DNA from: Cyclobacteriaceae bacterium
Lineage (GTDB): Bacteria > Bacteroidota > Bacteroidia > Cytophagales > Cyclobacteriaceae
Length of the DNA: 64,000 nucleotides
Assembly: GCA_028284125.1 (NCBI GenBank)
Contig: JANQSI010000018.1
Coordinates: forward strand, 336,998 to 400,997
Reading direction: 5' to 3'
Positions 1 through 64,000 of the stretch are shown one piece after another. Below the pieces are notes generated by a model. It did no database searches. It worked only from the letters and a program-made list of their open reading frames with translations, and had not been told where the DNA came from. The position numbers and the translations under genes were made by a program. Numbering within the stretch: position 1 is the first letter of the stretch; every line of letters begins with the position of its first letter.

Positions 1-114
1 CCGCTTACTATAGCGGTCAAACAATTCGTTCAACTGATCAAGCTGTCCATTTTTGACCTGAGCCATCAGGTGCTCGTCAGTAATTCCTAAATCCAAACCG
101 GCCGCTCTGTCCAA
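1..114 (-). CDS. ECF-type RNA polymerase sigma factor, N-terminal fragment (gene continues off the left edge)
   Basis: Manual translation from TTG at 114: MDRAAGLDLGITDEHLMAQVKNGQLDQLNELFDRYSKR. It matches the 'sDeeLm..v..Gd..af.eLfdRY' start of sigma-70 region 2 in ECF sigmas. An in-frame stop lies just upstream at 130-132. Confidence 0.7.
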   Translation of the reverse strand, partial: MDRAAGLDLGITDEHLMAQVKNGQLDQLNELFDRYSKR

Positions 115-391
115 TTCGACAGTATTTATTTAATTAAACTTTGAAGACCCAGATCCCTTAATGAAATCCCCCCGACCAATCGGGGGCTGCTGGGAAATTC
201 GAATAAGTTACCCAAAAAGCTTTCGAAGGTTACAAACCTGAAAAAATTATTTCATGCCTAGTAAGCAGTTGAGAAAACCAAGAAAATTCTTTGCTTGGAT
301 TACAGATACAGGTTTTTCATTGTAAAAAAGCGCTCATTTTAATTGGACGACTGTCCGTATACAAAGAGGTCAAACTTAAAATAAAGGAGCT

Positions 392-565
392 ATGAAACAA
401 TCAAAGATCTTAAGCATACTACTACTTGGTGGAGTGTTGTTTTTCGGTACAAGCTGTACTGATGATGCTGCCGATGAGTTAAATGTTGGTGAAATGGGTG
501 GCGGAGGTTACGTTGATGAAAACGAAAACAATAAGAAAAACGAAACGGCTCCTCTAAGTGAGTAA
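392..565 (+). CDS. 57-aa small acidic lipoprotein (not in ORF track)
   Basis: MKQSKILSILLLGGVLFFGTS-C-TDDAADELNVGEMGGGGYVDENENNKKNETAPLSE*. It has a basic N-terminus, hydrophobic core and lipobox Cys22, with AAGGAG at 384-389 just upstream of the ATG. Confidence 0.7.
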   Translation: MKQSKILSILLLGGVLFFGTSCTDDAADELNVGEMGGGGYVDENENNKKNETAPLSE

Positions 566-577
566 CTAAAATGTAGT

Positions 578-2503
578 TTAGGAAATTCCTATTTCTTCTA
601 AGAGTTCTTTGAACCGGGGATCGGAACGAAGAGGATTCCATATCGGGCTCGATTTAATCATGACAGCTGCCCCGAGCCTTAGTTCAAGAACTTTTCTAAG
701 ATGTTCGAAAGCTTCGTCTATCATGCCAAGCCCTGTATAGAGCGTAGCAAAACTTAATTCGTAGGCTCCATCCGGATTTTCTTCTGCATCCTTGATTAAC
801 TCTTCTAAATAGGTCTTAGCTGTTTCCGTTTCTCCCTTTAGGGCATACGCATATCCAAGCTGGACAAATGGCTTAATGGAGTGGAGTGCTTTTTCTCCAC
901 CAATGGCTTTGAAAATCTTTATGGCCTCATCATAATCTCCATTCATTAAATAGGCCCACCCTTTGAACTCAAAGGCGGTCTTGAAATCCGGATCTTGATC
1001 GAGCAGCCAGTCGTAGATCTCGATGGCCAAATTGTAATCCCCGCGGAAGTAATAAGCATCTGCGAGGGTACGATTCGTAAGCGATGATAGTGGGTCTATT
1101 TCTCTGGCCTGTTCAATGAAAGCAACCGCTTGATCCAAGTCGCCATAAATCATTGGATATAAAGATGACACTAGGTTAGCATCGGGGGACTTTGGATTAA
1201 TTGTTAGTGCCTTTTCAGTATAAGCCTTTGCTTTTTTAAAATCCCAATGATAGAAAAAGGCAACATAAGCAAGGGCGATATAACCAACGTCAGATTGTTT
1301 ATTAAGCTCTAGTGCTTTTTTTGCAGCTTCCTCTGTTAATGCGTAACCTTCATCGGGCTTAAAAACTCCAGTGAAGGATAATAACGAGTAAGCGAGTGCC
1401 AATCCGGCATAAGCTTGCTCATAATCTGGCTGGATCTCAATCGCTTTTTTAAATGCGACAGTAGCCTTTTGAGCATTATCCGGTGTCCATTTGTTGTAGT
1501 AAAACAGACCTTGTAAATAAGAATTGTAGGCTTCTATTTCTACGGTCTTGGTTTTGCCTTCATCTTCAACCGAACTAATCGACAGTTTTTCTTTTAGCTG
1601 GTGCGAGATCTTCAGCGAAATCTCATCTTGCACTTCGAAAATGTCCTCAAGTAACCGATCGTAAGTCTCAGTCCACAGTTCATAGCCATCGAATGCGCTG
1701 CTCAGTTGCGCACTTATTCGAACTTTGTTCCCTGACTTCCTGACACTTCCTTCGAGTATGGATTGAACTTCGAGTTGTTTGCCGATTTCTCGAACATCCA
1801 TGTTTTTTCCTTTGAATGAGAAAGAACTTGTTCGAGAGATCACGCGTAGGCCATCAACTTTTGCCAGAGCAGTAATTATTTCTTCAGTGATTCCGTCACT
1901 GAAATACTCATTTTCTGGATCCGCGCTTCGGTTTATAAAGGGAAGAACAGCAATACTTTTGATTCGCTCTTTCACTTTTCCTTTGAGCTCTGTACGCTGT
2001 GGCACCACCAATCCATCGTTTGTCAAGGCATATACCTCAACTGGTCGTTTCACATTCTTTAATTCGAACTCACCCATCAAAGATGGTTGAAACGAAGGGT
2101 GATTTTTGAGATCATCAAAAACCTTATCAGAGATCATCACAGAACCAGAGGTGGCAAAAGATTCAATTCGAGAGGCAATGTTCACGCCATCGCCGTAAAC
2201 GCCATCATCCTCAATAACAACATCACCGGTATGAATGCCGATTCTCAAAGGAATGTTCCCAGTAATTGAAGCTTTTTGAATAGAAACCGCTGATGTTGCT
2301 GCAGAGATGGTACTACTAAAAACTGAAAGAGCTCCATCACCATAATACTGCAAGATTTTTCCATCATGTTCCGAAATCTCATGCTCAAGAATTTTTCTGT
2401 GTCGGTCTCTTAATCCTTTCGCATTGATCTCGTCCTCCTGCATCATTGCAGTGTACCCGGCAAGATCCGTAAACATGATTGCACTTAATTGCCGTTTCCC
2501 CAT
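578..2503 (-). CDS. Class III nucleotidyl (adenylate/guanylate) cyclase domain + TolB-N-like domain + TPR repeats
   Basis: AIMFTDLAGYT, YYGDG, LRIGIHTGDV and GDGVNIASR cyclase motifs; SIAVLPF...EYFSDGITEEII TolB-like domain; multiple TPR-like helical repeats. Confidence 0.9.
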   Translation of the reverse strand: MGKRQLSAIMFTDLAGYTAMMQEDEINAKGLRDRHRKILEHEISEHDGKILQYYGDGALSVFSSTISAATSAVSIQKASITGNIPLRIGIHTGDVVIEDDGVYGDGVNIASRIESFATSGSVMISDKVFDDLKNHPSFQPSLMGEFELKNVKRPVEVYALTNDGLVVPQRTELKGKVKERIKSIAVLPFINRSADPENEYFSDGITEEIITALAKVDGLRVISRTSSFSFKGKNMDVREIGKQLEVQSILEGSVRKSGNKVRISAQLSSAFDGYELWTETYDRLLEDIFEVQDEISLKISHQLKEKLSISSVEDEGKTKTVEIEAYNSYLQGLFYYNKWTPDNAQKATVAFKKAIEIQPDYEQAYAGLALAYSLLSFTGVFKPDEGYALTEEAAKKALELNKQSDVGYIALAYVAFFYHWDFKKAKAYTEKALTINPKSPDANLVSSLYPMIYGDLDQAVAFIEQAREIDPLSSLTNRTLADAYYFRGDYNLAIEIYDWLLDQDPDFKTAFEFKGWAYLMNGDYDEAIKIFKAIGGEKALHSIKPFVQLGYAYALKGETETAKTYLEELIKDAEENPDGAYELSFATLYTGLGMIDEAFEHLRKVLELRLGAAVMIKSSPIWNPLRSDPRFKELLEEIGIS

Positions 2504-4050
2504 TACTCCGACCGTTTTTCTTCAACCATAAAAAATGCAATACCAGCCGAAAGGAAAGCCAAGACTGAACTCAGTATTCCAACCCATCGATAAGTCGCGA
2601 TAAAACCTTCTTGAAAAATGGAATTCACTTTTGTCTGCAAACCACTTTCATATGCAATGGGTGCACGGGCCTCACCCAACTTAGTTGTCTCAATCAGTAA
2701 CTCGTTGGATTGTTTCTCTGTCAAACCAAGCCCGTTGATCTCTTTCATGGAGTAGTTAGTAAAAAGGAGAATCGCGACAGCTCCAAGAACAGCGTTTATA
2801 AATGTTCCAGAAATTCTTGTAACACTATTGTTGATTCCAGAAGCAATTCCGGATTTACTTTCATCAACGCAGCTCATGACAGCAGTAGTAAGCGGGACAA
2901 CTGTTATTGACATCCCGATTGCGAAAACTAGAAATGGCGGAAAATAAGTAGTCCAGTAATCGGACGGTCCGTCGGTCAGGCCAATCATTGCTAACCAAAG
3001 CATTCCAAATCCAGTCAATGTCGGCCCTAGGATCAGAAATTTTCTGAAACCATACTTATCGGAAAGCGACCCCATTTTCCTTGCAAGTAAAACCATGATG
3101 AAGGAAAATGGCAGAAATGTAAGACCTGCTTGAAGCTGTGAATATCCCTGAACCTGAATGATGTTTAAGGAAAGGAAAAGCATGATTGCTCCTAGCCCAG
3201 CGTATAGAAAAAAACTAAGCAAGTTGACCCCAGAAAAGGTTTTGTTCTGAAATAAATTCAGCGGGATCATTGGTTGGTCCACCTTTTTCTCAACAACAAT
3301 AAAGACTCCCAATAATAAAGTTCCAATAATCAAACTTGCTAAGACTATCGGACTTTGATATCCAACTTCGGGCATTTCCAAAAAGCCAAAAGTGATCAAT
3401 GCTAGACTAGCAACCAGCAAAACTGCCCCCCAAATATCAACCTTGGAACTTCCTGGTTCTTTGCTTTCTGGGACTTTAAAATGTAGGACAAGAATTGAAA
3501 TCAATCCCAAAGGAACATTGATGAAAAAGATAAATCGCCACAGGCCAATATCTGCAAGCGCTCCACCGAGCACAGGACCACAAATCGTGACAATAGTTGT
3601 AGCAGCGGACCAAGAACCAATTGCTCTTCCTTTTTCTTCCTTGCTGAAGACCGCAGAGATAATTGCCAAACTTCCAGGAATCATTAATGCACCTCCAATT
3701 CCCTGAATCATTCGAAAAATGATCAGAAGTGTGATACTAGGAGTAATTCCACATAAAATGGAACCAATAGTGAATACCAGGATTCCAAATTTGAATACCT
3801 TGACTCGTCCCAACTTGTCGCCAAGACTTCCACCCACAATAATTAAAGCAGCTAACATCAAAAGGTAGCCATTCAGCACCCAAAAAAGATCAGAGCCGGT
3901 TGCACCAAGATCTCTTTGTAGCGAAGGAAGGATTACATTCAGGGCAGTCCCATCAATGAAAGCCATGCTGGAGGCAAGAATTGTTGATATAAGCGTCCAC
4001 CTTCCAGTAGGACAATTAAGTGGAAATTGATGTTGGGAAACTGTGGTCAT
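2503..4050 (-). CDS. MFS transporter, DHA2 (14-TM drug:H+ antiporter) family
   Basis: FIDGTALNVILP, GGSLGDKLGR motif A, RMIQGIGGAL and GPVLGG motifs; about 14 hydrophobic segments. Its stop overlaps the cyclase start (TAATG). Confidence 0.9.
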   Translation of the reverse strand: MTTVSQHQFPLNCPTGRWTLISTILASSMAFIDGTALNVILPSLQRDLGATGSDLFWVLNGYLLMLAALIIVGGSLGDKLGRVKVFKFGILVFTIGSILCGITPSITLLIIFRMIQGIGGALMIPGSLAIISAVFSKEEKGRAIGSWSAATTIVTICGPVLGGALADIGLWRFIFFINVPLGLISILVLHFKVPESKEPGSSKVDIWGAVLLVASLALITFGFLEMPEVGYQSPIVLASLIIGTLLLGVFIVVEKKVDQPMIPLNLFQNKTFSGVNLLSFFLYAGLGAIMLFLSLNIIQVQGYSQLQAGLTFLPFSFIMVLLARKMGSLSDKYGFRKFLILGPTLTGFGMLWLAMIGLTDGPSDYWTTYFPPFLVFAIGMSITVVPLTTAVMSCVDESKSGIASGINNSVTRISGTFINAVLGAVAILLFTNYSMKEINGLGLTEKQSNELLIETTKLGEARAPIAYESGLQTKVNSIFQEGFIATYRWVGILSSVLAFLSAGIAFFMVEEKRSE

Positions 4051-4117
4051 AGTCTAAGTTACTCAACTAACAGTCAAGTGACGTAATTGGTTGCTAATGA
4101 TGGACAAGGAATGACAA

Positions 4118-4846
4118 TTACATCAAAAAGATCAAAGTGCCGACTCCTGCGAAAATGATCATTGCAGAAATTGAGTACATGATATTGATGAGAAAAAGTT
4201 TGAAAAATGTGATGAACCAGCGTTGTTGGTAAACTTTCCTGAGTGCAATCAGAAGATAGATTTCAAGAATGCCAATGGTAATAAAAAAGGCCCATTGACT
4301 TAGAAAAACACTTGTTGGGAAAATGTAATCGATCAGGATGACGAAGATGGTGGAGAGGGCGAAAATAAATGCATGGAAGTGCACGGAGAAAATGAAATGA
4401 GAGAGGTAGATTTTTACTGATTTTCGAAACATTAGGAAAAGAAAAAAGGCAAATAGCGGAAGCAAAAGAAAGAACAACCTTGGAAACCAAACACTAAAGA
4501 AAAAATCCAGGAATTCATTCTCATCACTTTTCTCAACTCCAACAGATGAATCTACAGGGCCAAGGACCAGGAAGAAAATAATGCTAATGAAAATGAACAT
4601 GCGAAGCGGTGGTATGTAACGAACTCTTCTGCCCGCCAAAAACTCTTGAGTCAGAAAACCAGGGTTGAATAACAATGGTCTTACACTCCGAATGATAAGA
4701 GAATCGAACGTAAAATAATCACCAAGAAAATCAAGCATGAATTGCTTAAAGTGAACCACCTTCTCCTTATGTTCTTGGCCACAGTTCGGGCAGAACTTAA
4801 ATTCCGGTTCGAGTTTCCATCCACAGTTTTTGCAAATCCTTTCCAA
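4118..4846 (-). CDS. DUF3667-type membrane protein with N-terminal zinc ribbon
   Basis: CKNC...FCPNCGQ zinc ribbon, LLFNPGFLTQEFLAGRRVRYIPPLRMF segment, then several TM helices. Confidence 0.75.
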   Translation of the reverse strand: MERICKNCGWKLEPEFKFCPNCGQEHKEKVVHFKQFMLDFLGDYFTFDSLIIRSVRPLLFNPGFLTQEFLAGRRVRYIPPLRMFIFISIIFFLVLGPVDSSVGVEKSDENEFLDFFFSVWFPRLFFLLLPLFAFFLFLMFRKSVKIYLSHFIFSVHFHAFIFALSTIFVILIDYIFPTSVFLSQWAFFITIGILEIYLLIALRKVYQQRWFITFFKLFLINIMYSISAMIIFAGVGTLIFLM

Positions 4847-4896
4847 TTTCTTCTCTTTATGGTATTATTGATAACATTTGAAAGAATTCCGTTGCG

Positions 4897-5238
4897 TTGA
4901 GGATTAAAACTAATTTTCTATGTGTATTTGCCTTAGCACTATCTTTTGCTTCCTCAGCTCAAAAGATTGTTGTAGATACTGCCTCCACCAATAAATATAT
5001 TATAAAAAGAGAAGTTGCGTCTGAAGCACCTGCTCAATCAACCAAGCCTGTAGATCCAACCTTTGGAGACCGAGCCCTTTCAATCGGCAAAGGAATTTTG
5101 AATCGATTAAAAGCGCGTCTTAACCTGGAAGAGGCTAGTGAAAGCTTGAAAGCCAAAAAACAAAAGCTACTTGGAAAAAAAGAGGAAGAACCTGTTAAAG
5201 AGGAGCCTCCCAAAGCAGATAAAGAAAGCGGCAATTAA
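4897..5238 (+). CDS. Hypothetical secreted protein, 113 aa
   Basis: Signal peptide (FLCVFALALSFASSA-Q) followed by an amphipathic helix and a K/E-rich tail; fills the intergenic gap. Confidence 0.6.
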   Translation: MRIKTNFLCVFALALSFASSAQKIVVDTASTNKYIIKREVASEAPAQSTKPVDPTFGDRALSIGKGILNRLKARLNLEEASESLKAKKQKLLGKKEEEPVKEEPPKADKESGN

Positions 5239-5243
5239 CCTAT

Positions 5244-5298
5244 TGCCATTCTGGCAGCAAAATTTGAATCCCAACCATTTTAAAGTGACATTTTGTCT
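5244..5298. promoter_or_regulatory. Two palindromic boxes TGCCA-TTC-TGGCA (5244-5256) and TGACA-TTT-TGTCT (5286-5298) upstream of clpB
   Basis: Read directly from sequence; 42-bp start-to-start spacing; similar boxes occur upstream of hsp20. Confidence 0.55.
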
Positions 5299-5320
5299 GC
5301 AAATAGTCCAAAAGAATCAA

Positions 5321-5335
5321 TGGAATAGCTTTTGA
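5321..5335 (+). promoter_or_regulatory. Sigma54-like -24/-12 element upstream of clpB (TGGAATAGCTTTTGA)
   Basis: TGG and TTG sit at the same offsets as in the RpoN consensus TGGCAC-N5-TTGC; a near-identical element lies upstream of hsp20. Confidence 0.5.
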
Positions 5336-5367
5336 TATTTTCGACTTGTACAAGAAACGCGACGGCA

Positions 5368-7986
5368 ATGAACTTCAACAATTACACAATAAAATCACAG
5401 GAAGCACTTCAAAAGGCAACTGAAATTGCATCTGGAAATCAGCACCAGGTGATCGAGACTGGTCATTTGATCAAGGCAATTCTCCAGTCAGACGAAAGCT
5501 TAATTTCATTTCTATTAAAGAAACTTGGAGCCAACAAGAATTCCATTGAACAGGAGGTAGACAAAATAATCAATAGTTATCCGGTCGTCTCAGGAGGACA
5601 ACCCTATCTATCAAACGATGCGGCAAAAGCGCTTCAAAATGCAGAGAAACATTTGAAGGAATTCGGAGACGAATTTGTAGCCGTCGAGCACATGATTTTA
5701 GGGTTGATTGATGGAAATGATAAAGTGGCTCAGCTTTTGAAAAATGAAGGTTTCGAAAAGAAACTATTGATTGCTGCCATCAAAGAGTTAAGAGGAGGAG
5801 AATCCGTAAAAGATCAAAATGCCGAAGCAAAATACCAGTCACTTTCCAGGTATTCAAAAAACCTCAATGATTTAGCTAAAAAAGGAAAAATTGATCCAGT
5901 GATTGGCCGAGATGATGAGATCAGGAGGGTGTTGCAAATTCTCGCGAGACGAACTAAGAACAATCCAATTTTATTAGGAGAACCTGGAGTTGGTAAGACA
6001 GCAATTGTTGAAGGAATGGCTCAACGAATCGTAGATGGTGACGTACCTGAGAACCTGAGGTCAAAAACCATCATTTCATTGGATATGGGTCTTTTAGTTG
6101 CCGGAGCAAAATACAAGGGAGAATTTGAGGAAAGGCTAAAAGCAGTTATAAAAGAAGTGACAGATAGCGATGGTGAAATCATTTTGTTCATCGACGAGAT
6201 ACATACGTTGATTGGTACTGGCGGAGGAGGTGAAGGAGCGATGGACGCTGCTAATCTGTTGAAGCCAGCTTTGGCCAGAGGGGAACTTCATGCAATAGGT
6301 GCTACTACACTCAAAGAGTACCAGAAATATGTCGAAAAAGACAAAGCGCTAGAGAGAAGATTTCAATCGGTGATTGTAGATGAACCTTCCGTTCAGGATG
6401 CCATTTCCATTTTAAGAGGAATTAAAGACAAATACGAGCTCCATCACGGAGTAAGAATCAAGGACGATGCGGTGATTTCCTCTGTTGAACTCTCGAACAG
6501 ATACATTTCAGATAGATTTTTACCAGACAAGGCCATTGACCTGATGGATGAAGCTGCGGCAAAACTTCGGATCGAAATAGATTCTTTGCCGGAAGAACTA
6601 GATGAACTCAATCGGAAAGTAATGCAGCTAGAGATTGAACGTGAAGCAATTAGAAGAGAAAAAGACAAAAAGAAGGAAGCCGAATTGAGCAAAGAAATTG
6701 CAGACTTGGACGAAGAAAGGAAAGGACTAAAAGCCAAGTGGGAAAATGAGAAAAATGTCATCCAAGGCCTACGAAGCACTAAGGAGAACATCGAGCAACT
6801 TAAAATGGAAGCTGAAAAAGCCGAAAAAGCTGGAGATCTGGCATTGGTTGCAGAAATCAGATACGGTAAACTTGGAGAGGCAGAAGCCCAACTAGAGAAT
6901 TTCCAGCAACAACTTTCAGAAATGCAAGGCGAAGAAAGCCTGCTGAAGGAAGAAGTTGACGCAGAAGATATTGCCGGAGTAGTAGCCCGATGGACAGGTA
7001 TTCCAGTATCAAAAATGCTTCAAGGAGATCGAGAGAAGCTTATGCACTTAGAGCAAGAATTGGGCTTACGAGTAGCTGGTCAGACAGAAGCCATTCAAGC
7101 TGTGTCCGATGCGGTAAGAAGAAGTCGAGCAGGATTACATGATCCAAAAAGACCAATAGGATCTTTCATTTTCCTGGGGACCACAGGAGTTGGAAAAACC
7201 GAGCTAGCGAAGGCACTCGCTGAATATTTATTCAACGATGAAAATGCGATGGTCAGAATTGACATGTCTGAATATCAGGAACGGCATGCAGTGAGCCGAT
7301 TGATTGGCGCTCCTCCAGGATATGTGGGATATGATGAAGGCGGGCAGCTTACTGAAGCAGTTAGAAGGAAGCCATACAGTGTGATTTTGCTTGACGAAAT
7401 AGAAAAAGCGCATCCAGATGTCTTCAACATTTTACTTCAGGTATTGGACGATGGTAGACTTACTGACAACAAAGGCCGAGTGGCCAACTTTAAGAATACC
7501 ATTATCATCATGACGACCAATATCGGTTCAGGTCTAATCCAGGAAAACTTTGAACGACTGGACGAAAAGAATCCGGAACCAGTCATTGAAGAAACAAAGG
7601 CACAAGTTTTTGAACTTTTGAAAAAATCTGTAAGGCCAGAGTTTTTGAATCGGGTGGATGAAACAATCATGTTCAGACCATTAAGCCAGGAAGACTTGCA
7701 AAAAATTGTAGCGATCCAATTCAAGCTTATTCAAAAGCGATTGGAAGAGAGTGGAATCAAGATTGAAGCTGACGAAAAAGCACTACAGTTCCTAGGAAGA
7801 GTTGGTTTCGATCCACAATTTGGGGCGCGACCGTTGAAAAGAGTGCTTCAAAGAGAAATTTTGAATGAACTATCGAAATCAATACTGGATGGGTCTATCA
7901 AAAAAGATTCAGTAATTGGTGTGACACTTTCAGATAACGATCAAATAGAATTCATGAATTTGGATGAAGTGGAGATAGAAAATTAA
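5368..7986 (+). CDS. clpB: ATP-dependent chaperone ClpB
   Basis: Two AAA+ modules ([15 protein letters not shown] and [15 protein letters not shown]), a coiled-coil M domain and the GARPLKR motif. ATG 5368 ([10 protein letters not shown]) is preferred over the TTG at 5332. Confidence 0.97.
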
Positions 7987-8088
7987 TTAGAGAATTAAAA
8001 TCGTCATTTGTGAAGATTCAAAAAAATTAATTATAATAGCATATACATTAAACCAGATCGCGTTTTCGCACGTAAGAAGTTTAATTAA

Positions 8089-8107
8089 GAAAGGCTCTCT
8101 GCCTTTC
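8089..8107 (+). terminator. Possible intrinsic terminator downstream of clpB
   Basis: GAAAGGC-TCTCT-GCCTTTC 7-bp stem followed by ATTT; the U tract is weak. Confidence 0.3.
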
Positions 8108-8240
8108 ATTTCGACCACTAACAATCAAACCACTCTTCAGGACACCCTAAAAATACCACGTCCTCTTTGGGATTAATTTTTCCTAAGAGGTATGTAGAAT
8201 ATTTTTCTACTACCCCTTATCAAATTTTATCAAAATTGAT

Positions 8241-9017
8241 ATGATTCTGGTATCGTGGTTCTATTTGAAGAAATGTTTTTACAAGGTTTTGTTAGTTACA
8301 TTCTCTTTGCTAGGCCTTGTCCATAATTCTGAAGCGAAGAGCGGTAGCGAATTCTATTTTGACCAAAATGCGATCGCAGCACACAACCTCCCAATTACAC
8401 ATTTGGAGTATGACGAGATAGGCGAATACTATTTTCCTGAAAATCAAACACAAGCTCGTAAGGAGAGTGAGCAGAGGACGCAATTGTTTTTGATTATCAC
8501 AATCATTTGGGTCGTATTACTTGCTGCGGGTTTTATTATATACATAAATCGCAGGAATAATAGGTGTCAACTAGAACTCAGAACTGAACTTGAGAAAGGA
8601 GAGATGGCGTTGCAACAGCAGGCGCTTCAAGTCATCAACCTCAACAATCACATTGAAAAGATTGAAAGCAAACTGAAAGAGATCAGAAAAAGCGAAGAGG
8701 TAGCTGGTAAGGATCTACAAGGTGTATTGAATGAGATGTTTGTTAATAGATCTTTTGATAAAGAGTGGGAACGCTTGGATAGCCATTTTTCCAAGATACA
8801 TCCAAAGTTTAGTAAAACGTTGATTGAGCGCCATGGTCATCTTACTCAAAAAGAACGGAGATTACTATCCTTGATCAGGATGGATTTAAACACAAGAGAA
8901 ATTGCCAGAGTTCTTGGAATCGCACAGCGAAGTGTTGTGATGAGTAGATATCGATTAAAACAAAAACTAAATTTGAAAGAAGAAGATAACTTGAATTCCT
9001 ACATTCAAATGATTTGA
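8241..9017 (+). CDS. Membrane-anchored LuxR/GerE-type HTH regulator
   Basis: N-terminal hydrophobic segment, a TM helix (LFLIITIIWVVLLAAGFIIYI), a coiled coil, and C-terminal LTQKERRLLSLIRMDLNTREIARVLGIAQRSVVMSRYRLKQKL. Confidence 0.75.
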   Translation: MILVSWFYLKKCFYKVLLVTFSLLGLVHNSEAKSGSEFYFDQNAIAAHNLPITHLEYDEIGEYYFPENQTQARKESEQRTQLFLIITIIWVVLLAAGFIIYINRRNNRCQLELRTELEKGEMALQQQALQVINLNNHIEKIESKLKEIRKSEEVAGKDLQGVLNEMFVNRSFDKEWERLDSHFSKIHPKFSKTLIERHGHLTQKERRLLSLIRMDLNTREIARVLGIAQRSVVMSRYRLKQKLNLKEEDNLNSYIQMI

Positions 9018-9026
9018 CAATTGCAG

Positions 9027-9317
9027 CTATAAGAATCGAATATCTTCGACTTCCCCTTTTCCAATTTCTTCAGTAATCAGGTCTAGAATTTTCGCTTTTG
9101 AATTTTGCATTTCTTGTTTCAATGGTGCTGAACTGAGCTTCACGAAAAGGGTCTTGTCCTTAAAGAAAATTTGATTAGTTCGTGAAGCGATCGTCTTGCC
9201 CATCACTTTTTCCCAGTTAGCAATCAATCGTTTTTGCTTGAAGGTGTGCTCAAGGTTTTCCTCCTTCAAAAATTGGTTGAAAGCTGTTCTGAAGTTTTTG
9301 ATGGGATCTTCACTCAT
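9027..9317 (-). CDS. DUF721/DciA-family protein
   Basis: WEKVMGKTIASRT...TLFVKLSSAPLKQEM pattern; directly downstream of recF, a typical context. Confidence 0.8.
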   Translation of the reverse strand: MSEDPIKNFRTAFNQFLKEENLEHTFKQKRLIANWEKVMGKTIASRTNQIFFKDKTLFVKLSSAPLKQEMQNSKAKILDLITEEIGKGEVEDIRFL

Positions 9318-10381
9318 TCTGCAATTTCAATAAAATTCACTTCTTTCTGAGGGGAAAAAAGCTCTCGGCTTCTATCTGCTCGGGCATCAGTAATGAATAT
9401 TTGACCAAACCGATCTTTGTCTTCCAACAATTCGACCAGCAATTTGATCCGGGAGTCATCCAATTTATCGAAGATGTCGTCTAGCAATAGTAGAGGTTTC
9501 TCACCTGTTTTTGTCATTAAAAAATCGAAGAGAGCTAATTTCAAAGAAATGATAAAAGTTTTTTGTTGGCCTTGAGAGCCAAACTTCTTAATGGCGTGAT
9601 CGTCGAGAGTGAATTGGAAATCGTCTTTGTGACACCCAAGCATAGTGCGTTGCATCAATTGATCTTTTTCAAGATTAGCTTTGAATTCTTTTTCGAAATC
9701 AGCTGTGACATGCGTCTTGAATAGCAATCCAGGGGATTCCTTTTCATCATGTAAAGCCTGGTAATTTCCCTCCATGTAAGGAAGGAAAACATCTACAACT
9801 TCAGCTCTTTTGTAAGAAATATTTTTCGAAAGTGGGATTAATTGGTCATCGTATGTGTCGATTAGTTTTAAATCGATCCGTCGCTCAGAGCTCTCCTTCA
9901 AAAGTGCATTTCTCTGTTTGAGCAGGCGATTATAGTTCAACAACATTTCCAAGTACTCATGATCAAATTGAGAAAGGGCACCATCGAAAAACTTACGTCG
10001 CTCTTCACTTCCTTCCTTGATCATAGCCGTGTCATCTGGCAACACAATCACTAATGGAATTTTACCGATTACGTCTCTAAATTTCTCAGGCTCTTGTCCA
10101 TCAATTTTAAGAACCTTTGCTTTTCCTTTTTCAAATTGGATTGCAGCTGTCAATTGATCATAAGTTCCGTAAATGGTAAAAGAATCCTTTTCATGATTAA
10201 TTGCCAATCGGTCTGTAGATCCCACAGAGCTCTTAGTAAAAGACAAGTAGTAGATGGCATCCAACAGATTCGTCTTTCCCGTGCCATTTTTCCCGATTAT
10301 ACAGTTGATTCCATCGTTGAAATCAAACGTGGAGTTTAGATGATTTTTGAAATGAGTGAGCTTCAGGCTTTTAAGGATCAT
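9314..10381 (-). CDS. recF: DNA replication/repair protein RecF
   Basis: GKNGTGKTNLLDAIYYLS Walker A, GSQGQQKT signature, LLLLDDIFDKLD Walker B. ATG at 10381 (MILKSLKL) is preferred. Confidence 0.95.
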   Translation of the reverse strand: MILKSLKLTHFKNHLNSTFDFNDGINCIIGKNGTGKTNLLDAIYYLSFTKSSVGSTDRLAINHEKDSFTIYGTYDQLTAAIQFEKGKAKVLKIDGQEPEKFRDVIGKIPLVIVLPDDTAMIKEGSEERRKFFDGALSQFDHEYLEMLLNYNRLLKQRNALLKESSERRIDLKLIDTYDDQLIPLSKNISYKRAEVVDVFLPYMEGNYQALHDEKESPGLLFKTHVTADFEKEFKANLEKDQLMQRTMLGCHKDDFQFTLDDHAIKKFGSQGQQKTFIISLKLALFDFLMTKTGEKPLLLLDDIFDKLDDSRIKLLVELLEDKDRFGQIFITDARADRSRELFSPQKEVNFIEIAE

Positions 10382-10431
10382 TGATATCGAGTATCGATCC
10401 CAAATATGTGTAATTCTAAACGGAGTTTGTA

Positions 10432-10439
10432 TAATTTCG
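10432..10439 (+). promoter_or_regulatory. Bacteroidota -7 box variant TAATTTCG upstream of pdhA
   Basis: One mismatch to TAnnTTTG, about 50 nt before the pdhA start. Confidence 0.4.
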
Positions 10440-10486
10440 CAATCCCCAAACAATTATAGAGTCTAAATTGTCAATAAATAAAACAT

Positions 10487-11512
10487 ATGCCCATGGCAGC
10501 TAAAGCGACAGCAAAAAAGACAAAGACAGCATTTTCGAAAGAGCAGTACATGGAATGGTATCGCTCGATGCTTTTGATGAGGAGATTTGAGGAGAAGGCA
10601 GGTCAACTTTACGGCCAGCAAAAGATTAGAGGATTCTGTCACTTATATATAGGACAGGAAGCTTGTGCTGCAGGGTCAGTCTCAGCGCTTGAAGAAGGCG
10701 ACAAATACATCACTGCATACAGAGATCACGCTCATCCGCTTGCGTTGGGCACCGATCCAAATCGAGTCATGGCGGAATTGTTCGGAAAAGCCACTGGGGT
10801 TTCCAAAGGAAAAGGAGGTTCGATGCACATGTTTGACAAAGAAGTGAATTTCATGGGCGGTCATGGAATTGTTGGCGGACAAATCCCATTGGGTGCAGGT
10901 ATCGGTTTTGCGGAAATGTACAAAGGGACCAAGAACCTCTGTATTTGCTACATGGGAGATGGAGCCGTAAGACAAGGAGCTTTTCATGAAGCGTTGAATA
11001 TGGCGATGACATTGAAGATGCCTACCATTTTTGTGGTTGAGAACAATGGCTATGCGATGGGAACTTCTGTGAAGCGAACTTCAAACGTTACCGAACTCTA
11101 TACGTTAGCGGATGCTTATGATATGCCTTCTGAAGGAGTAGATGCGATGAGAGTGGAGGATGTTCACAATGCTGTGAAAAAAGCAGCTGATCGAGCAAGG
11201 AAAGGTGACGGACCTACTTTTCTTGAGTTTAGAACATATAGATACAAAGGACACTCCATGTCAGATCCTGCAAAATATCGAACCAAGGAGGAACTGGAAG
11301 AGTACAAACAGCAAGATCCAATTGAGCAAGTGAAGAGAACCATCCTTAAGAATAAGTGGGCAAAAGAGGAGGACTTGAAGGAAATTGATACTCAGATCAA
11401 AGAACGAGTGATGGAATCTGTGAAGTTTGCTGAGGAATCACCTTGGCCTGATGCTTCCGAAGCATACACGGATAACTACGTTGAATCTGACTACCCGTTT
11501 GTTGATTCTTGA
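10487..11512 (+). CDS. pdhA: Pyruvate dehydrogenase E1 alpha subunit
   Basis: IRGFCHLYIGQEA, GKGGSMH, GDGAVRQG...ENNGY ThDP motif, YRYKGHSMSDP. Confidence 0.96.
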   Translation: MPMAAKATAKKTKTAFSKEQYMEWYRSMLLMRRFEEKAGQLYGQQKIRGFCHLYIGQEACAAGSVSALEEGDKYITAYRDHAHPLALGTDPNRVMAELFGKATGVSKGKGGSMHMFDKEVNFMGGHGIVGGQIPLGAGIGFAEMYKGTKNLCICYMGDGAVRQGAFHEALNMAMTLKMPTIFVVENNGYAMGTSVKRTSNVTELYTLADAYDMPSEGVDAMRVEDVHNAVKKAADRARKGDGPTFLEFRTYRYKGHSMSDPAKYRTKEELEEYKQQDPIEQVKRTILKNKWAKEEDLKEIDTQIKERVMESVKFAEESPWPDASEAYTDNYVESDYPFVDS

Positions 11513-11549
11513 TTTAAGCTCAAAAGTTCGTACTCTTTATAAATAACTA

Positions 11550-11557
11550 TATCTTTG
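11550..11557 (+). promoter_or_regulatory. Bacteroidota -7 promoter box TATCTTTG
   Basis: Exact TAnnTTTG, 54 nt upstream of the TPR-ribH genes. Confidence 0.6.
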
Positions 11558-11610
11558 CGTGCTCAAAAATGACCGCATCATAAAAGTGCGGAGAAAAAAG
11601 ACATTTAGAA

Positions 11611-12312
11611 ATGGCAAAAGGCAAAAAGAAAGATGACGGCATAGAGATCCTGGAAGATCCAAATGCAATTGTTGAAAAAGCCAACGAGTTTTTAGAAAAC
11701 AAAAAAAACCGAATAATAGTCTTCTCTATCGGAGGGCTACTAGCAGCCATCGTATTGGGGCTTGCCGGATATAACTACTACATCTCTGATTTAAACAATA
11801 CTGCGCAGGAGGAGCTTTTCCAGGCGCAATTTTACTTTGAAGCAGATAGCCTCGGTTTGGCGTTGAATGGAGACGGAAACAACTACGGATTTCTTGAAAT
11901 CATCGATGAGTTCCCTGGAACCAAAGTTGCTAACCTTTCACACTTTTATGCTGGAGCGTCTTATCTACGATTAGGAGATTTTGATGGGGCAATTCGGTAC
12001 TTGACAGAGTTCAGCAGCTCGGATTACCTGGTTCAGGCTAGAGCTCTTGCATTAATTGGAGATGCATACATGGAGAAGGATGATTTCGACAATGCTGCTG
12101 ATTACTATGAGCAAGCATCAGAATACAAGGCTAACAAATACTTTTCTCCCGTTTACTTGAAGAAATTATCTATTGCTAGAGAAAACGGTGGCGATCTAAA
12201 TGGAGCAGTTGCAGCTTATCAAAAGATCATCGATGATTATCCTCAATCGGATTTAATCCACGAGGCTAAGAAGCATAAAGCTCGATTGGAAGCTTTAGCT
12301 GCTGAACTATAG
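11611..12312 (+). CDS. Membrane-anchored tetratricopeptide repeat protein (YfgM-like)
   Basis: One N-terminal TM helix followed by TPR helices (ANLSHFYAGASYL, ALALIGDAYME); precedes ribH. Confidence 0.85.
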   Translation: MAKGKKKDDGIEILEDPNAIVEKANEFLENKKNRIIVFSIGGLLAAIVLGLAGYNYYISDLNNTAQEELFQAQFYFEADSLGLALNGDGNNYGFLEIIDEFPGTKVANLSHFYAGASYLRLGDFDGAIRYLTEFSSSDYLVQARALALIGDAYMEKDDFDNAADYYEQASEYKANKYFSPVYLKKLSIARENGGDLNGAVAAYQKIIDDYPQSDLIHEAKKHKARLEALAAEL

Positions 12313-12330
12313 TTCCTTAAGCCCTCACTA

Positions 12331-12813
12331 ATGGCTTCATCTGAGAAAAACCTGAGTGACGTTAAGATTACCAAATCCAAGAAGGCATCAAGCTTTAAGA
12401 TAGGATTAGTCGTTTCTGAATGGAACGAGCAGGTCACAGAATCGCTTTTTTCTGGTGCGCATAAACTCTTAACCGAAGCTGGAATTCCTCGAGAAAACAT
12501 AGAACGACTAGATGTCCCTGGTAGCTTTGAATTAAGCCTCGGATCTCAATGGATGGCAGAGCGAAAAGATATTGATGCTGTGATTTGTCTTGGTTGCGTG
12601 ATCCAGGGAGAGACCAAGCATTTCGATTTTATTTGTGATGCAGTTGCAAACGGAATTACCAACGTCGGTTTGAAATACAACAAACCCGTAATCTTCGGGG
12701 TACTCACCACGAATACTTTGAAGCAAGCACTTGATCGGGCAGGGGGCAAACATGGAAATAAAGGAGATGAAGCAGCTGCCACTGCTCTTGCAATGTTGTC
12801 AGTGAAACACTAG
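12331..12813 (+). CDS. ribH: 6,7-dimethyl-8-ribityllumazine synthase
   Basis: VVSEWN, VPGSFEL, LGCVIQGETKHFD, PVIFGVLT, GNKG.EAA motifs. Confidence 0.97.
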   Translation: MASSEKNLSDVKITKSKKASSFKIGLVVSEWNEQVTESLFSGAHKLLTEAGIPRENIERLDVPGSFELSLGSQWMAERKDIDAVICLGCVIQGETKHFDFICDAVANGITNVGLKYNKPVIFGVLTTNTLKQALDRAGGKHGNKGDEAAATALAMLSVKH

Positions 12814-13358
12814 TTAATAGCACCTTTGATCCTGAATCTTATTGTGTCATTAAGCACAATCTTCTGATAACCATCGACCTGGTAACTCTTGATCTTACCA
12901 TTTAAAAAATTCACGACCACTTCTTTATGATGGGTATACACATCCTTGTCCTCATGAATGGTAGCTCTGATGGATAGCAGATTGTCGGTTGGAATGCTTG
13001 AAAAATAGGTAAGACTTCCATTTTCTCCTTCTTGAAGCTGAAGCTCGAGCGAACTGCCCTCTTTACTTTCATCAAAAGCTCCAACATAACCAGATTGATT
13101 GGGATTGATCTCTTTTAGAAAAGAAAGTTCCTGAGCCCAGCCTGTTGAGTCTGGACTGAATTGTTTTGATTCGCTTTTTCCGTCTAACCAAACCTCTTTT
13201 TCCAATTGATTGCCTTCAAGGAGTAGGACTTGATTCGACAATAAAGTATCTATTTCAGGATAAGAAGCTACCTCGATAGAATCAGGAGCGACGTTTCCGC
13301 AAGCCGAAACTACCAGAATCGAAATCAAAAAAACCTTCAAATCACCGACTCTTTTCAT
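12810..13358 (-). CDS. Hypothetical lipoprotein
   Basis: Lipobox-like LVVSA-C after a hydrophobic core; adjacent to gpmI on the same strand. Confidence 0.65.
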   Translation of the reverse strand: MKRVGDLKVFLISILVVSACGNVAPDSIEVASYPEIDTLLSNQVLLLEGNQLEKEVWLDGKSESKQFSPDSTGWAQELSFLKEINPNQSGYVGAFDESKEGSSLELQLQEGENGSLTYFSSIPTDNLLSIRATIHEDKDVYTHHKEVVVNFLNGKIKSYQVDGYQKIVLNDTIRFRIKGAIN

Positions 13359-13359
13359 T

Positions 13360-14862
13360 TTATATCAAAACGTCTCCTGTCATTTCTTCTGGAGCTGAAA
13401 TGCCCATGAACGTAAGTATAGTAGGCGCAAGATCACCAAGCTTACCTTTTTTAAGTTCACTTTTAAACTCATTATCAACCACAATGAAAGGAACAAGGTT
13501 CGTTGTGTGGGCAGTATTTGGAGAACCATCCGGGTTGATCATAATGTCCGAGTTTCCATGATCCGCAATGACTATGGTCAAATAATCATTTTCAAGAGCA
13601 GTTTTGATAACAGCTTCAGTACATTGGTCAACTGTTTCACACGCTTTTACAGCTGCTTCGAAAACACCAGTGTGTCCAACCATATCGGGATTGGCAAAAT
13701 TCAAACAAATAAAATTTGCTGATTTTTCCTGAAGTTCTGGAACGATTTTGTCACGGATATCTTCCGCACTCATTTCGGGTTTCAAATCATAGGTGGCGAC
13801 CTTTGGAGAAGGACATAATATTCTTTTCTCGCCATCAAAGGGTATTTCACGTCCGCCAGAGAAGAAAAAAGTAACATGTGGGTACTTTTCTGTTTCGGCA
13901 ATTCTGATCTGTTTTTTGCCGTGATTTTCAAGAACTTCTCCTAGAGTCCTGGTCAGATTATCTTTTCCAAACATCACGTTCACACCCTCGAAAGAATCAT
14001 CATAGTTAGTGAGAGTGACATAATGAAGATTCAGTTTGTTCATTTCATGATCAGGAAAATCTTCTTGGGTCAAAGCCTGGGTAATCTGTCTTCCACGATC
14101 TGTTCGGAAATTAAAGCAAAGAACAACATCACCTTCCTGAATTTTGGCATCCGAACAAATGATTGGCTTGATGAATTCATCTGTTACGACAGAAGAATAC
14201 GAATCCTTCATTGCCTTTAGTGGGTCTGATGTTTCCAGACCAACACCATTGACCATTGCATCATGGGCGAGTTTTACTCGTTCCCAACGTTTGTCACGAT
14301 CCATGGCATAGTATCGTCCGATGATGGTTGAAAGTGAGCCCGTACTTTTTTCCATGTGATTCATGAGATCATCTAAGTATCCTAATCCACCTTTAGGGTC
14401 AGTATCTCGTCCATCGGTAAATGCATGAACATGAACATTCGTGACATTTGCTTTTGCGAGCGCGGTGAGTAATCCTTTTAAATGTTCAATGTGCGAATGT
14501 ACTCCGCCATCAGAAACTAGCCCTATGAGATGAAAAGCTTTATTCTCTTTGATTGAGTAATCAATAGCATTTTGAAAAACCTCATTCTTTTCAAGTGACC
14601 CATCTTTGACCGCATTGCTAATTTTTACCAAATCCTGGTAAACTATTCTTCCTGCACCGATGTTCATGTGACCTACCTCAGAATTTCCCATTTGACCTTC
14701 CGGTAAACCAACTGAAAGACCGGAAGCTTCAAGTGTATTGTGGGGATAATTTGAAAAAAGATGATCCATGAACGGAGTATTGGCTGCATCTATTGCCGAA
14801 ACTGATTTGTCTTTGGCAATTCCCCAGCCATCGAGAATCATCAGGAGAACATTCTTATTCAT
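13360..14862 (-). CDS. gpmI: 2,3-bisphosphoglycerate-independent phosphoglycerate mutase
   Basis: LMILDGWG, GQMGNSEVGH, FTDGRD, GRYYAMDRD, ETEKYPHVTFF, NPDMVGHTG, ADHGN. ATG at 14862 is preferred. Confidence 0.97.
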   Translation of the reverse strand: MNKNVLLMILDGWGIAKDKSVSAIDAANTPFMDHLFSNYPHNTLEASGLSVGLPEGQMGNSEVGHMNIGAGRIVYQDLVKISNAVKDGSLEKNEVFQNAIDYSIKENKAFHLIGLVSDGGVHSHIEHLKGLLTALAKANVTNVHVHAFTDGRDTDPKGGLGYLDDLMNHMEKSTGSLSTIIGRYYAMDRDKRWERVKLAHDAMVNGVGLETSDPLKAMKDSYSSVVTDEFIKPIICSDAKIQEGDVVLCFNFRTDRGRQITQALTQEDFPDHEMNKLNLHYVTLTNYDDSFEGVNVMFGKDNLTRTLGEVLENHGKKQIRIAETEKYPHVTFFFSGGREIPFDGEKRILCPSPKVATYDLKPEMSAEDIRDKIVPELQEKSANFICLNFANPDMVGHTGVFEAAVKACETVDQCTEAVIKTALENDYLTIVIADHGNSDIMINPDGSPNTAHTTNLVPFIVVDNEFKSELKKGKLGDLAPTILTFMGISAPEEMTGDVLI

Positions 14863-14958
14863 ATTGGCAAATATAGACGTGTGCACTTTGAAGTCGATCT
14901 TTGAATAAGTAAATTCGGCATGGTTTTAGTTCAATTCACGGAACTTAACTTTTAAATC

Positions 14959-15333
14959 ATGAAGTATCTATTTGTTTTTTTGTCTTTGTTCTTAGGTCAG
15001 GGAGAGGATACTATAATCAGTGAGATCGGAACAGCCATGAAATCAGGTAGTTCTAAGGAATTAATAAAATACTGTAACGAGACGGTAGAAATCAAAATTG
15101 ATGGCAACAGTAACAATTATAGTCAAGCTCAGGCTGAAGTTGTTCTAAAGAATTTCTTTACTTCAAATCCAGCAAAAAACTTCTCATACATTCATCAAGG
15201 CTCTTCACCGGAAGGGTTGAAGTACAACATAGGAAGATACGTTCATGACAATGGAACCTACAGGGTCGTGATGTTTATCAAGAAAATTGGAGATAATTAC
15301 CTGATCGACACTTTGAATTTCAGCAAGGAGTAA
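14959..15333 (+). CDS. DUF4783-type secreted protein
   Basis: Signal peptide; YSQAQAEVVLKNFF...F..IHQG pattern typical of this Bacteroidota family. Confidence 0.75.
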   Translation: MKYLFVFLSLFLGQGEDTIISEIGTAMKSGSSKELIKYCNETVEIKIDGNSNNYSQAQAEVVLKNFFTSNPAKNFSYIHQGSSPEGLKYNIGRYVHDNGTYRVVMFIKKIGDNYLIDTLNFSKE

Positions 15334-15376
15334 CTTACTTAGCCTTACACCGCTTAATCTTACATTTTAAGGTCAA

Positions 15377-16234
15377 ATGAATCCGCCGTACTTAACTGAT
15401 AAGAATATCAGGAGCTTTATTAAGAACGCCTTTGCTGAAGATATTGGAGATGGCGATCATTCTTCTTTAGGCTCTATCCCTGAATCTGCCACAAGCCAAG
15501 CTCAATTAATCATTAAAGATGATGGAATGATTGCGGGATTAGATATGGCAAATCGCATATTTGAGTACGTGGATGAGTCACTGCAGGTGGATTTTCTCAA
15601 AGGCGATGGAGACATGGTGGAACATGGAGAAATTGGATTCACTGTATCAGGAAATTCAAGGTATATGCTAGCGGCTGAACGATTGGTTCTTAATTGTTTG
15701 CAGCGTATGAGCGCGATAGCCACCTATACCAATTATATGACAAGCCTTATCAAAGGAACGAAAGCGAGATTATTGGATACCAGGAAAACGACTCCTCTAT
15801 TTAGGCTAGCCGAAAAGTGGGCCGTTGTTATTGGTGGTGGAATTAATCATCGATTCGGACTTTATGATATGGTTATGCTAAAAGACAACCATGTAGATTT
15901 TGCTGGTGGGATAAAAAATGCAATCAAGCATACGGTTGATTACCTGGAAAAAAATAGGCTAGAACTAAAAATAGAAATTGAGGTGCGCAGCTTAAAAGAG
16001 CTTGAAGAAGTGATCGAAGTAGGCCAGGTTCATCGTGTGATGTTGGATAATATGTTGCCCTCACAAATAAAACAAGCCATTCAAATGATTGGTGGTCGCT
16101 TCGAAACTGAAGCCTCAGGAGGAATCACCGAAAAGAATATTGCGGAGATTGCAGATGCTGGCGTAGATTATATCTCAGTTGGAGCACTGACTCATTCCTA
16201 CAAGAGTCTGGATATGAGCTTAAAAGCTTTTTAA
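15377..16234 (+). CDS. nadC: Nicotinate-nucleotide diphosphorylase (quinolinate phosphoribosyltransferase)
   Basis: EDIGDGDHSS, ERLVLN...RMSAIAT, LDTRKTTP, HRFGLYD, KDNH, MLDNM, EASGGI. Confidence 0.96.
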   Translation: MNPPYLTDKNIRSFIKNAFAEDIGDGDHSSLGSIPESATSQAQLIIKDDGMIAGLDMANRIFEYVDESLQVDFLKGDGDMVEHGEIGFTVSGNSRYMLAAERLVLNCLQRMSAIATYTNYMTSLIKGTKARLLDTRKTTPLFRLAEKWAVVIGGGINHRFGLYDMVMLKDNHVDFAGGIKNAIKHTVDYLEKNRLELKIEIEVRSLKELEEVIEVGQVHRVMLDNMLPSQIKQAIQMIGGRFETEASGGITEKNIAEIADAGVDYISVGALTHSYKSLDMSLKAF

Positions 16235-16277
16235 AACTCAAAGAATCTTCCATTTTTGCGGAAAGAAATTAGAATCG

Positions 16278-16751
16278 ATGATCGTTCGAACGAAGAAATA
16301 TAAACTTCCAACTAAAAAGTACATTGGAATTGCTTTTAAAGGTGTGTTGAAACAACAGTGGTGGGTTGTTCTTATTTATCTGGCCATTTGTGCCGGTTAC
16401 TTTTGGATCCCCAATAACTGGTGGATCATCGGGCCAAGCATTGCAATGGTGCTTTATCTATTATTCTGGCTCATTCAGTTTGCAGGGGTTACTCAACTTG
16501 AACAAGGAAAATTCATGTTTGAAAAACTTTCGTATGAGATCACTTCACAGCAGATCATGCTGAAAGTAAGTGCTAATCAAGGCATGCCTGTCAAATGGGA
16601 GCAGATCAAACGAGCGAGTAAAAGAAAAGACGATTTTGTGTTGTTTCTAAGCAAGGCTCAACTTATTCACCTTCCATTTAAGATCTTCAACAATAAAAAT
16701 GAGATCAGCTTCATGGAGACAGTCTTAAAGCGGAAAAGCTATATCAAGTAA
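16278..16751 (+). CDS. YcxB-like membrane protein
   Basis: Two TM helices followed by a soluble domain with W..IK....KDDFVLF...QLIHLP pattern. Confidence 0.65.
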   Translation: MIVRTKKYKLPTKKYIGIAFKGVLKQQWWVVLIYLAICAGYFWIPNNWWIIGPSIAMVLYLLFWLIQFAGVTQLEQGKFMFEKLSYEITSQQIMLKVSANQGMPVKWEQIKRASKRKDDFVLFLSKAQLIHLPFKIFNNKNEISFMETVLKRKSYIK

Positions 16752-17218
16752 TGGCTCGAAAGCTCGAGCTAACAGAAGCAAAACAAAGGGCTGCTAGATT
16801 TTGTGCTTTCCAGGAACGATCACCCAAAGAAGTCTCAGATAAACTTAAGAGTTGGGGCCTAAGTAGTGATGATGCTGAACAAGTTTTGTCGGAACTCACA
16901 AAGGATGGATTCGTTGACTCCCAAAGATTTGCTAACGCCTTTTGTAATGACAAGTTCGAGTTCAATTCCTGGGGAAAACAAAAGATAAAGGCAAACATTT
17001 ACCAACACCAGCTTGGTACCGAAATCATCGAACGCGCACTTGACAGAATCAACGAGAAGAAATATTTTGATCGACTGAAAGACTTGGCAAGTAAAAAATG
17101 GCTTTCGTTAGAAGAAGAGGAACTCTCTAAAAGAAAGCAGAAAACCCTGGCTTTTTTGGTCAGCAAAGGGTTTGAAACAAATCTCATTTGGCAAGCATTG
17201 GGTGATCTCACTGACTAA
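16751..17218 (+). CDS. recX: Regulatory protein RecX
   Basis: RFCAFQERSPKEV, GFVDSQRFA, KFEFNSWGKQKI, FLVSKGFE. Confidence 0.92.
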   Translation: MARKLELTEAKQRAARFCAFQERSPKEVSDKLKSWGLSSDDAEQVLSELTKDGFVDSQRFANAFCNDKFEFNSWGKQKIKANIYQHQLGTEIIERALDRINEKKYFDRLKDLASKKWLSLEEEELSKRKQKTLAFLVSKGFETNLIWQALGDLTD

Positions 17219-17303
17219 TGAGTTCAAATTTGAACCCTCTCTCGGAATAGTCGTTGGATTTACATCTGTAACATAGAAACCGCTCATTATGAGTGAGAAG
17301 TTC

Positions 17304-17311
17304 TATTTTTG
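17304..17311 (+). promoter_or_regulatory. Bacteroidota -7 promoter box TATTTTTG for the DinB/ATP-grasp/LysE genes
   Basis: Exact TAnnTTTG 19 nt before ATG 17330; palindromes at 17222-17235 and 17281-17295 lie upstream. Confidence 0.55.
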
Positions 17312-17329
17312 TGCATTCAAAAAATTATC

Positions 17330-17836
17330 ATGCTTCAAGCATCAGCTACTGAACTACTTGATCAATTAAAGGGAATCATTCGAAACTGCAAAGAAGAAGA
17401 TTTTTCAAGACCACTTCCGGTTTTGAGCAATTCTACTTTTGGACAGCACGTAAGACATACGCTCGAATTCTTTCTTTGTTTATTTGATGCTAAAAATGAA
17501 GGATTGATCAACTATGATAATCGCAAGCATGATAAATTCATTGAAACAGATTCTACACTGGCTATCAGCGTGATAGATTCCATCCAGGAATTTCTTTCTA
17601 ACCAGACAGAAGATTTTGCTATTTCTTTTGAAGCAAATTACACGTTGAAAGAAGGCGAAATTATCAAGATGCCAAGTAGTTTCAATCGAGAGTTGGCCTA
17701 CAACATTGAACATGCGATCCATCACATGGCCTTACTTAAGGTAGCTGTGAATCAGTCCCTGAATTACATCGATATTCCAGAAAACTTCGGAGTAGCCACC
17801 TCAACGATTCGATATCAGGCAGGTTCCAATGCCTAA
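17330..17836 (+). CDS. DinB/YfiT-like four-helix-bundle protein
   Basis: GQHVRHTLEF and RELAYNIEHAIHH His-rich metal-binding pattern. ATG 17330 is preferred because the TTG at 17309 lies inside the -7 box. Confidence 0.85.
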   Translation: MLQASATELLDQLKGIIRNCKEEDFSRPLPVLSNSTFGQHVRHTLEFFLCLFDAKNEGLINYDNRKHDKFIETDSTLAISVIDSIQEFLSNQTEDFAISFEANYTLKEGEIIKMPSSFNRELAYNIEHAIHHMALLKVAVNQSLNYIDIPENFGVATSTIRYQAGSNA

Positions 17837-18869
17837 AATTTCCTGGCTTTCTAAATTCAAAACGAAGCTTACCCAATGGGAGTATTGGCCATTTTCGGTT
17901 CTTTACTTTCCGGTGTATTTCTATTTCGTTTGGCTGACTTTAAGAGCAAGATCAATTTTCTTTTTTACCGCCTCAAACCCTTCGATTGATTTTGGTGGAA
18001 TGTTTGGTGAAAGGAAATCTGAGATTTTCGATATTATCCCTGATAAGTATCTTCCTGTCACCAAACTGGTCCCAAAAAATGACATGAGCTCAGCTCTGAG
18101 CTTAGGAAAAGACATTGGTTTTCCGTTAATTGCAAAACCAGACATTGGCGAAAGAGGAACGTGGGTGAGTAAAATTGATAATGAAGAGGAGCTTAGAAAA
18201 TATGTTGATGAATGTCCGGTTGACTTTCTCCTTCAAGAGCTGGTTACGTACCCTGTTGAACTTGGTGTTTTTTATGTCAAACACCCGGGTCAAGAAGGAA
18301 AAGTCACTTCTATTGTCAGAAAGGAGTTTTTGTCTGTAAAGGGAGATGGAAAATCCTCTATAATTCAATTGCTAAAAAGGAGTCAGCGAGCCTTGTTGAC
18401 AGCAGATCTTTCAAGCGATTTTTTGAGCAAAGAAGGAAGTAGGATTCCAAAAGCGGAAGAAAAGATTTTGGTTGAACCAATAGGAAATCATTGTAGAGGA
18501 ACCATGTTTCTTAATGATGAAAATGAAATCAATGAGGAGTTAAACAAAGCAATTAGACAAGTTGCTAGTGAAATCCCTGATTTCCATTTTGGACGTTTTG
18601 ATTTGCGATGTAAGTCCATTCAAGATTTACGAGAACTTAAGAACTTTAAAATTCTGGAATTGAATGGAGCAGGATCCGAACCTGGACATATTTACCAACC
18701 TGGATTTTCTTTATTAAGAGCCTATAAAGATATCCTTTGGCATCTACGTGTTTTGGCAGATATTAGCATCGAGAATCATAAAAGAGGCATTCCTTATTGG
18801 TCCTTCAGGGATGGATACCGTAAATGGAAGGAGCATAAGAACCACAACCGGCTTTTGTACAAAAAATGA
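17829..18869 (+). CDS. ATP-grasp domain protein (D-Ala-D-Ala-ligase-like fold, substrate unknown)
   Basis: FPLIAKPDIGERG, FLLQELV, FGRFDLR, KILELNGAGSEP ATP-grasp motifs; N-terminal WEYWP hydrophobic segment. Confidence 0.8.
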   Translation: MPKISWLSKFKTKLTQWEYWPFSVLYFPVYFYFVWLTLRARSIFFFTASNPSIDFGGMFGERKSEIFDIIPDKYLPVTKLVPKNDMSSALSLGKDIGFPLIAKPDIGERGTWVSKIDNEEELRKYVDECPVDFLLQELVTYPVELGVFYVKHPGQEGKVTSIVRKEFLSVKGDGKSSIIQLLKRSQRALLTADLSSDFLSKEGSRIPKAEEKILVEPIGNHCRGTMFLNDENEINEELNKAIRQVASEIPDFHFGRFDLRCKSIQDLRELKNFKILELNGAGSEPGHIYQPGFSLLRAYKDILWHLRVLADISIENHKRGIPYWSFRDGYRKWKEHKNHNRLLYKK

Positions 18870-19477
18870 ATCTACAAACACTCATTGTCGCATTTGTGGT
18901 GAGTTATATTGGGTCGATACCTCCGGGCACAATTAATGTTTCGGTGATGCAGTTAGCCATTCAAAAACGAAGGCGAGCTGCGATTTTCCTAGCTTTCGCT
19001 GCCTCAGCGATTGAATTTGTATATGCTGGATTCACTGTTCAATTTCACATTCTACTTACAAGCAATCCAACACTTTCAACCTATTTTAAGATCATCACAT
19101 CCGTGGCTTTGATTGCATTAGGCTTATGGAATATTCTATCCAAAGTGACTTCTGAATCTGTAGTTTTAAAAGAGGTCAAAGGGCGACACGGATTCTTACG
19201 TGGCGTGGTATTGGGGATTTTCAATCCCATGACGATTCCGTTCTGGCTTGCAATTACAACCTACCTTGAAAATGATGAACTGGTATCAGTTGATGGATTT
19301 TGCTTTTGGATGTACTTAATTGGCCTTTCGGCAGGAACGTTTTGTTTGCTATTGACCGTAAATGCACTTGGAAGTCAATTCACTAAAGTTGCTGACAACA
19401 AATTCCTTGTTCATAGAGTACCCGGAATTATGCTCTTGGGTATTGGCGTTTACTTTCTTTTAAAGTTAGTGCTCTAG
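18866..19477 (+). CDS. LysE/RhtB-family exporter
   Basis: GSIPPGTINV and FLRGVVLGIFNP...IPFW motifs; about 6 TM helices. Confidence 0.85.
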   Translation: MNLQTLIVAFVVSYIGSIPPGTINVSVMQLAIQKRRRAAIFLAFAASAIEFVYAGFTVQFHILLTSNPTLSTYFKIITSVALIALGLWNILSKVTSESVVLKEVKGRHGFLRGVVLGIFNPMTIPFWLAITTYLENDELVSVDGFCFWMYLIGLSAGTFCLLLTVNALGSQFTKVADNKFLVHRVPGIMLLGIGVYFLLKLVL

Positions 19478-19596
19478 TCACCACTCCATGCTACCGTTCA
19501 AGTAGATTGAGTTCTCATGTTGTAGATTTTTTATAGTATTTAGTACCTAAGTCTTTCGGCTTATTCTACTAATCTTTTCCCAAATAAGCTTCAACT

Positions 19597-22359
19597 ATGA
19601 AAAAAGCTATAATAATTCTGTCCCTTGTCCCCTTTTTTTCATTTTCACAATCTAAAAAAGCTCTTGATCATAGCGCCTATGACAAGTGGCGAAGAGTTGA
19701 CGATCAACTTATTAGCAATAATGGAGATTTTGTTGCCTACTCAACGGAACCAAATGGGATTGGAAATGATGATGTTCGACTTCATAAAATCGATGGCGAA
19801 TTACTACTAAGCTACGACCGAGCTTCACGACCAAAATTCACCAACGACTCGAAGCATCTAATTTTTAAAATTTCTCCAGACCTGTTCGAAAAACGAGATC
19901 TGCGAAGAAAGAAAACCAAAGAAAAGGACCTACCGAAAGATACCCTTGGTATATATCAAATTGATGGCGGAAGTATGACTAAAGTTGCTGGACTAAAGTC
20001 ATTCAAAGTACCTGAAAAATGGGACGATTATTTGGTGTATCTCTATGAACCACCTGTCGATACAAGTGCGAAAAAGCAAAAGAAAAGAAACAAAAAGAAT
20101 GGTTATGATTTGGTACTTAAAAATCTAAAAGATCAAACTGAGTATACATTTTCTTATGTCCTGTCTTATGAAATCGCCAAAGAAGGTGCAGGTCTTGTAG
20201 TTAGTACAACGGGCAATGATAGTACCATTATGGAAGGTATCTATGCATTTGATTTTGACGAAAAAGCGTTCAATCCAATCTTCCGAGCCAAGGGTAAGTA
20301 TTTTGATTTGACCTGGGATGAAAAAGGTCAGCAATTATCCTTTGTATCGGATACGGACACAACGAAGGCACTTCGAAGAGATTATAGCTTGCACTATTGG
20401 AAGGCTGAATGGGATAGCAGCAAGACAGTAGCTTCGAACAGCAATTTCAATGACTTAAATGTCAACCATGAGTTTGACAGCTACTTTTCAAAATCAGGTA
20501 AACGATTGTTTTTTCAAACGCGTGAACTTCCGGTAATTCAAGACACTACATTGCTGAAAGAGGAAATCGTAAATGTGGAGGTGTGGAATTACAACGATCA
20601 AAAGCTTTTCACGCAACAGAAAAATGATAAAAATGATGATGCCAAGTTTGGGTATTTGAGTTACTACGATGTGGACCTTGATCGATTCGTTCAACTAGGA
20701 GGTGAAGAGTTCAGTGGTGTTCGAGTCAGCGATGAAGGAGACGGAAGTACTGCTATTGGACTAAATAACTATGCCTATCGAAAAATGATGTCTTGGGAAG
20801 GGTTTCCAATCGGTCAGGATTTATCTGTGATCGACCTGTCAAATGGTCAGAGCCGTAAATTTGAGTCAAACGTCAAGGGATTTGTTTCTCTTTCACCAAA
20901 AGGGAAGTATGCATATTGGTATGAATATAGTGATACCGCGTGGTTTGCCTATTCTTTCGAAGATGATCAGATAAGACAACTGACTAACAATTCACAAGTT
21001 GCATTTTACAACGAGATTCACGATTCTCCATCAGACCCATGGCCTTATGGAGTAATGAGCTGGACAGAAGATGATGATCGTGTCTTGATCTACGATCGCT
21101 ATGATATTTGGGAAATTGATCCTCAAATGCAAGTTGCAGCCAAGCGAATAACCCCAAATGGGAGATCAAAAAAATTAGTTTATCGATACGAACGATTGGA
21201 CCCTGAAGAGCGCTTTATAAGCAAAAATCAGAAATTGATTCTCACTGGCTTTTATGAAGGCACCAAGGATGAGGCAGTCTTTTCTTTTACCTACGGAAGG
21301 AATACGCCAAAACAACTTATTTCTGGTGGCTTCCAATATGATTCCTTTGAAAAAGCAAGGGATGATGACAATGTAATTTTTAGCCAGGAAAATTTCGAGA
21401 CTTTTCCAGATTTACTTTCTACTAACCTTTCTTTTGGGTCAACAAAGAAGATCAGTGACATTAACCCTCAACAAAAAGAATACAATTGGGGGACCATTGA
21501 ATTGGTTTACTGGAATTCGCTAGATGGCCAGAAGATGGAGGGAATGCTTGTGAAACCTGAAGATTTTGATCCATCAAAGAAGTATCCGCTGCTCGTTAAT
21601 TTCTATGAGAAAAGTTCAAACGGATTAAACAGCCATCGAGACCCATTTCCTGGCAGATCAACAATCAACTACAGCTATTACGTGTCACGAGGCTATATCA
21701 TTTTCAATCCAAACATAGATTACCGAACAGGGTACCCAGGCGAAAGTGCTTACAATTGTGTCATTCCTGGCGTTACTTCTTTGATCGAAAAAGGATTTAT
21801 CGATGAAGAAAATATTGGTGTTCAAGGTCATAGTTGGGGGGGATACCAGATTGCTTATTTATTGGCAAAAACGGATATGTTCAAATGCGCGGAAGCAGGA
21901 GCTCCGGTTGCGAACATGACCAGTGCCTACGGCGGGATACGTTGGGGCTCTGGTATGAGTCGAATGTTTCAGTATGAGCGAACCCAAAGTAGAATCGGAG
22001 GAACTCTTTGGGATTATCCCTTACGATATATTGAGAATTCTCCAATTTTCTACATAGACAAGGTTAATACGCCTGTGCTCATCCTTCATAATGATGCTGA
22101 TACTGCTGTGCCATGGTATCAGGGCATTGAGTACTTTGTTGCATTGAGACGTCTAAATAAACCGGCCTGGATGCTCAACTATCAGGGCGAACCTCACTGG
22201 CCTGTGAAAATTCAAAACCGAATTGATTTCAATATTCGGATGTCCCAGTATTTTGACCATTTCCTTAAAGGAGCTCCTATGCCAAAATGGATGCGCGATG
22301 GAGTCCCTGCAATAGAAATGGGGATCAACCAGGGCTATGAGTTGTTAGACAAAAAATAG
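19597..22359 (+). CDS. Secreted S9 (prolyl oligopeptidase) family peptidase
   Basis: Signal peptide, beta-propeller region, GHSWGGY nucleophile motif, HNDADTAVP and GEPH catalytic Asp/His. Confidence 0.92.
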   Translation: MKKAIIILSLVPFFSFSQSKKALDHSAYDKWRRVDDQLISNNGDFVAYSTEPNGIGNDDVRLHKIDGELLLSYDRASRPKFTNDSKHLIFKISPDLFEKRDLRRKKTKEKDLPKDTLGIYQIDGGSMTKVAGLKSFKVPEKWDDYLVYLYEPPVDTSAKKQKKRNKKNGYDLVLKNLKDQTEYTFSYVLSYEIAKEGAGLVVSTTGNDSTIMEGIYAFDFDEKAFNPIFRAKGKYFDLTWDEKGQQLSFVSDTDTTKALRRDYSLHYWKAEWDSSKTVASNSNFNDLNVNHEFDSYFSKSGKRLFFQTRELPVIQDTTLLKEEIVNVEVWNYNDQKLFTQQKNDKNDDAKFGYLSYYDVDLDRFVQLGGEEFSGVRVSDEGDGSTAIGLNNYAYRKMMSWEGFPIGQDLSVIDLSNGQSRKFESNVKGFVSLSPKGKYAYWYEYSDTAWFAYSFEDDQIRQLTNNSQVAFYNEIHDSPSDPWPYGVMSWTEDDDRVLIYDRYDIWEIDPQMQVAAKRITPNGRSKKLVYRYERLDPEERFISKNQKLILTGFYEGTKDEAVFSFTYGRNTPKQLISGGFQYDSFEKARDDDNVIFSQENFETFPDLLSTNLSFGSTKKISDINPQQKEYNWGTIELVYWNSLDGQKMEGMLVKPEDFDPSKKYPLLVNFYEKSSNGLNSHRDPFPGRSTINYSYYVSRGYIIFNPNIDYRTGYPGESAYNCVIPGVTSLIEKGFIDEENIGVQGHSWGGYQIAYLLAKTDMFKCAEAGAPVANMTSAYGGIRWGSGMSRMFQYERTQSRIGGTLWDYPLRYIENSPIFYIDKVNTPVLILHNDADTAVPWYQGIEYFVALRRLNKPAWMLNYQGEPHWPVKIQNRIDFNIRMSQYFDHFLKGAPMPKWMRDGVPAIEMGINQGYELLDKK

Positions 22360-22361
22360 AC

Positions 22362-22934
22362 TTACTTAAACCATCCGAAGATCAAGGAGATGGAGAAGGC
22401 AAGACCGTCGAAATCTGTCTTGCTAAAATGAAAGTCGTCAACGCCAATGGTTTTTTGGTATCCGATTCCTGCGTTCATTTTCATCCAGTAAGAAAGGTTG
22501 ACTTCTCCATTTACCTGAGGATAAAAAACAAAGACTTGATCATCTAGTGCTTCATTTCCTGAATAAGAGATTTCACCCCAACCAAGTTTGGTGTCAATAC
22601 CTAGGTGAAGCATCTCCACAGGATTCATAATGTAGCCCAACCAAAAGCCGCCGTGTCCAAAGTGAGCATTAAGCTCTTCCCCGTTTACATTAATCTTCCT
22701 GTCACCGCTCATTCCTAGCCCATAACCTCCGATGAAGAAGGTATTGTCAAAAATGACAGCTCCGCCCCCACCTGTCAATGTGGTCAATTGCCCGTCAATT
22801 CCGGTAAAGGAAAATAAGGCTGCACCGAATCCGGAAATTTCTTCCGGGTCTGTATCAATAAGCGTTTTTGGAGTTTTTTGAGCGAAAGCTCCAGTTAATG
22901 ATAGTAAGAATAGAATAGTAAGTGTCCTTTTCAT
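22362..22934 (-). CDS. Hypothetical outer-membrane beta-barrel protein
   Basis: Signal peptide ending AFA-Q; Gly/aromatic alternating strands; aromatic C-terminus (SLIFGWFK). Confidence 0.6.
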   Translation of the reverse strand: MKRTLTILFLLSLTGAFAQKTPKTLIDTDPEEISGFGAALFSFTGIDGQLTTLTGGGGAVIFDNTFFIGGYGLGMSGDRKINVNGEELNAHFGHGGFWLGYIMNPVEMLHLGIDTKLGWGEISYSGNEALDDQVFVFYPQVNGEVNLSYWMKMNAGIGYQKTIGVDDFHFSKTDFDGLAFSISLIFGWFK

Positions 22935-23012
22935 GAATTTTGATTTTATACATCAATGACAAGAAACTTCACCATACGTTTCCATCGCCCAGGTCACTTT
23001 TAAGACTTTTTA

Positions 23013-23056
23013 AGACATGTTGGCAGAATAAAGGAAACTAAACCGCCATACTGTCT
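23013..23056. promoter_or_regulatory. Two boxes AGACA-TGT-TGGCA (23013-23025) and CGCCA-TAC-TGTCT (23044-23056) upstream of hsp20
   Basis: Same pattern as the clpB boxes; 31-bp spacing. Confidence 0.5.
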
Positions 23057-23067
23057 CGTTTATAAAT

Positions 23068-23082
23068 TGGAATGAGTTTTGT
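23068..23082 (+). promoter_or_regulatory. Sigma54-like -24/-12 element upstream of hsp20 (TGGAATGAGTTTTGT)
   Basis: Shares TGGAAT-N3-TTTTG with the clpB element. Confidence 0.5.
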
Positions 23083-23113
23083 AAAGTATAACTCGAAGTG
23101 AAAGGACGAAGCA

Positions 23114-23488
23114 ATGAAGATTAATCATGTAATGACAAAAAACCTCGCTAATTCGGCAGATTTATTAAATACTGCTAATGGAGGGACTATTTTTCCGACG
23201 TTTGAAACATTCAAACACGAAGATCATTATCGAATGGAAGTAAGTATTCCGTCGGTTGATCCGGAAAATATCAAGGTCGAGGTAAATGGAGAAAATCTAC
23301 TCATTTATCATAAAATGCAACTAGGGGATTATAAGATTCCTAACTTGCTAGGAATGGAGAAGATTTCAGCCGATGTTGAGCTAAACAGCATTACGGCTGG
23401 ATATGAAGATGATCTGCTTATTATCATAATGCCATTCAACGAGGTAGCAGGAGGTTTTCGAAAAGAAATTGACATTTTACGCTACTAA
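23114..23488 (+). CDS. Hsp20/alpha-crystallin family small heat-shock protein
   Basis: HYRMEVSIPSVDPENIKVEVNGENLLI and ITAGYEDDLLIIIMP alpha-crystallin strands. Confidence 0.85.
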   Translation: MKINHVMTKNLANSADLLNTANGGTIFPTFETFKHEDHYRMEVSIPSVDPENIKVEVNGENLLIYHKMQLGDYKIPNLLGMEKISADVELNSITAGYEDDLLIIIMPFNEVAGGFRKEIDILRY

Positions 23489-23496
23489 ACTCTGAC

Positions 23497-24096
23497 TTGA
23501 ATAAGATCAGAGACATAAACAACTACTTTGGTGATATGGATCTTTTCCTTTTGGATTTGATCCTGAAAGGAAAGATTCCTGAGAATGCAAGCATTTTAGA
23601 TGCTGGGTGTGGCGAGGGAAGGAACGCTATCTATTTTATCCAAGAAGGTTTTGAGTACAAAGGAATTGATTCGGATGAGTCGAAAATTCGATTGGCCCAA
23701 TACATGTCCGATAATATTTCTACTTCAAAAGCAACATTCGAAGTGGGTGATATACGGAAGTTAGATAGTGACAAAACCTACGACTTGGTTATTTGTAGTC
23801 GTGTGTTGCATTTTGCCGAATCAGAAAATGATTTCTTTGAAATGTGGTCAACTCTGACTCAGAGTGTGAATTCAGGAGGTATGATCTATATTTCAATGGA
23901 TTCAAAAATTGACAATCCCCTTGGCGAGCTGGTTGAGAACGGAAGATTTGAATTTCCCGACGGTGCTATTCGTTTTGCTATCACAGACCCCATTTATCAG
24001 GAAATAAAAAAAGGGTTCGAACTGGTCGAACCCATGAAAACTTTAGTACAAAACGAAACGCGTGCTCAGAGTTTTTTTACATTAAGAAAAATCTAA
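23497..24096 (+). CDS. Class I SAM-dependent methyltransferase
   Basis: ILDAGCGEGRN motif I, GIDSD motif II, YDLVICSRVLHF; TTG start 8 nt after hsp20. Confidence 0.88.
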   Translation: MNKIRDINNYFGDMDLFLLDLILKGKIPENASILDAGCGEGRNAIYFIQEGFEYKGIDSDESKIRLAQYMSDNISTSKATFEVGDIRKLDSDKTYDLVICSRVLHFAESENDFFEMWSTLTQSVNSGGMIYISMDSKIDNPLGELVENGRFEFPDGAIRFAITDPIYQEIKKGFELVEPMKTLVQNETRAQSFFTLRKI

Positions 24097-25442
24097 ACAC
24101 AGCCTTGGGCTAGCATTGCGTCTGCCACTTTTACGAACCCGGCAATGTTTGCTCCTTTCACATAATCGACATAATCAGAATCAGTTTTTCCAAACTCCAA
24201 GCAGTTTTCGTGAATGCTCTTCATGATGTTCTTTAGCCTATTATCAACTTCATCTCGTGTCCAAGCCAATCGCTGTGAGTTTTGGGTCATTTCAAGACCC
24301 GATGTAGCTACCCCTCCTGCATTGGAAGCTTTTCCTGGGCTAAAGAGAATGCCCTTCTCTTTAAATAATTCAACAGAGTCAATGGTGCATGGCATATTAG
24401 CTCCCTCAAAAACGCCTTTACATCCATTTGCCAGCAACACCTTAGCGTCCTCAAGGGGAAGTTCATTTTGTGTGGCACATGGATAGGCCAAATCGCATTT
24501 TACATCCCATGGGGTTTGTCCAGCTCTAAATTCAGCACTTGAGAATTTATCGGCGTATTCGCCGATTCGTCCACGTTTTACGTTTTTCAATTCCTTAATA
24601 AATTCAAGCTTTTCCTCGTCAATCCCATCTTTATCGAAAATAGAGCCAGATGAATCTGAAGTCGTGACAACCTTAGCTCCACTTTGAATCAGTTTTTCTG
24701 TGGCGTATTGAGCTACGTTACCAGATCCTGATACCAGACAGGTTTTGCCTTCAAGCCCATCACCAATATGGTTTAGCATTTCTTCGCTGAAATAAACACA
24801 GCCATAACCAGTTGCTTCTGGTCGAATCAAGCTACCTCCAAAATCAAGGCTCTTGCCTGTAAGAACTCCAGTAAATTCACCACGAATACGCTTGTACTGC
24901 CCAAACAAAAATCCAATTTCTCGACCTCCAACACCAATATCTCCGGCAGGTACGTCCGTGTTCGCTCCAATGTGTTTGCCTAGTTCAGTCATGAAACTTT
25001 GGCAAAATCGCATTACTTCAATATCACTTTTTCCTTTTGGATCAAAGTCAGCACCGCCTTTTCCGCCACCAAGAGGAAGTGTTGTCAAACTGTTTTTAAA
25101 TACTTGCTCGAAAGCCAAAAACTTCAGAATGCTCAAATTCACCGTCGGGTGAAATCGTAATCCGCCCTTGTACGGTCCGATTGCAGAGTTCATTTGAACT
25201 CGATATCCCCGATTAATTTGAGTTTCACCTTTATCGTCAATCCAAGGAACACGGAACATAAACACTCGCTCCGGCTCACACATCATTTCAAGAATGTTTC
25301 CCTGCTTGTAAATAGGGTTTTCGTCGATAAATGGAATGATGTTTTCTGCTACCTCTTGAACAGCTTGCAAGAACTCCGGTTCATTCGGGCTCTTTTGTGA
25401 AACTTTATTGACGAAAGCTTCGATTTCTGCTTGATTAGACAT
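24093..25442 (-). CDS. gdhA: NADP-specific glutamate dehydrogenase
   Basis: GPYKGGLRFHP, GGGKGGADFDPK, DVPAGDIGVG, RPEATGYG, SGSGNVAQ, KASNAGGV. Confidence 0.97.
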   Translation of the reverse strand: MSNQAEIEAFVNKVSQKSPNEPEFLQAVQEVAENIIPFIDENPIYKQGNILEMMCEPERVFMFRVPWIDDKGETQINRGYRVQMNSAIGPYKGGLRFHPTVNLSILKFLAFEQVFKNSLTTLPLGGGKGGADFDPKGKSDIEVMRFCQSFMTELGKHIGANTDVPAGDIGVGGREIGFLFGQYKRIRGEFTGVLTGKSLDFGGSLIRPEATGYGCVYFSEEMLNHIGDGLEGKTCLVSGSGNVAQYATEKLIQSGAKVVTTSDSSGSIFDKDGIDEEKLEFIKELKNVKRGRIGEYADKFSSAEFRAGQTPWDVKCDLAYPCATQNELPLEDAKVLLANGCKGVFEGANMPCTIDSVELFKEKGILFSPGKASNAGGVATSGLEMTQNSQRLAWTRDEVDNRLKNIMKSIHENCLEFGKTDSDYVDYVKGANIAGFVKVADAMLAQGCV

Positions 25443-25625
25443 TTTTAATAGGGTAATGTTGGTTAAATATTGGTTTAAACTAACAAAATCAGTGCAAGTT
25501 ATGAATGTCTTGGTAAAAACATCTTATCCATTAAATCAAGATGTTAATCTAAATAAAACAATGCGTTAAAAACCATCTAAAGTGATGGCCGTACATTAGA
25601 CTAGAGATATAAACCACTTTTTCTA

Positions 25626-25799
25626 ATGAATTATTTAAGTGTAGAAAATGAGATTCTCTCTTCTGTAAAGAGCTTAAATGGAAATCAAAAATCTGATGTC
25701 CTTGATTATGTTAAGAACATCAAGCCAATTCCACATAGCAAGAAGCTTTACAGAAGGCGAGCAATGAAGCAAATAAGAGAGGCCCTCTTGAAAAGTTAA
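25626..25799 (+). CDS. 57-aa hypothetical protein, DUF2281-like (not in ORF track)
   Basis: MNYLSVENEILSSVKSLNGNQKSDVLDYVKNIKPIPHSKKLYRRRAMKQIREALLKS*. It fills the gap, and its stop overlaps the stop of the convergent channel gene. Confidence 0.6.
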   Translation: MNYLSVENEILSSVKSLNGNQKSDVLDYVKNIKPIPHSKKLYRRRAMKQIREALLKS

Positions 25800-27706
25800 T
25801 CTTCTGATAATACGATTACCGTATCTTCAGGAGTAAGCGTGAAAACGTCTGATTTTTTTGGGTTCAATACAACTCCGTATTGTTCGTTTGAATTCCTTGC
25901 CTTACTAATTACTCGGTAGCCAATAGCTACTTCATTTTTCCGAGCCGCTGACTCCAAAATAGTGTAGAAGTTCATAGGTTCACCAACCTGAACATATTCT
26001 TTTGCCGGCTTGATGTAAATCTCAGATCCATCTGCGTCAAATAGATCTTCAAACACTCGCATGAGATATTTGTTTTCACTCACCTGGCTCATGAGTAAGC
26101 TTAGCAGTTTGTCACTTACGATGAAGTCATCTGCACTTGTAATATCAGCTAATTGTCTGTTTCTGATATCCAGCATCTCACTCACAATTTTGTATTCATA
26201 GCCGTATTGTTCCGTGAAATTTCTTAGGTGCAGCAATGTGATCAACGTCTGTGCATCAGCCTCCTGAATCGGGAAATACGTTTGGTAACAAAGGAGAATG
26301 ATAAAGTTGTAATTCTCCAGGTGCATATGCATCAGAGTCTCTCTGTCGGTGGTGTCCTGGACTTCAAACTCAATCTTGATATGCTCTACCTTTTTGTTAA
26401 GCTTTTCAATTATTTTGCCAGCATCTTCAAATTTGGATACCACTTTTACTACTGAGCCAATAGGCACGTAATTGTCCAGTTCCCTAAGGATGTACTTCGC
26501 TCTGTCGTTCCAACCGACGATCAATATTTTTTCAGGATCGCCAGGTTCAGGCTCAGTGTAAATGATGTTACTCTCATGAAGCTCCAGATTCGGACTAGCG
26601 TTAGGAATTAACGTATCATCATCCGCTGTGATTCCAATTACTCGATCTCCCTCACTGAAAATAGTGTCCATTGGTGGGTTGACTTCAACTGTTTGATCTG
26701 AGTACTGGATTCCCATGATAGAGGAATCTTCATACGCGAAAAGCAATTCCCTAAAAGTCTTACCATAAAGTGTCGGTGCTTCCTCAAAGTAGATTTCGTC
26801 CCCATCAAAATCCATAAGATCTTGGTAAACCACACTTAGACCTGACTGGCGACTAGTCTGAACCATTATACGGGAAATAATTTCGTCAGAAAGAATTAGC
26901 TCGACCTCTTTTCCACCAACCATCTTAGCCACTTCAAGGTTTTTCTTGTCCTCCATCTCCGCAGTGATATGATAAGGAGCTTCTCTTCTACTAGGATTTG
27001 TTACAATTGCTACAATGGTTTTGATGATTTGACTATCAGAGTTTTCATTGTCCTTGTCAAGGATAATAATTGACTTGGAATCATAAGGATTAGCAATCTC
27101 TAAATCATGTACATCAATTGGATTTCCTGTTCGGCATATTACAACCGTATTGGCAGTATCGCCGACTTTATCCTTAATTTCATCCTCCATTTCTACCTTG
27201 TCCATATCAGCAAGGATGACAATTACACCTCTCTTCTGGTTTTCATTCGCTTCAACAATTTCCGGGATAATGGTAAAAATTTTCGAAGACCATCCGAGAA
27301 TGAGTAGGTGATCTTGTTCAATTACAAATGAACGTCCCTTCCTGAGGTCTTCCAGCTTGGTGAGAATACCATTTGAAACCAAACCGATCAAGGCACTAAT
27401 AATTACAAGACCAAGAATGGTTACAAACATCATGAACGATTGGAAAGGCCAATTGTCTTCGTGTTCTCCGACCGTCCCCGGATCAAGCATGTGAGTAAGG
27501 TTGACCCAAATCGATTCGAATACGCCGAATTCATTATTGAGGATTTGATGATCCGGATGTAATCCAAGGGCCAGTAACATAAGTGCAAAAAGAAGAACAA
27601 ATATTAGGGTAACAATAGCAAGTCCCTTAATCATGTTCATCGTACCTTTCGAAACGAAAGTGTCGAATTTGTACTTAAGCTTATCCGAGAAGGAAACGTT
27701 TTTCAT
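25796..27706 (-). CDS. CASTOR/POLLUX (DMI1)-related putative ion channel with tandem RCK domains
   Basis: TM-pore region (IWVNLTHMLDPGTVG...LVIISALIGLVSNGI), LRKGRSFVIEQDHLLILGW RCK1, SRQSGLSVVYQDLMDFDGDEIYF, a second RCK (ILIVGWN), ADDFIVSDKLLSLLMSQVSEN, GSEIYIKP. Confidence 0.85.
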   Translation of the reverse strand: MKNVSFSDKLKYKFDTFVSKGTMNMIKGLAIVTLIFVLLFALMLLALGLHPDHQILNNEFGVFESIWVNLTHMLDPGTVGEHEDNWPFQSFMMFVTILGLVIISALIGLVSNGILTKLEDLRKGRSFVIEQDHLLILGWSSKIFTIIPEIVEANENQKRGVIVILADMDKVEMEDEIKDKVGDTANTVVICRTGNPIDVHDLEIANPYDSKSIIILDKDNENSDSQIIKTIVAIVTNPSRREAPYHITAEMEDKKNLEVAKMVGGKEVELILSDEIISRIMVQTSRQSGLSVVYQDLMDFDGDEIYFEEAPTLYGKTFRELLFAYEDSSIMGIQYSDQTVEVNPPMDTIFSEGDRVIGITADDDTLIPNASPNLELHESNIIYTEPEPGDPEKILIVGWNDRAKYILRELDNYVPIGSVVKVVSKFEDAGKIIEKLNKKVEHIKIEFEVQDTTDRETLMHMHLENYNFIILLCYQTYFPIQEADAQTLITLLHLRNFTEQYGYEYKIVSEMLDIRNRQLADITSADDFIVSDKLLSLLMSQVSENKYLMRVFEDLFDADGSEIYIKPAKEYVQVGEPMNFYTILESAARKNEVAIGYRVISKARNSNEQYGVVLNPKKSDVFTLTPEDTVIVLSED

Positions 27707-27861
27707 TAAAAAATCTTAGTTAGATTACCAGCGGTGTTTTAACAACTCCTAAAATAGTGCAATTTAATGGAAAACGGCTTTTTATTGATTTTTTACCATG
27801 TGTCTACGCATTGACACATCGAAATTATTAGTTATTGTTAATGTTTGAGAAAATTTGAAAG

Positions 27862-29112
27862 ATGAAGCGATCGAAATTTTTATTTCTGGGACTTTTGCTG
27901 TTATTGGCATCATGTAATCCAACTACAGTTACCTTCTCATTTATCTATAATCCTGATGGCCCTAACCCGGAGGTAGCGGAGAATATGAAACGGATTCTCG
28001 AATCTGAGTTTAATGTGGAGATAAAGCTCATAGAGGGAGTTCACACCAATGCAAATATTGACAGTCTGGTTCTCAATAAAGTTGATTTCGCATTAGTTGA
28101 AAACTATATACCCTACAGAAAAGGGATGAATTCAGCATTTTCATTTTATTCTGAGGTACTCCATGTGTTTTATGATAAAAATCTTAATCCACAATCTTTT
28201 GAAGAGCTGATTTATGACAAGACAGTCTTTGTTGGAAGAAGAGGCTCGCCCTCCTATCATTTGATGATGGATCTTTTCAACTTTTATGGTCTCGATCAGA
28301 ACAGGATAAACATTAGCTTCAATATTGTCCAATGTGATGTTATCGTTTTGCTTTCAACGCTTTTATCTGAGGATGAACTCTTAGGCTTTCGGGATTTCAA
28401 GCTTTATTCTTTTGACGATATAGATACGTATGGAATGGGTGGATCTTCTGTTGAGGGAATTTCTTTAAAATATCCAAGAATAGATCCATTTGTAATTCCA
28501 CGAAAAACCTATGGAGATTTTACAAATGAGCCAGTTGTGACCTTATCGATTGATGTTGTGATGATGGTTCGATCAGGGATGGGAACAATTGCTGTCACCG
28601 ATTTGACTAAAACGATGCTTAGAAACAAGCAGACGTTTGCACCGATTGATCCACTTCTTTACAATGGAATGAGGGAAGATTTTGATCAGTCAAAACTTAA
28701 TTTCCCACTACATGAAGGGGCCCGTGTTTTTCTAGATAGGGATGAACCTAGTTTCTTAGAACGGTATGCGGAATTAGGAGGAGTTGTCTTCTCTATTGTC
28801 ATTGCCATCATTGGTGGTTTGGTTTCACTTACCAAGTGGCAGACACAGAAGAAGAAGGATAAGGTTGACGAGTTTTACGAAGAGCTATTATCTGTTAAGA
28901 ACGCCATTCCCAAGATAAGTACCATCAAAGAGGGACTGCAGAAAATCAAAGCTGTCCAGGCGTCACAAAATAGAGCATTTGAAATGTTGATTAGTGAAGA
29001 ATTAGTGGCGAACGATAGCTTTAGAATTTACATGGAACTTTCAAAAGAGACCATCGGCGAACTAAGGGGAAGGATGCGGACGATAAAAGCGCTTGGAGCA
29101 AAAAACTCTTAA
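27862..29112 (+). CDS. TAXI-family solute-binding-like lipoprotein with C-terminal TM helix and cytoplasmic tail
   Basis: LLLLAS-C lipobox; NIDSLV..KVDFALVEN, FYSEVLHVF, GRRGSPS and PLHEGARVFL TAXI-like motifs; TM GGVVFSIVIAIIGGLVSL. Confidence 0.75.
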   Translation: MKRSKFLFLGLLLLLASCNPTTVTFSFIYNPDGPNPEVAENMKRILESEFNVEIKLIEGVHTNANIDSLVLNKVDFALVENYIPYRKGMNSAFSFYSEVLHVFYDKNLNPQSFEELIYDKTVFVGRRGSPSYHLMMDLFNFYGLDQNRINISFNIVQCDVIVLLSTLLSEDELLGFRDFKLYSFDDIDTYGMGGSSVEGISLKYPRIDPFVIPRKTYGDFTNEPVVTLSIDVVMMVRSGMGTIAVTDLTKTMLRNKQTFAPIDPLLYNGMREDFDQSKLNFPLHEGARVFLDRDEPSFLERYAELGGVVFSIVIAIIGGLVSLTKWQTQKKKDKVDEFYEELLSVKNAIPKISTIKEGLQKIKAVQASQNRAFEMLISEELVANDSFRIYMELSKETIGELRGRMRTIKALGAKNS

Positions 29113-29200
29113 GATCGAATAAAATCACATTAGCCGATCACGGATAACTCTCATTAAGCAAAATCACACTAAATTCGTGGCAAATTTTGAGTGACTATTA

Positions 29201-30229
29201 ATGGGCCTTTTCGATTTTTTCCAAAGCGACATTGCAATTGATCTTGGTACTGCTAACACACTGATAATCAGCAAAGACACTGTGTTGGTTGATGAGCCGT
29301 CTATTATTGCAATTGACAAGAGTTCCAACAAGGTGTTGGCCATTGGAAAGCAGGCGATGCGGATGCATGAAAAGACGCATGAAAACATCAAAACCATCCG
29401 CCCGCTTAAAGATGGAGTGATTGCGGATTTCCACGCGGCTGAACACATGATCCGAGGAATGATCAAAATGATGGATGGCGGGAAGAAGTCACTTTTTCCA
29501 GCTTCTCACAGAATGATCATTTGCATCCCATCTGGAATTACTGAGGTTGAGAAAAGAGCGGTACGAGATTCAGCTGAGCACGCTGGAGCCAAAGAAGTTT
29601 ATATGATTCATGAACCGATTGCAGCTGCAATTGGTATTGGAATCGATATCGACCAGCCTGTTGGGAGCATGGTCGTAGATATTGGCGGAGGAACAACGGA
29701 GATTGCTGTTATAGCCTTAAGTGGAATAGTTTGTGACCAGTCCATTCGTGTGGCAGGAGATTCTTTTAACAAGGACATCCTTGATTACATGAGAAGACAA
29801 CATAATCTATTGATTGGGGAACGTACAGCTGAGAAGGTAAAGATCGAGGTAGGTTCTGCACTGACCGAACTTGAAGATGGTCCTGAAGATTATGAAATAA
29901 GGGGAAGAGATTTGATGACCGGGATTCCAAAAGTGATCAAGATCTCCTATTCTGAGATTGCTTTTGCGATTGACAAATCTGTTTCTAAAATAGAGGAAGC
30001 GGTGCTTAAGGCATTGGAGATTTCTCCACCAGAACTTTCTGCAGACATCTACGACAATGGGATCTATTTGACAGGTGGAGGTGCTATGCTGCGTGGCTTG
30101 GATCGAAGGTTGGCCATGAAAACAAAACTTCCTATACATATTGCAGAAGATCCTTTGAGGGCGGTTGTTCGAGGCACTGGAAACGCTCTTAAGAATTTAC
30201 CTCATTACAAGCCAGTTTTAATGACATAG
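29201..30229 (+). CDS. mreB: Rod shape-determining protein MreB
   Basis: IDLGTANT, RPLKDGVIADF, VDIGGGTT, LTGGGA. Confidence 0.98.
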   Translation: MGLFDFFQSDIAIDLGTANTLIISKDTVLVDEPSIIAIDKSSNKVLAIGKQAMRMHEKTHENIKTIRPLKDGVIADFHAAEHMIRGMIKMMDGGKKSLFPASHRMIICIPSGITEVEKRAVRDSAEHAGAKEVYMIHEPIAAAIGIGIDIDQPVGSMVVDIGGGTTEIAVIALSGIVCDQSIRVAGDSFNKDILDYMRRQHNLLIGERTAEKVKIEVGSALTELEDGPEDYEIRGRDLMTGIPKVIKISYSEIAFAIDKSVSKIEEAVLKALEISPPELSADIYDNGIYLTGGGAMLRGLDRRLAMKTKLPIHIAEDPLRAVVRGTGNALKNLPHYKPVLMT

Positions 30230-30236
30230 TTAGCGG

Positions 30237-31037
30237 ATGAGAAAGCTATTAGACTTTCTATACCGCAGAAGAACTTTTGCCATATTTCTTGGTCTTGAAA
30301 TTGTCTGTGTTTGGCTTATCGTCAGCTTTAACCAAAGACAAAATGCTGACTTTCTGAATTCAAGCAATGCTCTTTCTGCGAGGATTTCTACCAGTTCCCA
30401 AAATGTGTCTGATTACTTCGACCTGATCGAAATTAACCAACAACTGATGTTGGAAAACGAACAACTGCAGGCAAGATTGAATGCCAATATTGCATATGCG
30501 GATAGTCTGGGAATTCCATCTGAAACTTATCGTGTTCAGGGGGCACGAGTTATAAACAACACATTTAGAAGATCAACCAATTTCCTTACCATTTTAGGCG
30601 GGCGAGAGCAAGGCATATTCCCAGGGATGGGAGTTATCTCTACTGCCGGAGTTGTAGGTCAGGTAAAATCTGCTTCCAACCGATATGCTACCGTCTATTC
30701 CATGCTTCATCCACAAATGATCGTTTCTTCCACCGTAAAGCGGACCAATACAAATTGTTCGGTTCAGTGGGATCAGGAATCTTACGATGTGGCTAGTTTG
30801 AAATTTGTACCACGTCACATTGGATTAAAAGAGGGTGACACGATAGTGACTTCAGGTTTTAATTCAGTCTTTCCACCTAATATAAATGTTGGAGTTGTTT
30901 CTGAGGTCAACCTTGAAGATCACATGACATTTTATGATGCGAAGATTAAGTTGAGCGTAGATTTTACCTCATTACCAAGTGTTTTTGTTGTGGTTTATGA
31001 GACGAAATGGGAAAAGGATAGTGTGGAGGCGTTATGA
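30237..31037 (+). CDS. mreC: Rod shape-determining protein MreC
   Basis: TM helix, coiled coil, GMGVIS..GVVG, GDTIVTSGFNSVFP; operon position. Confidence 0.93.
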   Translation: MRKLLDFLYRRRTFAIFLGLEIVCVWLIVSFNQRQNADFLNSSNALSARISTSSQNVSDYFDLIEINQQLMLENEQLQARLNANIAYADSLGIPSETYRVQGARVINNTFRRSTNFLTILGGREQGIFPGMGVISTAGVVGQVKSASNRYATVYSMLHPQMIVSSTVKRTNTNCSVQWDQESYDVASLKFVPRHIGLKEGDTIVTSGFNSVFPPNINVGVVSEVNLEDHMTFYDAKIKLSVDFTSLPSVFVVVYETKWEKDSVEAL

Positions 31038-31549
31038 ATAGAGTCAACATCCGTGAACAAGTATCAAATTTCATTGCACTCTTTGTGATTCAATTGCCGA
31101 TGCTCTATCGGATCACTTTGTTAGATCGTGCGTTTGGGTTTTTCTACATTGGTTTTTTAATCCTACTTCCTTTCAGGCTTAGTAGATCGTATCTATTGGT
31201 TGCCGGATTTTTTGCAGGCCTGATTGTCGATATGTTTTCAAACACGCCAGGTATTCACGCTGGAGCTTGTGTATTTGTTATGTACATCAGAGACCTCTGG
31301 TTGAAAATAGTGGTTGATGACACGGAAGATTTGACCAATATTAATTACATCTCAATAAAGAAAACGGGCTTTATTCTTTATGCATTTCCATTGGTGTTGG
31401 TCCACCATTTAGTCATTTTTCTCGTTGAAAATGGAGGGCTTTATTTGTTTGTTAATCTGATCACTAAGACTATCTTAAGTGCGCTGTTTAGTTTTATTAT
31501 CATTTTCGTTCTAAACTATTTGATTGTCCCTAAACCGAGAAGGCAATGA
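31034..31549 (+). CDS. mreD: Rod shape-determining protein MreD
   Basis: Multi-TM protein with GLIVDMFSNTPGIHA; lies between mreC and mrdA. Confidence 0.85.
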   Translation: MNRVNIREQVSNFIALFVIQLPMLYRITLLDRAFGFFYIGFLILLPFRLSRSYLLVAGFFAGLIVDMFSNTPGIHAGACVFVMYIRDLWLKIVVDDTEDLTNINYISIKKTGFILYAFPLVLVHHLVIFLVENGGLYLFVNLITKTILSALFSFIIIFVLNYLIVPKPRRQ

Positions 31550-33366
31550 GTAGTCGAGTTTTTGTCATACGGGCTTTTATTCTTTTCGTCGTTGTTACGT
31601 TTTCTGTTCGGCTTTTCAGCATTCAGATCTTGGATGAAAACTACAAAATAGCGGCGGAGAATAATGTTGTGCAGAAAATAATCCAATACCCGTATAGAGG
31701 CTTGATTTATGATACAAAGGACAGTCTAGTTGTTTACAATTCGCCGGTCTTTGATTTGATGGTTGTTCCGAAAGAAGCGAAGGTGGAGGATACATTAAAA
31801 TTCTGTGACCTTCTTGGAATAGAAGTTGAGGAATTCGAAAGTAAAATGAAAAAGGCTAGAACCTACTCATCGATTTTGGCTTCTCAATTTGTAGAACAGG
31901 TATCTAATGAGCTATTCGCAGTTCTTCAAGATCAGCTTGTAAACTATCCTGGGTTTTACGTTTTGCCTCGAACAATTAGGTCATATGAAACCGATGGCTT
32001 GGCCAATGTGCTGGGTTATGTTGGTGAGGTCAGTAGCAATTTTCTTGAAAGGGATACGACTAACTACTATCAATCTGGTGACTACATAGGAATTGGAGGC
32101 TTAGAGAAATCATATGAAGAAGTTCTAAGAGGTAAAAGAGGGGCTACTTACAAAGTGGTGGATGTACAAGGGGTTGTAAAGGACGATTTTCGACAGGGGC
32201 GATTTGATACCTTGCCAGATCCAGGGCTAGATGTTCAGCTAACCATTGATTTGGAAATCCAGCAGTATGCAGAAAAATTGATGGCAGGAAAAGTGGGTAG
32301 TGTGGTAGCTATTGAACCTTCTACCGGGAATATTCTTGCGCTCGTTTCAGCTCCTTCCTATGACCCCATGATTTTAAGTGGAAAAGCATTGAGCGAGAAT
32401 TTCCCGATCCTCATTCAAGACGAGAATAAACCACTCTTTAATCGGCCATTGCAGGCCAGATATCCGCCCGGATCAATGTTTAAGACATTGCAAGGAATCA
32501 TAGCCATGGACATGGGTGTGGTTACTAAGGATGAGGAAATTACCACAGATGGAACCAACATCGGAGACCTGGCGCCTCCAGGAGTTTACTGGATGGAAAA
32601 AGCAATTCAGTATTCATCCAATAACTACTTCTTCCTTGTGATGAAGAGAATGGTGCAGCAAGGTGAGGAAGAAAGTGCATTCTTGGACAGTCGAATAGGA
32701 TTTGAGCGATGGCGTGAGATGGTTAATTTATTTGGTATCGGTAGAAGGTTAGGTGTGGACTTACCTAATGAGATCAATGGAAATGTTCCTAGCATTGAAT
32801 ATTATGATCGTCTATATGGAGTCAACCGTTGGAAATATTCAAACATCGGCTCGCTGAGTATTGGGCAGGGGGAGTTGCTGGTTTCGCCACTTCAGATGGC
32901 CAACCTTGGTGCGATACTAGCTAATCGAGGCTTTTTCATTACTCCGCACGTAGTAAAAATGGTAAATGATTTGCCTAACCCGAACATCAAAAAGGAAGCT
33001 CTCCCATTTGATTCGGTGCATTATGAGATTATTATCAATGGCATGGAAAAAGTGGTGAGAGATGGATCGGGTCGAAGAGGATATTTGGACAGTCTGTTCT
33101 TATGTGGAAAAACCAGTACGGTACAAAATCCCCACGGTGAGGATCACTCCGGCTTCATGGGTTTTGCTCCAAAGAACAATTCAAAAATTGCAATTGCAGC
33201 ATACGTTGAAAATGCTGGCCAAGGAGGACGTGCCGCTGTTTCTGTTGCTAGTTTGATTGCGGAGAAATACATTTTTGGAGAAATTTCCAGACCCTGGCTG
33301 GAAAACTATGTTACTGAAGAACTTTATTTAAATCATGCGCCAAGACCCACTATCGCAGAAAATTGA
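31546..33366 (+). CDS. mrdA: Penicillin-binding protein 2
   Basis: RGLIYD dimerisation domain, PPGSMFK (SxxK), SSN (SxN), KTST (KTG-like); operon position. Confidence 0.95.
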   Translation: MSSRVFVIRAFILFVVVTFSVRLFSIQILDENYKIAAENNVVQKIIQYPYRGLIYDTKDSLVVYNSPVFDLMVVPKEAKVEDTLKFCDLLGIEVEEFESKMKKARTYSSILASQFVEQVSNELFAVLQDQLVNYPGFYVLPRTIRSYETDGLANVLGYVGEVSSNFLERDTTNYYQSGDYIGIGGLEKSYEEVLRGKRGATYKVVDVQGVVKDDFRQGRFDTLPDPGLDVQLTIDLEIQQYAEKLMAGKVGSVVAIEPSTGNILALVSAPSYDPMILSGKALSENFPILIQDENKPLFNRPLQARYPPGSMFKTLQGIIAMDMGVVTKDEEITTDGTNIGDLAPPGVYWMEKAIQYSSNNYFFLVMKRMVQQGEEESAFLDSRIGFERWREMVNLFGIGRRLGVDLPNEINGNVPSIEYYDRLYGVNRWKYSNIGSLSIGQGELLVSPLQMANLGAILANRGFFITPHVVKMVNDLPNPNIKKEALPFDSVHYEIIINGMEKVVRDGSGRRGYLDSLFLCGKTSTVQNPHGEDHSGFMGFAPKNNSKIAIAAYVENAGQGGRAAVSVASLIAEKYIFGEISRPWLENYVTEELYLNHAPRPTIAEN

Positions 33367-34603
33367 TTGGGTAACGGTGTTACTCTTCTCTGCCTTGGTG
33401 TTTCTGGGCTGGCTAAACATCTATGCGGCAGAGTACGATCCCGAACTAGATCAAAGCCTTTTTGATTTTGGAACAAGTGCCGGTAGGCAGATGCTTTGGA
33501 TTGCCACTTCTGCATTATTGGGATGGGGAGTTTTCTTTTTCGACTTCAGGTTTTTTGATTCGTTTGCCTTCATTATTTATGGGGTAGTGTTAGCACTTCT
33601 TTTGTTTGTTTTGATTGCTGGAAAAGAAGTTGCAGGTTCACGTTCATGGTTTGGATTTGGTGGGTTTGGCCTACAGCCATCTGAGTTTGCAAAGTTTGCT
33701 ACCGCTTTGGCTTTAGCTAAATACTTAGGACATGCCACCAAGAAGTTAACAGACTTGAAAACCCTTGGAATAAGTATTGTTATTGTGCTTGTACCAATGA
33801 CCTTGACAGTCCTACAAGGAGACATGGGAACAGCGATGGTTTTCGCAGCCCTATTCATTCCAATGTTTCGTGAGGGATTACCACCATTAATGCCAATTGT
33901 GGCTTTTGGCGTGATATTAATCTTTTTACTGACCCTAATGGTCAATCAAACGGTGCTCCTGGTGATCGTCTCCGTCGGGATTTTGCTTGGATTAGGTTTG
34001 AATGCGAAAAAACCAAGAAGACTCGGATGGGTATTCGTGATTGGTGTTATGATTATTGGATCCATTCGAAGTGTGGACTTCATTTTGACGGATGTTTTAA
34101 AACCGCATCAGCAGCGGAGGGTTCTATCACTCATTAACCCTAACATCGACCCACTTGGAGCTGGTTGGAATGTGACCCAATCAAAAATAGCTATCGGATC
34201 TGGTGGATTGACAGGGAAAGGATTTCTTCAGGGAACCCAAACCAAGTTTGATTTTGTGCCTGAACAAACAACAGACTTCATTTTTTGCACCATTGGTGAA
34301 GAGCATGGTTGGATTGGAAGTATATTTTTGATTGCACTATTTACTGCTCTTCTTCTAAGACTTGTAATGATAGCTGAGCGGCAAAAGTCTGCCTTTGCTA
34401 GGATTTATGGTTTTGGAGTCGTTGCTATTCTATTCTTCCACTTTGCAGTGAACATTGCCATGACCATTGGGCTTTTTCCAGTGATCGGTATTCCACTTCC
34501 ATTTTTTAGCTATGGTGGATCCTCCCTGTGGGCGTTTACTCTTTTACTATTTATTTTCTTGAAACTGGATGCGCATAGAATGCAAGTACTTCAGCGTTGG
34601 TAG
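33335..34603 (+). CDS. rodA: Peptidoglycan glycosyltransferase RodA (SEDS)
   Basis: LQPSEFAK, QSKIAIGSGG, FVPEQTTDFIFCTIGEEHG, PLPFFSYGGSS. Confidence 0.96.
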   Translation: MRQDPLSQKIDWVTVLLFSALVFLGWLNIYAAEYDPELDQSLFDFGTSAGRQMLWIATSALLGWGVFFFDFRFFDSFAFIIYGVVLALLLFVLIAGKEVAGSRSWFGFGGFGLQPSEFAKFATALALAKYLGHATKKLTDLKTLGISIVIVLVPMTLTVLQGDMGTAMVFAALFIPMFREGLPPLMPIVAFGVILIFLLTLMVNQTVLLVIVSVGILLGLGLNAKKPRRLGWVFVIGVMIIGSIRSVDFILTDVLKPHQQRRVLSLINPNIDPLGAGWNVTQSKIAIGSGGLTGKGFLQGTQTKFDFVPEQTTDFIFCTIGEEHGWIGSIFLIALFTALLLRLVMIAERQKSAFARIYGFGVVAILFFHFAVNIAMTIGLFPVIGIPLPFFSYGGSSLWAFTLLLFIFLKLDAHRMQVLQRW

Positions 34604-34610
34604 ACTTTTG

Positions 34611-34687
34611 GTTAATTGGTTAAATAGACGAATAGTTGATTAGTGAAAGGGCCACTAGTCAACCAATTAACTAATTCACCAATCTAC
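34611..34687. repeat. Inverted array of degenerate octamers (about GTTRATTR), four on each side of a 7-nt loop, between convergent rodA and asmA-like genes
   Basis: Left: gttaattg gttaaata gacgaata gttgatta gtg. Loop: aaagggc. Right: cac tagtcaac caattaac taattcac caatctac. Confidence 0.7.
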
Positions 34688-37419
34688 TAACGAAAGCCTC
34701 CGCCTTTCTTTTTAAACAAGCTCTTCAGTTTTTTCTTGGCAGCTTCTTCCGCTTTTTTCTTTTCTTCTTCGAGTTTCTTCTTAGCTGCATCAGCTGCTGC
34801 TTTTTTCTGAGCTTCTGCAGCTGCTTTCACTGAATCTGCCGTGGCTTTAGCTTTGGCTTCAGCCTCTGCTTTTTTACGCGCAAGCTCAGCTTCAGCTTTG
34901 GCTTTTTCCTCATCGACTTTGGAATTCACTTGCTCTTGAAATGCCGCTTTTACTCCCTGCGATCCACCACTGGAAGAAGGGCTTGATCCAAGCAGATTGA
35001 TTTTTGGGTCGTCAGTTGTGCCTACAATTCCAAGGTTCAAATCGATTTTATCAGACACTAAGTTTTTTCCGCCAGTTAATGAACCGAGTGCGCTATTTAA
35101 AGCATTGCCTATGGCTCCTGTTGGAATGTCTTTCAGTAGCATGGCATAATCCAATGCACCATCCAAGCTGTTACTTCCTCCAAGAGTGGCTTTTTGACCA
35201 TTCACATTAAGATCGAATGGCTCCACGAAAAGACGGCCATTTCTGATCGCGGTAGAAACCAAAACATCTTTTAGTGTGATTTTCTTTTGTTCTCCACTAG
35301 AAGATCCTCCTCCTTTGAGGCTAGCAACTGCTGAAAGTTTGTCCATGAAATTTCCTCGCTCGAGAGCCGCTTCTGCAATGTTTACCAATCCGGACAAATT
35401 CATTTCATCCATCAAAGGCATCATGTCTTCTCCAAGTGTGCCATCAACGGAAAAGCTTGTGGAAAAACTGCCAGTGACTTGTTCGGCAATTGGTACATAT
35501 TGTTGGATTGTTTCGAAGGAACCAAAGGCGCTCGCAATGGAAAGTTCTTTAATATCAAATTTGAAATCGTATTTTGGTTTGTCAAGATCTTTTGTTTGGT
35601 AGGATCCCGTCAGCTCAAATGTTCCATCCAACATATTGAAGCTATTTTCATCTAAAATGATCGCTCCATCTTTCACGAGAACCCGTCCATTGAAATTGTC
35701 GATGGATAGATTTGAAACAGCTATTTTTTGAATATTGGATTGAAGCGTAAAATCGATGTTCTCAGGAATTCTTACTACTTCGAGAGGTTCGTATTCTGTG
35801 GTGTCCTCAACAACTTCTTCAGTTTCCTCAGGAATCCACTCATTTAAATCAAGAAGTTCCGAATTGAAATTGAGATTGCCCACAATTGTTTCGTTTTGGC
35901 TCAACGCAAATGCCAGATAATTTGTCACTTTTCCATTCAGACTCAAATCGGAATTTCCAAGTGTTGCATCAAACTTGGAAAGGTTGATTTCGGAAGGATT
36001 GAACCCAAGTTGGGCAGAACTTATTCCAAATCCCTGAGGTAAGTCCTCACTTTTGAAAGAAAAGTCAGTAATACTCATACTACCAGAAGTTGGGAGTTGA
36101 TTGTATCGTTCGGCTTCAACATCTGACATTTTACCTTTAGTGTTGAGCTTGGCATTTATTTTTCCTTTCAAATCCATTCCTTCCAATAGAACGATCTTGG
36201 TGATTTTTTCCAGGTCTGCGTTCCCATCAAAACTGAAATCCCAGTTGAAATCTTCAAGATTCTTGAATTTCAAATAAGAGGAGAATTCTTCACCATCCAT
36301 AAGGAGGTGAAATTTGTCTACGTTAAAACTTGTTTGAGTTAGATCTGCTGATGGATAAGAGAAACTGGTTTGAATGTCAATGTCTTCAATGGGAATGGGA
36401 TATTCAGCGTATGTGATGCCACCATTTTCCACTGATAAATTCGCCGCAACCTGAGGCATAGAAGTTTCATTGAAGGTTCCTTTGACTAATCCATCAAAAT
36501 TTATGGTTCCTGAGGCTGTCAATCCATCGAGATATTCTTGATAAGCTCCAGGAATCAATGATAAAATGCTCTTAAGACTGATATCACTTCCTCCAAAGGT
36601 GATATCCATCTCAATGTCATCACTTGGCATGCTTACAAAACCGTCAGCAACTATAGCAAAATCATTCAGTGCAATTCTATTTTCGAGGAATGTGAATTTC
36701 ATTTGGCTCATGTCCATATTGAGATTGATATCAGCCTCAAATCGCTTATTGGCCAAGTATTCTTCCCCCTCAAATGAGAAGAAAACACCGTCGATTGAAG
36801 TAAGTGTTTTCATATCAAATACATCCAATGTAAAATCTCCTGATCCCTCGTGGTTCAAGCCAAGAATTGTAGCAGTGACATTCATGGATTGATCCAAATA
36901 AATAAGTTGACCATTGGTGATAGCCCATTTCTCTACGCCAATACTTATCGTACTTTCAGTCTCTTCTTCTGTTTCGATGGGCTCCTCTGATACTTCGGCC
37001 TCTTCTTCACTTTCACTCTCTTTTGCTATATCATAATTAGCTAAGCCATTCTCCATTACCAAGACTTCAATTTTTGGCTCATCTAGAAGAACTTCCTTAA
37101 TCTTGATCTGATCTCCCGTGATAGCCGACATGATATCTACTGTGATTTGGAAACTATTCACGGAAACAAGTGTGTCTCCTACGAATTCCTCAACTCCTGC
37201 AATTCCAAAGTCTCCAAGGCTTACGGTAAAATCTGGGAAATTGCTGATTAAAGACAAACTGAATTGATCTGCATCATAAAAGACTTTGGCATTCAGATTT
37301 TCATCCATTGCTTCGTCGATGGCTTGTTTGATATCGTCTTTGAAAATAATCGGAGCAGTCACGATAGCGATCAGCAATACCCCAAAGACGATTCCGAGAA
37401 TGATCAGGACTTTTTTCAT
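34687..37419 (-). CDS. AsmA-family envelope protein with K/A/E-rich C-terminal tail
   Basis: N-terminal TM anchor, AsmA-like N region (FSLSLISNFPDFTVSL...), beta-rich repeats, GGSNSLDGALDY C-terminal region. Confidence 0.85.
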   Translation of the reverse strand: MKKVLIILGIVFGVLLIAIVTAPIIFKDDIKQAIDEAMDENLNAKVFYDADQFSLSLISNFPDFTVSLGDFGIAGVEEFVGDTLVSVNSFQITVDIMSAITGDQIKIKEVLLDEPKIEVLVMENGLANYDIAKESESEEEAEVSEEPIETEEETESTISIGVEKWAITNGQLIYLDQSMNVTATILGLNHEGSGDFTLDVFDMKTLTSIDGVFFSFEGEEYLANKRFEADINLNMDMSQMKFTFLENRIALNDFAIVADGFVSMPSDDIEMDITFGGSDISLKSILSLIPGAYQEYLDGLTASGTINFDGLVKGTFNETSMPQVAANLSVENGGITYAEYPIPIEDIDIQTSFSYPSADLTQTSFNVDKFHLLMDGEEFSSYLKFKNLEDFNWDFSFDGNADLEKITKIVLLEGMDLKGKINAKLNTKGKMSDVEAERYNQLPTSGSMSITDFSFKSEDLPQGFGISSAQLGFNPSEINLSKFDATLGNSDLSLNGKVTNYLAFALSQNETIVGNLNFNSELLDLNEWIPEETEEVVEDTTEYEPLEVVRIPENIDFTLQSNIQKIAVSNLSIDNFNGRVLVKDGAIILDENSFNMLDGTFELTGSYQTKDLDKPKYDFKFDIKELSIASAFGSFETIQQYVPIAEQVTGSFSTSFSVDGTLGEDMMPLMDEMNLSGLVNIAEAALERGNFMDKLSAVASLKGGGSSSGEQKKITLKDVLVSTAIRNGRLFVEPFDLNVNGQKATLGGSNSLDGALDYAMLLKDIPTGAIGNALNSALGSLTGGKNLVSDKIDLNLGIVGTTDDPKINLLGSSPSSSGGSQGVKAAFQEQVNSKVDEEKAKAEAELARKKAEAEAKAKATADSVKAAAEAQKKAAADAAKKKLEEEKKKAEEAAKKKLKSLFKKKGGGFR

Positions 37420-37483
37420 TATAAAAGGATTTTTATTACAAGTTACTTAGAATGGGAGGCAACTAGTAGAGGAACAACGAATT

Positions 37484-37900
37484 TTATTGTTTGCTTAGTG
37501 TTATGAAAATATCATCAAGCATTTGCAAAACTATTTTGTCCTCCGTTTTCGAATTGATCTTATATGTCAATCCAACCTGATCCGGATCATTAAAGGAGAC
37601 AAGTACAGAATCTAGATTATTCATGTTCTTTAGTACATACCAGGATTGGGTATGAGTTAGCGTATCAGAATGGAAAATGCATCCGTCAAACCCATTCGCC
37701 TGAACCGTAAGGCTATCTTCTTCGAAAAGGAAATTTCCAGTCATGGTAAATTCCACGTCTTCAATACCAGGGTACGATTCGGGAGGAGTTTCCCAAACCG
37801 CATTCCAGTTCCCTTGCCAATCGTTTGGCCTGGGTTTTTCAGGAGAACTTGTGCAAGAAATAATGAAAGTGATGACGAAAAAAAGGTAAATTTTTTTCAT
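37484..37900 (-). CDS. Hypothetical lipoprotein (lipocalin-like pattern)
   Basis: FIIS-C lipobox; WQGNW motif near the N-terminus. Confidence 0.6.
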   Translation of the reverse strand: MKKIYLFFVITFIISCTSSPEKPRPNDWQGNWNAVWETPPESYPGIEDVEFTMTGNFLFEEDSLTVQANGFDGCIFHSDTLTHTQSWYVLKNMNNLDSVLVSFNDPDQVGLTYKINSKTEDKIVLQMLDDIFITLSKQ

Positions 37901-37922
37901 TGGTACGCTTTATTAACAGCCA

Positions 37923-39323
37923 TCAAAAATACTTGATCAAAGTGTCAATAATGAAATTTTTCAACTTGTTAAATGGTGGATAGATCAATTTTGGTATCGT
38001 AAATCCTACACGTTGTTTTAGCACAGCTTTCTGGTTGCTAAACGCCAGGAATCCATGATACCCGTGTGCTTTACCAATCCCGCTATTGTTGACTCCTCCA
38101 ATGGGAAGATTTGGATGAATGAACTGAAGCACAGTCTCATTGATAGCCATCATTCCAGATGAAGTTTCTTTTTTTACTTTTCTAATGTTGGATTTGCTTT
38201 TCGAAAAAATGTAGAGCGAAAGCGCTTTTTCTTTCCCGTTGATTATTTCGATCGCTTCATCAATTGAATTGAATGGAATCAATGGAAGTATGGGTCCAAA
38301 AATTTCTTCTTCCATTATTCTTGAGGTTTTGGAAACGTTGCTTAATAGCGTAGGAGTGAATCGAAGGTTTCCTCGATCAGATTTTCCACCAAATTCGAGA
38401 TCGGCTCCTTTTTCAATCGCATCGGCCATGAGATCGTTGATTCGATTGTGATGTTCACGGTTTATGATGGCAGCATAATTCTTTTCTTCTCCGTAGAGCT
38501 TTGTGGATTGCACAACCAATTCTTCAATGAGTTCTTGTTTTACACTGTCATGAACCAACAAATAATCGGGAGCTACGCAGACCTGTCCAGCATTGAGCCA
38601 TTTTCCCCAGGCAATTTTTGTCGCAGCATCTTTTAGGTTAGCTGTCTCATCAACGATGGTTGGAGATTTCCCGCCAAGCTCTAGTGTTATAGATGCTAAG
38701 TTCTTAGAAGCTGCCTCCATCACAATTTTTCCAACTGCCGGACTTCCTGTGAAAAAGATGTGATCGAATGGCAATTCAAGCAGTGCCTGCGACTCTTCTA
38801 CTGCACCTAGAACAACACTCACTTCGTCACTTTCAAAGATTTCATCACACATCTTTTTGATGAGATTCGAGGTATTTTCAGAATATTCCGATGGCTTAAT
38901 TATGACGGAATTACCAGCCGCAAGAGCGGAAACCAATGGTGCGATTGCAAGCTGAAACGGAAAATTCCATGGAGAAATGATTAGGCAGGCACCTTTTGGT
39001 TCCGGTTGACTTTCTGCATTGGTGCCAATAAAAACAAGATTCCTCCTTACTCGTTCCGGCATCATCCAACTTCTCAAGTTTCTACAGACTTTCCTGATTT
39101 CTGACAAAACTGCAAATACTTCTGTAACATCCGTCTCTTCTGTTGGCTTCTGCAAATCTCTATACACAGCCCTGTGAATTTCCGCCCGATTTTTAAGAAT
39201 CCAGTTTTCCAATTTTCTAAGATTCTCTTTTCGGTGAGCTAGCGTTGAGGTACGAAGTTCGATTGACTTCTTTTTGCAGTTTTCAAAAAGCTCGCGAATA
39301 CGGGATTGTGCCAACGTGTCCAT
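37923..39323 (-). CDS. Aldehyde dehydrogenase (class 3-like)
   Basis: SPWNFP, KPSE, FTGS, LELGGKSP, GQVCVAPDY, EEIFGP, GGVNNSGIG. Confidence 0.95.
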   Translation of the reverse strand: MDTLAQSRIRELFENCKKKSIELRTSTLAHRKENLRKLENWILKNRAEIHRAVYRDLQKPTEETDVTEVFAVLSEIRKVCRNLRSWMMPERVRRNLVFIGTNAESQPEPKGACLIISPWNFPFQLAIAPLVSALAAGNSVIIKPSEYSENTSNLIKKMCDEIFESDEVSVVLGAVEESQALLELPFDHIFFTGSPAVGKIVMEAASKNLASITLELGGKSPTIVDETANLKDAATKIAWGKWLNAGQVCVAPDYLLVHDSVKQELIEELVVQSTKLYGEEKNYAAIINREHHNRINDLMADAIEKGADLEFGGKSDRGNLRFTPTLLSNVSKTSRIMEEEIFGPILPLIPFNSIDEAIEIINGKEKALSLYIFSKSKSNIRKVKKETSSGMMAINETVLQFIHPNLPIGGVNNSGIGKAHGYHGFLAFSNQKAVLKQRVGFTIPKLIYPPFNKLKNFIIDTLIKYF

Positions 39324-39336
39324 TTTATAAAAGTAA

Positions 39337-39364
39337 AAAGTCAGCCTTAAATAAAGCTGACTTT
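39337..39364 (-). terminator. Intrinsic terminator after the OmpA gene pair
   Basis: AAAGTCAGC-N10-GCTGACTTT; on the minus strand it is followed by a T run, 25 nt after the stop. Confidence 0.6.
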
Positions 39365-39388
39365 CAAATTCTTTCTATGTAAGGGGTC

Positions 39389-41443
39389 TTATTCGAGTAT
39401 CTTAAACTCAACTCGTCTGTTTTGCGCTCGATTTTCCCTAGTGTCATTTGCTACAAGTGGTTGGCTTTCTCCCATTGCACTCAATTCTAGTCTGTCTTTC
39501 GAGACACCATTTTGGATGAAGTAATTGATCACGGCTTGTGCTCTTCTACCAGAAAGGGATTTATTGTATTGTTCAGGACCAACAGAGTCGGTATGACCTG
39601 AGATTTCGATTCGCTTGATTTGATCATCTTTCAGATACTCGATAAGTCTTTCAAGTACCGGGAAAGAAGCTTCTTTAAGTACCGTTTTATCAAAGTCAAA
39701 GAAAATATTTCGAAGTACAATTTTCTCTCCTTTTTCTATTGGGAAAATAAGCAAGTTCTTTTCTATTGTGTCAGATTCTGTGTACTCTCTGAAGTCAAAA
39801 TCACCGTCTTGGGAAATGTAACCTTCAGCCTCAGCAACTGTCGCATATTGGAAGCCACCTCCTACAGTGAAGTTGAATACACCTGTTTTAGGATGTGCTT
39901 TAACATTGTCTAGGTCCTCTCCCTCTGGAAGTCTTTCAATAATTACACGTGCATTTTCAGCAGGCTCATTGGTTTTAGCATTGATCACTCGGCCTCTCAC
40001 GGTCACAAATACAGGTCGTGGGATCAAATGCTGGACCGAAGAAATGATTGGAGTTTCTTCTATGAATAGATCTTCAACTTTAAAACTGAAAATATCCGTG
40101 TCTTCACCTTTTTCGCCTCGTGTGAAATAAAGGTGCTGTCCACCGTTTGGAATACTGAAGTATTCATCGTCACCATCTTTGTTGATACTTGAACCCATGT
40201 TTTCAGGAGGAGTCCATTTGGTCCATGTATCATCAAGCTTTTGCGTTACGTAAATGTCTGAACCGCCATATCCATTGTACCCGTCAGATGAAAAATAAAG
40301 CGTTGTTCCATCTGCGGCTAGAAATGGAGATTCGTCTTCTCCTGTCGTATTGATTGTGTTTCCAAGGTTTTTCGGAACGGACCACTTTCCATTTCTTTGT
40401 TTGAAACTGATATAAAGGTCTCTTTTTCCATAAGAGTCATCTCTTTCAGCAGACAATAACATGGCTTGACCCTCTGGTACTAAGAAATAGTCTGCATTTG
40501 GAGAGTAGTTGTATTCATCTTCTATTTCTACATCAACTGGATCCGAAAATGTATTACCTTCTCTTGTTGCCATCGAAACTCCAGTGAACATTCGACCATC
40601 TTTTCCATATCTATTTCCAAGAATCAAAACCTCTTTATCTCCAACTTGACTGATGGAACTGATGAAGTTCGGTCCTTTTGTGTTTAGTGGAGCACCCACG
40701 TTGGTCGCTACTTTCCATTCTTCTTTTTCTTCATCCCATTCAGAAACCCAAATGTCTTCAGAGTCATTGGCGCCACCGACATTGTCTGGGTGGTATTGTC
40801 TTGAGAAATACATTTTTTTGCCATCCGGAGAAATGATAGGGCTGTGTTCAGGGTATGTGCTATTAACGTTCGTGCTAAGCTTGTCTGCTTCAATCTCCGT
40901 ATTGATACCTGGCGCTAGGTCGATTAATACATTGATGGGAATATTGGAAGCAGAAATACCGATGGCATCAATTGAATTGTATCCAGGACTGGCTTCTCCA
41001 TCAAGCACTACTTTGATTGCTTGAATTCTATATGAAGTCTCGTCAAAGAATAAATTGAGCAAACGTGCTTCGATTGGTAAATTTCGTGGAGTGAGATCAA
41101 ACAGCTTGTACTCGTTGTAGTCAGTGTCGTATGCATAAACTTCCTTTACCGCTCCTGGATTTTCAGACTCTGCAATTGCAACCTGTTTAGCTCTTAGCGG
41201 ATCTGAGAATGAGACAACAATGAATTCTTCTTTGTTTGTGCGCTTTGGTCGCCAGGCGTTTGGACTTTCTCCACCTCTTGGCAGCACATTTGGTCTATGA
41301 AGTGCCTGAATGGCTGAATATTCATAGGGAGAATATTCTGTAGAGACATCCACAACTTCTGATCCCCAAACAATAGTTTCCTGAGCATAAAGTACACCAG
41401 CGAATGCGAAGCTCAGAATAGTTAGTAATACACTTTTTTTCAT
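39389..41443 (-). CDS. OmpA-family protein with N-terminal jelly-roll-like domain and PD40 repeats
   Basis: Signal peptide (LYA-Q), PD40 repeats (SPIISPDGKKMYFSR, SPFLAADGTTLYFSS), OmpA C-domain (IFFDFDK, GHTDSVG, LSGRRA, NRRVEF). ATG 41443 is preferred. Confidence 0.9.
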   Translation of the reverse strand: MKKSVLLTILSFAFAGVLYAQETIVWGSEVVDVSTEYSPYEYSAIQALHRPNVLPRGGESPNAWRPKRTNKEEFIVVSFSDPLRAKQVAIAESENPGAVKEVYAYDTDYNEYKLFDLTPRNLPIEARLLNLFFDETSYRIQAIKVVLDGEASPGYNSIDAIGISASNIPINVLIDLAPGINTEIEADKLSTNVNSTYPEHSPIISPDGKKMYFSRQYHPDNVGGANDSEDIWVSEWDEEKEEWKVATNVGAPLNTKGPNFISSISQVGDKEVLILGNRYGKDGRMFTGVSMATREGNTFSDPVDVEIEDEYNYSPNADYFLVPEGQAMLLSAERDDSYGKRDLYISFKQRNGKWSVPKNLGNTINTTGEDESPFLAADGTTLYFSSDGYNGYGGSDIYVTQKLDDTWTKWTPPENMGSSINKDGDDEYFSIPNGGQHLYFTRGEKGEDTDIFSFKVEDLFIEETPIISSVQHLIPRPVFVTVRGRVINAKTNEPAENARVIIERLPEGEDLDNVKAHPKTGVFNFTVGGGFQYATVAEAEGYISQDGDFDFREYTESDTIEKNLLIFPIEKGEKIVLRNIFFDFDKTVLKEASFPVLERLIEYLKDDQIKRIEISGHTDSVGPEQYNKSLSGRRAQAVINYFIQNGVSKDRLELSAMGESQPLVANDTRENRAQNRRVEFKILE

Positions 41444-41456
41444 TTGCAATATTTTA

Positions 41457-42146
41457 TTAGCGGCGAATAACTCGTACTTCAACCCTTCTGTTTAATGCTT
41501 TTGCTTCCGGAGTATCATCTCTTGAGAGCGGCTCAGTTCCCCCAAAAGCTCGTGTAAGAATCCTGGCTTTTTTGACCTTTTGGTCTACGAGGTATTCTTT
41601 GACCGCAACCACTCTTGCCTCAGACAATTGCATGTTTGCAGTAGCATTACCTCTAAAATCTGTATGGCCTTCCAGTTGTATTACAATGGCAGGGTTATCA
41701 TTCATCCAGGTGGCTAGCTCGTCCAATTCATTGTATGATTCACTAGAAATAGTGGCTCTTCCTGATGGGAAAATCAAGTTCTCCAGTTTGATCAGTTCTA
41801 CTTCATCCACCGGGAGGTAAAAATCTTCACTTTGTGAGAGATCTGAACCATTACCTGTAATAACGATTTCCTTATCGAATTTTAGGAACCCGGTTTTAGT
41901 TATGGAAATGTTGTAGGTATTTCCCTTCACCAGTGGCATGGAGTAAGTTCCGTCTGCTTGAGTTGCGATCATTCCCATATCATCAAAGTAGGGAAGCTTT
42001 TCATAAAGAATACTTGCTGCTACAACAGATGAATCCTTTGCACTGTAAATCTTCCCGGAAACGCTTATTAATGTATCAGTAGATAGTTGCGCATTTGCTT
42101 GAAGAATAAACAGGATTAATGAGAATCTTAAAGCTGTTTTTGGCAT
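41457..42146 (-). CDS. OmpA-family protein (carboxypeptidase-regulatory-like domain + OmpA C-domain)
   Basis: Signal peptide ending ANA-Q; VSGKIYSAKD; GHTDFRG, LSEARV, NRRVEV. Confidence 0.9.
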   Translation of the reverse strand: MPKTALRFSLILFILQANAQLSTDTLISVSGKIYSAKDSSVVAASILYEKLPYFDDMGMIATQADGTYSMPLVKGNTYNISITKTGFLKFDKEIVITGNGSDLSQSEDFYLPVDEVELIKLENLIFPSGRATISSESYNELDELATWMNDNPAIVIQLEGHTDFRGNATANMQLSEARVVAVKEYLVDQKVKKARILTRAFGGTEPLSRDDTPEAKALNRRVEVRVIRR

Positions 42147-42165
42147 GTGATTATTAGGGTTTACC

Positions 42166-42173
42166 CAAAATTA
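42166..42173 (-). promoter_or_regulatory. -7 promoter box TAATTTTG for the OmpA pair
   Basis: Exact TAnnTTTG on the minus strand, 20 nt upstream of ATG 42146. Confidence 0.55.
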
Positions 42174-42183
42174 ATTGAAATAA

Positions 42184-42217
42184 CGAAAGAATGGCCATCA
42201 TCATGCCGTCCTTTTCG
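42184..42217 (-). terminator. Possible terminator hairpin after the M23 peptidase gene
   Basis: Imperfect stem CGAAAGAATGGC/GCCGTCCTTTTCG, 12 nt after the stop. Confidence 0.3.
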
Positions 42218-42228
42218 ATAAGTCAATG

Positions 42229-43524
42229 CTAATCCACTGTGGGAAGTGGATATTTGATAGACGCAAGTAGTGGTTCGGGTTTGGGAAATTCAATCAAATC
42301 AAGCCGTTCACGGACTGAATCAGCGTGTAACTTGAATGTATTTAGATTTTCCTTATCAATTCCTTTTGATGAAGGTAGATCTACTTTTAGGGCATCTACC
42401 TGACGTCCATTTTTCCAAAACCTAAAACATAGATGCGGTCCGTTGGCAAGTCCTGTTTGGCCAACATAACCAATGGTTGCGCCTTGTTTGACTTTTACGC
42501 CAGGGCGAATACCACGAGCAATTTTAGACATGTGTAGGTATTGAGTAGTGTAATTGCTGTTATGCTTGATCTTCACATAATTTCCATTCCCACCATGATA
42601 TCGGGCTTCCAGAACTACTCCATCACCAACGGTTCTGATTGGTGTTCCTATTGGTGCCGCATAATCGGTACCAAGATGTGCCTTATATCTTCGCAGAACT
42701 GGATGAAATCTCTTCGGTGAATAACGAGAGCTTATTCGAGTGAAATTCAAGGGAGCTCGTAAAAAAGTTTTTCTGAGACTATTTCCTTCTTCATCGAAGA
42801 AATCAATTTTCTCTTTATCTGCGTATGGGATTGCGTAATATTCTTTACCAATGTGCTCGAAGTACGCTGCTTTAATCTCTCCAATATCAGAGATTTGACC
42901 GTCAACCATCTGCTCTTCATAGACGACTTTCAATCTATCTCCTTTTGCAATTCTGAAAAAATCAACCTGCCATGCAAAAACATCCACCAAGCGGTTCACC
43001 AGGATTGGGGAAGAATTCTGTTCAAGAATAGCCTCATACATGGAAGAGTTAATCTCCACTGCCAATGATCTTTCCACCACTTCAACAGGTTTTTGGTTTA
43101 CTTGAGCGAAAATGGAATCTTGAAAATTGTAAACTACATATTCAGTTAGAGATGGTTCAAATATGAATTGATGGGCTGTTTTCAGAGAATCACGATCATG
43201 GATGATCACGTATTCAGCCCCAGCTTTTAGTTTTCGAACATCATATACTTTTTTTGAGACATTTGACAGCTCATACAATGCTTGACCGGAAACATTGTAA
43301 TCATCTAAAATCTCAGCTAGAAACTGATTCCACTTTACTTTTCCTTTTGTGACCTCAAATGAGTCGATTGGGAATCCGTACAACAAAGTAGGCTCTGGTA
43401 CAGGAGCTTGAATTGTATTAGGAATGTTTTCAACAACCATTTCCTCCTCTTCAGAAGAAAGGTAAAAGAAAGAGACCATCGCTATGGTAAGGCTGGTTAA
43501 TAGCAGCCAAAACTTAGTTTTCAA
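42229..43524 (-). CDS. M23-family peptidoglycan DD-endopeptidase (MepM-like)
   Basis: N-terminal TM anchor; RFHPVL..YKAHLGTDYAAP (HxxxD) and GPHLCF (HxH-like) motifs. Confidence 0.92.
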   Translation of the reverse strand: MKTKFWLLLTSLTIAMVSFFYLSSEEEEMVVENIPNTIQAPVPEPTLLYGFPIDSFEVTKGKVKWNQFLAEILDDYNVSGQALYELSNVSKKVYDVRKLKAGAEYVIIHDRDSLKTAHQFIFEPSLTEYVVYNFQDSIFAQVNQKPVEVVERSLAVEINSSMYEAILEQNSSPILVNRLVDVFAWQVDFFRIAKGDRLKVVYEEQMVDGQISDIGEIKAAYFEHIGKEYYAIPYADKEKIDFFDEEGNSLRKTFLRAPLNFTRISSRYSPKRFHPVLRRYKAHLGTDYAAPIGTPIRTVGDGVVLEARYHGGNGNYVKIKHNSNYTTQYLHMSKIARGIRPGVKVKQGATIGYVGQTGLANGPHLCFRFWKNGRQVDALKVDLPSSKGIDKENLNTFKLHADSVRERLDLIEFPKPEPLLASIKYPLPTVD

Positions 43525-43535
43525 TGTATTTTGAG

Positions 43536-45485
43536 CTAATCCAGCCGTAAAACTGTACTATTTCTATGATTTTCCAAGGCCTGATCCAAAAAATCAACAA
43601 ATCTTGAAATGTTAAGGTCATAGGCTTTTGGCTCAATTAACAGCTCTCCGTCCTCATTGAGAATGACATAAAAGGGTTGAGCATTGTTGTTGAACCTTGT
43701 GATTTGGAAGTCTGCATTTTGCTGTCCAATCGTTTTTTTGGTCTTACCGTCATATGTTGATTTATACCAGGTGTCTTGCGAAAGTTGTGTTCTATCGTCA
43801 ACATACAAGGCTACCAAAACAAAGTTTTCACTCAGCCTTTTTAAGACTTCTGGGTTGGACCAAACACGTTGTTCCATTTCACGGCAATTCACGCATCCGT
43901 GACCGGTGAAATCAATAAATAGCGGCTTCCCTTGCTCTTTTGCGCAAGCCAATGATTGCTCATAATCGAAATAACCTTTGAGTCCATGCGGCCATTCCAG
44001 GATATCATCGTAAAGTGGCTCTTCGCAGGTGCTACCACCGGCCTCTTTTTGTAATAGATTAAAGTTGTGTGTAGACATGGGAGGAAGGAAGCCGGAAAGT
44101 GATTTTAGAGGTGCCCCCCAAAGTCCTGGAATAAGAGAAATAGTGAATGCAAACGTCACGACCGCCAAAAGAAGGCGGCCTACTGATATTTTGTTGGAAT
44201 CGGAATCACCGGAAAGTTTGATTTTTCCAATAAGATAAAACCCAAGCAACCCGAAGATGGTAATCCAAACCGCAATGAATACTTCGCGATCTAGTATTCC
44301 CCAATGGTACGCCAGATCTGCTACACTTAGGAATTTCATCGCCAGAGCTAATTCTAAAAACCCTAAAACAACCTTTACTGAGTTCATCCAGCCACCCGAT
44401 TGAGGCATAGTATTTAACCAAGCTGGGAAAATTGCAAACCCAGTGAAAGGAATTGCAAAAGCTAAAGAGAACCCAAACATTGCGGTAGTTCCTTCCAGAA
44501 TGCTTCCGCCACTTAAGGTGTTTATCAACGCAGTTCCGACTATGGGGAACGTGCAGGAAAAACTTACCAGAACAAGTGTTATGGCCATAAAGAATATTCC
44601 GATAAGTCCACCTCTGTCTGCTTGTCTATCAATTTTGTTGACAATCCCACTAGGAAGCGTCATCTCGAACAGCCCAAAAAATGAAAGAGCAAAAAGGATG
44701 AAAACAGCGAATATTATGATGTTGAAAAGCCAATGCGTGCTGAGCGCATTGAGTGCTGTAAATCCCCAAATAAGTGATATCAGAAAACCAAGCACACTGA
44801 AGAACACAATAATTGAGAGGCCATAAATTAGTGCTTTCCCAATTCCTTCCTTACGACTCTTGCTTTGTTTCAGAAAAATAGAAACGGTGATGGGGATCAT
44901 TGGATAAACACACGGTGTTAGCAACGCCACAAGCCCGGCTAAAAAAGCTGTAATCAAAATGGAGATGAGACTCTTGCTGTTGGTAGGCGTGGATGTTGAA
45001 GTAGCAACATTTTGTTGAGGCACTGGTTCGGACCCAGAACCGAGCGTGAAATCATCATCAAATGGAATGCATTTTCCATCAATGTCTGAGCAAACCTGGT
45101 AGGTGTAATTCCCAGTAATTGAAAAGTCTTCCTTTAGAATTTTTACTTTTTGAATGAACTGTCCTTTTTCACTGAAATAGGTGTATTCACCCATCCATAG
45201 TGAATCGAATTTCTTCTTTGGATTGACGGGAATGATTTCGCCAACTCTTTCGTAGGTGTCATTTTCTTCGAAAAAGAATTCCGTGACCATCGGTCCCAGA
45301 TCAGGATCAAAATCAGAGGAATACAAATACCAGGTATCGTCAATGGTAGAATTGAAACGAATTTCAACTTCATCTCCTACGGCTGGATTTTCATTGCTCA
45401 ACTCAATTTCCCAGCTTATAGGCTTTAGAATTTGGCTGAAACCAATGATTGGAAGAGCGACAAGTACAAAAAAGAGTTTCCTCAT
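43536..45485 (-). CDS. dsbD: Thiol:disulfide interchange protein DsbD / cytochrome c biogenesis protein
   Basis: N-domain with CSDIDGKC, TM domain with LTPCVYP and SFSCTFP, C-terminal thioredoxin GCVNC. Confidence 0.88.
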   Translation of the reverse strand: MRKLFFVLVALPIIGFSQILKPISWEIELSNENPAVGDEVEIRFNSTIDDTWYLYSSDFDPDLGPMVTEFFFEENDTYERVGEIIPVNPKKKFDSLWMGEYTYFSEKGQFIQKVKILKEDFSITGNYTYQVCSDIDGKCIPFDDDFTLGSGSEPVPQQNVATSTSTPTNSKSLISILITAFLAGLVALLTPCVYPMIPITVSIFLKQSKSRKEGIGKALIYGLSIIVFFSVLGFLISLIWGFTALNALSTHWLFNIIIFAVFILFALSFFGLFEMTLPSGIVNKIDRQADRGGLIGIFFMAITLVLVSFSCTFPIVGTALINTLSGGSILEGTTAMFGFSLAFAIPFTGFAIFPAWLNTMPQSGGWMNSVKVVLGFLELALAMKFLSVADLAYHWGILDREVFIAVWITIFGLLGFYLIGKIKLSGDSDSNKISVGRLLLAVVTFAFTISLIPGLWGAPLKSLSGFLPPMSTHNFNLLQKEAGGSTCEEPLYDDILEWPHGLKGYFDYEQSLACAKEQGKPLFIDFTGHGCVNCREMEQRVWSNPEVLKRLSENFVLVALYVDDRTQLSQDTWYKSTYDGKTKKTIGQQNADFQITRFNNNAQPFYVILNEDGELLIEPKAYDLNISRFVDFLDQALENHRNSTVLRLD

Positions 45486-45488
45486 GAC

Positions 45489-46853
45489 TTACTTTGACAT
45501 GTCAGCGAAAAACCGATAGAAATGAGAAATCGTTTCAATTCCACGGAAATAATTAAAAAGCCCATAACTCTCATTCGGCGAATGGATAGCATCTTCTTGC
45601 AATCCGAATCCCATAAGAATGGAATCCAGCCCAAGCTCTTTTTGAAAAAGTGCTACGATTGGAATACTACCTCCTTCTCTGGTTGGAATTGGCGTTTTCC
45701 CCCAAGTTTCTTCCATTGCTCTCTCGGCAGCTTTATATCCAATTGAATCCGTAGGGATTACAACAGGTTCTCCGCCATGATGTGGAGTGATCTTTACATC
45801 AACAGACTTTGGAGCAATCCTTTTGAAATGTTCGGTGAACATTTCTGTAATCTCATCGCTGATCTGATGCGGGACTAATCGCATGGAGATTTTGGCATAT
45901 GCTTTTGATGGCAATACTGTTTTTGCACCTTCTCCAGTATATCCACCCCAAATTCCATTGACATCAAGAGTTGGGCGAATTCCGGTTCTTTCGATGGTTG
46001 AAAATCCTTCCTCGCCTTTTTCTTCTTCAATATCTAGAAGGCTTTTGAATTCATTTAAATCGAAAGGCGCTTCTGCCATTTTATCTCGGTATTCTCGAGA
46101 AAGTTCTTCCACTTTGTCATAGAATCCTGGAATAGTGATTTTCCCGTTTTCATCTTGAAGTGAAGCAATCATTTGACACAAAATGTTGATCGGATTTCCT
46201 ACCGCGCCACCGTATGTTCCTGAATGAAGATCCCTGTTTGGGCCAGTAACTTCCACTTCGAGATAGCTCAAGCCACGCAAGCCAACAGTGATCGAAGGAG
46301 TATCGTTGCTGATGATGTGAGTATCAGAAATCACAATGACATCAGCCTTCAACTTTTCTTTATTTTCCTTTACAAAAACTCCTAGGTTGTCTGAGCCAAC
46401 TTCTTCTTCACCCTCGATCATGAACTTCAGGTTGCATGGAAGAGAATCGGTTTTAAGGAGTGCCTCGTAAGCTTTCACATGCATGTAGACCTGCCCTTTG
46501 TCGTCAGCTGAGCCACGAGCATAGATTTTGTCATCTTTAATAACGGGCTCAAAAGGTGGAGAATCCCATAGGTCTAGCGGATCGGGCGGTTGAACATCAT
46601 AGTGCCCATAGACAAGAACAGTTGGCAGAGATGAGTCTATGATTTTTTCGGCGTAAACGATTGGGTGTCCAGCTGTTTCACAAATCTCAACCGTAGTGTC
46701 TAAGTCTTCAAATTTCTTTTTTAGATATTCTGCTGCCTTGGCAACATCAGCCGTGAATTTTGAATCAGCACTCACGGACGGGATTTTCAGCAGTTCTAAA
46801 AGTTCGTCCAAGAAACGATCTTTATTCTCTTCTATAAAGCTTGTTGCACTCAT
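45489..46853 (-). CDS. M20-family dipeptidase
   Basis: VYGHYDVQP, ARGSADDKGQ, EGEEEVGS, GGSIP, IHSPNE. Confidence 0.93.
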   Translation of the reverse strand: MSATSFIEENKDRFLDELLELLKIPSVSADSKFTADVAKAAEYLKKKFEDLDTTVEICETAGHPIVYAEKIIDSSLPTVLVYGHYDVQPPDPLDLWDSPPFEPVIKDDKIYARGSADDKGQVYMHVKAYEALLKTDSLPCNLKFMIEGEEEVGSDNLGVFVKENKEKLKADVIVISDTHIISNDTPSITVGLRGLSYLEVEVTGPNRDLHSGTYGGAVGNPINILCQMIASLQDENGKITIPGFYDKVEELSREYRDKMAEAPFDLNEFKSLLDIEEEKGEEGFSTIERTGIRPTLDVNGIWGGYTGEGAKTVLPSKAYAKISMRLVPHQISDEITEMFTEHFKRIAPKSVDVKITPHHGGEPVVIPTDSIGYKAAERAMEETWGKTPIPTREGGSIPIVALFQKELGLDSILMGFGLQEDAIHSPNESYGLFNYFRGIETISHFYRFFADMSK

Positions 46854-46880
46854 AAAGTGAAAGTCTTGTTGGTTCTATCG

Positions 46881-46888
46881 CAAACTTA
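46881..46888 (-). promoter_or_regulatory. -7 promoter box TAAGTTTG for the dipeptidase-dsbD-M23 genes
   Basis: Exact TAnnTTTG, 28 nt upstream of ATG 46853. Confidence 0.6.
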
Positions 46889-46945
46889 ATTGGATTATGC
46901 TTCAACGGACAGTAAAATACAAGGATTCGAAAATGTTACGATAGG

Positions 46946-49900
46946 TTATTTAAATCCAAACCCGTCATCGTCATCATCGGTTTTTTTGATGGTTTCGAAG
47001 CTTTCATCTTCCAGACTAATGTCGTCAGGAGACACAAGGTTGTAAGGTTCTGTAATCCCAAAGTACTTCAGGCGGAAATCATTTATAAATGACAATGTCT
47101 CATTCGTTTCCCCACCAACAAAGACAACTTCTCCTGGTTTGGCTTTTCCAATGTTTGATCTTGCCTCTATTTCTTCGTTAAACTTTGGATTTGAAGAAAA
47201 CATGACAATCTGATGCTTAGAATAAGCAATGTAATACCAAACACCAGGTGCGGCTTGTAGGAAGAGACTTAGCGCATCTTCTCCGGTCTCGTCTTTTTTA
47301 ATTTCTAAAAATCCGTCAATCTTCGCGTTAAGGTCTTCTCGAACCACATTGGAGATACCGATTTTGGTTGTGTTATGCCAGGCTTTATGTTCTTTGGACC
47401 ATTCCATTTTCATTCCAGAGATGAATAATGGCTTTTCAAATTCTCTTGAAGTGGAAACTAGCGGAGTATAATTCCTAAGACTACTTTCTTCGTAAATACG
47501 AGTTATTGATTCACTTGAAATGTTTGCCAGTTTATAGAGCAACTCAATGGAGATATCATTGGCCGGAGGAGGACCCATACGCTCGATCGTTTCTGTTAAG
47601 TCAAGCGCCATGATATCTAAGAGTATTGGCGGAACTTTGTAGTCCAGCATCATCATCACATCTGCCTGATATTCTTCCGTTTCTGTATTCCCAACTCCCA
47701 GTACAGATGCTTTTATCTGCATTTCTGTTGTGGTTGGTTTGAAGAAATTGACTGGTCCTTCAAAGACAACAGTTTTAGAACTGTCCACATACATCATAGT
47801 GGAACCAGCATATGATTCACCTAGTGACTTTAAATGATTTTCAATTTTGTAGACCTGAGTTGAGTCATCATAAGTTAACGTGCCACTCGCCTTGAAGAAA
47901 TCAAAGTCTGATTCTGTCTGTCGTTTCTGGACGAAAGTTGTATAAAATTCATCACGAATGTTTCTGTGTATTCCAGCGTACGCTGGTCCTCCACTTTCGA
48001 ATTGGGCATTGTCGAAAGGTAGCCTCACTTTCGGATCTTCATCCGACCTTAGGAAACTGACCCACTCTTCATGTCCTTCGAGATCTAATTTGAGATAACC
48101 ATCAAGTTCCAAGGCTTCCTTATATGCGTACATGGAAACACTTCCCTTGTATAAGAATCCTGGAGATATGATTAGATTTTGCTCTGCTTCGACTTCTCCT
48201 CCGGAAACGGTCATGAGCTGTGTTGGAACTACTCCTTTTCTGTCCGGTTCACCAATTGGGACTTCAACCAATTCGAAACTATCGAACCGAATATCGAACG
48301 TATCTAGACCGATGATTTGCTTGTACCAGGCATTTCCTTCGAATTTGTTTCTGGAAATAACTCGTATCGATGCTCTGTCCAAATAGTGATAGCCATTAAG
48401 TGTATCGATGATGATTTCAGCGTTCTCAAATTTTTGTAAAACAGAATTCGCAAGAATGGTTGTTTCGTTATTCTCCGGGATAATTCTAGAATCGGCAACA
48501 GTGATGTAAGGAATTCCCTGGACATTGAGTTTCTGGGAGTTGATATCGTAAACTGCCCGCTCGGCATTAAATGCTAAAGAATCTAGATCTTCCCTCGTTG
48601 TGTAGAAATAGGAATCTTCAATAGGGATTTCTTCTGGCTTGGTCATTATCACCACAGAATCTTCTAAATCCCACACCGCCTCTGTAATGGAAGTTTTCAT
48701 TTGTGCATAAGGAAATGAGATTGCTGCAATTCCTTGCGTTTCGGGACGGACCGTGGCGGTGTTGTTGGTTAGATCAAAGTCCAAACGAATATCATCTCCA
48801 GCCATTGCCGGCTTGTCAACACTGTCCGTAAGCACTTCAAAATCAGCGTGTCTTGCTGCGTATCTGAACTCCTCAAAAGTTAATTCATCAGATATTGCTC
48901 GAGATCCTCTTGTTAACATTGTTCCTCCACCGTAAACTCCTTTAGTAGTGATGTTCGCTTCTCCTTCTAGTTCTGCAGTTGAGTTGTAGAATTTGAACGG
49001 CTCATTGACGGTTCTCAAATACATACTATCCTTTCTTGGAAGCCAGTACATATCATAGGTGCCAAGAATCGCCTCCGGATAGCTGGCAGTGCCAATCGTA
49101 CCTGGACTTATTACTCCGCTTGTTCCGTCCGTCGTGACAGAATCCGGATAGTAAATAAAGTCATCTGAGTAAATCGTTGTGGTTAAAAAATCGATTTGAC
49201 CGAAACCTCGCATTCCTTGATTGGAGAGTCGAATTTCTTCATATGTTTTCGCATCAGTTCCATAAAGGTTATAACCTTCATCTGGGATCTTATGAACGAA
49301 TCCCAGCGATTGATCTTCTTGGGGATGTAACGTTTCTTCGAATGTGGGGAAAATTCCACCCGAGTTAAAAGTTCCTTCGAAGGAAATTGATTCACCGTCC
49401 TCCCGTTCAATGCTATCAATTTCGAATGGAGGAATTATAAAACGAACTGATTTATCGTACGCTCCATCCAGGATTTCTGGGCCATCGAAATAAACGGTCG
49501 CTTCACTGTCAGACACAAAGAATGGATAATTACCATTTTTTTCTTTTCCCGATTTGTTTTCTTTTTTGTCAATATAGAGAGTACCAGAAGTACTTGTCAA
49601 CTGATTTGCAAGCGTTGTTTTCTGAAAGCCAGCTTCTAAGTTCGTTGTATCTCTAAGCGGAATCGTGATTCGCATCGAATCAATTTCAGGCATTGTGAAC
49701 AGAAATTCTTCATAATCAAATTGATGCCCAATACCCTGATAGTCAAAATCTCCCGCATGAAGTACTCCATCAAATTCAAGGTTTCTGTCTCTCAATAACG
49801 TAACTGTGCTATCATACGGTGATGCATATACTTTGAAGTCACTTGTCAGATAGAATCTATGAACGCCATTAATATTCAGTTTTCCACTGTCTAGCTCAAT

Positions 49901-51964
49901 GTAAGCGTTTGCAACATCTGATATTTTCGAAGGAACCATTAGGTTATCAAAGTCTACCTTTTTGGCTGAGGCGTCATAGTAATGAAAAGCTTTCTCATGA
50001 AGTTTTAGCAGACCGGTTTCCGCATCATAGTCAGCGAAACCATATTGACGAAGAATTTTAGCTGCGCCTTTAGCATAATTCTCATCGATTTTATATTCTA
50101 AAGCCAACTCTCCAACATAGAATTCGGTAAGGTTGTACTTTCTGGCATAGAAGACTGCACTACTTATTGGATGGAAATTGAGAAACCGAGCGAGTTTTCT
50201 AAACCTAACTTCATCGAAGAAATCCTCAGATTCAAATGTTGCAGGGACCATGTCCTTTGCATCCATTACATCCATTCCAATGGAATCATTTTCCATGTTC
50301 CACTTAATTAAGTCAAGGTTCATGGTCACATTGAAATAGGAAGAATAATAAGGCGTAATGTTGGAATTTCTTAGTACTGTGAGCGTTTTTGTTGGAAGGT
50401 CATATTTGGCTTTGACGTTTTTATGATAGATAGAATCACTGCCATGAGCAATTGCGATCGAGCCATTTTCCATTGAAACTAGTGAGTCTCCTAGAACAAA
50501 GAATTTGGATTTGAGAACTACCTGGTTCCCTTTTCCGTCCAAAACTGTCAAGGTTCCTTCCTTTTTTGATACGGAACGACCAAATAGATTATTCCCTTGA
50601 ATTTCGATTCCACCTATATATGAGAGCTTCTCATCGGAGAATTTCACTTTCACATCATTTTCGTTAGAAGTGAAAATTGGAAACTTGCTCAGCGTTCTTC
50701 TGGGTCTGTTCGGACTTTTGAAAGTGAAAACTCCTTCCACGGAACCATCAAAGAGAAGATCAAAAGTGATGGAAGCGTTTGGTGTCCAGAAATCGGAACG
50801 ATCTTTTCTTAGGTAGTAATCTCCAAGTTGGACTTCAGCACCACGGAATTTACGGTTCCTTCCGGGCCAGTTTACAGTTCCTTTTGTACCAATGAAGTTC
50901 CGATTCTGCAAAAGAAAAGTCCCTCCAATATTGTTTATAACCATTGAATCATTTCTGGTCACGATCAGCATTTCAGCATCCGCAATTTCTATTACTGGAC
51001 CTTTTTTTTCAGGAGCTAGGTATTTGTTTCTGACATCAGCAAGGTGATCAATAATTGGCGCACCATAAACCGGTCGTTCGGGTGGAGGTGGTTCGTAGGT
51101 TGTTTGTGTGTCGTTTCCGAATTCATCATTACTTCCCCACGGATCATTGCTAGAATCTCCCCACGGATCGTTGTTGTTGTCACCCCACGGGTCGTTGTTG
51201 GTTGCCCACGGATCATTGCTGTTATCCCCCCAGGGATCATTATTGGTCGCCCACGGATCATTGCTATTATCGCCCCATGGGTCATTATTAGTTGCCCACG
51301 GATCGTTGTTGTTATCGTCCCAGGGATCATTATTATTAGCCCACGGATCGGCTAAAGAATCTACCGGTTGGGAATTCAATGCTGCTAATTCCTCATCCGT
51401 GATAAATCCGGAAGTGTCTTCTTCTACATATTCTTCATTGGCGTATGGATCATCTTCAATTTCTATCAGCTCATCCAAAAGTTTAAATGAATAAGAACCA
51501 CCAGGAGCCTGGACAAACAACGTTTTTTCGAGACTTAGATATCGTCTCGCGAAATAAATATTTAGTCCAAAAACAAAATCCTGGTATTCTTTTCTTGGAA
51601 GCGTTTCCAGCACTTGTTCGTTGATGTCTAGGAGACTGCTGAGTTCATCTCGCTGGAGATTTTCTTGGGCAACAGAGTAAGCGAGGTAGCTAAAATAGTG
51701 ATAGAAAAAGGGATAAAACTGATACCCTTTTCTCTGCATCCTCAATGCGATTGTGTGAATTTTATCTTGTTGTGCGGAGGTGAACTTCCCATCCCAGGCG
51801 TTTTGAAAATCAAAACCAATTTTCATGGCAGCTTCTGTTCCAACAGCACGCAATCTGGATATCGCTTGCGCTCTGAATTCATCCTTGTCTTCAGAGAAAC
51901 GCTGAGCCAGTACTTCCGAAAAAGTCAGTAAGACTAGAAATAATATAAGAACAGGCGATCGCAT
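46946..51964 (-). CDS. 1672-aa secreted hypothetical protein, beta-strand-rich, with a DPW-repeat insertion
   Basis: Signal peptide ending VLA-Q; long uninterrupted ORF directly downstream of prmA; no family that I recognise. Confidence 0.85.
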   Translation of the reverse strand: MRSPVLILFLVLLTFSEVLAQRFSEDKDEFRAQAISRLRAVGTEAAMKIGFDFQNAWDGKFTSAQQDKIHTIALRMQRKGYQFYPFFYHYFSYLAYSVAQENLQRDELSSLLDINEQVLETLPRKEYQDFVFGLNIYFARRYLSLEKTLFVQAPGGSYSFKLLDELIEIEDDPYANEEYVEEDTSGFITDEELAALNSQPVDSLADPWANNNDPWDDNNNDPWATNNDPWGDNSNDPWATNNDPWGDNSNDPWATNNDPWGDNNNDPWGDSSNDPWGSNDEFGNDTQTTYEPPPPERPVYGAPIIDHLADVRNKYLAPEKKGPVIEIADAEMLIVTRNDSMVINNIGGTFLLQNRNFIGTKGTVNWPGRNRKFRGAEVQLGDYYLRKDRSDFWTPNASITFDLLFDGSVEGVFTFKSPNRPRRTLSKFPIFTSNENDVKVKFSDEKLSYIGGIEIQGNNLFGRSVSKKEGTLTVLDGKGNQVVLKSKFFVLGDSLVSMENGSIAIAHGSDSIYHKNVKAKYDLPTKTLTVLRNSNITPYYSSYFNVTMNLDLIKWNMENDSIGMDVMDAKDMVPATFESEDFFDEVRFRKLARFLNFHPISSAVFYARKYNLTEFYVGELALEYKIDENYAKGAAKILRQYGFADYDAETGLLKLHEKAFHYYDASAKKVDFDNLMVPSKISDVANAYIELDSGKLNINGVHRFYLTSDFKVYASPYDSTVTLLRDRNLEFDGVLHAGDFDYQGIGHQFDYEEFLFTMPEIDSMRITIPLRDTTNLEAGFQKTTLANQLTSTSGTLYIDKKENKSGKEKNGNYPFFVSDSEATVYFDGPEILDGAYDKSVRFIIPPFEIDSIEREDGESISFEGTFNSGGIFPTFEETLHPQEDQSLGFVHKIPDEGYNLYGTDAKTYEEIRLSNQGMRGFGQIDFLTTTIYSDDFIYYPDSVTTDGTSGVISPGTIGTASYPEAILGTYDMYWLPRKDSMYLRTVNEPFKFYNSTAELEGEANITTKGVYGGGTMLTRGSRAISDELTFEEFRYAARHADFEVLTDSVDKPAMAGDDIRLDFDLTNNTATVRPETQGIAAISFPYAQMKTSITEAVWDLEDSVVIMTKPEEIPIEDSYFYTTREDLDSLAFNAERAVYDINSQKLNVQGIPYITVADSRIIPENNETTILANSVLQKFENAEIIIDTLNGYHYLDRASIRVISRNKFEGNAWYKQIIGLDTFDIRFDSFELVEVPIGEPDRKGVVPTQLMTVSGGEVEAEQNLIISPGFLYKGSVSMYAYKEALELDGYLKLDLEGHEEWVSFLRSDEDPKVRLPFDNAQFESGGPAYAGIHRNIRDEFYTTFVQKRQTESDFDFFKASGTLTYDDSTQVYKIENHLKSLGESYAGSTMMYVDSSKTVVFEGPVNFFKPTTTEMQIKASVLGVGNTETEEYQADVMMMLDYKVPPILLDIMALDLTETIERMGPPPANDISIELLYKLANISSESITRIYEESSLRNYTPLVSTSREFEKPLFISGMKMEWSKEHKAWHNTTKIGISNVVREDLNAKIDGFLEIKKDETGEDALSLFLQAAPGVWYYIAYSKHQIVMFSSNPKFNEEIEARSNIGKAKPGEVVFVGGETNETLSFINDFRLKYFGITEPYNLVSPDDISLEDESFETIKKTDDDDDGFGFK
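51137..51349 (-). repeat. Ten in-frame DPW motifs, mostly in alternating 21/24-nt units
   Basis: DPWANNN DPWDDNNN DPWATNN DPWGDNSN DPWATNN DPWGDNSN DPWATNN DPWGDNNN DPWGDSSN DPWGSN. Synonymous codons vary (GAT/GAC, CCG/CCC/CCA). Confidence 0.95.
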
Positions 51965-52018
51965 TATTGTTTAAAGATATTTAAATAGTGAACAGTCCAC
52001 ACTGAACAGACGATAGTT

Positions 52019-52843
52019 TTAGCCTTTCGGTTTATTCAAAACGATCATTGCCCAGTCCTGTTTTTCGGTTTCATGTTTTTGAACAAGACCATACTTATTG
52101 CCTTCTTGAATTAAATCCGAAACATCCGCTTTGTAAAATCCACTCAACAAAAGCGTACCACTATTGCTGAGCAATGATGCATATGCTTCGAGTTGATCCA
52201 TCAAGACATTTTTATTGATGTTTGCAATGACGATATCAAAAGGTCCATTTTTAACGGCATCAATTTGTCCTTTTATTAGCTGGACATTCCTTACATCGTT
52301 CAACGAAAAATTCTCCTTACTATTTTCTATGCACCAATCGTCAATATCGGTTGCGACTATTTCGGTCGCACCACGTTTTGCGGCCATGATTGATAATATG
52401 CCTGTACCACATCCTACATCCAACACCTTTTTGTTGTGATGATCAAGTATCATTTGGTATGATAGCATTTGATAAGTAGTTGCATGATGCCCGGTTCCAA
52501 ATGACATTTTTGGGTTAACTACAATGTCATATTCCACACTGGGATCGGGCTGGTGAAATGTTGCTCTAACCATGCATTTTTGATCCACGAGTATAGGATC
52601 ATAGTTCTTTTCCCATTCTTCATTCCAATTGACTTTTTCCTGTTCTTTTATTGTGTAGGAAACGTCTGGATACTTATTCAATAGCTCTTGTATGATTTCT
52701 TCTGAAAAGGATGAAGCATCACAACTGCCTTCAAATCCATTTTCAAATTCCTGGAAAGAATCAAATCCGTTTTCAAAGAGCTCGGCAATTATTACATCGA
52801 TTAAAGACGAAGGGCACTTGACCGAAATGGTAATGAATTCCAT
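52019..52843 (-). CDS. prmA: Ribosomal protein L11 methyltransferase
   Basis: NWNEEWEKNY, PKMSFGTGHHATT, VLDVGCGTGILSI, ANINKN, LLLSGF. Confidence 0.96.
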   Translation of the reverse strand: MEFITISVKCPSSLIDVIIAELFENGFDSFQEFENGFEGSCDASSFSEEIIQELLNKYPDVSYTIKEQEKVNWNEEWEKNYDPILVDQKCMVRATFHQPDPSVEYDIVVNPKMSFGTGHHATTYQMLSYQMILDHHNKKVLDVGCGTGILSIMAAKRGATEIVATDIDDWCIENSKENFSLNDVRNVQLIKGQIDAVKNGPFDIVIANINKNVLMDQLEAYASLLSNSGTLLLSGFYKADVSDLIQEGNKYGLVQKHETEKQDWAMIVLNKPKG

Positions 52844-52846
52844 TCG

Positions 52847-53611
52847 TCAATCGAACGCTTGCACAATGTCAATAAAGTCCCTTGATTTCAAACTAGCTCC
52901 ACCAATAAGTCCTCCATCTACATCTGATTGCGAAAAGATTTCCTTGGCATTTTCCGGCTTTACACTTCCACCATACAGAATAGAAATTGTATCAGCAGTT
53001 TCATTTGAATACTTTTCTGCAATTGTTTTTCGAATAAACGCGTGCATTTCTTGTGCTTGTTCTGCAGAAGCAGTTTTGCCGGTACCAATGGCCCAAACAG
53101 GTTCATAAGCGATGACCACTTTTGCGATCTGCTCTTCCGAAAGATGAAATAATGCATTTCGAACTTGCTCGCCTACAACCGATTCCTGGGTGTTGATTTC
53201 GCGAGATTCAAGACGTTCACCACAACAAAAAATTGGAGTTAAGTCGTTTTTGAGAACAGAGTTGATTTTTTCCGCAAGCAACGCATCTGATTCACCAAAG
53301 TATTCTCGACGTTCACTGTGGCCAATAATCACATGGCTTCCACCACACGATTTGATCATTGAGGCAGAAACTTCACCGGTGTAGGCTCCACTTTCATTCT
53401 GGTGGCAGTTTTGTGCACCGATAAGAAGTTTGTCTTTAAAAGGGATTTGATCATTTATACTTGATAAATGGATAAAAGGTGGGATTAAGATTACTTCTGT
53501 TTCGTTTTGAACTTCGTCCAGCATCAGCTGCATTACTTCAGAGGCAAGTTTTTGTCCTTCCTCCAATGAGCAGTTCATTTTCCAGTTTCCAGCTACAATT
53601 TGCTTTCTCAT
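52847..53611 (-). CDS. tpiA: Triosephosphate isomerase
   Basis: AGNWKMN, GAYTGEVS, IIGHSERR, IAYEPVWAIGTG, LYGGSV, GLIGGASL. Confidence 0.98.
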   Translation of the reverse strand: MRKQIVAGNWKMNCSLEEGQKLASEVMQLMLDEVQNETEVILIPPFIHLSSINDQIPFKDKLLIGAQNCHQNESGAYTGEVSASMIKSCGGSHVIIGHSERREYFGESDALLAEKINSVLKNDLTPIFCCGERLESREINTQESVVGEQVRNALFHLSEEQIAKVVIAYEPVWAIGTGKTASAEQAQEMHAFIRKTIAEKYSNETADTISILYGGSVKPENAKEIFSQSDVDGGLIGGASLKSRDFIDIVQAFD

Positions 53612-53756
53612 TTTTCGCTACATCTTTTTGGGACTGCAATGATACAAATAGTCGGTGTGATGAAGACAGTTTTTGCGTTCATAGAATCCTATTATTGATA
53701 TGCAAATAGGAATAGCTGAGATTTAGTAAATTGGGGCGCTAAATCAGCTATGAATC

Positions 53757-54158
53757 ATGAATAACGTGCTGAAATTTAAGGCCTTAGTCGGAATAGCGAA
53801 GGCTGATGGTGAATTTGATCCAACCGAAAAGAGCTTTATACTGAGGTTGGCCGATCTTGATGGAATTTCTCCCGAAGAACTCAAAGAAATTTTAAGTACA
53901 AAGGGCAAAACCAAAGATTTCATTAGGGATTTGGACTATGATGATAAAATCAACATCCTCATAGATGTTGTCCAACTCATGAAGATTGATGGAAAAGTAG
54001 TTCTTAGCGAAATTAAGTTTTGTGAGAGGCTTGCTAAAATTCTCGGGTTCGAAGAAAAGTCAATTGGATTTCTATCTGGAATGATTGACAATAATCCTGA
54101 AGTTTCAATTAATGTTGGAAGAATTAGCTATCGGATGAAAAAGTACTTGCTCGAGTAA
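53757..54158 (+). CDS. TerB-family (tellurite-resistance-like) protein
   Basis: LVGIAKADGEFDPTE and LMKIDGKVVLSE duplicated TerB motifs. Confidence 0.85.
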   Translation: MNNVLKFKALVGIAKADGEFDPTEKSFILRLADLDGISPEELKEILSTKGKTKDFIRDLDYDDKINILIDVVQLMKIDGKVVLSEIKFCERLAKILGFEEKSIGFLSGMIDNNPEVSINVGRISYRMKKYLLE

Positions 54159-54266
54159 GAAAGCCTATAGCTTTTCTTTCCGGCCTTCTTCTCCACCTTC
54201 CGGACCTAAATCTTGTTGAAAACAAGCAAAGTGATGATAACTCCACTGGCTCACAGCATCATTGAA

Positions 54267-54731
54267 TTAATTTGTCTGAGTTTCTGTGTTTTGATAATAC
54301 AAGAAGACCCTGATGGGAAAAATTAGGAGCATAAACCCTGGGTGATAGAGTAAGGATATAAGCCGATAAATAGTAGCTCGATATTGGATCAATTCGAATA
54401 AGCTAGCGACAGCACTTGTTACCAAGAGACCAATACCTATCAGAAGAAAAATTTTTGCGATTCTTGAGCTAAGCAGCTCTCTGGCAAAAACGTAGTTGAA
54501 ATAGAATCGAATAAGAAAGGTGAATTTCCCACTGATCCATTCTGGAGAAATCTGATTGAAATGCATGAAGTCTATAACTCGATCGATCTGATTGAGAGAA
54601 TTTTCAAGTAGTGGAAACCTAAAAATTGATTTGAAAAAATCTACAATGAAAAAAGGATAATCACCAAAGTAGGCGAAAACAACAAAACCTAGCCAGAGTA
54701 CTATTAGCCATGTACTAACTGTTTTTTGCAA
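54267..54731 (-). CDS. Exosortase-associated membrane protein
   Basis: Four hydrophobic segments, C-terminal LLYHPGFMLLIFP; start overlaps the exosortase 3' end. Confidence 0.65.
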   Translation of the reverse strand: MQKTVSTWLIVLWLGFVVFAYFGDYPFFIVDFFKSIFRFPLLENSLNQIDRVIDFMHFNQISPEWISGKFTFLIRFYFNYVFARELLSSRIAKIFLLIGIGLLVTSAVASLFELIQYRATIYRLISLLYHPGFMLLIFPIRVFLYYQNTETQTN

Positions 54732-55242
54732 AATGCTTCTTGTTAATGACTTCTATCCACAAGAACCATAGGACGCCAATGATTGCGTAAACAAATAACA
54801 GATAGGTGTACTTATGATTGAATTCAAAAGTGGCGGGACTTTTTAAGTAATTGAACCCGAGGAGATATACTCTTACCACGTTTACGAAAAACAAAATGGA
54901 TAACCCAAGAAAACCATAAACGATCTTATGAATCCATTTACCTGGAGTAATTACTATAAAGCCTATGAACAAAACAAAGAGTTCTAGCCCATTGCAAGGA
55001 TCTCCAATAAGCACGGATTTAGTGTTGGAAACATATAAGTATAGCCCGTCAAAAGAACTACTGGCTCCTAACCAATTAAAAACTCCAGCTGCACTTGCTC
55101 CAACTTTATTTGTAAGCCATGGATTCAGGGATGTGAATGGTAAGATAAATCCCCAATACAGAGCTTTCCACAAGATTATTAAAGACACAGCCCTGATTGC
55201 AAATCGGTACTGAGCCGAGATTTTGATTCGGGGGAACTTCAA
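54715..55242 (-). CDS. Exosortase/archaeosortase-family transpeptidase (short, single-domain)
   Basis: VLIGDP-C-NGLEL (Cys), VNVV-R-VYLL (Arg) and FN-H-KYTY (His) match the family's conserved catalytic residues in a multi-TM protein. Confidence 0.9.
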   Translation of the reverse strand: MKFPRIKISAQYRFAIRAVSLIILWKALYWGFILPFTSLNPWLTNKVGASAAGVFNWLGASSSFDGLYLYVSNTKSVLIGDPCNGLELFVLFIGFIVITPGKWIHKIVYGFLGLSILFFVNVVRVYLLGFNYLKSPATFEFNHKYTYLLFVYAIIGVLWFLWIEVINKKHFAKNS

Positions 55243-55248
55243 TTCGAC

Positions 55249-55437
55249 CTAGCTTCTTTTATGATCCCTGTATTTTTTTATTCCATAACCAACTCCAGCA
55301 GCGGCTAATAAACTTAAGCCGCCATCAATTGGTACTCCAGGAGGAGGTGGGGGAAGACCATCTTGGGCAAATGCTAATGCAGCAAACCTAAGGAGAAAAA
55401 ATAAGGTGAGTGTTAACTTTAAAAATATTGACTGCAT
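55249..55437 (-). CDS. 62-aa micro-protein with a PID-GG C-terminal sorting signal (PID-CTERM-type)
   Basis: Signal peptide (..AALAFA-Q), DGLPPPPPGV linker, PIDGG motif, hydrophobic LSLLAAAGVGYGI, basic KKYRDHKRS; adjacent to the exosortase. Confidence 0.85.
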   Translation of the reverse strand: MQSIFLKLTLTLFFLLRFAALAFAQDGLPPPPPGVPIDGGLSLLAAAGVGYGIKKYRDHKRS

Positions 55438-55438
55438 C

Positions 55439-57079
55439 TTAATTATTTATAATAATCTTTTGGGTATGAATGATCTGGCCATTTTCCATGGTGGCAATGA
55501 AAATTCCAGAGAGGTCATTGATCGGATACCCTATTCTGCCATCCTTTATTTTCCAGGATTTTATGTGTTGTCCATTTAATGAGTGTAGCGAAACAGTTGC
55601 GTCAGGTTCAAGGTCATCAATGTCCTTCAAAAAGAGCCGGTCTTCGCGAACATATAGGATAGGAGAGCGGTCAACTTCTTCAACGTTGAGAGGAAGTTGC
55701 ACCTGAATTTTAATTGCCTCTGAATGCATGGCCGGCATTGAGAACGAAATTTCACTATCTGGATGAAGTACCTCACTTTCTCCCGTAAGAGTATTTGTTA
55801 CTTTAACCGAATACTCAGGGTCAATGTCTTCTACGTTCAAAACACTGATTGTTACTTCTTGATCTTCGGCAAGATTAAAATGGACAGGAATGGAGTACGC
55901 TAAATCATAAGGCAGAGCGATGAACTCATATGCTTTTTCATCATAAGAAATGTAAGGTTTAAGCAAACTTTCGTCTTGTGTGGAAAAAGAATAGGCATCA
56001 CCTAGTTTGTCATATGCTCCAGTGAAGTCATTTCCTACGAGTATTGCGGTATAATTTGTCGTGTCTGTCCCAGCACCAAAGTTCAGCTCAATTTTACCCG
56101 ATGTTGAAGCCTTTCGATAAAATTGAGCATTATCGGTATTGAGATCATCTGGATGAAAATCGATGCTATAGATTCCATCTCCTAGAGATGGGTAGTCAAA
56201 TTGCACAAAAAAGGCTTGTCCAGCAGCAAGTTCCTCTAGCTGTCCCAGCGTTCCGTTAGAAACGATGTAGGCTCCACTGGTCGCATCCCAGACATAAACT
56301 GTCCCAAAAGTATTTGTGATATTTCTTGTTAAGAATGAAAGAACATCCATTGTAGATGTGTAGGGATTGGCAACTAAGAAATGAGAAGATTGATTGCCTC
56401 TGGTTCCACTATTTGAGACTGTGCCTGAAACACTTATGGGTTGTGTGTTTGGTGTTCCAATAAACGTCACTGTACCAGGTGAACTTGCAGCGTATCCAGT
56501 TCCAGGAGTGATAGGTGCACTGGCACTTGCGAGATCCCATGTGCCATATCCACTAGTTGAAACTTCGTTATAAATAAACTCGGAACCTGTATAGGTGGCA
56601 TCAGAAACAGGCGAGCCAATCAGACTTGAACCTGAGGATTGGCCTTCCACAGCAAATTGAATGTTTCCGTCATTATCATCAAAATGCATTGTAGTAAAAG
56701 TATTATCCACCAGAAGTTTACCACCGGGCTGAACATCAATTTGAATGAAATCAGCAGCGGCTTCAAATGTGACGACATTTCCGACTTGCAATAAGCCTCC
56801 CGATTCGATGACAATTTTTGCACCGGATTCGATTTCGATTGTACCTGAACACAAAACTGCTCCTCCGCTGGTAATAGTTAGCGTATCGTTTGCGGAGATG
56901 GTAGTTACTCCAATAATCACTGGTTCTTGGCTACTTATTGTCTCAGTTCCGAAAGTGCGTCCTCCAAACCCTGGAAGCGTGATTTGTGCTTCCACCAAAA
57001 AGGGTAGGCCAATTATTAAACAAGCAATTTTTTTGAAAAACTTGAATCGATTCATATGTCGCATTTTGAAATCCGACAC
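55439..57079 (-). CDS. Secreted protein with a type IX secretion (type A) C-terminal sorting domain
   Basis: Signal peptide (..FLVEA-Q); LVANPY...VYVWDA...GQAFFV module common in T9SS cargo; C-terminal VSLHSLNGQHI...LSGIFIATM...TQKIIINN. The real start may be ATG 57064 or 57055. Confidence 0.8.
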   Translation of the reverse strand: MSDFKMRHMNRFKFFKKIACLIIGLPFLVEAQITLPGFGGRTFGTETISSQEPVIIGVTTISANDTLTITSGGAVLCSGTIEIESGAKIVIESGGLLQVGNVVTFEAAADFIQIDVQPGGKLLVDNTFTTMHFDDNDGNIQFAVEGQSSGSSLIGSPVSDATYTGSEFIYNEVSTSGYGTWDLASASAPITPGTGYAASSPGTVTFIGTPNTQPISVSGTVSNSGTRGNQSSHFLVANPYTSTMDVLSFLTRNITNTFGTVYVWDATSGAYIVSNGTLGQLEELAAGQAFFVQFDYPSLGDGIYSIDFHPDDLNTDNAQFYRKASTSGKIELNFGAGTDTTNYTAILVGNDFTGAYDKLGDAYSFSTQDESLLKPYISYDEKAYEFIALPYDLAYSIPVHFNLAEDQEVTISVLNVEDIDPEYSVKVTNTLTGESEVLHPDSEISFSMPAMHSEAIKIQVQLPLNVEEVDRSPILYVREDRLFLKDIDDLEPDATVSLHSLNGQHIKSWKIKDGRIGYPINDLSGIFIATMENGQIIHTQKIIINN

Positions 57080-57144
57080 AAATCAATATTCTTATCAGTT
57101 GCTAAAACTCACAAAGTGGTATACACAAGGTTAGCGAGTGATTT

Positions 57145-59943
57145 CTAAGCTAGTTTTTCTGCTAAGTGAAATGCCGTGTGGTTGTCTTTTAGTTTTACCA
57201 AGTCCTCAGGTAATCCGGAAAAACAGATATGGCCGCCCTCATCTCCACCTTCAGGACCAAGATCAATAATCCAGTCCGCATTTTTGATGATCTCAGTGTT
57301 GTGCTCAATGATGACAACTGAATTCCCTCCATCAATCAAAGCATTGAGCGCATCCAGCAATTTCTTTATGTCGTGGAAATGTAGACCTGTTGTAGGCTCA
57401 TCAAAAATGAAAAGTATATGGTCCGAGGTATTGGCTTTCGTCCCTTTTCCTAAGAATGAGGCAAGTTTAACACGCTGTGCTTCTCCACCACTTAAAGAAT
57501 TGGAACTCTGTCCAAGTTTGATATAGCCAAGCCCAACATCAAACAGCGGTTGGATTTTATTTGTAATTGCAGTCCGTCCTTCAAAAAATTCTAAGGCTTC
57601 CTGAACTGACAGATCAAGTACATCCGAAATGTTCTTGTCATTATATGTGACTTCAAGGATTTCCTTTTTAAATCTTTTGCCGCCACAACTTTCACATGTA
57701 AGGTGTAGATCGGCCATAAACTGCATTTCGATTTTTACGGTGCCTTCACCTTCGCAAACTTCGCATCTGCCACCGTCTACGTTAAAAGAAAAATGTGCTG
57801 GTTTGAATCCATTCTTTTTAGAAACAGATTGCTCTGAAAATAGCTGTCGAATTGCATCGTAAGCTTTTACGTATGTCACCGGATTAGATCGCGAACTTTT
57901 TCCAATCGGATTTTGATCTACAAACTCGACTTGCGTGATCTTTTTGTAGTGGCCGGAAAGGTTGTCAAATTTTCCGGTGGCTTCACCGACAATCCCAAGG
58001 AGCTTACTAATCGAAGGAGTCAATATTTTTCTTACAAGTGTCGATTTTCCAGACCCACTGACTCCAGTCACCACGGTTATAACGCCGAGTGGAATCTCAA
58101 CATTGATATTTTTCAGGTTATGCTCTCGAGCTCCTTCAATCATGATCGATCGTCTCCATGGTCTTCGCTTTTCTGGGACATCAATTGTTTCTTCGCCTTT
58201 CAAGTATTTGGAAGTGTATGAATTGTCCTTACCATTGATCTGATCGACACTTCCCTGGAAAACGAGCTCGCCACCAAAAATCCCAGCATCTGGTCCGATA
58301 TCAATGATTTGATCTGCTGCTTCCATCACTTTTTCTTCGTGCTCAACAACGATTACTGAGTTTCCAACGTCTCGTAATGACTTCAGAACTTCTATCAAAC
58401 GTTCCGTATCTCTTGGATGTAAGCCGATGCTTGGTTCATCCAAAATGTACATGGACCCAACTAAAGCACTACCCAAAGAAGTTGCTAGTTTGATACGTTG
58501 AAATTCTCCACCGGAAAGAGTATTTGTTAGTCTATTTAGAGTTAAATATCCCAAGCCTACCTTATCGAGATAAGAAAGTCGGTTTCGGATTTCGTCAAGA
58601 ATACGCTTGGCTATTTGCTCGTCGTTTTTCGAAACCTTTAATGAATTAAAGAGCGGGAGCAACTTATTGATTGGCAGAAGTACCAAGTCAGTGATAGAAT
58701 ATCCGTCTATTTTGACATAGGATGCATCTTTTCTTAGTTTCGTTCCTCGACAATCGGGACAGGTGGTTTTACCTCGATATCTGGACAGCATCACTCGATA
58801 TTGGATCTTGTGCAATTTTGATTCAAGGAAAGAAAAGAATGCATTGATGCCTTTGAAATACTCGTTACCTGTCCAAAGTAATTCGTATTCTTCTTTTGTT
58901 AACTCCGAAATCGGTCGATGAATTGGGAAGTCAAATTTGATTCCGTCTCTAATCAGAGGCTCTACCCATTTTTTTGTTGTTTCTCCCTTCCACGGAGCAA
59001 TTGCGCCTTCGTAGATTGACAAGTTTCGGTCTGGAATTACTAAGTCTGGATCAATTCCTAAGACACGACCAAAACCCTCACATGTCTTACAAGCTCCATA
59101 GGGATTATTGAAGCTAAAGAAGTTTACACTTGGTTCTTCAAATATGATGTCATCCAGTTCGAACCGATCTGAGAAACTTTTTTTCTTTCCATCAACAATT
59201 GTAACGAAACAATCCCCTTCACCTTCAAAGAAAGCTGTCTGTACAGAATCTGCTAGACGGAATTGAGTTGCCTCATCTGGTTGAACAGTGGCTCGATCAA
59301 TTAATATTTCAATATTTCCCTTTGGCTGCTCTCCGGAATTGAGAATGTCTTCTATGAATGCTACTTCATCTTTGATAACAACTCTTGTATAACCCTTGCT
59401 GAGTAGAATTTCGAGTTCCTTTTTTAGCGTTCGTTTTTCCTTTTGCTTTAAAGGTGTGGTGATGGTGAGACGAGTTCCTTCATCATGAGAAAGGATGTAA
59501 TCCACCACATCAGTAACCGTATCTTTTTTTACTTCTTTTCCGGAAACCGGAGAAATGGTTTTTCCAATTCGTGCAAATAGAAGTTTCAGATAATCGTAAA
59601 TCTCAGTTGTAGTTCCAATCGTTGATCGTGGATTTCTGGCGCTTACTTTTTGCTCGATCGCAATGGCTGGAGCCACTCCTTTGATATAATCTACCTCTGG
59701 TTTTTCCATCCGACCGAGGAATTGACGAGCATAGGAACTCAGGCTTTCTACATACTTTCGTTGCCCTTCTGCAAAAAGCGTATCGAATGCCAAAGAAGAT
59801 TTACCTGAACCTGACAGTCCGGTTATAACCACCAGTTGATCGCGTGGAATTGCAACATCGAGGTTTTTAAGGTTGTTGACTCGTGCACCTTTAATGATGA
59901 TGAATTTTTTGGGATCAAGATTGTCAACCTTCGGTGCTTTCAA
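57145..59943 (-). CDS. uvrA: Excinuclease ABC subunit A
   Basis: GARVNNLKN, GLSGSGKSSL, LSGGEFQR, zinc fingers (CKTCEG..CPDCRG; CEVCEG..CESCGG), GVSGSGKST, LSGGEAQR. Confidence 0.97.
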   Translation of the reverse strand: MKAPKVDNLDPKKFIIIKGARVNNLKNLDVAIPRDQLVVITGLSGSGKSSLAFDTLFAEGQRKYVESLSSYARQFLGRMEKPEVDYIKGVAPAIAIEQKVSARNPRSTIGTTTEIYDYLKLLFARIGKTISPVSGKEVKKDTVTDVVDYILSHDEGTRLTITTPLKQKEKRTLKKELEILLSKGYTRVVIKDEVAFIEDILNSGEQPKGNIEILIDRATVQPDEATQFRLADSVQTAFFEGEGDCFVTIVDGKKKSFSDRFELDDIIFEEPSVNFFSFNNPYGACKTCEGFGRVLGIDPDLVIPDRNLSIYEGAIAPWKGETTKKWVEPLIRDGIKFDFPIHRPISELTKEEYELLWTGNEYFKGINAFFSFLESKLHKIQYRVMLSRYRGKTTCPDCRGTKLRKDASYVKIDGYSITDLVLLPINKLLPLFNSLKVSKNDEQIAKRILDEIRNRLSYLDKVGLGYLTLNRLTNTLSGGEFQRIKLATSLGSALVGSMYILDEPSIGLHPRDTERLIEVLKSLRDVGNSVIVVEHEEKVMEAADQIIDIGPDAGIFGGELVFQGSVDQINGKDNSYTSKYLKGEETIDVPEKRRPWRRSIMIEGAREHNLKNINVEIPLGVITVVTGVSGSGKSTLVRKILTPSISKLLGIVGEATGKFDNLSGHYKKITQVEFVDQNPIGKSSRSNPVTYVKAYDAIRQLFSEQSVSKKNGFKPAHFSFNVDGGRCEVCEGEGTVKIEMQFMADLHLTCESCGGKRFKKEILEVTYNDKNISDVLDLSVQEALEFFEGRTAITNKIQPLFDVGLGYIKLGQSSNSLSGGEAQRVKLASFLGKGTKANTSDHILFIFDEPTTGLHFHDIKKLLDALNALIDGGNSVVIIEHNTEIIKNADWIIDLGPEGGDEGGHICFSGLPEDLVKLKDNHTAFHLAEKLA

Positions 59944-59974
59944 AATGACTGGAACTTAGAATTAAAATGACCCG

Positions 59975-59982
59975 CAAAGTTA
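59975..59982 (-). promoter_or_regulatory. -7 promoter box TAACTTTG for uvrA
   Basis: Exact TAnnTTTG, 32 nt upstream of the TTG start. Confidence 0.6.
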
Positions 59983-60219
59983 CCAGCTTAGTAGCAAAAA
60001 AGATTACATCGCCCAAAAACAAAAATTGATTTCTATCAATTTGATGGGCTGTTGATCAACATTATTTCCAACCATTTTAGGGGTATTGCTGTCTAATGAA
60101 AACTAAACACAAGATTCTTTTCAATAATTGAATCTTGAATTCTCGTCAAATTAAATTTTTAAAAACCCAAAAAGCTACAATATGATATAGACCTCTACGT
60201 TAACAAACAGGTGAAATAC

Positions 60220-60819
60220 ATGATTAATACAAGTTTGAATGACAGTGAATTACTGTCACTCTATATTGGAGGTAACGAAGAGGCATTTGAGGAACTCCTC
60301 AATCGTCACAAAGACAGGGTTTTTACCACTATTTATTTAATAGTAAAAGATCGTTATACTGCTGAAGATCTCTTGCAAGAGGTTTTCATTAAAGCAATTC
60401 GTACGATTAAATCTGGAAGGTATAATGAGGAAGGGAAGTTTTTGCCTTGGATACTTCGTATCGCCCATAATTTGTCCATTGATCACTTCAGAAGAGAAAA
60501 GCGATACCCTACCATTATTATGGAGGATGGAAGCAGTGTTTTCAATACGCTGGAATTTTCTGAAACATCGATTGAAGAAGAACATATTAAACAAGATACC
60601 TATAACCTCTTAAAGGGGTATATAAAGGAACTTCCGGATACTCAACGGGAAGTGTTGATGATGAGACATTATATGAAGATGAGTTTCCAGGAGATTGCAG
60701 ATGCTACTGATGTGAGCATCAATACCGCTTTGGGCAGGATGAGGTATGCTTTAATTAACTTAAGAAAAAAGTTTGAGCAAAATCAAATTGCCTATGATAA
60801 AAACCTTTACAGAAAATGA
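60220..60819 (+). CDS. ECF RNA polymerase sigma factor
   Basis: DSELLSLYIGGNEEAFEELL, AEDLLQEVFIK, WILRIAHN region 2; ELPDTQREV...SINTALGRMRYA region 4. ATG 60220 is preferred. Confidence 0.95.
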   Translation: MINTSLNDSELLSLYIGGNEEAFEELLNRHKDRVFTTIYLIVKDRYTAEDLLQEVFIKAIRTIKSGRYNEEGKFLPWILRIAHNLSIDHFRREKRYPTIIMEDGSSVFNTLEFSETSIEEEHIKQDTYNLLKGYIKELPDTQREVLMMRHYMKMSFQEIADATDVSINTALGRMRYALINLRKKFEQNQIAYDKNLYRK

Positions 60820-61021
60820 CCTTGTAAGATTTCTTTACGACGAAGTGAACGAAGAGGAACGTGCAGAAATCAGAGAACACCTATTAACAGACATTCAACT
60901 TCAAGAAAAGATTAACGAGCTTAAAAAAGTGATGGAATCGCTGGATGCTTTCGTAATGAAAGCTCCGAAAGAAGCAATTTCCAGGATCTTGTATGCGAGC
61001 AAGAATCTTCAGTCGGTTTGA
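60794..61021 (+). CDS. Small soluble anti-sigma-like protein (zf-HC2-like fold, Cys ligands absent)
   Basis: DLVRFLYDEVNEEERAEIREHL pattern; overlaps the sigma 3' end; no TM helix. Confidence 0.65.
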   Translation: MIKTFTENDLVRFLYDEVNEEERAEIREHLLTDIQLQEKINELKKVMESLDAFVMKAPKEAISRILYASKNLQSV

Positions 61022-61027
61022 AATTGA

Positions 61028-61100
61028 AGATCCTGAAACAAGTTCAGGATGACTAAGTGAAATTATTTTTTGCTGTCATGCTGAATTCATTTCAGCATCT
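61028..61100. repeat. Inverted pair of 26-bp GTC-tagged REP-like palindromes
   Basis: 61028-61053 reverse complement = GTCATCCTGAACTTGTTTCAGGATCT; 61075-61100 = GTCATGCTGAATTCATTTCAGCATCT. Each has an 8-bp stem, with a compensatory C:G/G:C swap between copies. Confidence 0.8.
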
Positions 61101-61115
61101 ATCTATTTTTAGCTG

Positions 61116-61760
61116 ATGACTAAGAAAGAGCGTTTTGAAGCGTTTGTAAACTACTTTTCGGAATCTTACCCACAACCGGAAACGGAGCTTAGATACTCCA
61201 ACCCGTTTGAGCTACTCGTGGCAGTGGTACTTAGCGCACAGTGCACTGATGAGAGGATCAACAAAGTTACGCCTGCGTTGTTCCGGGATTTCCCCACACC
61301 TGAGCACATGATGGCTTCACATTTTGATGAGCTGTTTCCCTATATCAGAAGTGTGTCTTATCCGAACAACAAGACAAAGCACTTACTTGCCTTGAGCAAA
61401 AAGCTCGTGGAGGATTACAATTCGATAATCCCTAATCAGGTTTCGGAGCTTGTCAAACTTCAGGGAGTAGGAAGGAAAACAGCAAATGTTGTCGTCTCAG
61501 TTCTTTACAATCAACCTGCAATGGCAGTGGATACGCATGTTTTTCGAGTTTCCAAACGATTAGGATTGGTTACTCAAACTGCTAAAACTCCTTTGGAAGT
61601 TGAGAAACAACTGGTTCGACATATTCCTGAAGAGTTCATTTCAAGGGCACACCATTGGCTGATCCTTCATGGACGTTACACTTGTTTGGCAAGAAAACCA
61701 AAGTGCGAGGTTTGCGAGATCACACATTTTTGTAAGTACTTTGAGAGGCTTGGTTCTTAG
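61116..61760 (+). CDS. nth: Endonuclease III
   Basis: LLVAVVLSAQCTD, HhH LQGVGRKTANVV, VDTHVFRV, CLARKPKCEVCEITHFC 4Fe-4S motif. Confidence 0.97.
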   Translation: MTKKERFEAFVNYFSESYPQPETELRYSNPFELLVAVVLSAQCTDERINKVTPALFRDFPTPEHMMASHFDELFPYIRSVSYPNNKTKHLLALSKKLVEDYNSIIPNQVSELVKLQGVGRKTANVVVSVLYNQPAMAVDTHVFRVSKRLGLVTQTAKTPLEVEKQLVRHIPEEFISRAHHWLILHGRYTCLARKPKCEVCEITHFCKYFERLGS

Positions 61761-61831
61761 TGTCACCGAACTATTCAGAGAATTCCTCGAAAAAAATTGC
61801 GACTTGATTATTAAGAAGTCATCTTTAGGTT

Positions 61832-63034
61832 GTGAAGATTTTGTATGTCCACCAATATTTTAAAACACCACAAGAGGGGGGGTCTATTCGCTCCTACTAT
61901 TTAGCAAAAGGATTAGTTGATGCAGGGCATGAAGTAGTGATGCTAACTTCCCACAACAAAAGGCAAGGGATTGTTGATGTGGATGGGATCGAGGTTCATT
62001 ATTTACCAATCTCTTATAAAAATGAATACGGATTTCTCAGAAGAATTTTCTCTTTTTTGAAATTTGTGAAGTCAGCAAGGAAAGAAGCTTCCTTGATCAA
62101 TAATGTTGATCTTGCTTATGTGATGACCACACCTTTGACTACCGGATTCATTGCACTTTATTTGAAAAAGACATTCTCCATTCCGTATTACTTCGAAGTT
62201 GGAGATCTATGGCCTGAAGCACCGGTGCAGATGGGGATCATCAAAAATCGATTTTTAAAGAAATGGCTGTACTCACTTGAGAAGACATTTTATTTTGAAG
62301 CTGACAAGGTGATTGCACTTTCTCCTGCGATTAGAAACTACATTGAAAAGGTATCGCCACAAACCAAAGTTCACGTAATCCCTAACATGGCAGATTGTAA
62401 ATTCTTTGATGCGAATCTTAGAATTGGCGATATAAGTAACCGAAACAATTTTCAAATCACCTACTGTGGAGCTGTTGGTCGTGCAAATCATTTGGAGTTC
62501 TTTCTAGAAGCTGCCAAGGAAACCAAAAACCAAAAAATGCCGGTTCACTTTAACGTCTTAGGAACGGGTTCTGAGTTTAAGCGGCTAAGAAGTCAATACC
62601 GGAAATTATGGAATGTTTCGTTTTACGATCATACGCATAAAGAGGGGGTAAAGCAATTGCTCAATGAAAGTGATGCTGTCTATGTTTCTTTCAAGGATGT
62701 GAGTGTCTTAAACACAGGAAGTCCAAACAAATTTTTTGATTCGTTGGCAGCTGGGAAGTTGACGATCATCAATTTCAAGGGTTGGCTGAAGAACATGATC
62801 GAAAGAAATAAGTGTGGCTTCTACCATGATCCGAATTCTCCTGAGAGTTTTGTTCGAAAGCTAAAAGTCTTTTTAGATAATCCTGACCTACTTCAGCGAT
62901 ATCAGAAAAATGGGAGGAAGCTAGCAGAGCTGTATTATGATAAGGACATCCAAATTACCAAGCTCCTAAAGATCCTCAACAATGAATACAAGTTTGAAGT
63001 GAACGATTCTGAGGTTTACATTCTGACTGCCTAA
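61832..63034 (+). CDS. Glycosyltransferase family 4 (WbuB-like)
   Basis: HQYFKTPQEGGSIRS, FEVGDLWPE, SPNKFFDSLAAGK. Confidence 0.9.
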   Translation: MKILYVHQYFKTPQEGGSIRSYYLAKGLVDAGHEVVMLTSHNKRQGIVDVDGIEVHYLPISYKNEYGFLRRIFSFLKFVKSARKEASLINNVDLAYVMTTPLTTGFIALYLKKTFSIPYYFEVGDLWPEAPVQMGIIKNRFLKKWLYSLEKTFYFEADKVIALSPAIRNYIEKVSPQTKVHVIPNMADCKFFDANLRIGDISNRNNFQITYCGAVGRANHLEFFLEAAKETKNQKMPVHFNVLGTGSEFKRLRSQYRKLWNVSFYDHTHKEGVKQLLNESDAVYVSFKDVSVLNTGSPNKFFDSLAAGKLTIINFKGWLKNMIERNKCGFYHDPNSPESFVRKLKVFLDNPDLLQRYQKNGRKLAELYYDKDIQITKLLKILNNEYKFEVNDSEVYILTA

Positions 63035-64000
63035 CTCGGCTTATATCCCGACTCGGTAAATATTTTGTTATGATCAGTTTCAGCCATTAACTGCTGAACG
63101 GTGATTCCAGTTTTTTCCATGTAGGCATTTACAATTTGCCAGCCCAACCATGCCCCGATTCTTCCGGGACACTTATCTCCTATTTCGTAGACATTTGGTC
63201 TTTCAGCAAGAAACTTTTGTTTGATTGTATGATTGGTTTCGTACAGTACTTCATTTTGAATAAAGCTGGCCCAGATGATTGATTCGTAAGTGAACGTGTC
63301 GTTCCATTCTTCTTCCGTGTAGCCAATCAAAATTCTGTCTGGTGTGCATGGCATGATCTTGCCTAGCAGATAGTACGCCTTTCCAAAGTCAATCATTTCT
63401 GTGAGCATCGCATCTCCTTTTCCAGGTTTGGCAAATTGACTAGAAATAAATTTCACAACGATTGAAGGAAGGTGTTCTGCGTTGTATCTCCGCAAAATGT
63501 AATTGGGGATATCCAATGGTTTGTACGTCGCATTTTCACCAACGAAGAAATCCATTCCAATCATGATGTGATCATTGGAAATGAAAAGGTCTTTGTATAA
63601 ACCCGTAACAACCGTTTGGACCTTTGGAGCAGGAGCCTCGGGATAATATTGCTTAAGTCGGCCGAGCGCTAGCTCGATTTCATTTACAGTTTCTTCAAAA
63701 GTGTTAAATGCATCTACCGACTCATTATAAAGTGTATCGATTGATGGGTTGGAGATTAAGCTAAATATTCGACTTGCCAGAATTGAATCGTGCGGGTATT
63801 GAGGGGCATCCAGGAAATAATTTGAGAAGTCTCGGTTTTCTGCGAGGAAGGCCTCAACGTCATCAGCACTTTTGGATTGAAAAAGTTTTTCCTCCAATCG
63901 CTCAACCTCCAGGTTAACTGGCATAGGGTCTAGCGCGTCTCTACAAGTTTCTCTTGAACAAGCGTTAAACAAAACAAGTACAATCATTAGGAGTACTCCT
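63031..64000 (-). CDS. gldB: Gliding-motility lipoprotein GldB (start probably just beyond the window)
   Basis: FNA-C lipobox; IGMDFFVG, GKAYYL, CPGRIGAWLGWQIVNAYM motifs. The frame stays open past ATG 63987 to the window edge. Confidence 0.88.
   Translation of the reverse strand, partial: GVLLMIVLVLFNACSRETCRDALDPMPVNLEVERLEEKLFQSKSADDVEAFLAENRDFSNYFLDAPQYPHDSILASRIFSLISNPSIDTLYNESVDAFNTFEETVNEIELALGRLKQYYPEAPAPKVQTVVTGLYKDLFISNDHIMIGMDFFVGENATYKPLDIPNYILRRYNAEHLPSIVVKFISSQFAKPGKGDAMLTEMIDFGKAYYLLGKIMPCTPDRILIGYTEEEWNDTFTYESIIWASFIQNEVLYETNHTIKQKFLAERPNVYEIGDKCPGRIGAWLGWQIVNAYMEKTGITVQQLMAETDHNKIFTESGYKPS

What the first reader, a model, noticed from the sequence alone, without database searches (positions are those of the whole stretch)
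54267..57079. Four-gene operon joining a T9SS cargo protein to a dedicated exosortase sorting system
Gene order is T9SS-CTD protein (1-nt gap), 62-aa PID-GG sorting-signal micro-protein (6-nt gap), exosortase with intact Cys/Arg/His, and an overlapping partner membrane protein. Exosortases/archaeosortases cleave motif-TM-basic C-termini and are thought to attach a lipid; T9SS cargo is normally anchored by PorU to an A-LPS-type acceptor. Tight coupling suggests the two pathways intersect. One option is that the exosortase makes a lipidated mini-peptide that serves as an anchor, acceptor or chaperone for the co-encoded cargo. I recall family names PID-CTERM and exosortase X for such loci in curated annotation, but I know of no experimental function.
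Basis: partly seen in the sequence, partly recalled or inferred. Interest (0 to 1): 0.8.

Follow-up and report, generated by a model that had tools for sequence, protein, structure and literature searches.

The report
Adhesin, micro-protein and exosortase cassette
Four tightly packed genes encode a RemA-like surface adhesin exported by the type IX secretion system, a 62-residue protein that is little more than an exosortase sorting signal, the exosortase, and its membrane partner; across Bacteroidota such micro-proteins sit next to these adhesins far more often than chance allows, which makes them a testable candidate for how the adhesins are held on the cell.

Summary
Four minus-strand genes lie 1 nt apart, 6 nt apart and 17 nt overlapping.

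- **Cargo (546 aa):** it has a borderline T9SS type A C-terminal domain (CTD). Its family profile matches the C-terminal ~580 residues of the F. johnsoniae gliding adhesins RemA and RemZ.
- **Micro-protein (62 aa):** it is a clear PID-CTERM protein.
- **Exosortase:** it has Cys83/Arg124/His143 and hits XrtX best, but below the curated cut-off.
- **Partner:** it is a divergent XrtX-associated membrane protein.

The proposed coupling to T9SS holds in three independent samples:
- In loci found through the exosortase, 17 of 44 micro-genes have a T9SS cargo directly upstream, against 6 of 149 other flank genes.
- In loci found through the cargo, 30 of 75 RemA-like genes are directly followed by such a micro-gene, against 0 of 79 control ORFs.
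- In loci found through the micro-protein, 6 of 11 have a T9SS cargo upstream.

Two things are new. The micro-protein is linked more tightly to the adhesin than to the exosortase. In 7 of those 11 loci it also sits directly upstream of Wza–Wzc polysaccharide-export genes.

PID-CTERM tails were found only on micro-proteins. The mechanism, an exosortase-processed short peptide acting as adhesin anchor or adaptor, is inferred and has not been shown. No publication on PID-CTERM or XrtX was found.

The parts
55439..57079 (-). Cargo gene. This is the longest ORF (546 aa, GTG start); the likely true start is ATG at 57055, giving the signal peptide MNRFKFFKKIACLIIGLPFLVEA|Q. It is a secreted protein of the RemA/RemZ C-terminal-region family.
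   Evidence: ORF. Alternative start. A search of 1.84 billion representative proteins gave 165 relatives. The profile of 20 of them matches RemZ 8gl8_D at E 1e-74 (residues 536-1114) and RemA 8gl6_D at E 4e-71 (residues 844-1435). The window protein alone has no significant PDB sequence match; the only listed hit has E 0.76.
55445..55615 (-). T9SS type A C-terminal sorting domain of the cargo (residues 489-545), with the conserved Lys541 six residues from the end.
   Evidence: TIGR04183 scores 22.7 bits against a cut-off of 23. The orthologues in L001-L003 score 38.1, 36.2 and 30.3 bits. K541 is invariant and G525 nearly invariant in the family alignment. 12 of 20 family members carry PF18962. 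Lauber et al. describe a single highly conserved Lys in type A CTDs that contacts PorV (PMC10994853).
55249..55437 (-). PID-CTERM micro-protein gene (62 aa). Signal peptide residues 1-24 (55366-55437), Pro-rich linker QDGLPPPPPGV (55333-55365), PIDGG (55318-55332), hydrophobic segment LSLLAAAGVGYGI (55279-55317), basic tail KKYRDHKRS (55252-55278).
   Evidence: NF046080 scores 50.2 bits against a cut-off of 26. The precomputed Pfam family is PF28310 PID_CTERM. Segment coordinates were verified. It is the only such tail in the 64-kb window.
54715..55242 (-). Exosortase gene (175 aa, TTG start), a divergent XrtX. Catalytic-type residues: Cys83 (54994-54996), Arg124 (54871-54873), His143 (54814-54816).
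   Evidence: NF046081 150.1 bits (cut-off 170), TIGR04178 47.6 bits (cut-off 23), PF09721 42.8 bits (cut-off 25.7). Invariant C/R/H. The AF2 model has pLDDT 79.8 and is helical with one beta-hairpin.
54267..54731 (-). Partner membrane protein gene (154 aa, TTG start, overlaps the exosortase gene by 17 nt). It is a remote relative of the XrtX-associated membrane protein family.
   Evidence: It has no NCBIfam hit itself, while NF046082 hits 51 of 64 partners in the same position in other loci. Profile-profile comparison of the window clade against the other partners gives probability 94.5%, E 8e-8, over the C-terminal 90 columns. A hydropathy scan gave three clusters of windows above threshold; I read four hydrophobic segments by eye. 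Orthologues are present in L001-L003.

Best explanation
**What it is.** This is a self-contained four-gene surface-attachment cassette of a T9SS-bearing Bacteroidota bacterium from a coral metagenome; its nearest relatives are Marinoscillum.
- Gene 1 encodes a Sec-exported adhesin-like protein. It is built from the module that forms the C-terminal ~580 residues of the F. johnsoniae gliding adhesins RemA and RemZ, and it ends in a type A T9SS sorting domain.
- Gene 2 encodes a 62-residue protein made of a signal peptide, an 11-residue Pro-rich spacer and a PID-CTERM signal (PIDGG, one membrane helix, a basic tail).
- Genes 3 and 4 encode a divergent XrtX exosortase and its small membrane partner.

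**Proposed mechanism.** The steps after export are inferred.
1. Both the adhesin and the micro-protein cross the inner membrane through Sec.
2. The micro-protein stays anchored by its C-terminal helix.
3. XrtX, working with its partner, cleaves at PIDGG through Cys83. By analogy with archaeosortase A and rhombosortase, it transfers the remaining ~14-residue Pro-rich peptide to a membrane or envelope acceptor, most likely a lipid.
4. This small anchored peptide then acts one-for-one as the dedicated tether, acceptor or adaptor for the co-encoded adhesin. It would keep the adhesin on the cell surface after the T9SS has exported it and its CTD has been handled by PorV/PorU.

In most genomes one XrtX encoded elsewhere would serve several adhesin-plus-micro-protein pairs. 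In this window all parts are in one operon.
For: **Shown: identities and spacing**.

**Shown: the four genes move together.** The cassette is conserved in L001-L003 with non-syntenic flanks.

**Shown: the PID tail is confined to micro-proteins.**
- All 54 tail hits in 43 sources are on proteins of 59 to about 105 aa.
- The best 120 of 283 database hits are all 40-98 aa.
- The part between the signal peptide and the motif is short, rich in Pro, Asp, Ala and Gly, and poorly conserved. This fits a spacer rather than a folded domain.

**Shown: coupling to T9SS cargo in three differently anchored samples.**
- Exosortase-centred: 17 of 44 against 6 of 149.
- Cargo-centred: 30 of 75 against 0 of 79, p 1e-11, with gaps of mostly 0-90 nt on the same strand.
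- Micro-protein-centred: 6 of 11.

**Shown: the same cargo family recurs across distant lineages.** RemA-C-like proteins lie upstream of the micro-gene in distant XrtX clades: the window clade, L011, L035, L042 and L068/L069.

**Supporting literature.**
- In F. johnsoniae, deleting xrtF or its partner gives the same phenotype pattern as deleting porU or porZ: biofilm much reduced and zorbs abolished (PMC10936215).
- The RemA CTD gives both surface anchoring and release (PMC12618676).
- A discussion in PMC9950754 notes that anionic LPS has not been found in Flavobacterium.
- Type B cargo genes are followed by a cognate shuttle gene that is needed stoichiometrically. This is a precedent for cargo-plus-helper gene pairs.
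- PorU-type attachment uses the alpha-amine of an amino acid on a carrier (PMC7468200).
Against: - There is no experimental data on any PID-CTERM or XrtX component. Cleavage, the acceptor and any contact with the adhesin are all inferred.
- By my reading of the sequences, the predicted mature peptide usually starts with Gln. From my own knowledge, N-terminal Gln is commonly cyclised in Bacteroidota. The peptide also has no conserved Lys, so it offers no obvious amine for PorU-type transpeptidation.
- XrtX acts at the inner membrane, whereas T9SS attachment happens at the outer membrane. A transport step would therefore be needed.
- 45 of 75 RemA-like genes have no micro-gene after them.
- To my knowledge RemA and RemZ themselves are not next to an exosortase, and F. 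johnsoniae has XrtF, not XrtX. I could not inspect that genome.
- 7 of 11 micro-genes sit in front of Wza-Wzc export genes. This points at polysaccharide rather than, or as well as, the adhesin.
- The window cargo's CTD is just under the curated threshold (22.7 against 23).
Confidence: 0.45

Rival explanations
1. **Polysaccharide-centred reading.** The XrtX-processed micro-peptide is a primer, cap or membrane anchor for a Wza/Wzc-exported surface polysaccharide, or it is attached to that polysaccharide. The RemA-like protein is linked only because it binds the polysaccharide, as a lectin-type adhesin would. T9SS and exosortase would then meet at the level of the matrix, not by covalent anchoring of the cargo.
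For: - 7 of 11 micro-genes found through the micro-protein are the first gene before Poly_export (Wza), an ~800-aa protein in the position of Wzc (Wzz domain seen only in the L166 fragment), a NusG-like gene and an Asn-synthase-like gene. Two of these also have a T9SS cargo upstream.
- 13 of 149 flank genes of XrtX loci are polysaccharide priming sugar transferases.
- Proteins that look like Wzc-type tyrosine kinases, judged from their C-terminal Walker-like and GYGYGY tails, lie divergently upstream of XrtX in L024, L060 and L080.
- PEP-CTERM/XrtA systems are classically tied to exopolysaccharide loci (cited in PMC7468200 and PMC10936215).
- From memory of Shrivastava et al. 2012, which is not held in the library, RemA-dependent aggregation needs wza/wzc-type genes.
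Against: - The window and its three cassette relatives have no Wza/Wzc next to the operon.
- The seven Wza-linked loci are mutually similar, and by my reading of the gene lists several are syntenic (L161 and L169 clearly; L168 shares only DciA and the downstream operon). They therefore count as few independent events.
- The adhesin link is seen in all three samples and across more lineages.
- The window cargo lacks the N-terminal part of RemA, where from memory the lectin domain lies.
Confidence: 0.25
2. **Neighbourhood without a shared mechanism.** The PID-CTERM/XrtX system and the T9SS cargo are independent envelope functions. They are co-located and co-regulated because both serve surface colonisation, and the micro-protein has a role of its own after processing.
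For: - Most XrtX genes are not next to a cargo, and most cargo-plus-micro pairs are not next to XrtX.
- Six micro-genes have fmt upstream, one has a histidine kinase upstream, and six have a divergently oriented large protein without a T9SS CTD.
Against: - The enrichment runs in both directions and is large: 39% against 4%, and 40% against 0%.
- The pairing is same-strand with very short gaps and recurs in distant lineages and in tandem cargo-micro arrays (L133, L135, L144).
- Flank genes around the pair vary while the pair persists.
Confidence: 0.15
3. **The micro-protein is not a consumed substrate.** It could instead be a small regulatory or structural membrane subunit. Examples: the helix left after cleavage, or the uncleaved protein, modulates XrtX, Wzc or the T9SS; or it is the precursor of a released signalling peptide.
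For: - The 'mature' part is only about 7-40 residues, which is unusual for a sorted protein.
- The most conserved part is the motif plus the helix (GLSLLxAAGxGYGIKK).
Against: - The tripartite tail (motif, helix, basic cluster) placed exactly at the C-terminus is the hallmark of sortase-type substrates. It co-occurs with an exosortase gene in 44 of 81 exosortase loci, counting the window.
- From my own knowledge, no precedent exists for an exosortase signal acting as a subunit.
Confidence: 0.1

Closest known systems
PID-CTERM / exosortase X (XrtX) / XrtX-associated membrane protein (NCBIfam NF046080, NF046081, NF046082; Pfam PF28310)
   Same: The micro-protein passes the PID-CTERM model. The exosortase's best model is XrtX by about 100 bits. 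The gene order micro-protein, exosortase, partner is the commonest arrangement in 44 of 81 exosortase loci, counting the window.
   Different: The exosortase scores 150.1, below the cut-off of 170. The partner gets no hit from NF046082 and is linked only by profile-profile comparison. The window clade is a divergent branch. These are curated models only; I found no paper or experiment.
F. johnsoniae RemA (Fjoh_0808) and RemZ (Fjoh_0803), T9SS type A gliding adhesins (PDB 8gl6, 8gl8)
   Same: The profile of the cargo family aligns over 520 positions with the C-terminal ~580 residues of both proteins, including the CTD that binds PorV/SprA (PMC10994853).
   Different: The window protein is only 546 aa. 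It lacks the N-terminal 530-840 residues of RemZ and RemA, which from memory include the lectin domain of RemA. It shows no significant direct pairwise match to them. Whether remA or remZ are followed by a micro-gene could not be checked.
XrtF and the exosortase F system-associated protein of Flavobacteriia (TIGR04128, TIGR04127; Fjoh_1448/1449)
   Same: It is a small exosortase of similar size (model length 174) followed directly by a small membrane partner, in Bacteroidota. Deletion mutants phenocopy porU and porZ mutants, which parallels the T9SS link seen here.
   Different: The window enzyme scores 50 against the XrtF cut-off of 90. The authors of PMC10936215 state that the substrates are still to be found. 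Here the substrate is obvious and adjacent.
PEP-CTERM / XrtA (EpsH) systems
   Same: An exosortase with Cys/Arg/His and a tripartite C-terminal signal, with a neighbourhood link to exopolysaccharide genes.
   Different: PEP-CTERM tails sit on many large, diverse proteins per genome. PID-CTERM tails were found only on micro-proteins. The motif differs and XrtA models give no hit.
Archaeosortase A / PGF-CTERM and rhombosortase / GlyGly-CTERM
   Same: These are the experimentally studied cases. Rhombosortase cleaves at the motif and the new C-terminus is joined to a moiety containing glycerophosphoethanolamine (as summarised in PMC7468200; original paper PMC6219818). From my own knowledge, archaeosortase A substrates become lipid-anchored. 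They are the basis for the inferred chemistry here.
   Different: Their substrates are full-size proteins, and no T9SS is involved. Rhombosortase is an unrelated enzyme class.
Type B CTD cargo with a PorP/SprF-like shuttle gene directly downstream
   Same: A T9SS cargo gene is followed on the same strand by a dedicated helper gene whose product is needed in step with the cargo (PMC12618676).
   Different: The helper there is an outer-membrane beta-barrel that binds a type B CTD. Here the cargo has a type A CTD and the helper is a 60-100-aa exosortase substrate.

Membership tests
PID-CTERM sorting domain (NF046080 / PF28310) | HMM score above the curated cut-off | tested here: met
   50.2 bits against a cut-off of 26, residues 35-58. 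The precomputed Pfam family is PF28310.
PID-CTERM sorting domain (NF046080 / PF28310) | Tripartite tail at the extreme C-terminus (P-I-D-G-G, hydrophobic helix, basic cluster) preceded by a signal peptide | tested here: met
   PIDGG at 36-40, LSLLAAAGVGYGI at 41-53, KKYRDHKRS at 54-62, and an N-terminal hydrophobic leader ending AFA|Q.
PID-CTERM sorting domain (NF046080 / PF28310) | Cleavage by the cognate exosortase | not testable with these tools
   This needs protein chemistry.
Exosortase/archaeosortase superfamily (TIGR04178, PF09721) | Signature HMMs above the cut-off | tested here: met
   TIGR04178 47.6 bits against 23; PF09721 42.8 bits against 25.7.
Exosortase/archaeosortase superfamily (TIGR04178, PF09721) | Conserved Cys, Arg and His in a polytopic membrane protein | tested here: met
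   C83, R124 and H143 are invariant in 17 and in 78 sequences. The model is helical and membrane-like.
Exosortase X (NF046081) | HMM score at or above the curated cut-off of 170 | tested here: not met
   150.1 bits. The orthologue in L002 scores 142.3. Other loci score 168-208. XrtX is still the best model by about 100 bits.
Exosortase X (NF046081) | Adjacent PID-CTERM substrate gene | tested here: met
   The micro-gene ends 6 nt upstream.
Exosortase X (NF046081) | Adjacent XrtX-associated membrane protein (NF046082) | tested here: inconclusive
   The window protein gets no HMM hit, while 51 of 64 positional counterparts do. Profile-profile comparison gives 94.5% probability, E 8e-8, over the C-terminal 90 columns only.
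T9SS type A cargo (TIGR04183 / PF18962) | CTD HMM above the cut-off | tested here: not met
   TIGR04183 scores 22.7 against 23. Pfam gives no hit at E<=1.
T9SS type A cargo (TIGR04183 / PF18962) | A CTD present in orthologues and family, with the conserved C-terminal Lys | tested here: met
   L001-L003 score 38.1, 36.2 and 30.3 bits. 12 of 20 family members carry PF18962. The profile aligns to the end of the RemA and RemZ CTDs. K541 is invariant.
T9SS type A cargo (TIGR04183 / PF18962) | A T9SS is present in the organism and the protein is exported by it | not tested
   Among the neighbours scanned, no T9SS core gene was found; the OmpA-like proteins score far below the PorE cut-off. The rest of the genome is not available.
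RemA/RemZ adhesins | Homology over the C-terminal module | tested here: met
   The family profile matches RemZ at E 1e-74 and RemA at E 4e-71. The window protein matches its own family HMM at E 3e-143; this is circular, since it is one of the 20 sequences in that alignment.
RemA/RemZ adhesins | Full-length architecture, including the N-terminal lectin-bearing region, and a role in gliding | tested here: not met
   The protein is 546 aa, against 1436 and 1114 aa. Only the C-terminal module is shared, and there is no direct pairwise hit. Function was not tested.
XrtF system (TIGR04128 + TIGR04127) | HMM scores above the cut-offs | tested here: not met
   XrtF scores 50 against 90. The partner gets no TIGR04127 hit.

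The most novel reading that the evidence does not exclude
PID-CTERM micro-proteins are the missing cell-surface anchors of RemA-type, type A T9SS adhesins in Bacteroidota that lack Porphyromonas-style A-LPS attachment. In this reading, an inner-membrane exosortase (XrtX, and by extension perhaps XrtF) converts a gene-encoded micro-protein into a lipid- or glycan-linked Pro-rich peptide, and each adhesin molecule is then joined to, or held by, one such peptide. That would be a protein-encoded, one-per-cargo anchor connecting two sorting systems previously thought to be separate. It would also explain why xrtF mutants phenocopy porU and porZ mutants.
Probability: 0.2. Interest if true: 0.9.

Novelty: new variant of a known kind. 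Interest (0 to 1): 0.72.

Why it matters
**Open questions it touches.**
- How type A T9SS cargo such as RemA is retained on the surface outside Porphyromonas and Tannerella appears to be open. The RemA CTD gives both anchoring and release (PMC12618676), and anionic LPS has not been found in Flavobacterium (PMC9950754).
- What the small Bacteroidota exosortases do is also open. XrtF has no substrates reported so far in F. johnsoniae, yet it is needed for biofilm formation and surface colonisation (PMC10936215).

**What this locus contributes.** It places a candidate substrate, its enzyme and a candidate client adhesin in one operon. The comparative data show that the adhesin and micro-protein pairing is general.

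**What that allows.** A few clean knock-outs plus mass spectrometry would test the idea. It also gives annotators a rule: a signal-peptide-plus-PID-CTERM micro-ORF after a RemA-like T9SS gene, or before wza and wzc, is a real gene. If the link proves covalent, it would be a new way of anchoring secreted proteins.

Tried and rejected
- **Cargo homologue search.** The word-indexed protein search with the cargo found only the cargo itself. The exhaustive HMMER search was needed.
- **Cargo structure.** The single-sequence AlphaFold model of the cargo was unusable (pLDDT 39.7). Relatives from the exhaustive search could not be handed to the predictor, so no fold search of the cargo was done.
- **Exosortase structure.** The model was good (pLDDT 79.8), but Foldseek against the PDB found nothing (best E 1.0).
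- **Operon boundaries.** The sigma-70 promoter and terminator scan of 53600-57500 gave no more sites than shuffled sequence, and Bacteroidota promoters are not covered. Operon status therefore rests on spacing and conservation only.
- **Expression.** The only runs holding the locus are DNA runs of a coral metagenome.
- **Literature.** The search for PID-CTERM, XrtX and exosortase X found no paper on PID-CTERM or XrtX. Shrivastava et al. 2012 on RemA is not held.
- **Alternative idea: PID-negative loci are XrtF.** Rejected, because they score above the XrtX cut-off.
- **Alternative idea: PID-negative loci carry a different micro-signal.** Rejected for the loci inspected; their upstream small ORFs look like SecG to me or are noise.
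- **Alternative idea: PIGGG/PIGSG tails belong to another curated CTERM family.** Rejected, because they are weak PID-CTERM hits only.
- **Alternative idea: a conserved third gene follows cargo-plus-micro pairs.** Rejected. The downstream genes are unrelated to each other apart from three XrtX genes.

Full report
**1. The observation**

One search shows four consecutive minus-strand ORFs at exactly the coordinates given:
- 55439-57079 (546 aa)
- 55249-55437 (62 aa)
- 54715-55242 (175 aa)
- 54267-54731 (154 aa)

They are separated by 1 nt and 6 nt, and the last two overlap by 17 nt; one search verified the junctions. Upstream on the same strand lies uvrA, as I read the 932-aa ORF at 57145-59943 (its sequence carries the ABC-ATPase and zinc-finger motifs typical of UvrA). 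Downstream, a 133-aa gene converges on the cluster.

NCBIfam results:
- The 62-aa protein is a PID-CTERM protein (NF046080, 50.2 bits, cut-off 26).
- The 175-aa protein is an exosortase. It passes TIGR04178 (47.6 bits against 23) and Pfam PF09721 (42.8 against 25.7).
- Its best specific model is XrtX (NF046081) at 150.1 bits. The next models are XrtH at 51.7 and XrtF at 50. The XrtX score is nevertheless below the curated cut-off of 170.
- The 546-aa protein matches the T9SS type A sorting domain TIGR04183 at 22.7 bits, against a cut-off of 23.
- The 154-aa protein has no family hit.

Cys83, Arg124 and His143 are invariant in alignments of 17 and of 78 relatives. I confirmed the codons at 54994-54996, 54871-54873 and 54814-54816. 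The cargo most likely starts at ATG 57055, which gives a standard signal peptide ending VEA|Q. Only one PID tail exists in the 64-kb window.

**2. Anatomy of the micro-protein**

The 62 residues divide as follows:
- leader: MQSIFLKLTLTLFFLLRFAALAFA
- spacer: QDGLPPPPPGV
- motif: PIDGG
- hydrophobic segment: LSLLAAAGVGYGI
- basic tail: KKYRDHKRS

After signal-peptide removal and cleavage at the motif, only about 14 residues would remain.

This is general. Every PID tail found in 43 related loci is on a protein of 59 to about 105 aa. The best 120 of 283 database hits are all 40-98 aa and all carry Pfam PF28310 PID_CTERM. The stretch between leader and motif is short, rich in Pro, Asp, Ala and Gly, and variable. 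The motif and helix (PIDGGLSLLxAAGxGYGIKK) are the conserved part. PID-CTERM therefore differs from PEP-CTERM, PGF-CTERM or LPXTG: it does not decorate large proteins, and the substrate is essentially a spacer.

**3. The exosortase and its partner in other genomes**

A scan of one genome per species returned 80 loci, nearly all labelled Bacteroidota; a few MAG titles (Halioglobus, Rickettsiales, Bifidobacterium) look like mislabelled bins.
- 43 loci carry a PID micro-gene, in nearly all of them directly upstream of the exosortase (two divergent copies in L007; elsewhere in the locus in L060).
- A 130-180-aa membrane-protein gene follows the exosortase, overlapping or abutting it, in 63 of 78 loci.
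- 51 of 64 such partners hit NF046082, 'XrtX-associated membrane protein'.
- The window's partner does not hit that model. A profile of the window clade does match a profile of the others at 94.5% probability, E 8e-8, over the C-terminal 90 columns.

Loci without a micro-gene still encode bona fide XrtX (182-208 bits in five such loci; L007, whose micro-genes are divergent, scores 167.8). The window clade (window, L001-L003; two Marinoscillum and one MAG) scores 142-150.

The window therefore holds a divergent branch of the XrtX system (tree). In L001-L003 the same four genes occur in the same order with gaps of 6-7 nt, but the surrounding genes share nothing with the window. The four genes move as a unit.

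**4. What the cargo is**

The word-indexed search found nothing. An exhaustive HMMER search of 1.84 billion representative proteins found 165 relatives. Most are longer proteins matched through their C-terminal ~450-500 residues, right to the end.
- An alignment of 20 of them has an invariant Lys (K541 in the window protein) and a nearly invariant Gly in the last 25 residues.
- 12 of the 20 carry PF18962.
- The profile matches F. johnsoniae RemZ (8gl8_D, residues 536-1114, E 1e-74) and RemA (8gl6_D, residues 844-1435, E 4e-71).
- The window protein alone gives no significant PDB hit, so the relation is transitive but well supported.

RemA is a mobile surface adhesin and RemZ is its homologue. 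Both are type A T9SS substrates whose CTD was seen bound to PorV/SprA, with a single highly conserved Lys contacting PorV (PMC10994853). The orthologues of the window cargo in L001-L003 pass the CTD model at 30-38 bits.

I conclude that the cargo is a short, RemA-C-terminal-module protein with a type A CTD that scores marginally on its own. It is not a RemA orthologue, because it lacks the N-terminal 500-850 residues.

**5. Is the T9SS link more than chance? Three samples anchored on different genes**

(a) *Exosortase-anchored sample.*
- Among loci with a micro-gene (43 plus the window), the gene directly upstream on the same strand has a type A CTD at E<=0.01 in 17. These are the window, L001-3, L019, L026, L032, L035-L038, L042-L044, L047 (weak), L068 and L069; L032, L036, L037, L038 and L044 were assigned by homology to L019/L026 within the 13-of-22 count.
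- The rate among other flank genes of at least 200 aa from the same loci is 6 of 149.
- Fisher's test gives p = 3e-8.
- The loci are related, so I also counted lineages. At least six separate XrtX clades show the arrangement.
- In the window clade, L011, L035, L042, L049 (a fragment), L068 and L069, the upstream protein belongs to the same RemA-C-like family.
- The L019-L044 clade uses a different T9SS cargo family.
- The remaining upstream neighbours are fmt (6), a histidine kinase (1), divergently oriented large proteins, most with choice-of-anchor repeats, and no CTD (6), and a few others.

(b) *Cargo-anchored sample.* A metagenome scan with the cargo-family alignment gave 80 loci.
- Of 75 RemA-C-like ORFs with a complete C-terminus and at least 300 nt of downstream sequence, 30 are directly followed on the same strand by a micro-ORF. 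That micro-ORF has a leader, a Pro/Gly-rich spacer and a tail of the form P-[IVL]-[DG]-G-G, helix, basic cluster.
- None of 79 control ORFs of at least 300 aa in the same loci is followed by such a micro-ORF (p = 1e-11).
- Only three of these pairs have XrtX next to them (L093, L105, L117). Otherwise the downstream genes are unrelated to one another.
- Tandem arrays of cargo-plus-micro pairs occur in L133, L135 and L144.
- Tails with PIGGG or PIGSG are weak PID-CTERM hits (13-28 bits).

(c) *Micro-protein-anchored sample.* I looked up eleven database hits that lie on long contigs.
- Six have a T9SS cargo directly upstream, and five of those are RemA-C-like by my family HMM.
- Seven have Poly_export (Wza), an ~800-aa protein in the position of Wzc (Wzz domain seen only in the L166 fragment), a NusG-like gene and, in five of them, an Asn-synthase-like gene (an epimerase gene in the other two) directly downstream. 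Two loci have both features.
- None has an exosortase within 5 kb.
- Several Wza-linked loci look syntenic with one another to me (L161 and L169 clearly), so they count as few independent events.

The tightest unit is the adhesin plus the micro-protein. XrtX with its partner, and Wza/Wzc, are alternative neighbours. This fits the usual pattern, known for other exosortase systems, of one sortase per genome serving several substrates encoded elsewhere. The window is a compact case in which everything lies together.

**6. How it most likely works**

*Shown by sequence:*
- Both the cargo and the micro-protein have Sec leaders.
- The micro-protein ends in a motif-helix-basic signal of the sortase-substrate type.
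- The enzyme has the exosortase Cys, Arg and His.
- The partner has, by my reading, four hydrophobic segments; the hydropathy scan gave three clusters above threshold.

*Inferred from family knowledge:*
- XrtX cleaves at PIDGG through a thioacyl intermediate and passes the new C-terminus to an acceptor.
- For rhombosortase the acceptor contains glycerophosphoethanolamine (summarised in PMC7468200).
- For archaeosortase A it is a lipid (my own knowledge).

*Inferred from neighbourhood:*
- The resulting anchored Pro-rich peptide works one-for-one with the RemA-like adhesin as tether, acceptor or adaptor.

*Consistent literature:*
- Deleting xrtF or its partner in F. johnsoniae gives exactly the phenotype row of porU and porZ deletions (PMC10936215).
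- The RemA CTD confers both anchoring and release (PMC12618676).
- Anionic LPS is not known in Flavobacterium (PMC9950754).
- PorU-type attachment uses an amino-acid alpha-amine on a carrier (PMC7468200).
- Type B cargo genes have a stoichiometric helper gene directly downstream.

*Weak points:*
- The mature peptide usually begins with Gln, which is likely to be cyclised, and it has no conserved Lys. A simple 'peptide amine as PorU nucleophile' model is therefore doubtful.
- The enzyme is in the inner membrane while attachment happens at the outer membrane.
- The Wza/Wzc context suggests that the peptide may instead, or also, serve a surface polysaccharide that such adhesins bind.

I put 0.45 on the adhesin-adaptor reading, 0.25 on the polysaccharide-centred reading, 0.15 on mere co-location and 0.1 on a role as a non-substrate.

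**7. Comparison with what is known, and novelty**

The families PID-CTERM, XrtX and the XrtX-associated protein exist as curated models. No paper or experiment on them was found. The window's enzyme and partner fail the curated thresholds, so I file them as a divergent XrtX-like system, not as members by the strict test.

What appears new is the following:
- The cargo is a RemA/RemZ-type module.
- PID-type micro-genes are paired with such T9SS adhesins in about 40% of cases, whichever gene anchors the sample.
- There is a second link, to Wza/Wzc export genes.
- PID-CTERM substrates were found only as micro-proteins.

This is a new variant of a known kind of system (exosortase sorting). It offers a concrete, testable bridge to T9SS surface attachment.

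**8. Dead ends**
- The single-sequence structure of the cargo was unusable.
- The exosortase model has no match in the PDB.
- The promoter and terminator scan was uninformative.
- There is no RNA data: the window is from a coral metagenome.
- The RemA 2012 paper is not held.
- The F. johnsoniae genome could not be inspected.

Noticed in passing
L161-L163, L166-L169 (micro-gene at 5001-52xx in each): In Chitinophagaceae-like contigs (two records are labelled Ferruginibacter or Chitinophagaceae), the PID-CTERM micro-gene is the first gene before Wza (Poly_export), an ~800-aa protein in the position of Wzc, a NusG/UpxY-like gene and, in five of the seven, an Asn-synthase-like gene. In L166 and L167 a T9SS cargo also lies directly upstream.
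   Followed up: partly
L133, L135, L144: Tandem arrays in which a RemA-C-like T9SS gene plus a micro-gene is repeated twice on the same strand.
   Followed up: no
L084, L098, L109, L134, L135, L149, L156; L106, L114, L144, L159: Micro-proteins after RemA-like genes with variant motifs. PIGGG/PIGSG tails score 13-28 bits on PID_CTERM. APINDY, APIEDY and APIDEH tails match no curated model. They may be served by other exosortases such as XrtY.
   Followed up: partly
L004-L030, L041, L051, L057, L062, L064, L066: Bona fide XrtX plus partner pairs (where scored: L005, L012 and L051 reach 188-208 bits) with no micro-gene nearby. In the L041 group the upstream gene looks like secG to me. L024, L060 and L080 have what looks like a Wzc-type tyrosine kinase gene divergently upstream (L060 does carry a PID-type micro-gene about 500 nt downstream).
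   Followed up: partly
window 46946-51964 (-): A 1672-aa secreted-looking protein with an Asn-Asp-Pro-Trp (NDPW) repeat block near residues 200-290. It has no NCBIfam hit at E<=1e-5.
   Followed up: no
window 39389-42146 (-): Two adjacent OmpA-domain proteins (697 and 229 aa). Their best models are the CHU_0125 OmpA-like family and PorE of the T9SS, both far below cut-off (224 against 620; 194 against 600).
   Followed up: no
window 61832-63034 (+): A GT4 glycosyltransferase with weak similarity to a PEP-CTERM/XrtA-system glycosyltransferase (TIGR04063, 62 bits against a cut-off of 442), 4.7 kb from the cassette. It is the only polysaccharide-type gene seen near it.
   Followed up: no
L034, L045, L046, L050, L052, L061: Large proteins (1006-1391 aa) divergently oriented from the micro-gene. 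Most carry choice-of-anchor Z repeats or LIC10067-like repeats (none detected in L050), and none has a T9SS CTD. They share a ~200-aa region with the T9SS cargo of the L019-L044 clade.
   Followed up: partly
window, whole: The only public runs holding the locus are DNA runs of a coral metagenome study. The source contig is 611 kb. GC content is about 40%.
   Followed up: yes

Follow-up and report, generated by a model that had tools for sequence, protein, structure and literature searches.

The window, that is, the whole stretch of 64,000 nucleotides that was analysed, contains on its minus strand a tightly packed unit of four genes, encoding a T9SS surface protein, a very small protein, an exosortase and a small membrane protein. 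The second of them (55249..55437, denoted here as mini) has an ATG start and encodes 62 residues, MQSIFLKLTLTLFFLLRFAALAFAQDGLPPPPPGVPIDGGLSLLAAAGVGYGIKKYRDHKRS. This ATG is the first start codon in its stop-to-stop frame, which opens just three codons upstream, and it lies 1 nt from the TAA stop of the preceding gene, while the exosortase gene begins 6 nt downstream of mini. Residues 1-24 (55366..55437) correspond to a putative Sec/SPI signal peptide, MQSIFLKLTLTLFFLLRFAALAFA, for which cleavage between A24 and Q25 is predicted from the sequence and from the family site; its n, h and c regions and the AFA/Q site are visible by eye, Arg17 within the hydrophobic stretch being slightly atypical. 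Residues 25-35 (55333..55365) make up the linker QDGLPPPPPGV, predicted to be the sole part outside the membrane. Finally, residues 36-62 plus the stop codon (55249..55332) constitute the PID-CTERM tripartite sorting signal, as defined by the NF046080 match, the alignment and the codon-position test. It consists of a PIDGG motif, a hydrophobic helix of about 15-17 residues, LSLLAAAGVGYGI, and the basic tail KKYRDHKRS, immediately followed by the stop, so that motif, helix and basic cluster stand at the extreme C-terminus.

The analysis confirmed that mini is a real gene, translated separately, and that it belongs to the PID-CTERM family. This family is already curated (PF28310 in Pfam, NF046080 in NCBIfam), as is exosortase X (NF046081), a fact absent from the initial annotation of this DNA. 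PF28310 is the precomputed Pfam match of mini, and NF046080 aligns with residues 35-58 (model positions 1-24/25) with 50.2 bits and an E-value of 1.5e-13, the curated cutoff being 26. Among 117 distinct DNA copies of the PID-CTERM domain, codon positions 1, 2 and 3 diverge by 0.27, 0.18 and 0.65, respectively, and the excess at the third position indicates that the gene is translated and constrained. These results bear on the view that mini does not function as an independent gene and is instead a chance ORF, the end of the preceding gene in a shifted frame or a leader with a poly-proline stall that controls the exosortase gene. Such a view could invoke the very short length of mini, its tight placement between two genes and the fact that gene callers sometimes skip mini ORFs. 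In addition, PPPPP is known as a ribosome-stalling, EF-P-dependent sequence. However, a score twice the curated cutoff, the existence of thousands of homologues built from the same three parts and the low divergence at codon positions 1 and 2 (0.18-0.27) relative to the third all speak against it, poly-Pro is missing from most family members and most minis have no exosortase gene after them. A frameshifted remnant of a longer gene, a circumstance that the initial annotation had named as fatal to its proposal, was ruled out because the upstream ORF encodes a complete protein ending in its own T9SS C-terminal domain (CTD) and mini possesses a separate start codon and signal peptide. For practical purposes, then, this view is refuted, and we regard it as extremely improbable. 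A fusion of the upstream cargo with mini by readthrough or frameshift was likewise ruled out: the relative frame of the two genes differs among loci, and each mini keeps its start and signal peptide. No second PID-CTERM ORF was found within the 64-kb window, and an Rfam search gave no match. A search for RNA sequencing runs with the mini locus found none, the locus being present in a single run, of coral-metagenome DNA. A scan for sigma-70 promoters and terminators returned counts equal to those of shuffled sequences, and it was thus uninformative on the limits of the operon.

Mini is a typical member of a large Bacteroidota family, and no oddity. A word-indexed search yielded 302 homologues, and a 31-column profile of the domain only retrieved 2,423 cluster representatives at E<=1e-3; the best 150 of the latter measure 42-125 aa and carry the PID-CTERM domain at the C-terminus in all cases. 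The residues P, D, G, G, L, A, G, Y and K are invariant in the alignment of the domain. The initial annotation had described a product devoid of a folded passenger domain, and this is true across the family: such a domain was absent in every PID-CTERM member inspected (about 350, of 38-130 aa), namely, the best 120 of the 302 homologues, the best 150 of the 2,423 representatives and all ORFs in 160 genomic loci. An x-A/Q sequence is found at the equivalent SPI position in 108 of 123 members, in agreement with the proposed cleavage after A24, and about 88% of minis expose Gln at position +1. This is in line with the Q-rule described for the Bacteroidetes, by which Gln stands at +1 after SPI cleavage and is converted to pyroglutamate (PMC5837995, PMC10653852); on the basis of this rule, Gln25 of mini is predicted to cyclise, as had been anticipated. 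The estimate of a mature product of 11-14 residues likewise proved to be a correct reading of the sequence, on the predicted cleavage sites. The 11 residues of the mini linker match the median length of the family and include neither Lys nor Arg. Family linkers span 8-20 aa (8-15 aa in 104 of 108 members) and are acidic, with 23% P, 21% D, 14% G, no Lys and almost no Arg. The rigid penta-proline core noted previously proved not to be what the family conserves: poly-Pro is confined to the nearest clade (loci L001-L004 and a few others), and the linker is otherwise variable and acidic. The common family feature is an acidic, Lys-free stub rich in P, D and G.

The gene following mini (54715..55242) encodes an exosortase of 175 aa, the predicted processing enzyme, and its presence alongside mini had been correctly assumed. 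It belongs to the exosortase superfamily, with 47.6 bits for TIGR04178 (cutoff 23) and 42.8 bits for PF09721 (cutoff 25.7), and its catalytic residues Cys83, Arg124 and His143 are intact and invariant in an alignment of 12 sequences, as corresponds to the exosortases and archaeosortases, which are Cys/Arg/His enzymes. The best NCBIfam match is NF046081, whose cutoff of 170 is not reached (150.1 bits), yet this model still leads by about 100 bits over those for XrtH, XrtF and XrtY; TIGR04128 is among the next-best matches. Its closest relatives, at L001 (150.3), L004 (168.1) and L005 (167.8), also remain below the cutoff, and those at L006, L010, L015 and L018 pass it. For this reason, the window enzyme is named here XrtX-like. 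No solved structure related to the exosortase was found, and there is consequently no structural mechanism to borrow. Overlapping the exosortase gene by 17 nt lies a fourth, clade-specific gene (54267..54731), which encodes a multi-pass membrane protein of 154 aa. A search of this protein against Pfam and NCBIfam retrieved no family, the XrtF-associated family being also unmatched, and the only homologues found follow the exosortase gene directly, at L001-L003 / L026-L028. Its restriction to the nearest clade and its lack of a family imply that it is not a general component of the system. Given its score, below the cutoff like those of Marinoscillum-type relatives, the window exosortase belongs to a divergent XrtX-like clade, in which this extra membrane protein is also present.

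The likeness of the locus to the curated PID-CTERM/XrtX system lies in the motif, helix and basic tail of mini, in its score and in the adjoining best-match XrtX homologue, whereas the exosortase score (150 versus a cutoff of 170) and the additional membrane protein set it apart. The linkage between both genes is enriched in both directions: 30 of 80 XrtX loci contain a mini ORF within 10 kb, mostly immediately upstream, and an XrtX gene lies no more than 6 kb away from 11 of 83 minis, when co-location of two unlinked genes would be expected, by our own estimate, in well under 1% of cases. Still, about half of the XrtX loci lack a mini over the same 10 kb, and most minis do not adjoin XrtX, so the assignment of enzyme and substrate rests on enrichment and not on strict synteny.

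This distribution is also relevant to the notion that the membrane piece is the working part of mini, which would then be a single-pass protein, either uncleaved or acting as a helix-plus-tail remnant, and would serve the exosortase or the T9SS pathway as a subunit, a regulator or a reporter of processing. Conservation is centred on PIDGG-x-S-L-L-x-AAGVGYGIKK-x-RD, which shows packing motifs of the small-xxx-small type, the linker varies and is of low complexity and many minis are far from any exosortase, all of which would suit a functional helix. A precedent is the LPXTG remnant 'C-pep' of Streptococcus gordonii, which is sensed by a two-component kinase, as cited in PMC11326707. Against this, the conserved block is exactly the tripartite sorting signal of exosortase substrates, strongly linked to an exosortase gene, and an irrelevant stub would not predict a conserved Q-rule signal peptide followed by an acidic linker, free of Lys and Arg and kept within such narrow length limits. 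We consider this alternative unlikely.

The mechanistic template for processing comes from the PGF-CTERM/archaeosortase A (ArtA, from which the lipid model derives) and GlyGly-CTERM/rhombosortase systems, where the C-terminal helix is cut off by an enzyme within the membrane and the C-terminus thus created is placed on an ethanolamine-type lipid. Both differ from mini in that their substrates are large proteins (the S-layer glycoprotein and VesB), and rhombosortase differs from the exosortases in being an unrelated serine protease. The PEP-CTERM/exosortase system (XrtA, EpsH) shares with the mini system the enzyme superfamily, the tripartite C-terminal signal, a signal peptide at the N-terminus, predicted in the case of mini, and a tie to EPS loci; in contrast, its tag is carried by real proteins, of which a genome has many and which are not homologous beyond the tag, whereas PID-CTERM tags only a stub of about 11 residues and has a T9SS cargo gene as its commonest neighbour. 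We know of no bacterial exosortase for which lipidation has been shown. The membrane-anchored lipopeptide postulated in the initial annotation is an analogy to ArtA and rhombosortase, and the gene context speaks no less for a glycan acceptor. One might also contemplate that the exosortase is a plain endopeptidase, and that the Pro-rich peptide capped by pyroglutamate (pGlu) is freed into the periplasm or the medium as a soluble signal or effector. In support of this, one-step transpeptidation has been demonstrated for no exosortase or archaeosortase, and the pGlu end and Pro-rich core would be expected to resist proteases. However, the related systems, where tested, end in a covalent anchor (ArtA, rhombosortase), the linkers of close paralogues are too variable for a receptor-ligand pair and no conserved receptor or transporter gene lies nearby; release of a free peptide is, in our opinion, improbable.

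The second line of evidence concerns the gene upstream of mini (55439..57079), whose pairing with mini had gone unmentioned in the initial annotation. It encodes a secreted all-beta surface protein of 546 aa, as deduced from the ORF and its model, with a signal peptide ending in VEA/Q and a T9SS CTD. The score for TIGR04183 is borderline (22.7 bits, cutoff 23), and the local Pfam copy gave no match. In an AF2 model (pLDDT 71), the CTD superposes on the T9SS CTD of 8glk_D (TMt 0.75, prob 1.00), as well as on that of RgpB, and the remainder resembles the beta-sandwiches of adhesins or S-layer proteins. Homologues of this cargo pass the TIGR04183 cutoff, some of them being named type C. When the 546-aa protein alone was used in a word-indexed search, it matched only itself, and its relatives were found with a profile built from locus-derived homologues. 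This family shares a conserved core of about 400 aa, which precedes minis at many loci: a mini comes after 25 of 26 proteins of the core family, as well as after four of five cargo homologues that were found independently of mini or XrtX. Conversely, an ORF with a T9SS CTD lies immediately upstream of mini in 40 of 83 cases, versus a background of 4.4% (P about 5e-32). The spacing is usually 0-60 nt, and several pairs may occur per genome. Mini takes the second place in a conserved gene pair headed by a T9SS cargo. The link to the T9SS is not universal, given that one subfamily of minis heads Wza-Wzc loci without a T9SS neighbour.

As far as the searchable literature shows, this statistical coupling between mini and T9SS cargo is new, and it points to an unstudied link between exosortases and T9SS surface attachment. 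T9SS cargo is known to be amide-linked to an aminoacyl sugar, and the kinship of this pathway with PEP-CTERM loci has been noted in the literature. The earlier tie between both surface-attachment systems of the Bacteroidota was only a shared mutant phenotype in Flavobacterium johnsoniae, where deletion of xrtF phenocopies the T9SS porU, porV and porZ mutants, with defects in biofilm and colonisation. XrtF is comparable to the window enzyme in being a small, Bacteroidota-specific exosortase with an adjacent gene for a small membrane protein, but no substrate is known for XrtF, and the 154-aa protein of the window is unlike the XrtF-associated family. A second parallel is provided by T9SS type B cargo, such as that of the sprB/sprF pair, in which the cargo gene is followed by a small cognate gene for a PorP/SprF-like anchor needed for surface hold. 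In that case, however, the retained CTD is bound non-covalently by a beta-barrel of the outer membrane, whereas here the partner is an exosortase substrate of 60-80 aa and the cargo CTD is type A-like or type C-like.

All these observations can be integrated in a model to which we lean, if cautiously: mini would be a cargo-less substrate of the XrtX-like exosortase, its pGlu-peptide would be joined to a lipid or glycan acceptor and the conjugate would act together with the T9SS cargo, with which mini is presumed to be co-transcribed. What we infer for mini, including its cleavage, acceptor and lipidation, would proceed in six steps. Briefly, the protein would be exported by Sec and cleaved by SPI between A24 and Q25, as suggested by the sequence and by family conservation, and Gln25 would be converted to pyroglutamate, following the published Q-rule. 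The product in the inner membrane would then comprise, as read from the sequence, the 11-residue periplasmic stub, one helix and the basic cytoplasmic tail. In the fourth step, by homology to ArtA and the exosortases, Cys83 would attack at or next to P-I-D, so that pGlu-DGLPPPPPGV(P/PI/PID) would be held as an acyl-enzyme while the helix and tail are left behind in the membrane. Subsequently, the peptide would be handed to an amine-bearing acceptor of the envelope, for which a phosphatidylethanolamine-type lipid, the acceptor proposed in the case of ArtA and rhombosortase, is a candidate. In the last step, the short, acidic, Pro-rich conjugate may work with the upstream T9SS cargo, for instance as part of a surface structure that retains or presents it, as the near-obligate pairing suggests. 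A point that counts against this model is that the most conserved part of mini is the piece to be discarded, a pattern that fits recognition by a dedicated enzyme and, equally, a function of the helix.

A more far-reaching version of this model, which we deem rather unlikely, is that PID-CTERM minis and XrtX constitute a second, unrecognised type IX surface-display arm based on a 'split sorting signal', the anchor being provided as a separate gene. Each adhesin-like cargo would have its own peptide, which XrtX would conjugate to a lipid or glycan and by which the cargo would be tethered, either covalently or specifically. If true, this would account for the retention of type A-like cargo in the Cytophagales, Chitinophagales and Flavobacteriales. 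A rival explanation, a split anchor, is that XrtX lipidates the C-terminus of the stub, and that the N-terminal amine of the stub serves as the nucleophile for PorU-mediated transfer of the cargo after CTD removal, in which case two neighbouring genes would specify the cargo and its lipid anchor. The near-obligate pairing at short distances, with several pairs per genome, and the analogy with type B cargo and its adjacent PorP-like anchor are compatible with this idea, and a peptide-type amine is chemically plausible, since PorU naturally transfers cargo to a sugar-borne seryl or glycyl group, through the alpha-amine of that group. Nevertheless, the Gln present at +1 in most minis is cyclised to pyroglutamate in the Bacteroidota, which would leave the amine blocked, the linker contains no Lys, an inner-membrane lipid would need a route to the outer-membrane surface and the Wza-context subfamily has no cargo partner. 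This route through PorU has, in our view, little chance of being correct. We also discarded a transfer of the peptide to a Lys conserved in the cargo, as none is invariant across the cargo core and the cargo N-terminus is itself predicted to be pGlu.

The initial annotation had also ascribed to mini a RiPP-like logic. The analogy is fair in so far as a gene-encoded precursor sheds its flanks and leaves a short core with terminal modifications. Classification as a RiPP does not follow, however: mini has no leader-guided tailoring enzyme or RiPP recognition element and relies instead on the general secretion pathway and a sorting enzyme, its core is of low complexity and variable and the four-gene cassette contains no RiPP-type enzyme.

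The PID-CTERM/XrtX system is uncharacterised and testable, and a literature search did not find experimental work on any PID-CTERM protein or XrtX. Exosortases are widespread and, to our knowledge, none in bacteria has a defined product or acceptor. A tag with an 11-residue, pGlu-capped and Pro-rich stub would offer the simplest possible handle on an exosortase product by mass spectrometry because the peptide is short, protease-resistant and predictable and the same cassette is present in cultured relatives (Marinoscillum luteum, M. furvescens, Pontibacter, Adhaeribacter and Rufibacter). Furthermore, the coupling of mini with its cargo joins two surface-attachment systems of the Bacteroidota. 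Finally, PID-CTERM, despite being named a 'protein-sorting domain', sorts no protein, and for this reason pipelines and gene callers handle the family poorly and sometimes miss its members. A VPLSDG variant was seen when ORFs were listed directly.

The small PID-CTERM gene (the mini) lies at 55249-55437 on the minus strand, as an ORF of 62 codons (MQSIFLKLTLTLFFLLRFAALAFAQDGLPPPPPGVPIDGGLSLLAAAGVGYGIKKYRDHKRS) that begins with an ATG, the earliest start codon of its frame. The upstream gene ends with a TAA a single nucleotide before this ATG, the mini stop is followed after 6 nt by the earliest start codon of the adjoining gene (54715-55242, minus strand), and the latter overlaps by 17 nt with the fourth gene of the cassette (54267-54731, minus strand). 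Residues 35-58 of the product match the NCBIfam model NF046080 ("PID-CTERM protein-sorting domain") with 50.2 bits, the curated cutoff being 26. The adjoining downstream gene encodes an exosortase whose top match is NF046081 ("exosortase X", XrtX); its 150.1 bits are under the strict 170-bit cutoff of that model and about 100 bits ahead of every other exosortase subfamily. This protein satisfies the general exosortase signatures, and when it is aligned with 11 relatives its Cys83, Arg124 and His143 do not vary; in the Haft 2023 preprint, Cys, Arg and His are the presumed catalytic residues of both exosortases and archaeosortases. The initial annotation had thus described the ORF accurately, and had called both the architecture and the likely enzyme correctly. 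The fourth gene encodes a multi-pass membrane protein of 154 aa for which a family search gave no match; it is reminiscent of the XrtF-associated protein, yet does not match that family, and it is kept in the Marinoscillum-type clade only, each time right behind the exosortase. The sequence comes from a single coral-metagenome assembly.

The mini is a genuine gene lacking a cargo domain, a conclusion that leaves hardly any room for doubt. A search of a protein collection yielded 302 homologues, the best 120 of which are all 40-98 aa long and carry a precomputed PF28310 assignment. A domain-only profile of 31 columns, chosen so that short proteins would not be favoured, was run against 1.84 billion cluster representatives and produced 2,423 matches at E<=1e-3, of which 237 reach E<=1e-10; lengths among the best 150 run from 42 to 125 aa, the domain is C-terminal in each, and the statement on family length is based on some 350 inspected members of the 2,423 matches. 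When 117 distinct genomic copies of the domain were compared pairwise as DNA, mean divergence was 0.27 at the first codon position, 0.18 at the second and 0.65 at the third, indicating that the domain is translated and constrained. The homologues and this constraint rule out a spurious ORF, and the evidence gathered on the family does the same for a poly-Pro leader peptide. A frameshifted remnant of a longer gene, contemplated in the initial annotation, was likewise rejected: the upstream protein is complete, with its own folded type IX secretion system (T9SS) C-terminal domain (CTD), and no mini lacks a start codon and signal peptide of its own. A search of the whole window against Rfam gave no match. 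The description of the product as only a signal peptide plus a sorting signal holds for this mini, although it applies well beyond this genome: a large family with curated models is defined by this property, and the mini is an ordinary member of it. The curators of Pfam and NCBIfam may have recorded the small size already. A literature search found no paper on PID-CTERM or XrtX, and as far as it shows the family is experimentally untouched.

In 108 of 123 members, the N-terminal hydrophobic stretch closes with a small residue and a Gln directly behind it (x-A|Q), the exceptions being mostly gene calls truncated at their 5' end, and A24|Q25 of the window mini falls in the same place. Signal peptidase I (SPI) substrates of Bacteroidota expose a Gln that glutaminyl cyclase converts to pyroglutamate (PMC5837995, PMC10653852), and the family pattern, as read from sequence, is this "Q-rule"; A24|Q25 is very probably the SPI site. 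From the Gln to the Pro of P-I-D, the linker spans 8-40 residues (8-15 in 104 of 108), with a median of 11, exactly the length in the window mini (QDGLPPPPPGV). It consists of 23% Pro, 21% Asp and 14% Gly, with zero Lys and practically zero Arg. The penta-proline, emphasised in the initial annotation as a rigid core, is kept in the closest relatives (QAAAPPPPPS..., QAPPPPPPTPPGV and QAPPPPPPPV, the last with a "VPLSDG" motif variant) and reappears in a few other members, but the majority carry Asp/Pro/Gly mixtures such as QLGDPGDDPDA. Unlike the linker, the block PIDGG-x-S-L-L-x-AAGVGYGIKK-x-RD is nearly invariant. This pattern of conservation fits an alternative in which the helix, and not the stub, may be the working part, either as a small membrane subunit or as a processing reporter resembling the "C-pep" of sortase A in Streptococcus gordonii, as cited in PMC11326707; the stub is bounded in length, acidic and free of Lys, which argues for its importance as well.

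The relationship with the exosortase was evaluated from both sides. Loci around XrtX homologues were taken from reference genomes and scanned with a domain HMM; in 30 of the 80, one or more mini ORFs lay within 10 kb, all 48-99 aa counted from the first Met and usually ending 20-400 nt ahead of the exosortase start. Conversely, in a set of 83 minis that had been sampled through the mini sequence, 11 had XrtX within 6 kb, directly downstream in 9 of those 11. Since two unlinked genes would be expected together by chance in an estimated well under 1% of cases, the functional link is well supported. Synteny is not strict: no mini was found near the bona fide XrtX (about 190 bits) of Marinoscillum furvescens and several Cyclobacteriaceae. 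Exosortase-dependent cleavage of the mini is probable. Several minis can occupy one locus: L136 (1555-3459) has three in tandem ahead of XrtX, two with linkers that are long (30-45 aa) and rich in Asn and Gly; in L090 (7085-11073) there are three, of which two, nearly identical, each follow a separate cargo gene; and L034 (9536-9921) has two, divergent from XrtX.

The context absent from the initial annotation, whose interpretation was to that extent incomplete, is the gene upstream (55439-57079, minus strand), encoding a secreted protein of 546 aa. Its last 80 residues or so score 22.7, at the border of the cutoff of 23, as a T9SS type A sorting domain. In its AlphaFold model (pLDDT 71), all-beta and multi-domain, the C-terminal domain superposes on the RgpB CTD as well as on the T9SS CTD in translocon structure 8glk (TM 0.75, probability 1.00 for the latter), and the remainder resembles adhesin or S-layer beta-sandwich arrays. 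In XrtX-centred loci, the gene upstream of a mini mostly encodes a large protein (270-2,500 aa) with a T9SS-type tail, and 3 of 4 tested passed the NCBIfam cutoff. An iterated search with the window cargo, its CTD removed, revealed a homologous core common to these proteins, about 400 residues long and located just before the CTD, with variable N-terminal extensions ahead of it. This core matches no Pfam or NCBIfam family. Motifs conserved in its alignment include G-Y-x-x-x-S-S-P-V, G-x-H-L-x-G-N-P-Y-P-x-x-I and Q-A/G-F-F-V, and the annotation of some homologues reads "T9SS sorting signal type C". Within these loci, a PID-CTERM ORF lies at most 700 nt downstream of 25 of 26 non-redundant core-family proteins. 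As the loci had been chosen through XrtX, two independent checks were run. In the first, a profile search of the protein collection, a mini was found behind 4 of 5 cargo homologues located on contigs: called PF28310 genes follow P0263 and P0265, a "PIGGG" variant follows P0281, and an uncalled ORF of 60 aa (L108, 5965-6147) follows P0266 of M. furvescens, which accounts for the "missing" mini of that species. Minis are probably under-annotated. In the second, covering 80 loci sampled via the mini (mostly Chitinophagaceae), a T9SS-CTD ORF directly preceded 40 of 83 minis, against a background of 4.4% among the other long ORFs of the same loci (binomial P ~5e-32). The mini is thus probably tied in function to its T9SS neighbour, and the family-wide absence of a cargo domain, together with this strong coupling to a family of T9SS surface proteins, makes the system a good experimental target. 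Elsewhere in the window, a 697-aa protein (39389-41482, minus strand) combines PD40/WD40-like beta-propeller repeats with a C-terminal OmpA domain, a make-up like that of the T9SS component PorE; with a second OmpA-domain protein (41457-42146), this suggests, by sequence, that the organism has a T9SS.

A different context was found for 17 of the 83 minis: each of them opens a locus of Wza-Wzc export and glycosyltransferase genes, in which a UpxY/NusG-like gene and one for an asparagine-synthase-type amidotransferase are also present. Their linker is almost invariant, Q[LI]GDPG[DE]DPDA. The Chitinophagaceae subfamily with this linker (L122, L128, L131-L133, L146, L151, L153, L158, L177, L178, L180, L184 and L187, and also L023, L024 and L107) always heads such a locus, and T9SS cargo is absent upstream.

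Taking sequence and literature together, the precursor would be exported by Sec and cut at A24|Q25, Gln25 would cyclise to pyroglutamate, and a single-pass protein with a periplasmic stub of 11 residues would result. By homology, the exosortase Cys would then attack at or beside P-I-D, leaving behind the helix and the basic tail; in exosortase signals the motif abuts the helix, as P-I-D does here (Haft 2023 preprint). An amine would resolve the peptidyl-enzyme. Proposed amines are archaetidylethanolamine for ArtA (PMC7157517) and a glycerophosphoethanolamine-containing moiety for rhombosortase (Haft 2023 preprint; PMC7468200). Veith et al. (PMC7468200) observed an amide bond between T9SS cargo and a sugar-borne seryl or glycyl group; the enzymes that make this sugar (VimA/FemAB-like, and an asparagine-synthase-like amidotransferase) are related to proteins of PEP-CTERM loci. 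Considering this linkage and the exopolysaccharide-locus context of minis, an amino-acid-modified sugar of a surface glycan would be as plausible an acceptor as a lipid, each being tentative; the initial annotation, which proposed a lipopeptide, was over-specific on the lipid as on the penta-proline. Alternatively, the peptide may simply be released with no conjugation, a reading favoured by the fact that one-step transpeptidation is unproven for the exosortase/archaeosortase family (Haft 2023 preprint).

The gene pairing suggests that the conjugated product would act together with the adjacent T9SS cargo. The association of type B cargo with a neighbouring PorP/SprF-like anchor gene is a formal precedent (PMC9143113). 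In F. johnsoniae, deletion of xrtF or its partner causes the colonisation, biofilm and zorb defects of porU, porV or porZ deletion (PMC10936215), hence a hint at joint action. In a further hypothesis, a split anchor, PorU would couple the cargo to the N-terminus of the peptide that XrtX has conjugated. Such an anchor would account for the one-to-one pairing, but it is opposed by the predicted pyroglutamate, which would block that N-terminus, by the absence of Lys from the linker and by the Wza subfamily, which lacks cargo. Since no Lys is invariant in the core alignment, a conserved Lys of the cargo is an unlikely acceptor.

Motif variants with the same architecture and T9SS-cargo neighbour were observed, namely "VPLSDG" (QPLPPAPAPLPVPLSDG..., QAPPPPPPPVPLSDG...), "PIGGG" and "PIDDG" (L029 9744-9926; L030 2496-2678; L111 4673-4897; L036 6258-6449). 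The PID-CTERM model scores them poorly or not at all, and they may be unmodelled sister signals. Cassette contigs L003/L028, L004/L030, L029, L031, L154 and L167 carry proteobacterial MAG labels (Halioglobus, Roseobacteraceae, Rickettsiales, Rhizobium, Bosea), which probably reflect binning contamination rather than occurrence in Proteobacteria. Finally, a secreted protein of 1,672 aa (46946-51964, minus strand; signal peptide ...VLA|Q), with no Pfam match, contains at 51136-51350 about nine tandem Asn/Asp-rich "NNDPWG/DPWATNN" units, with DNA periods of 24 and 45.
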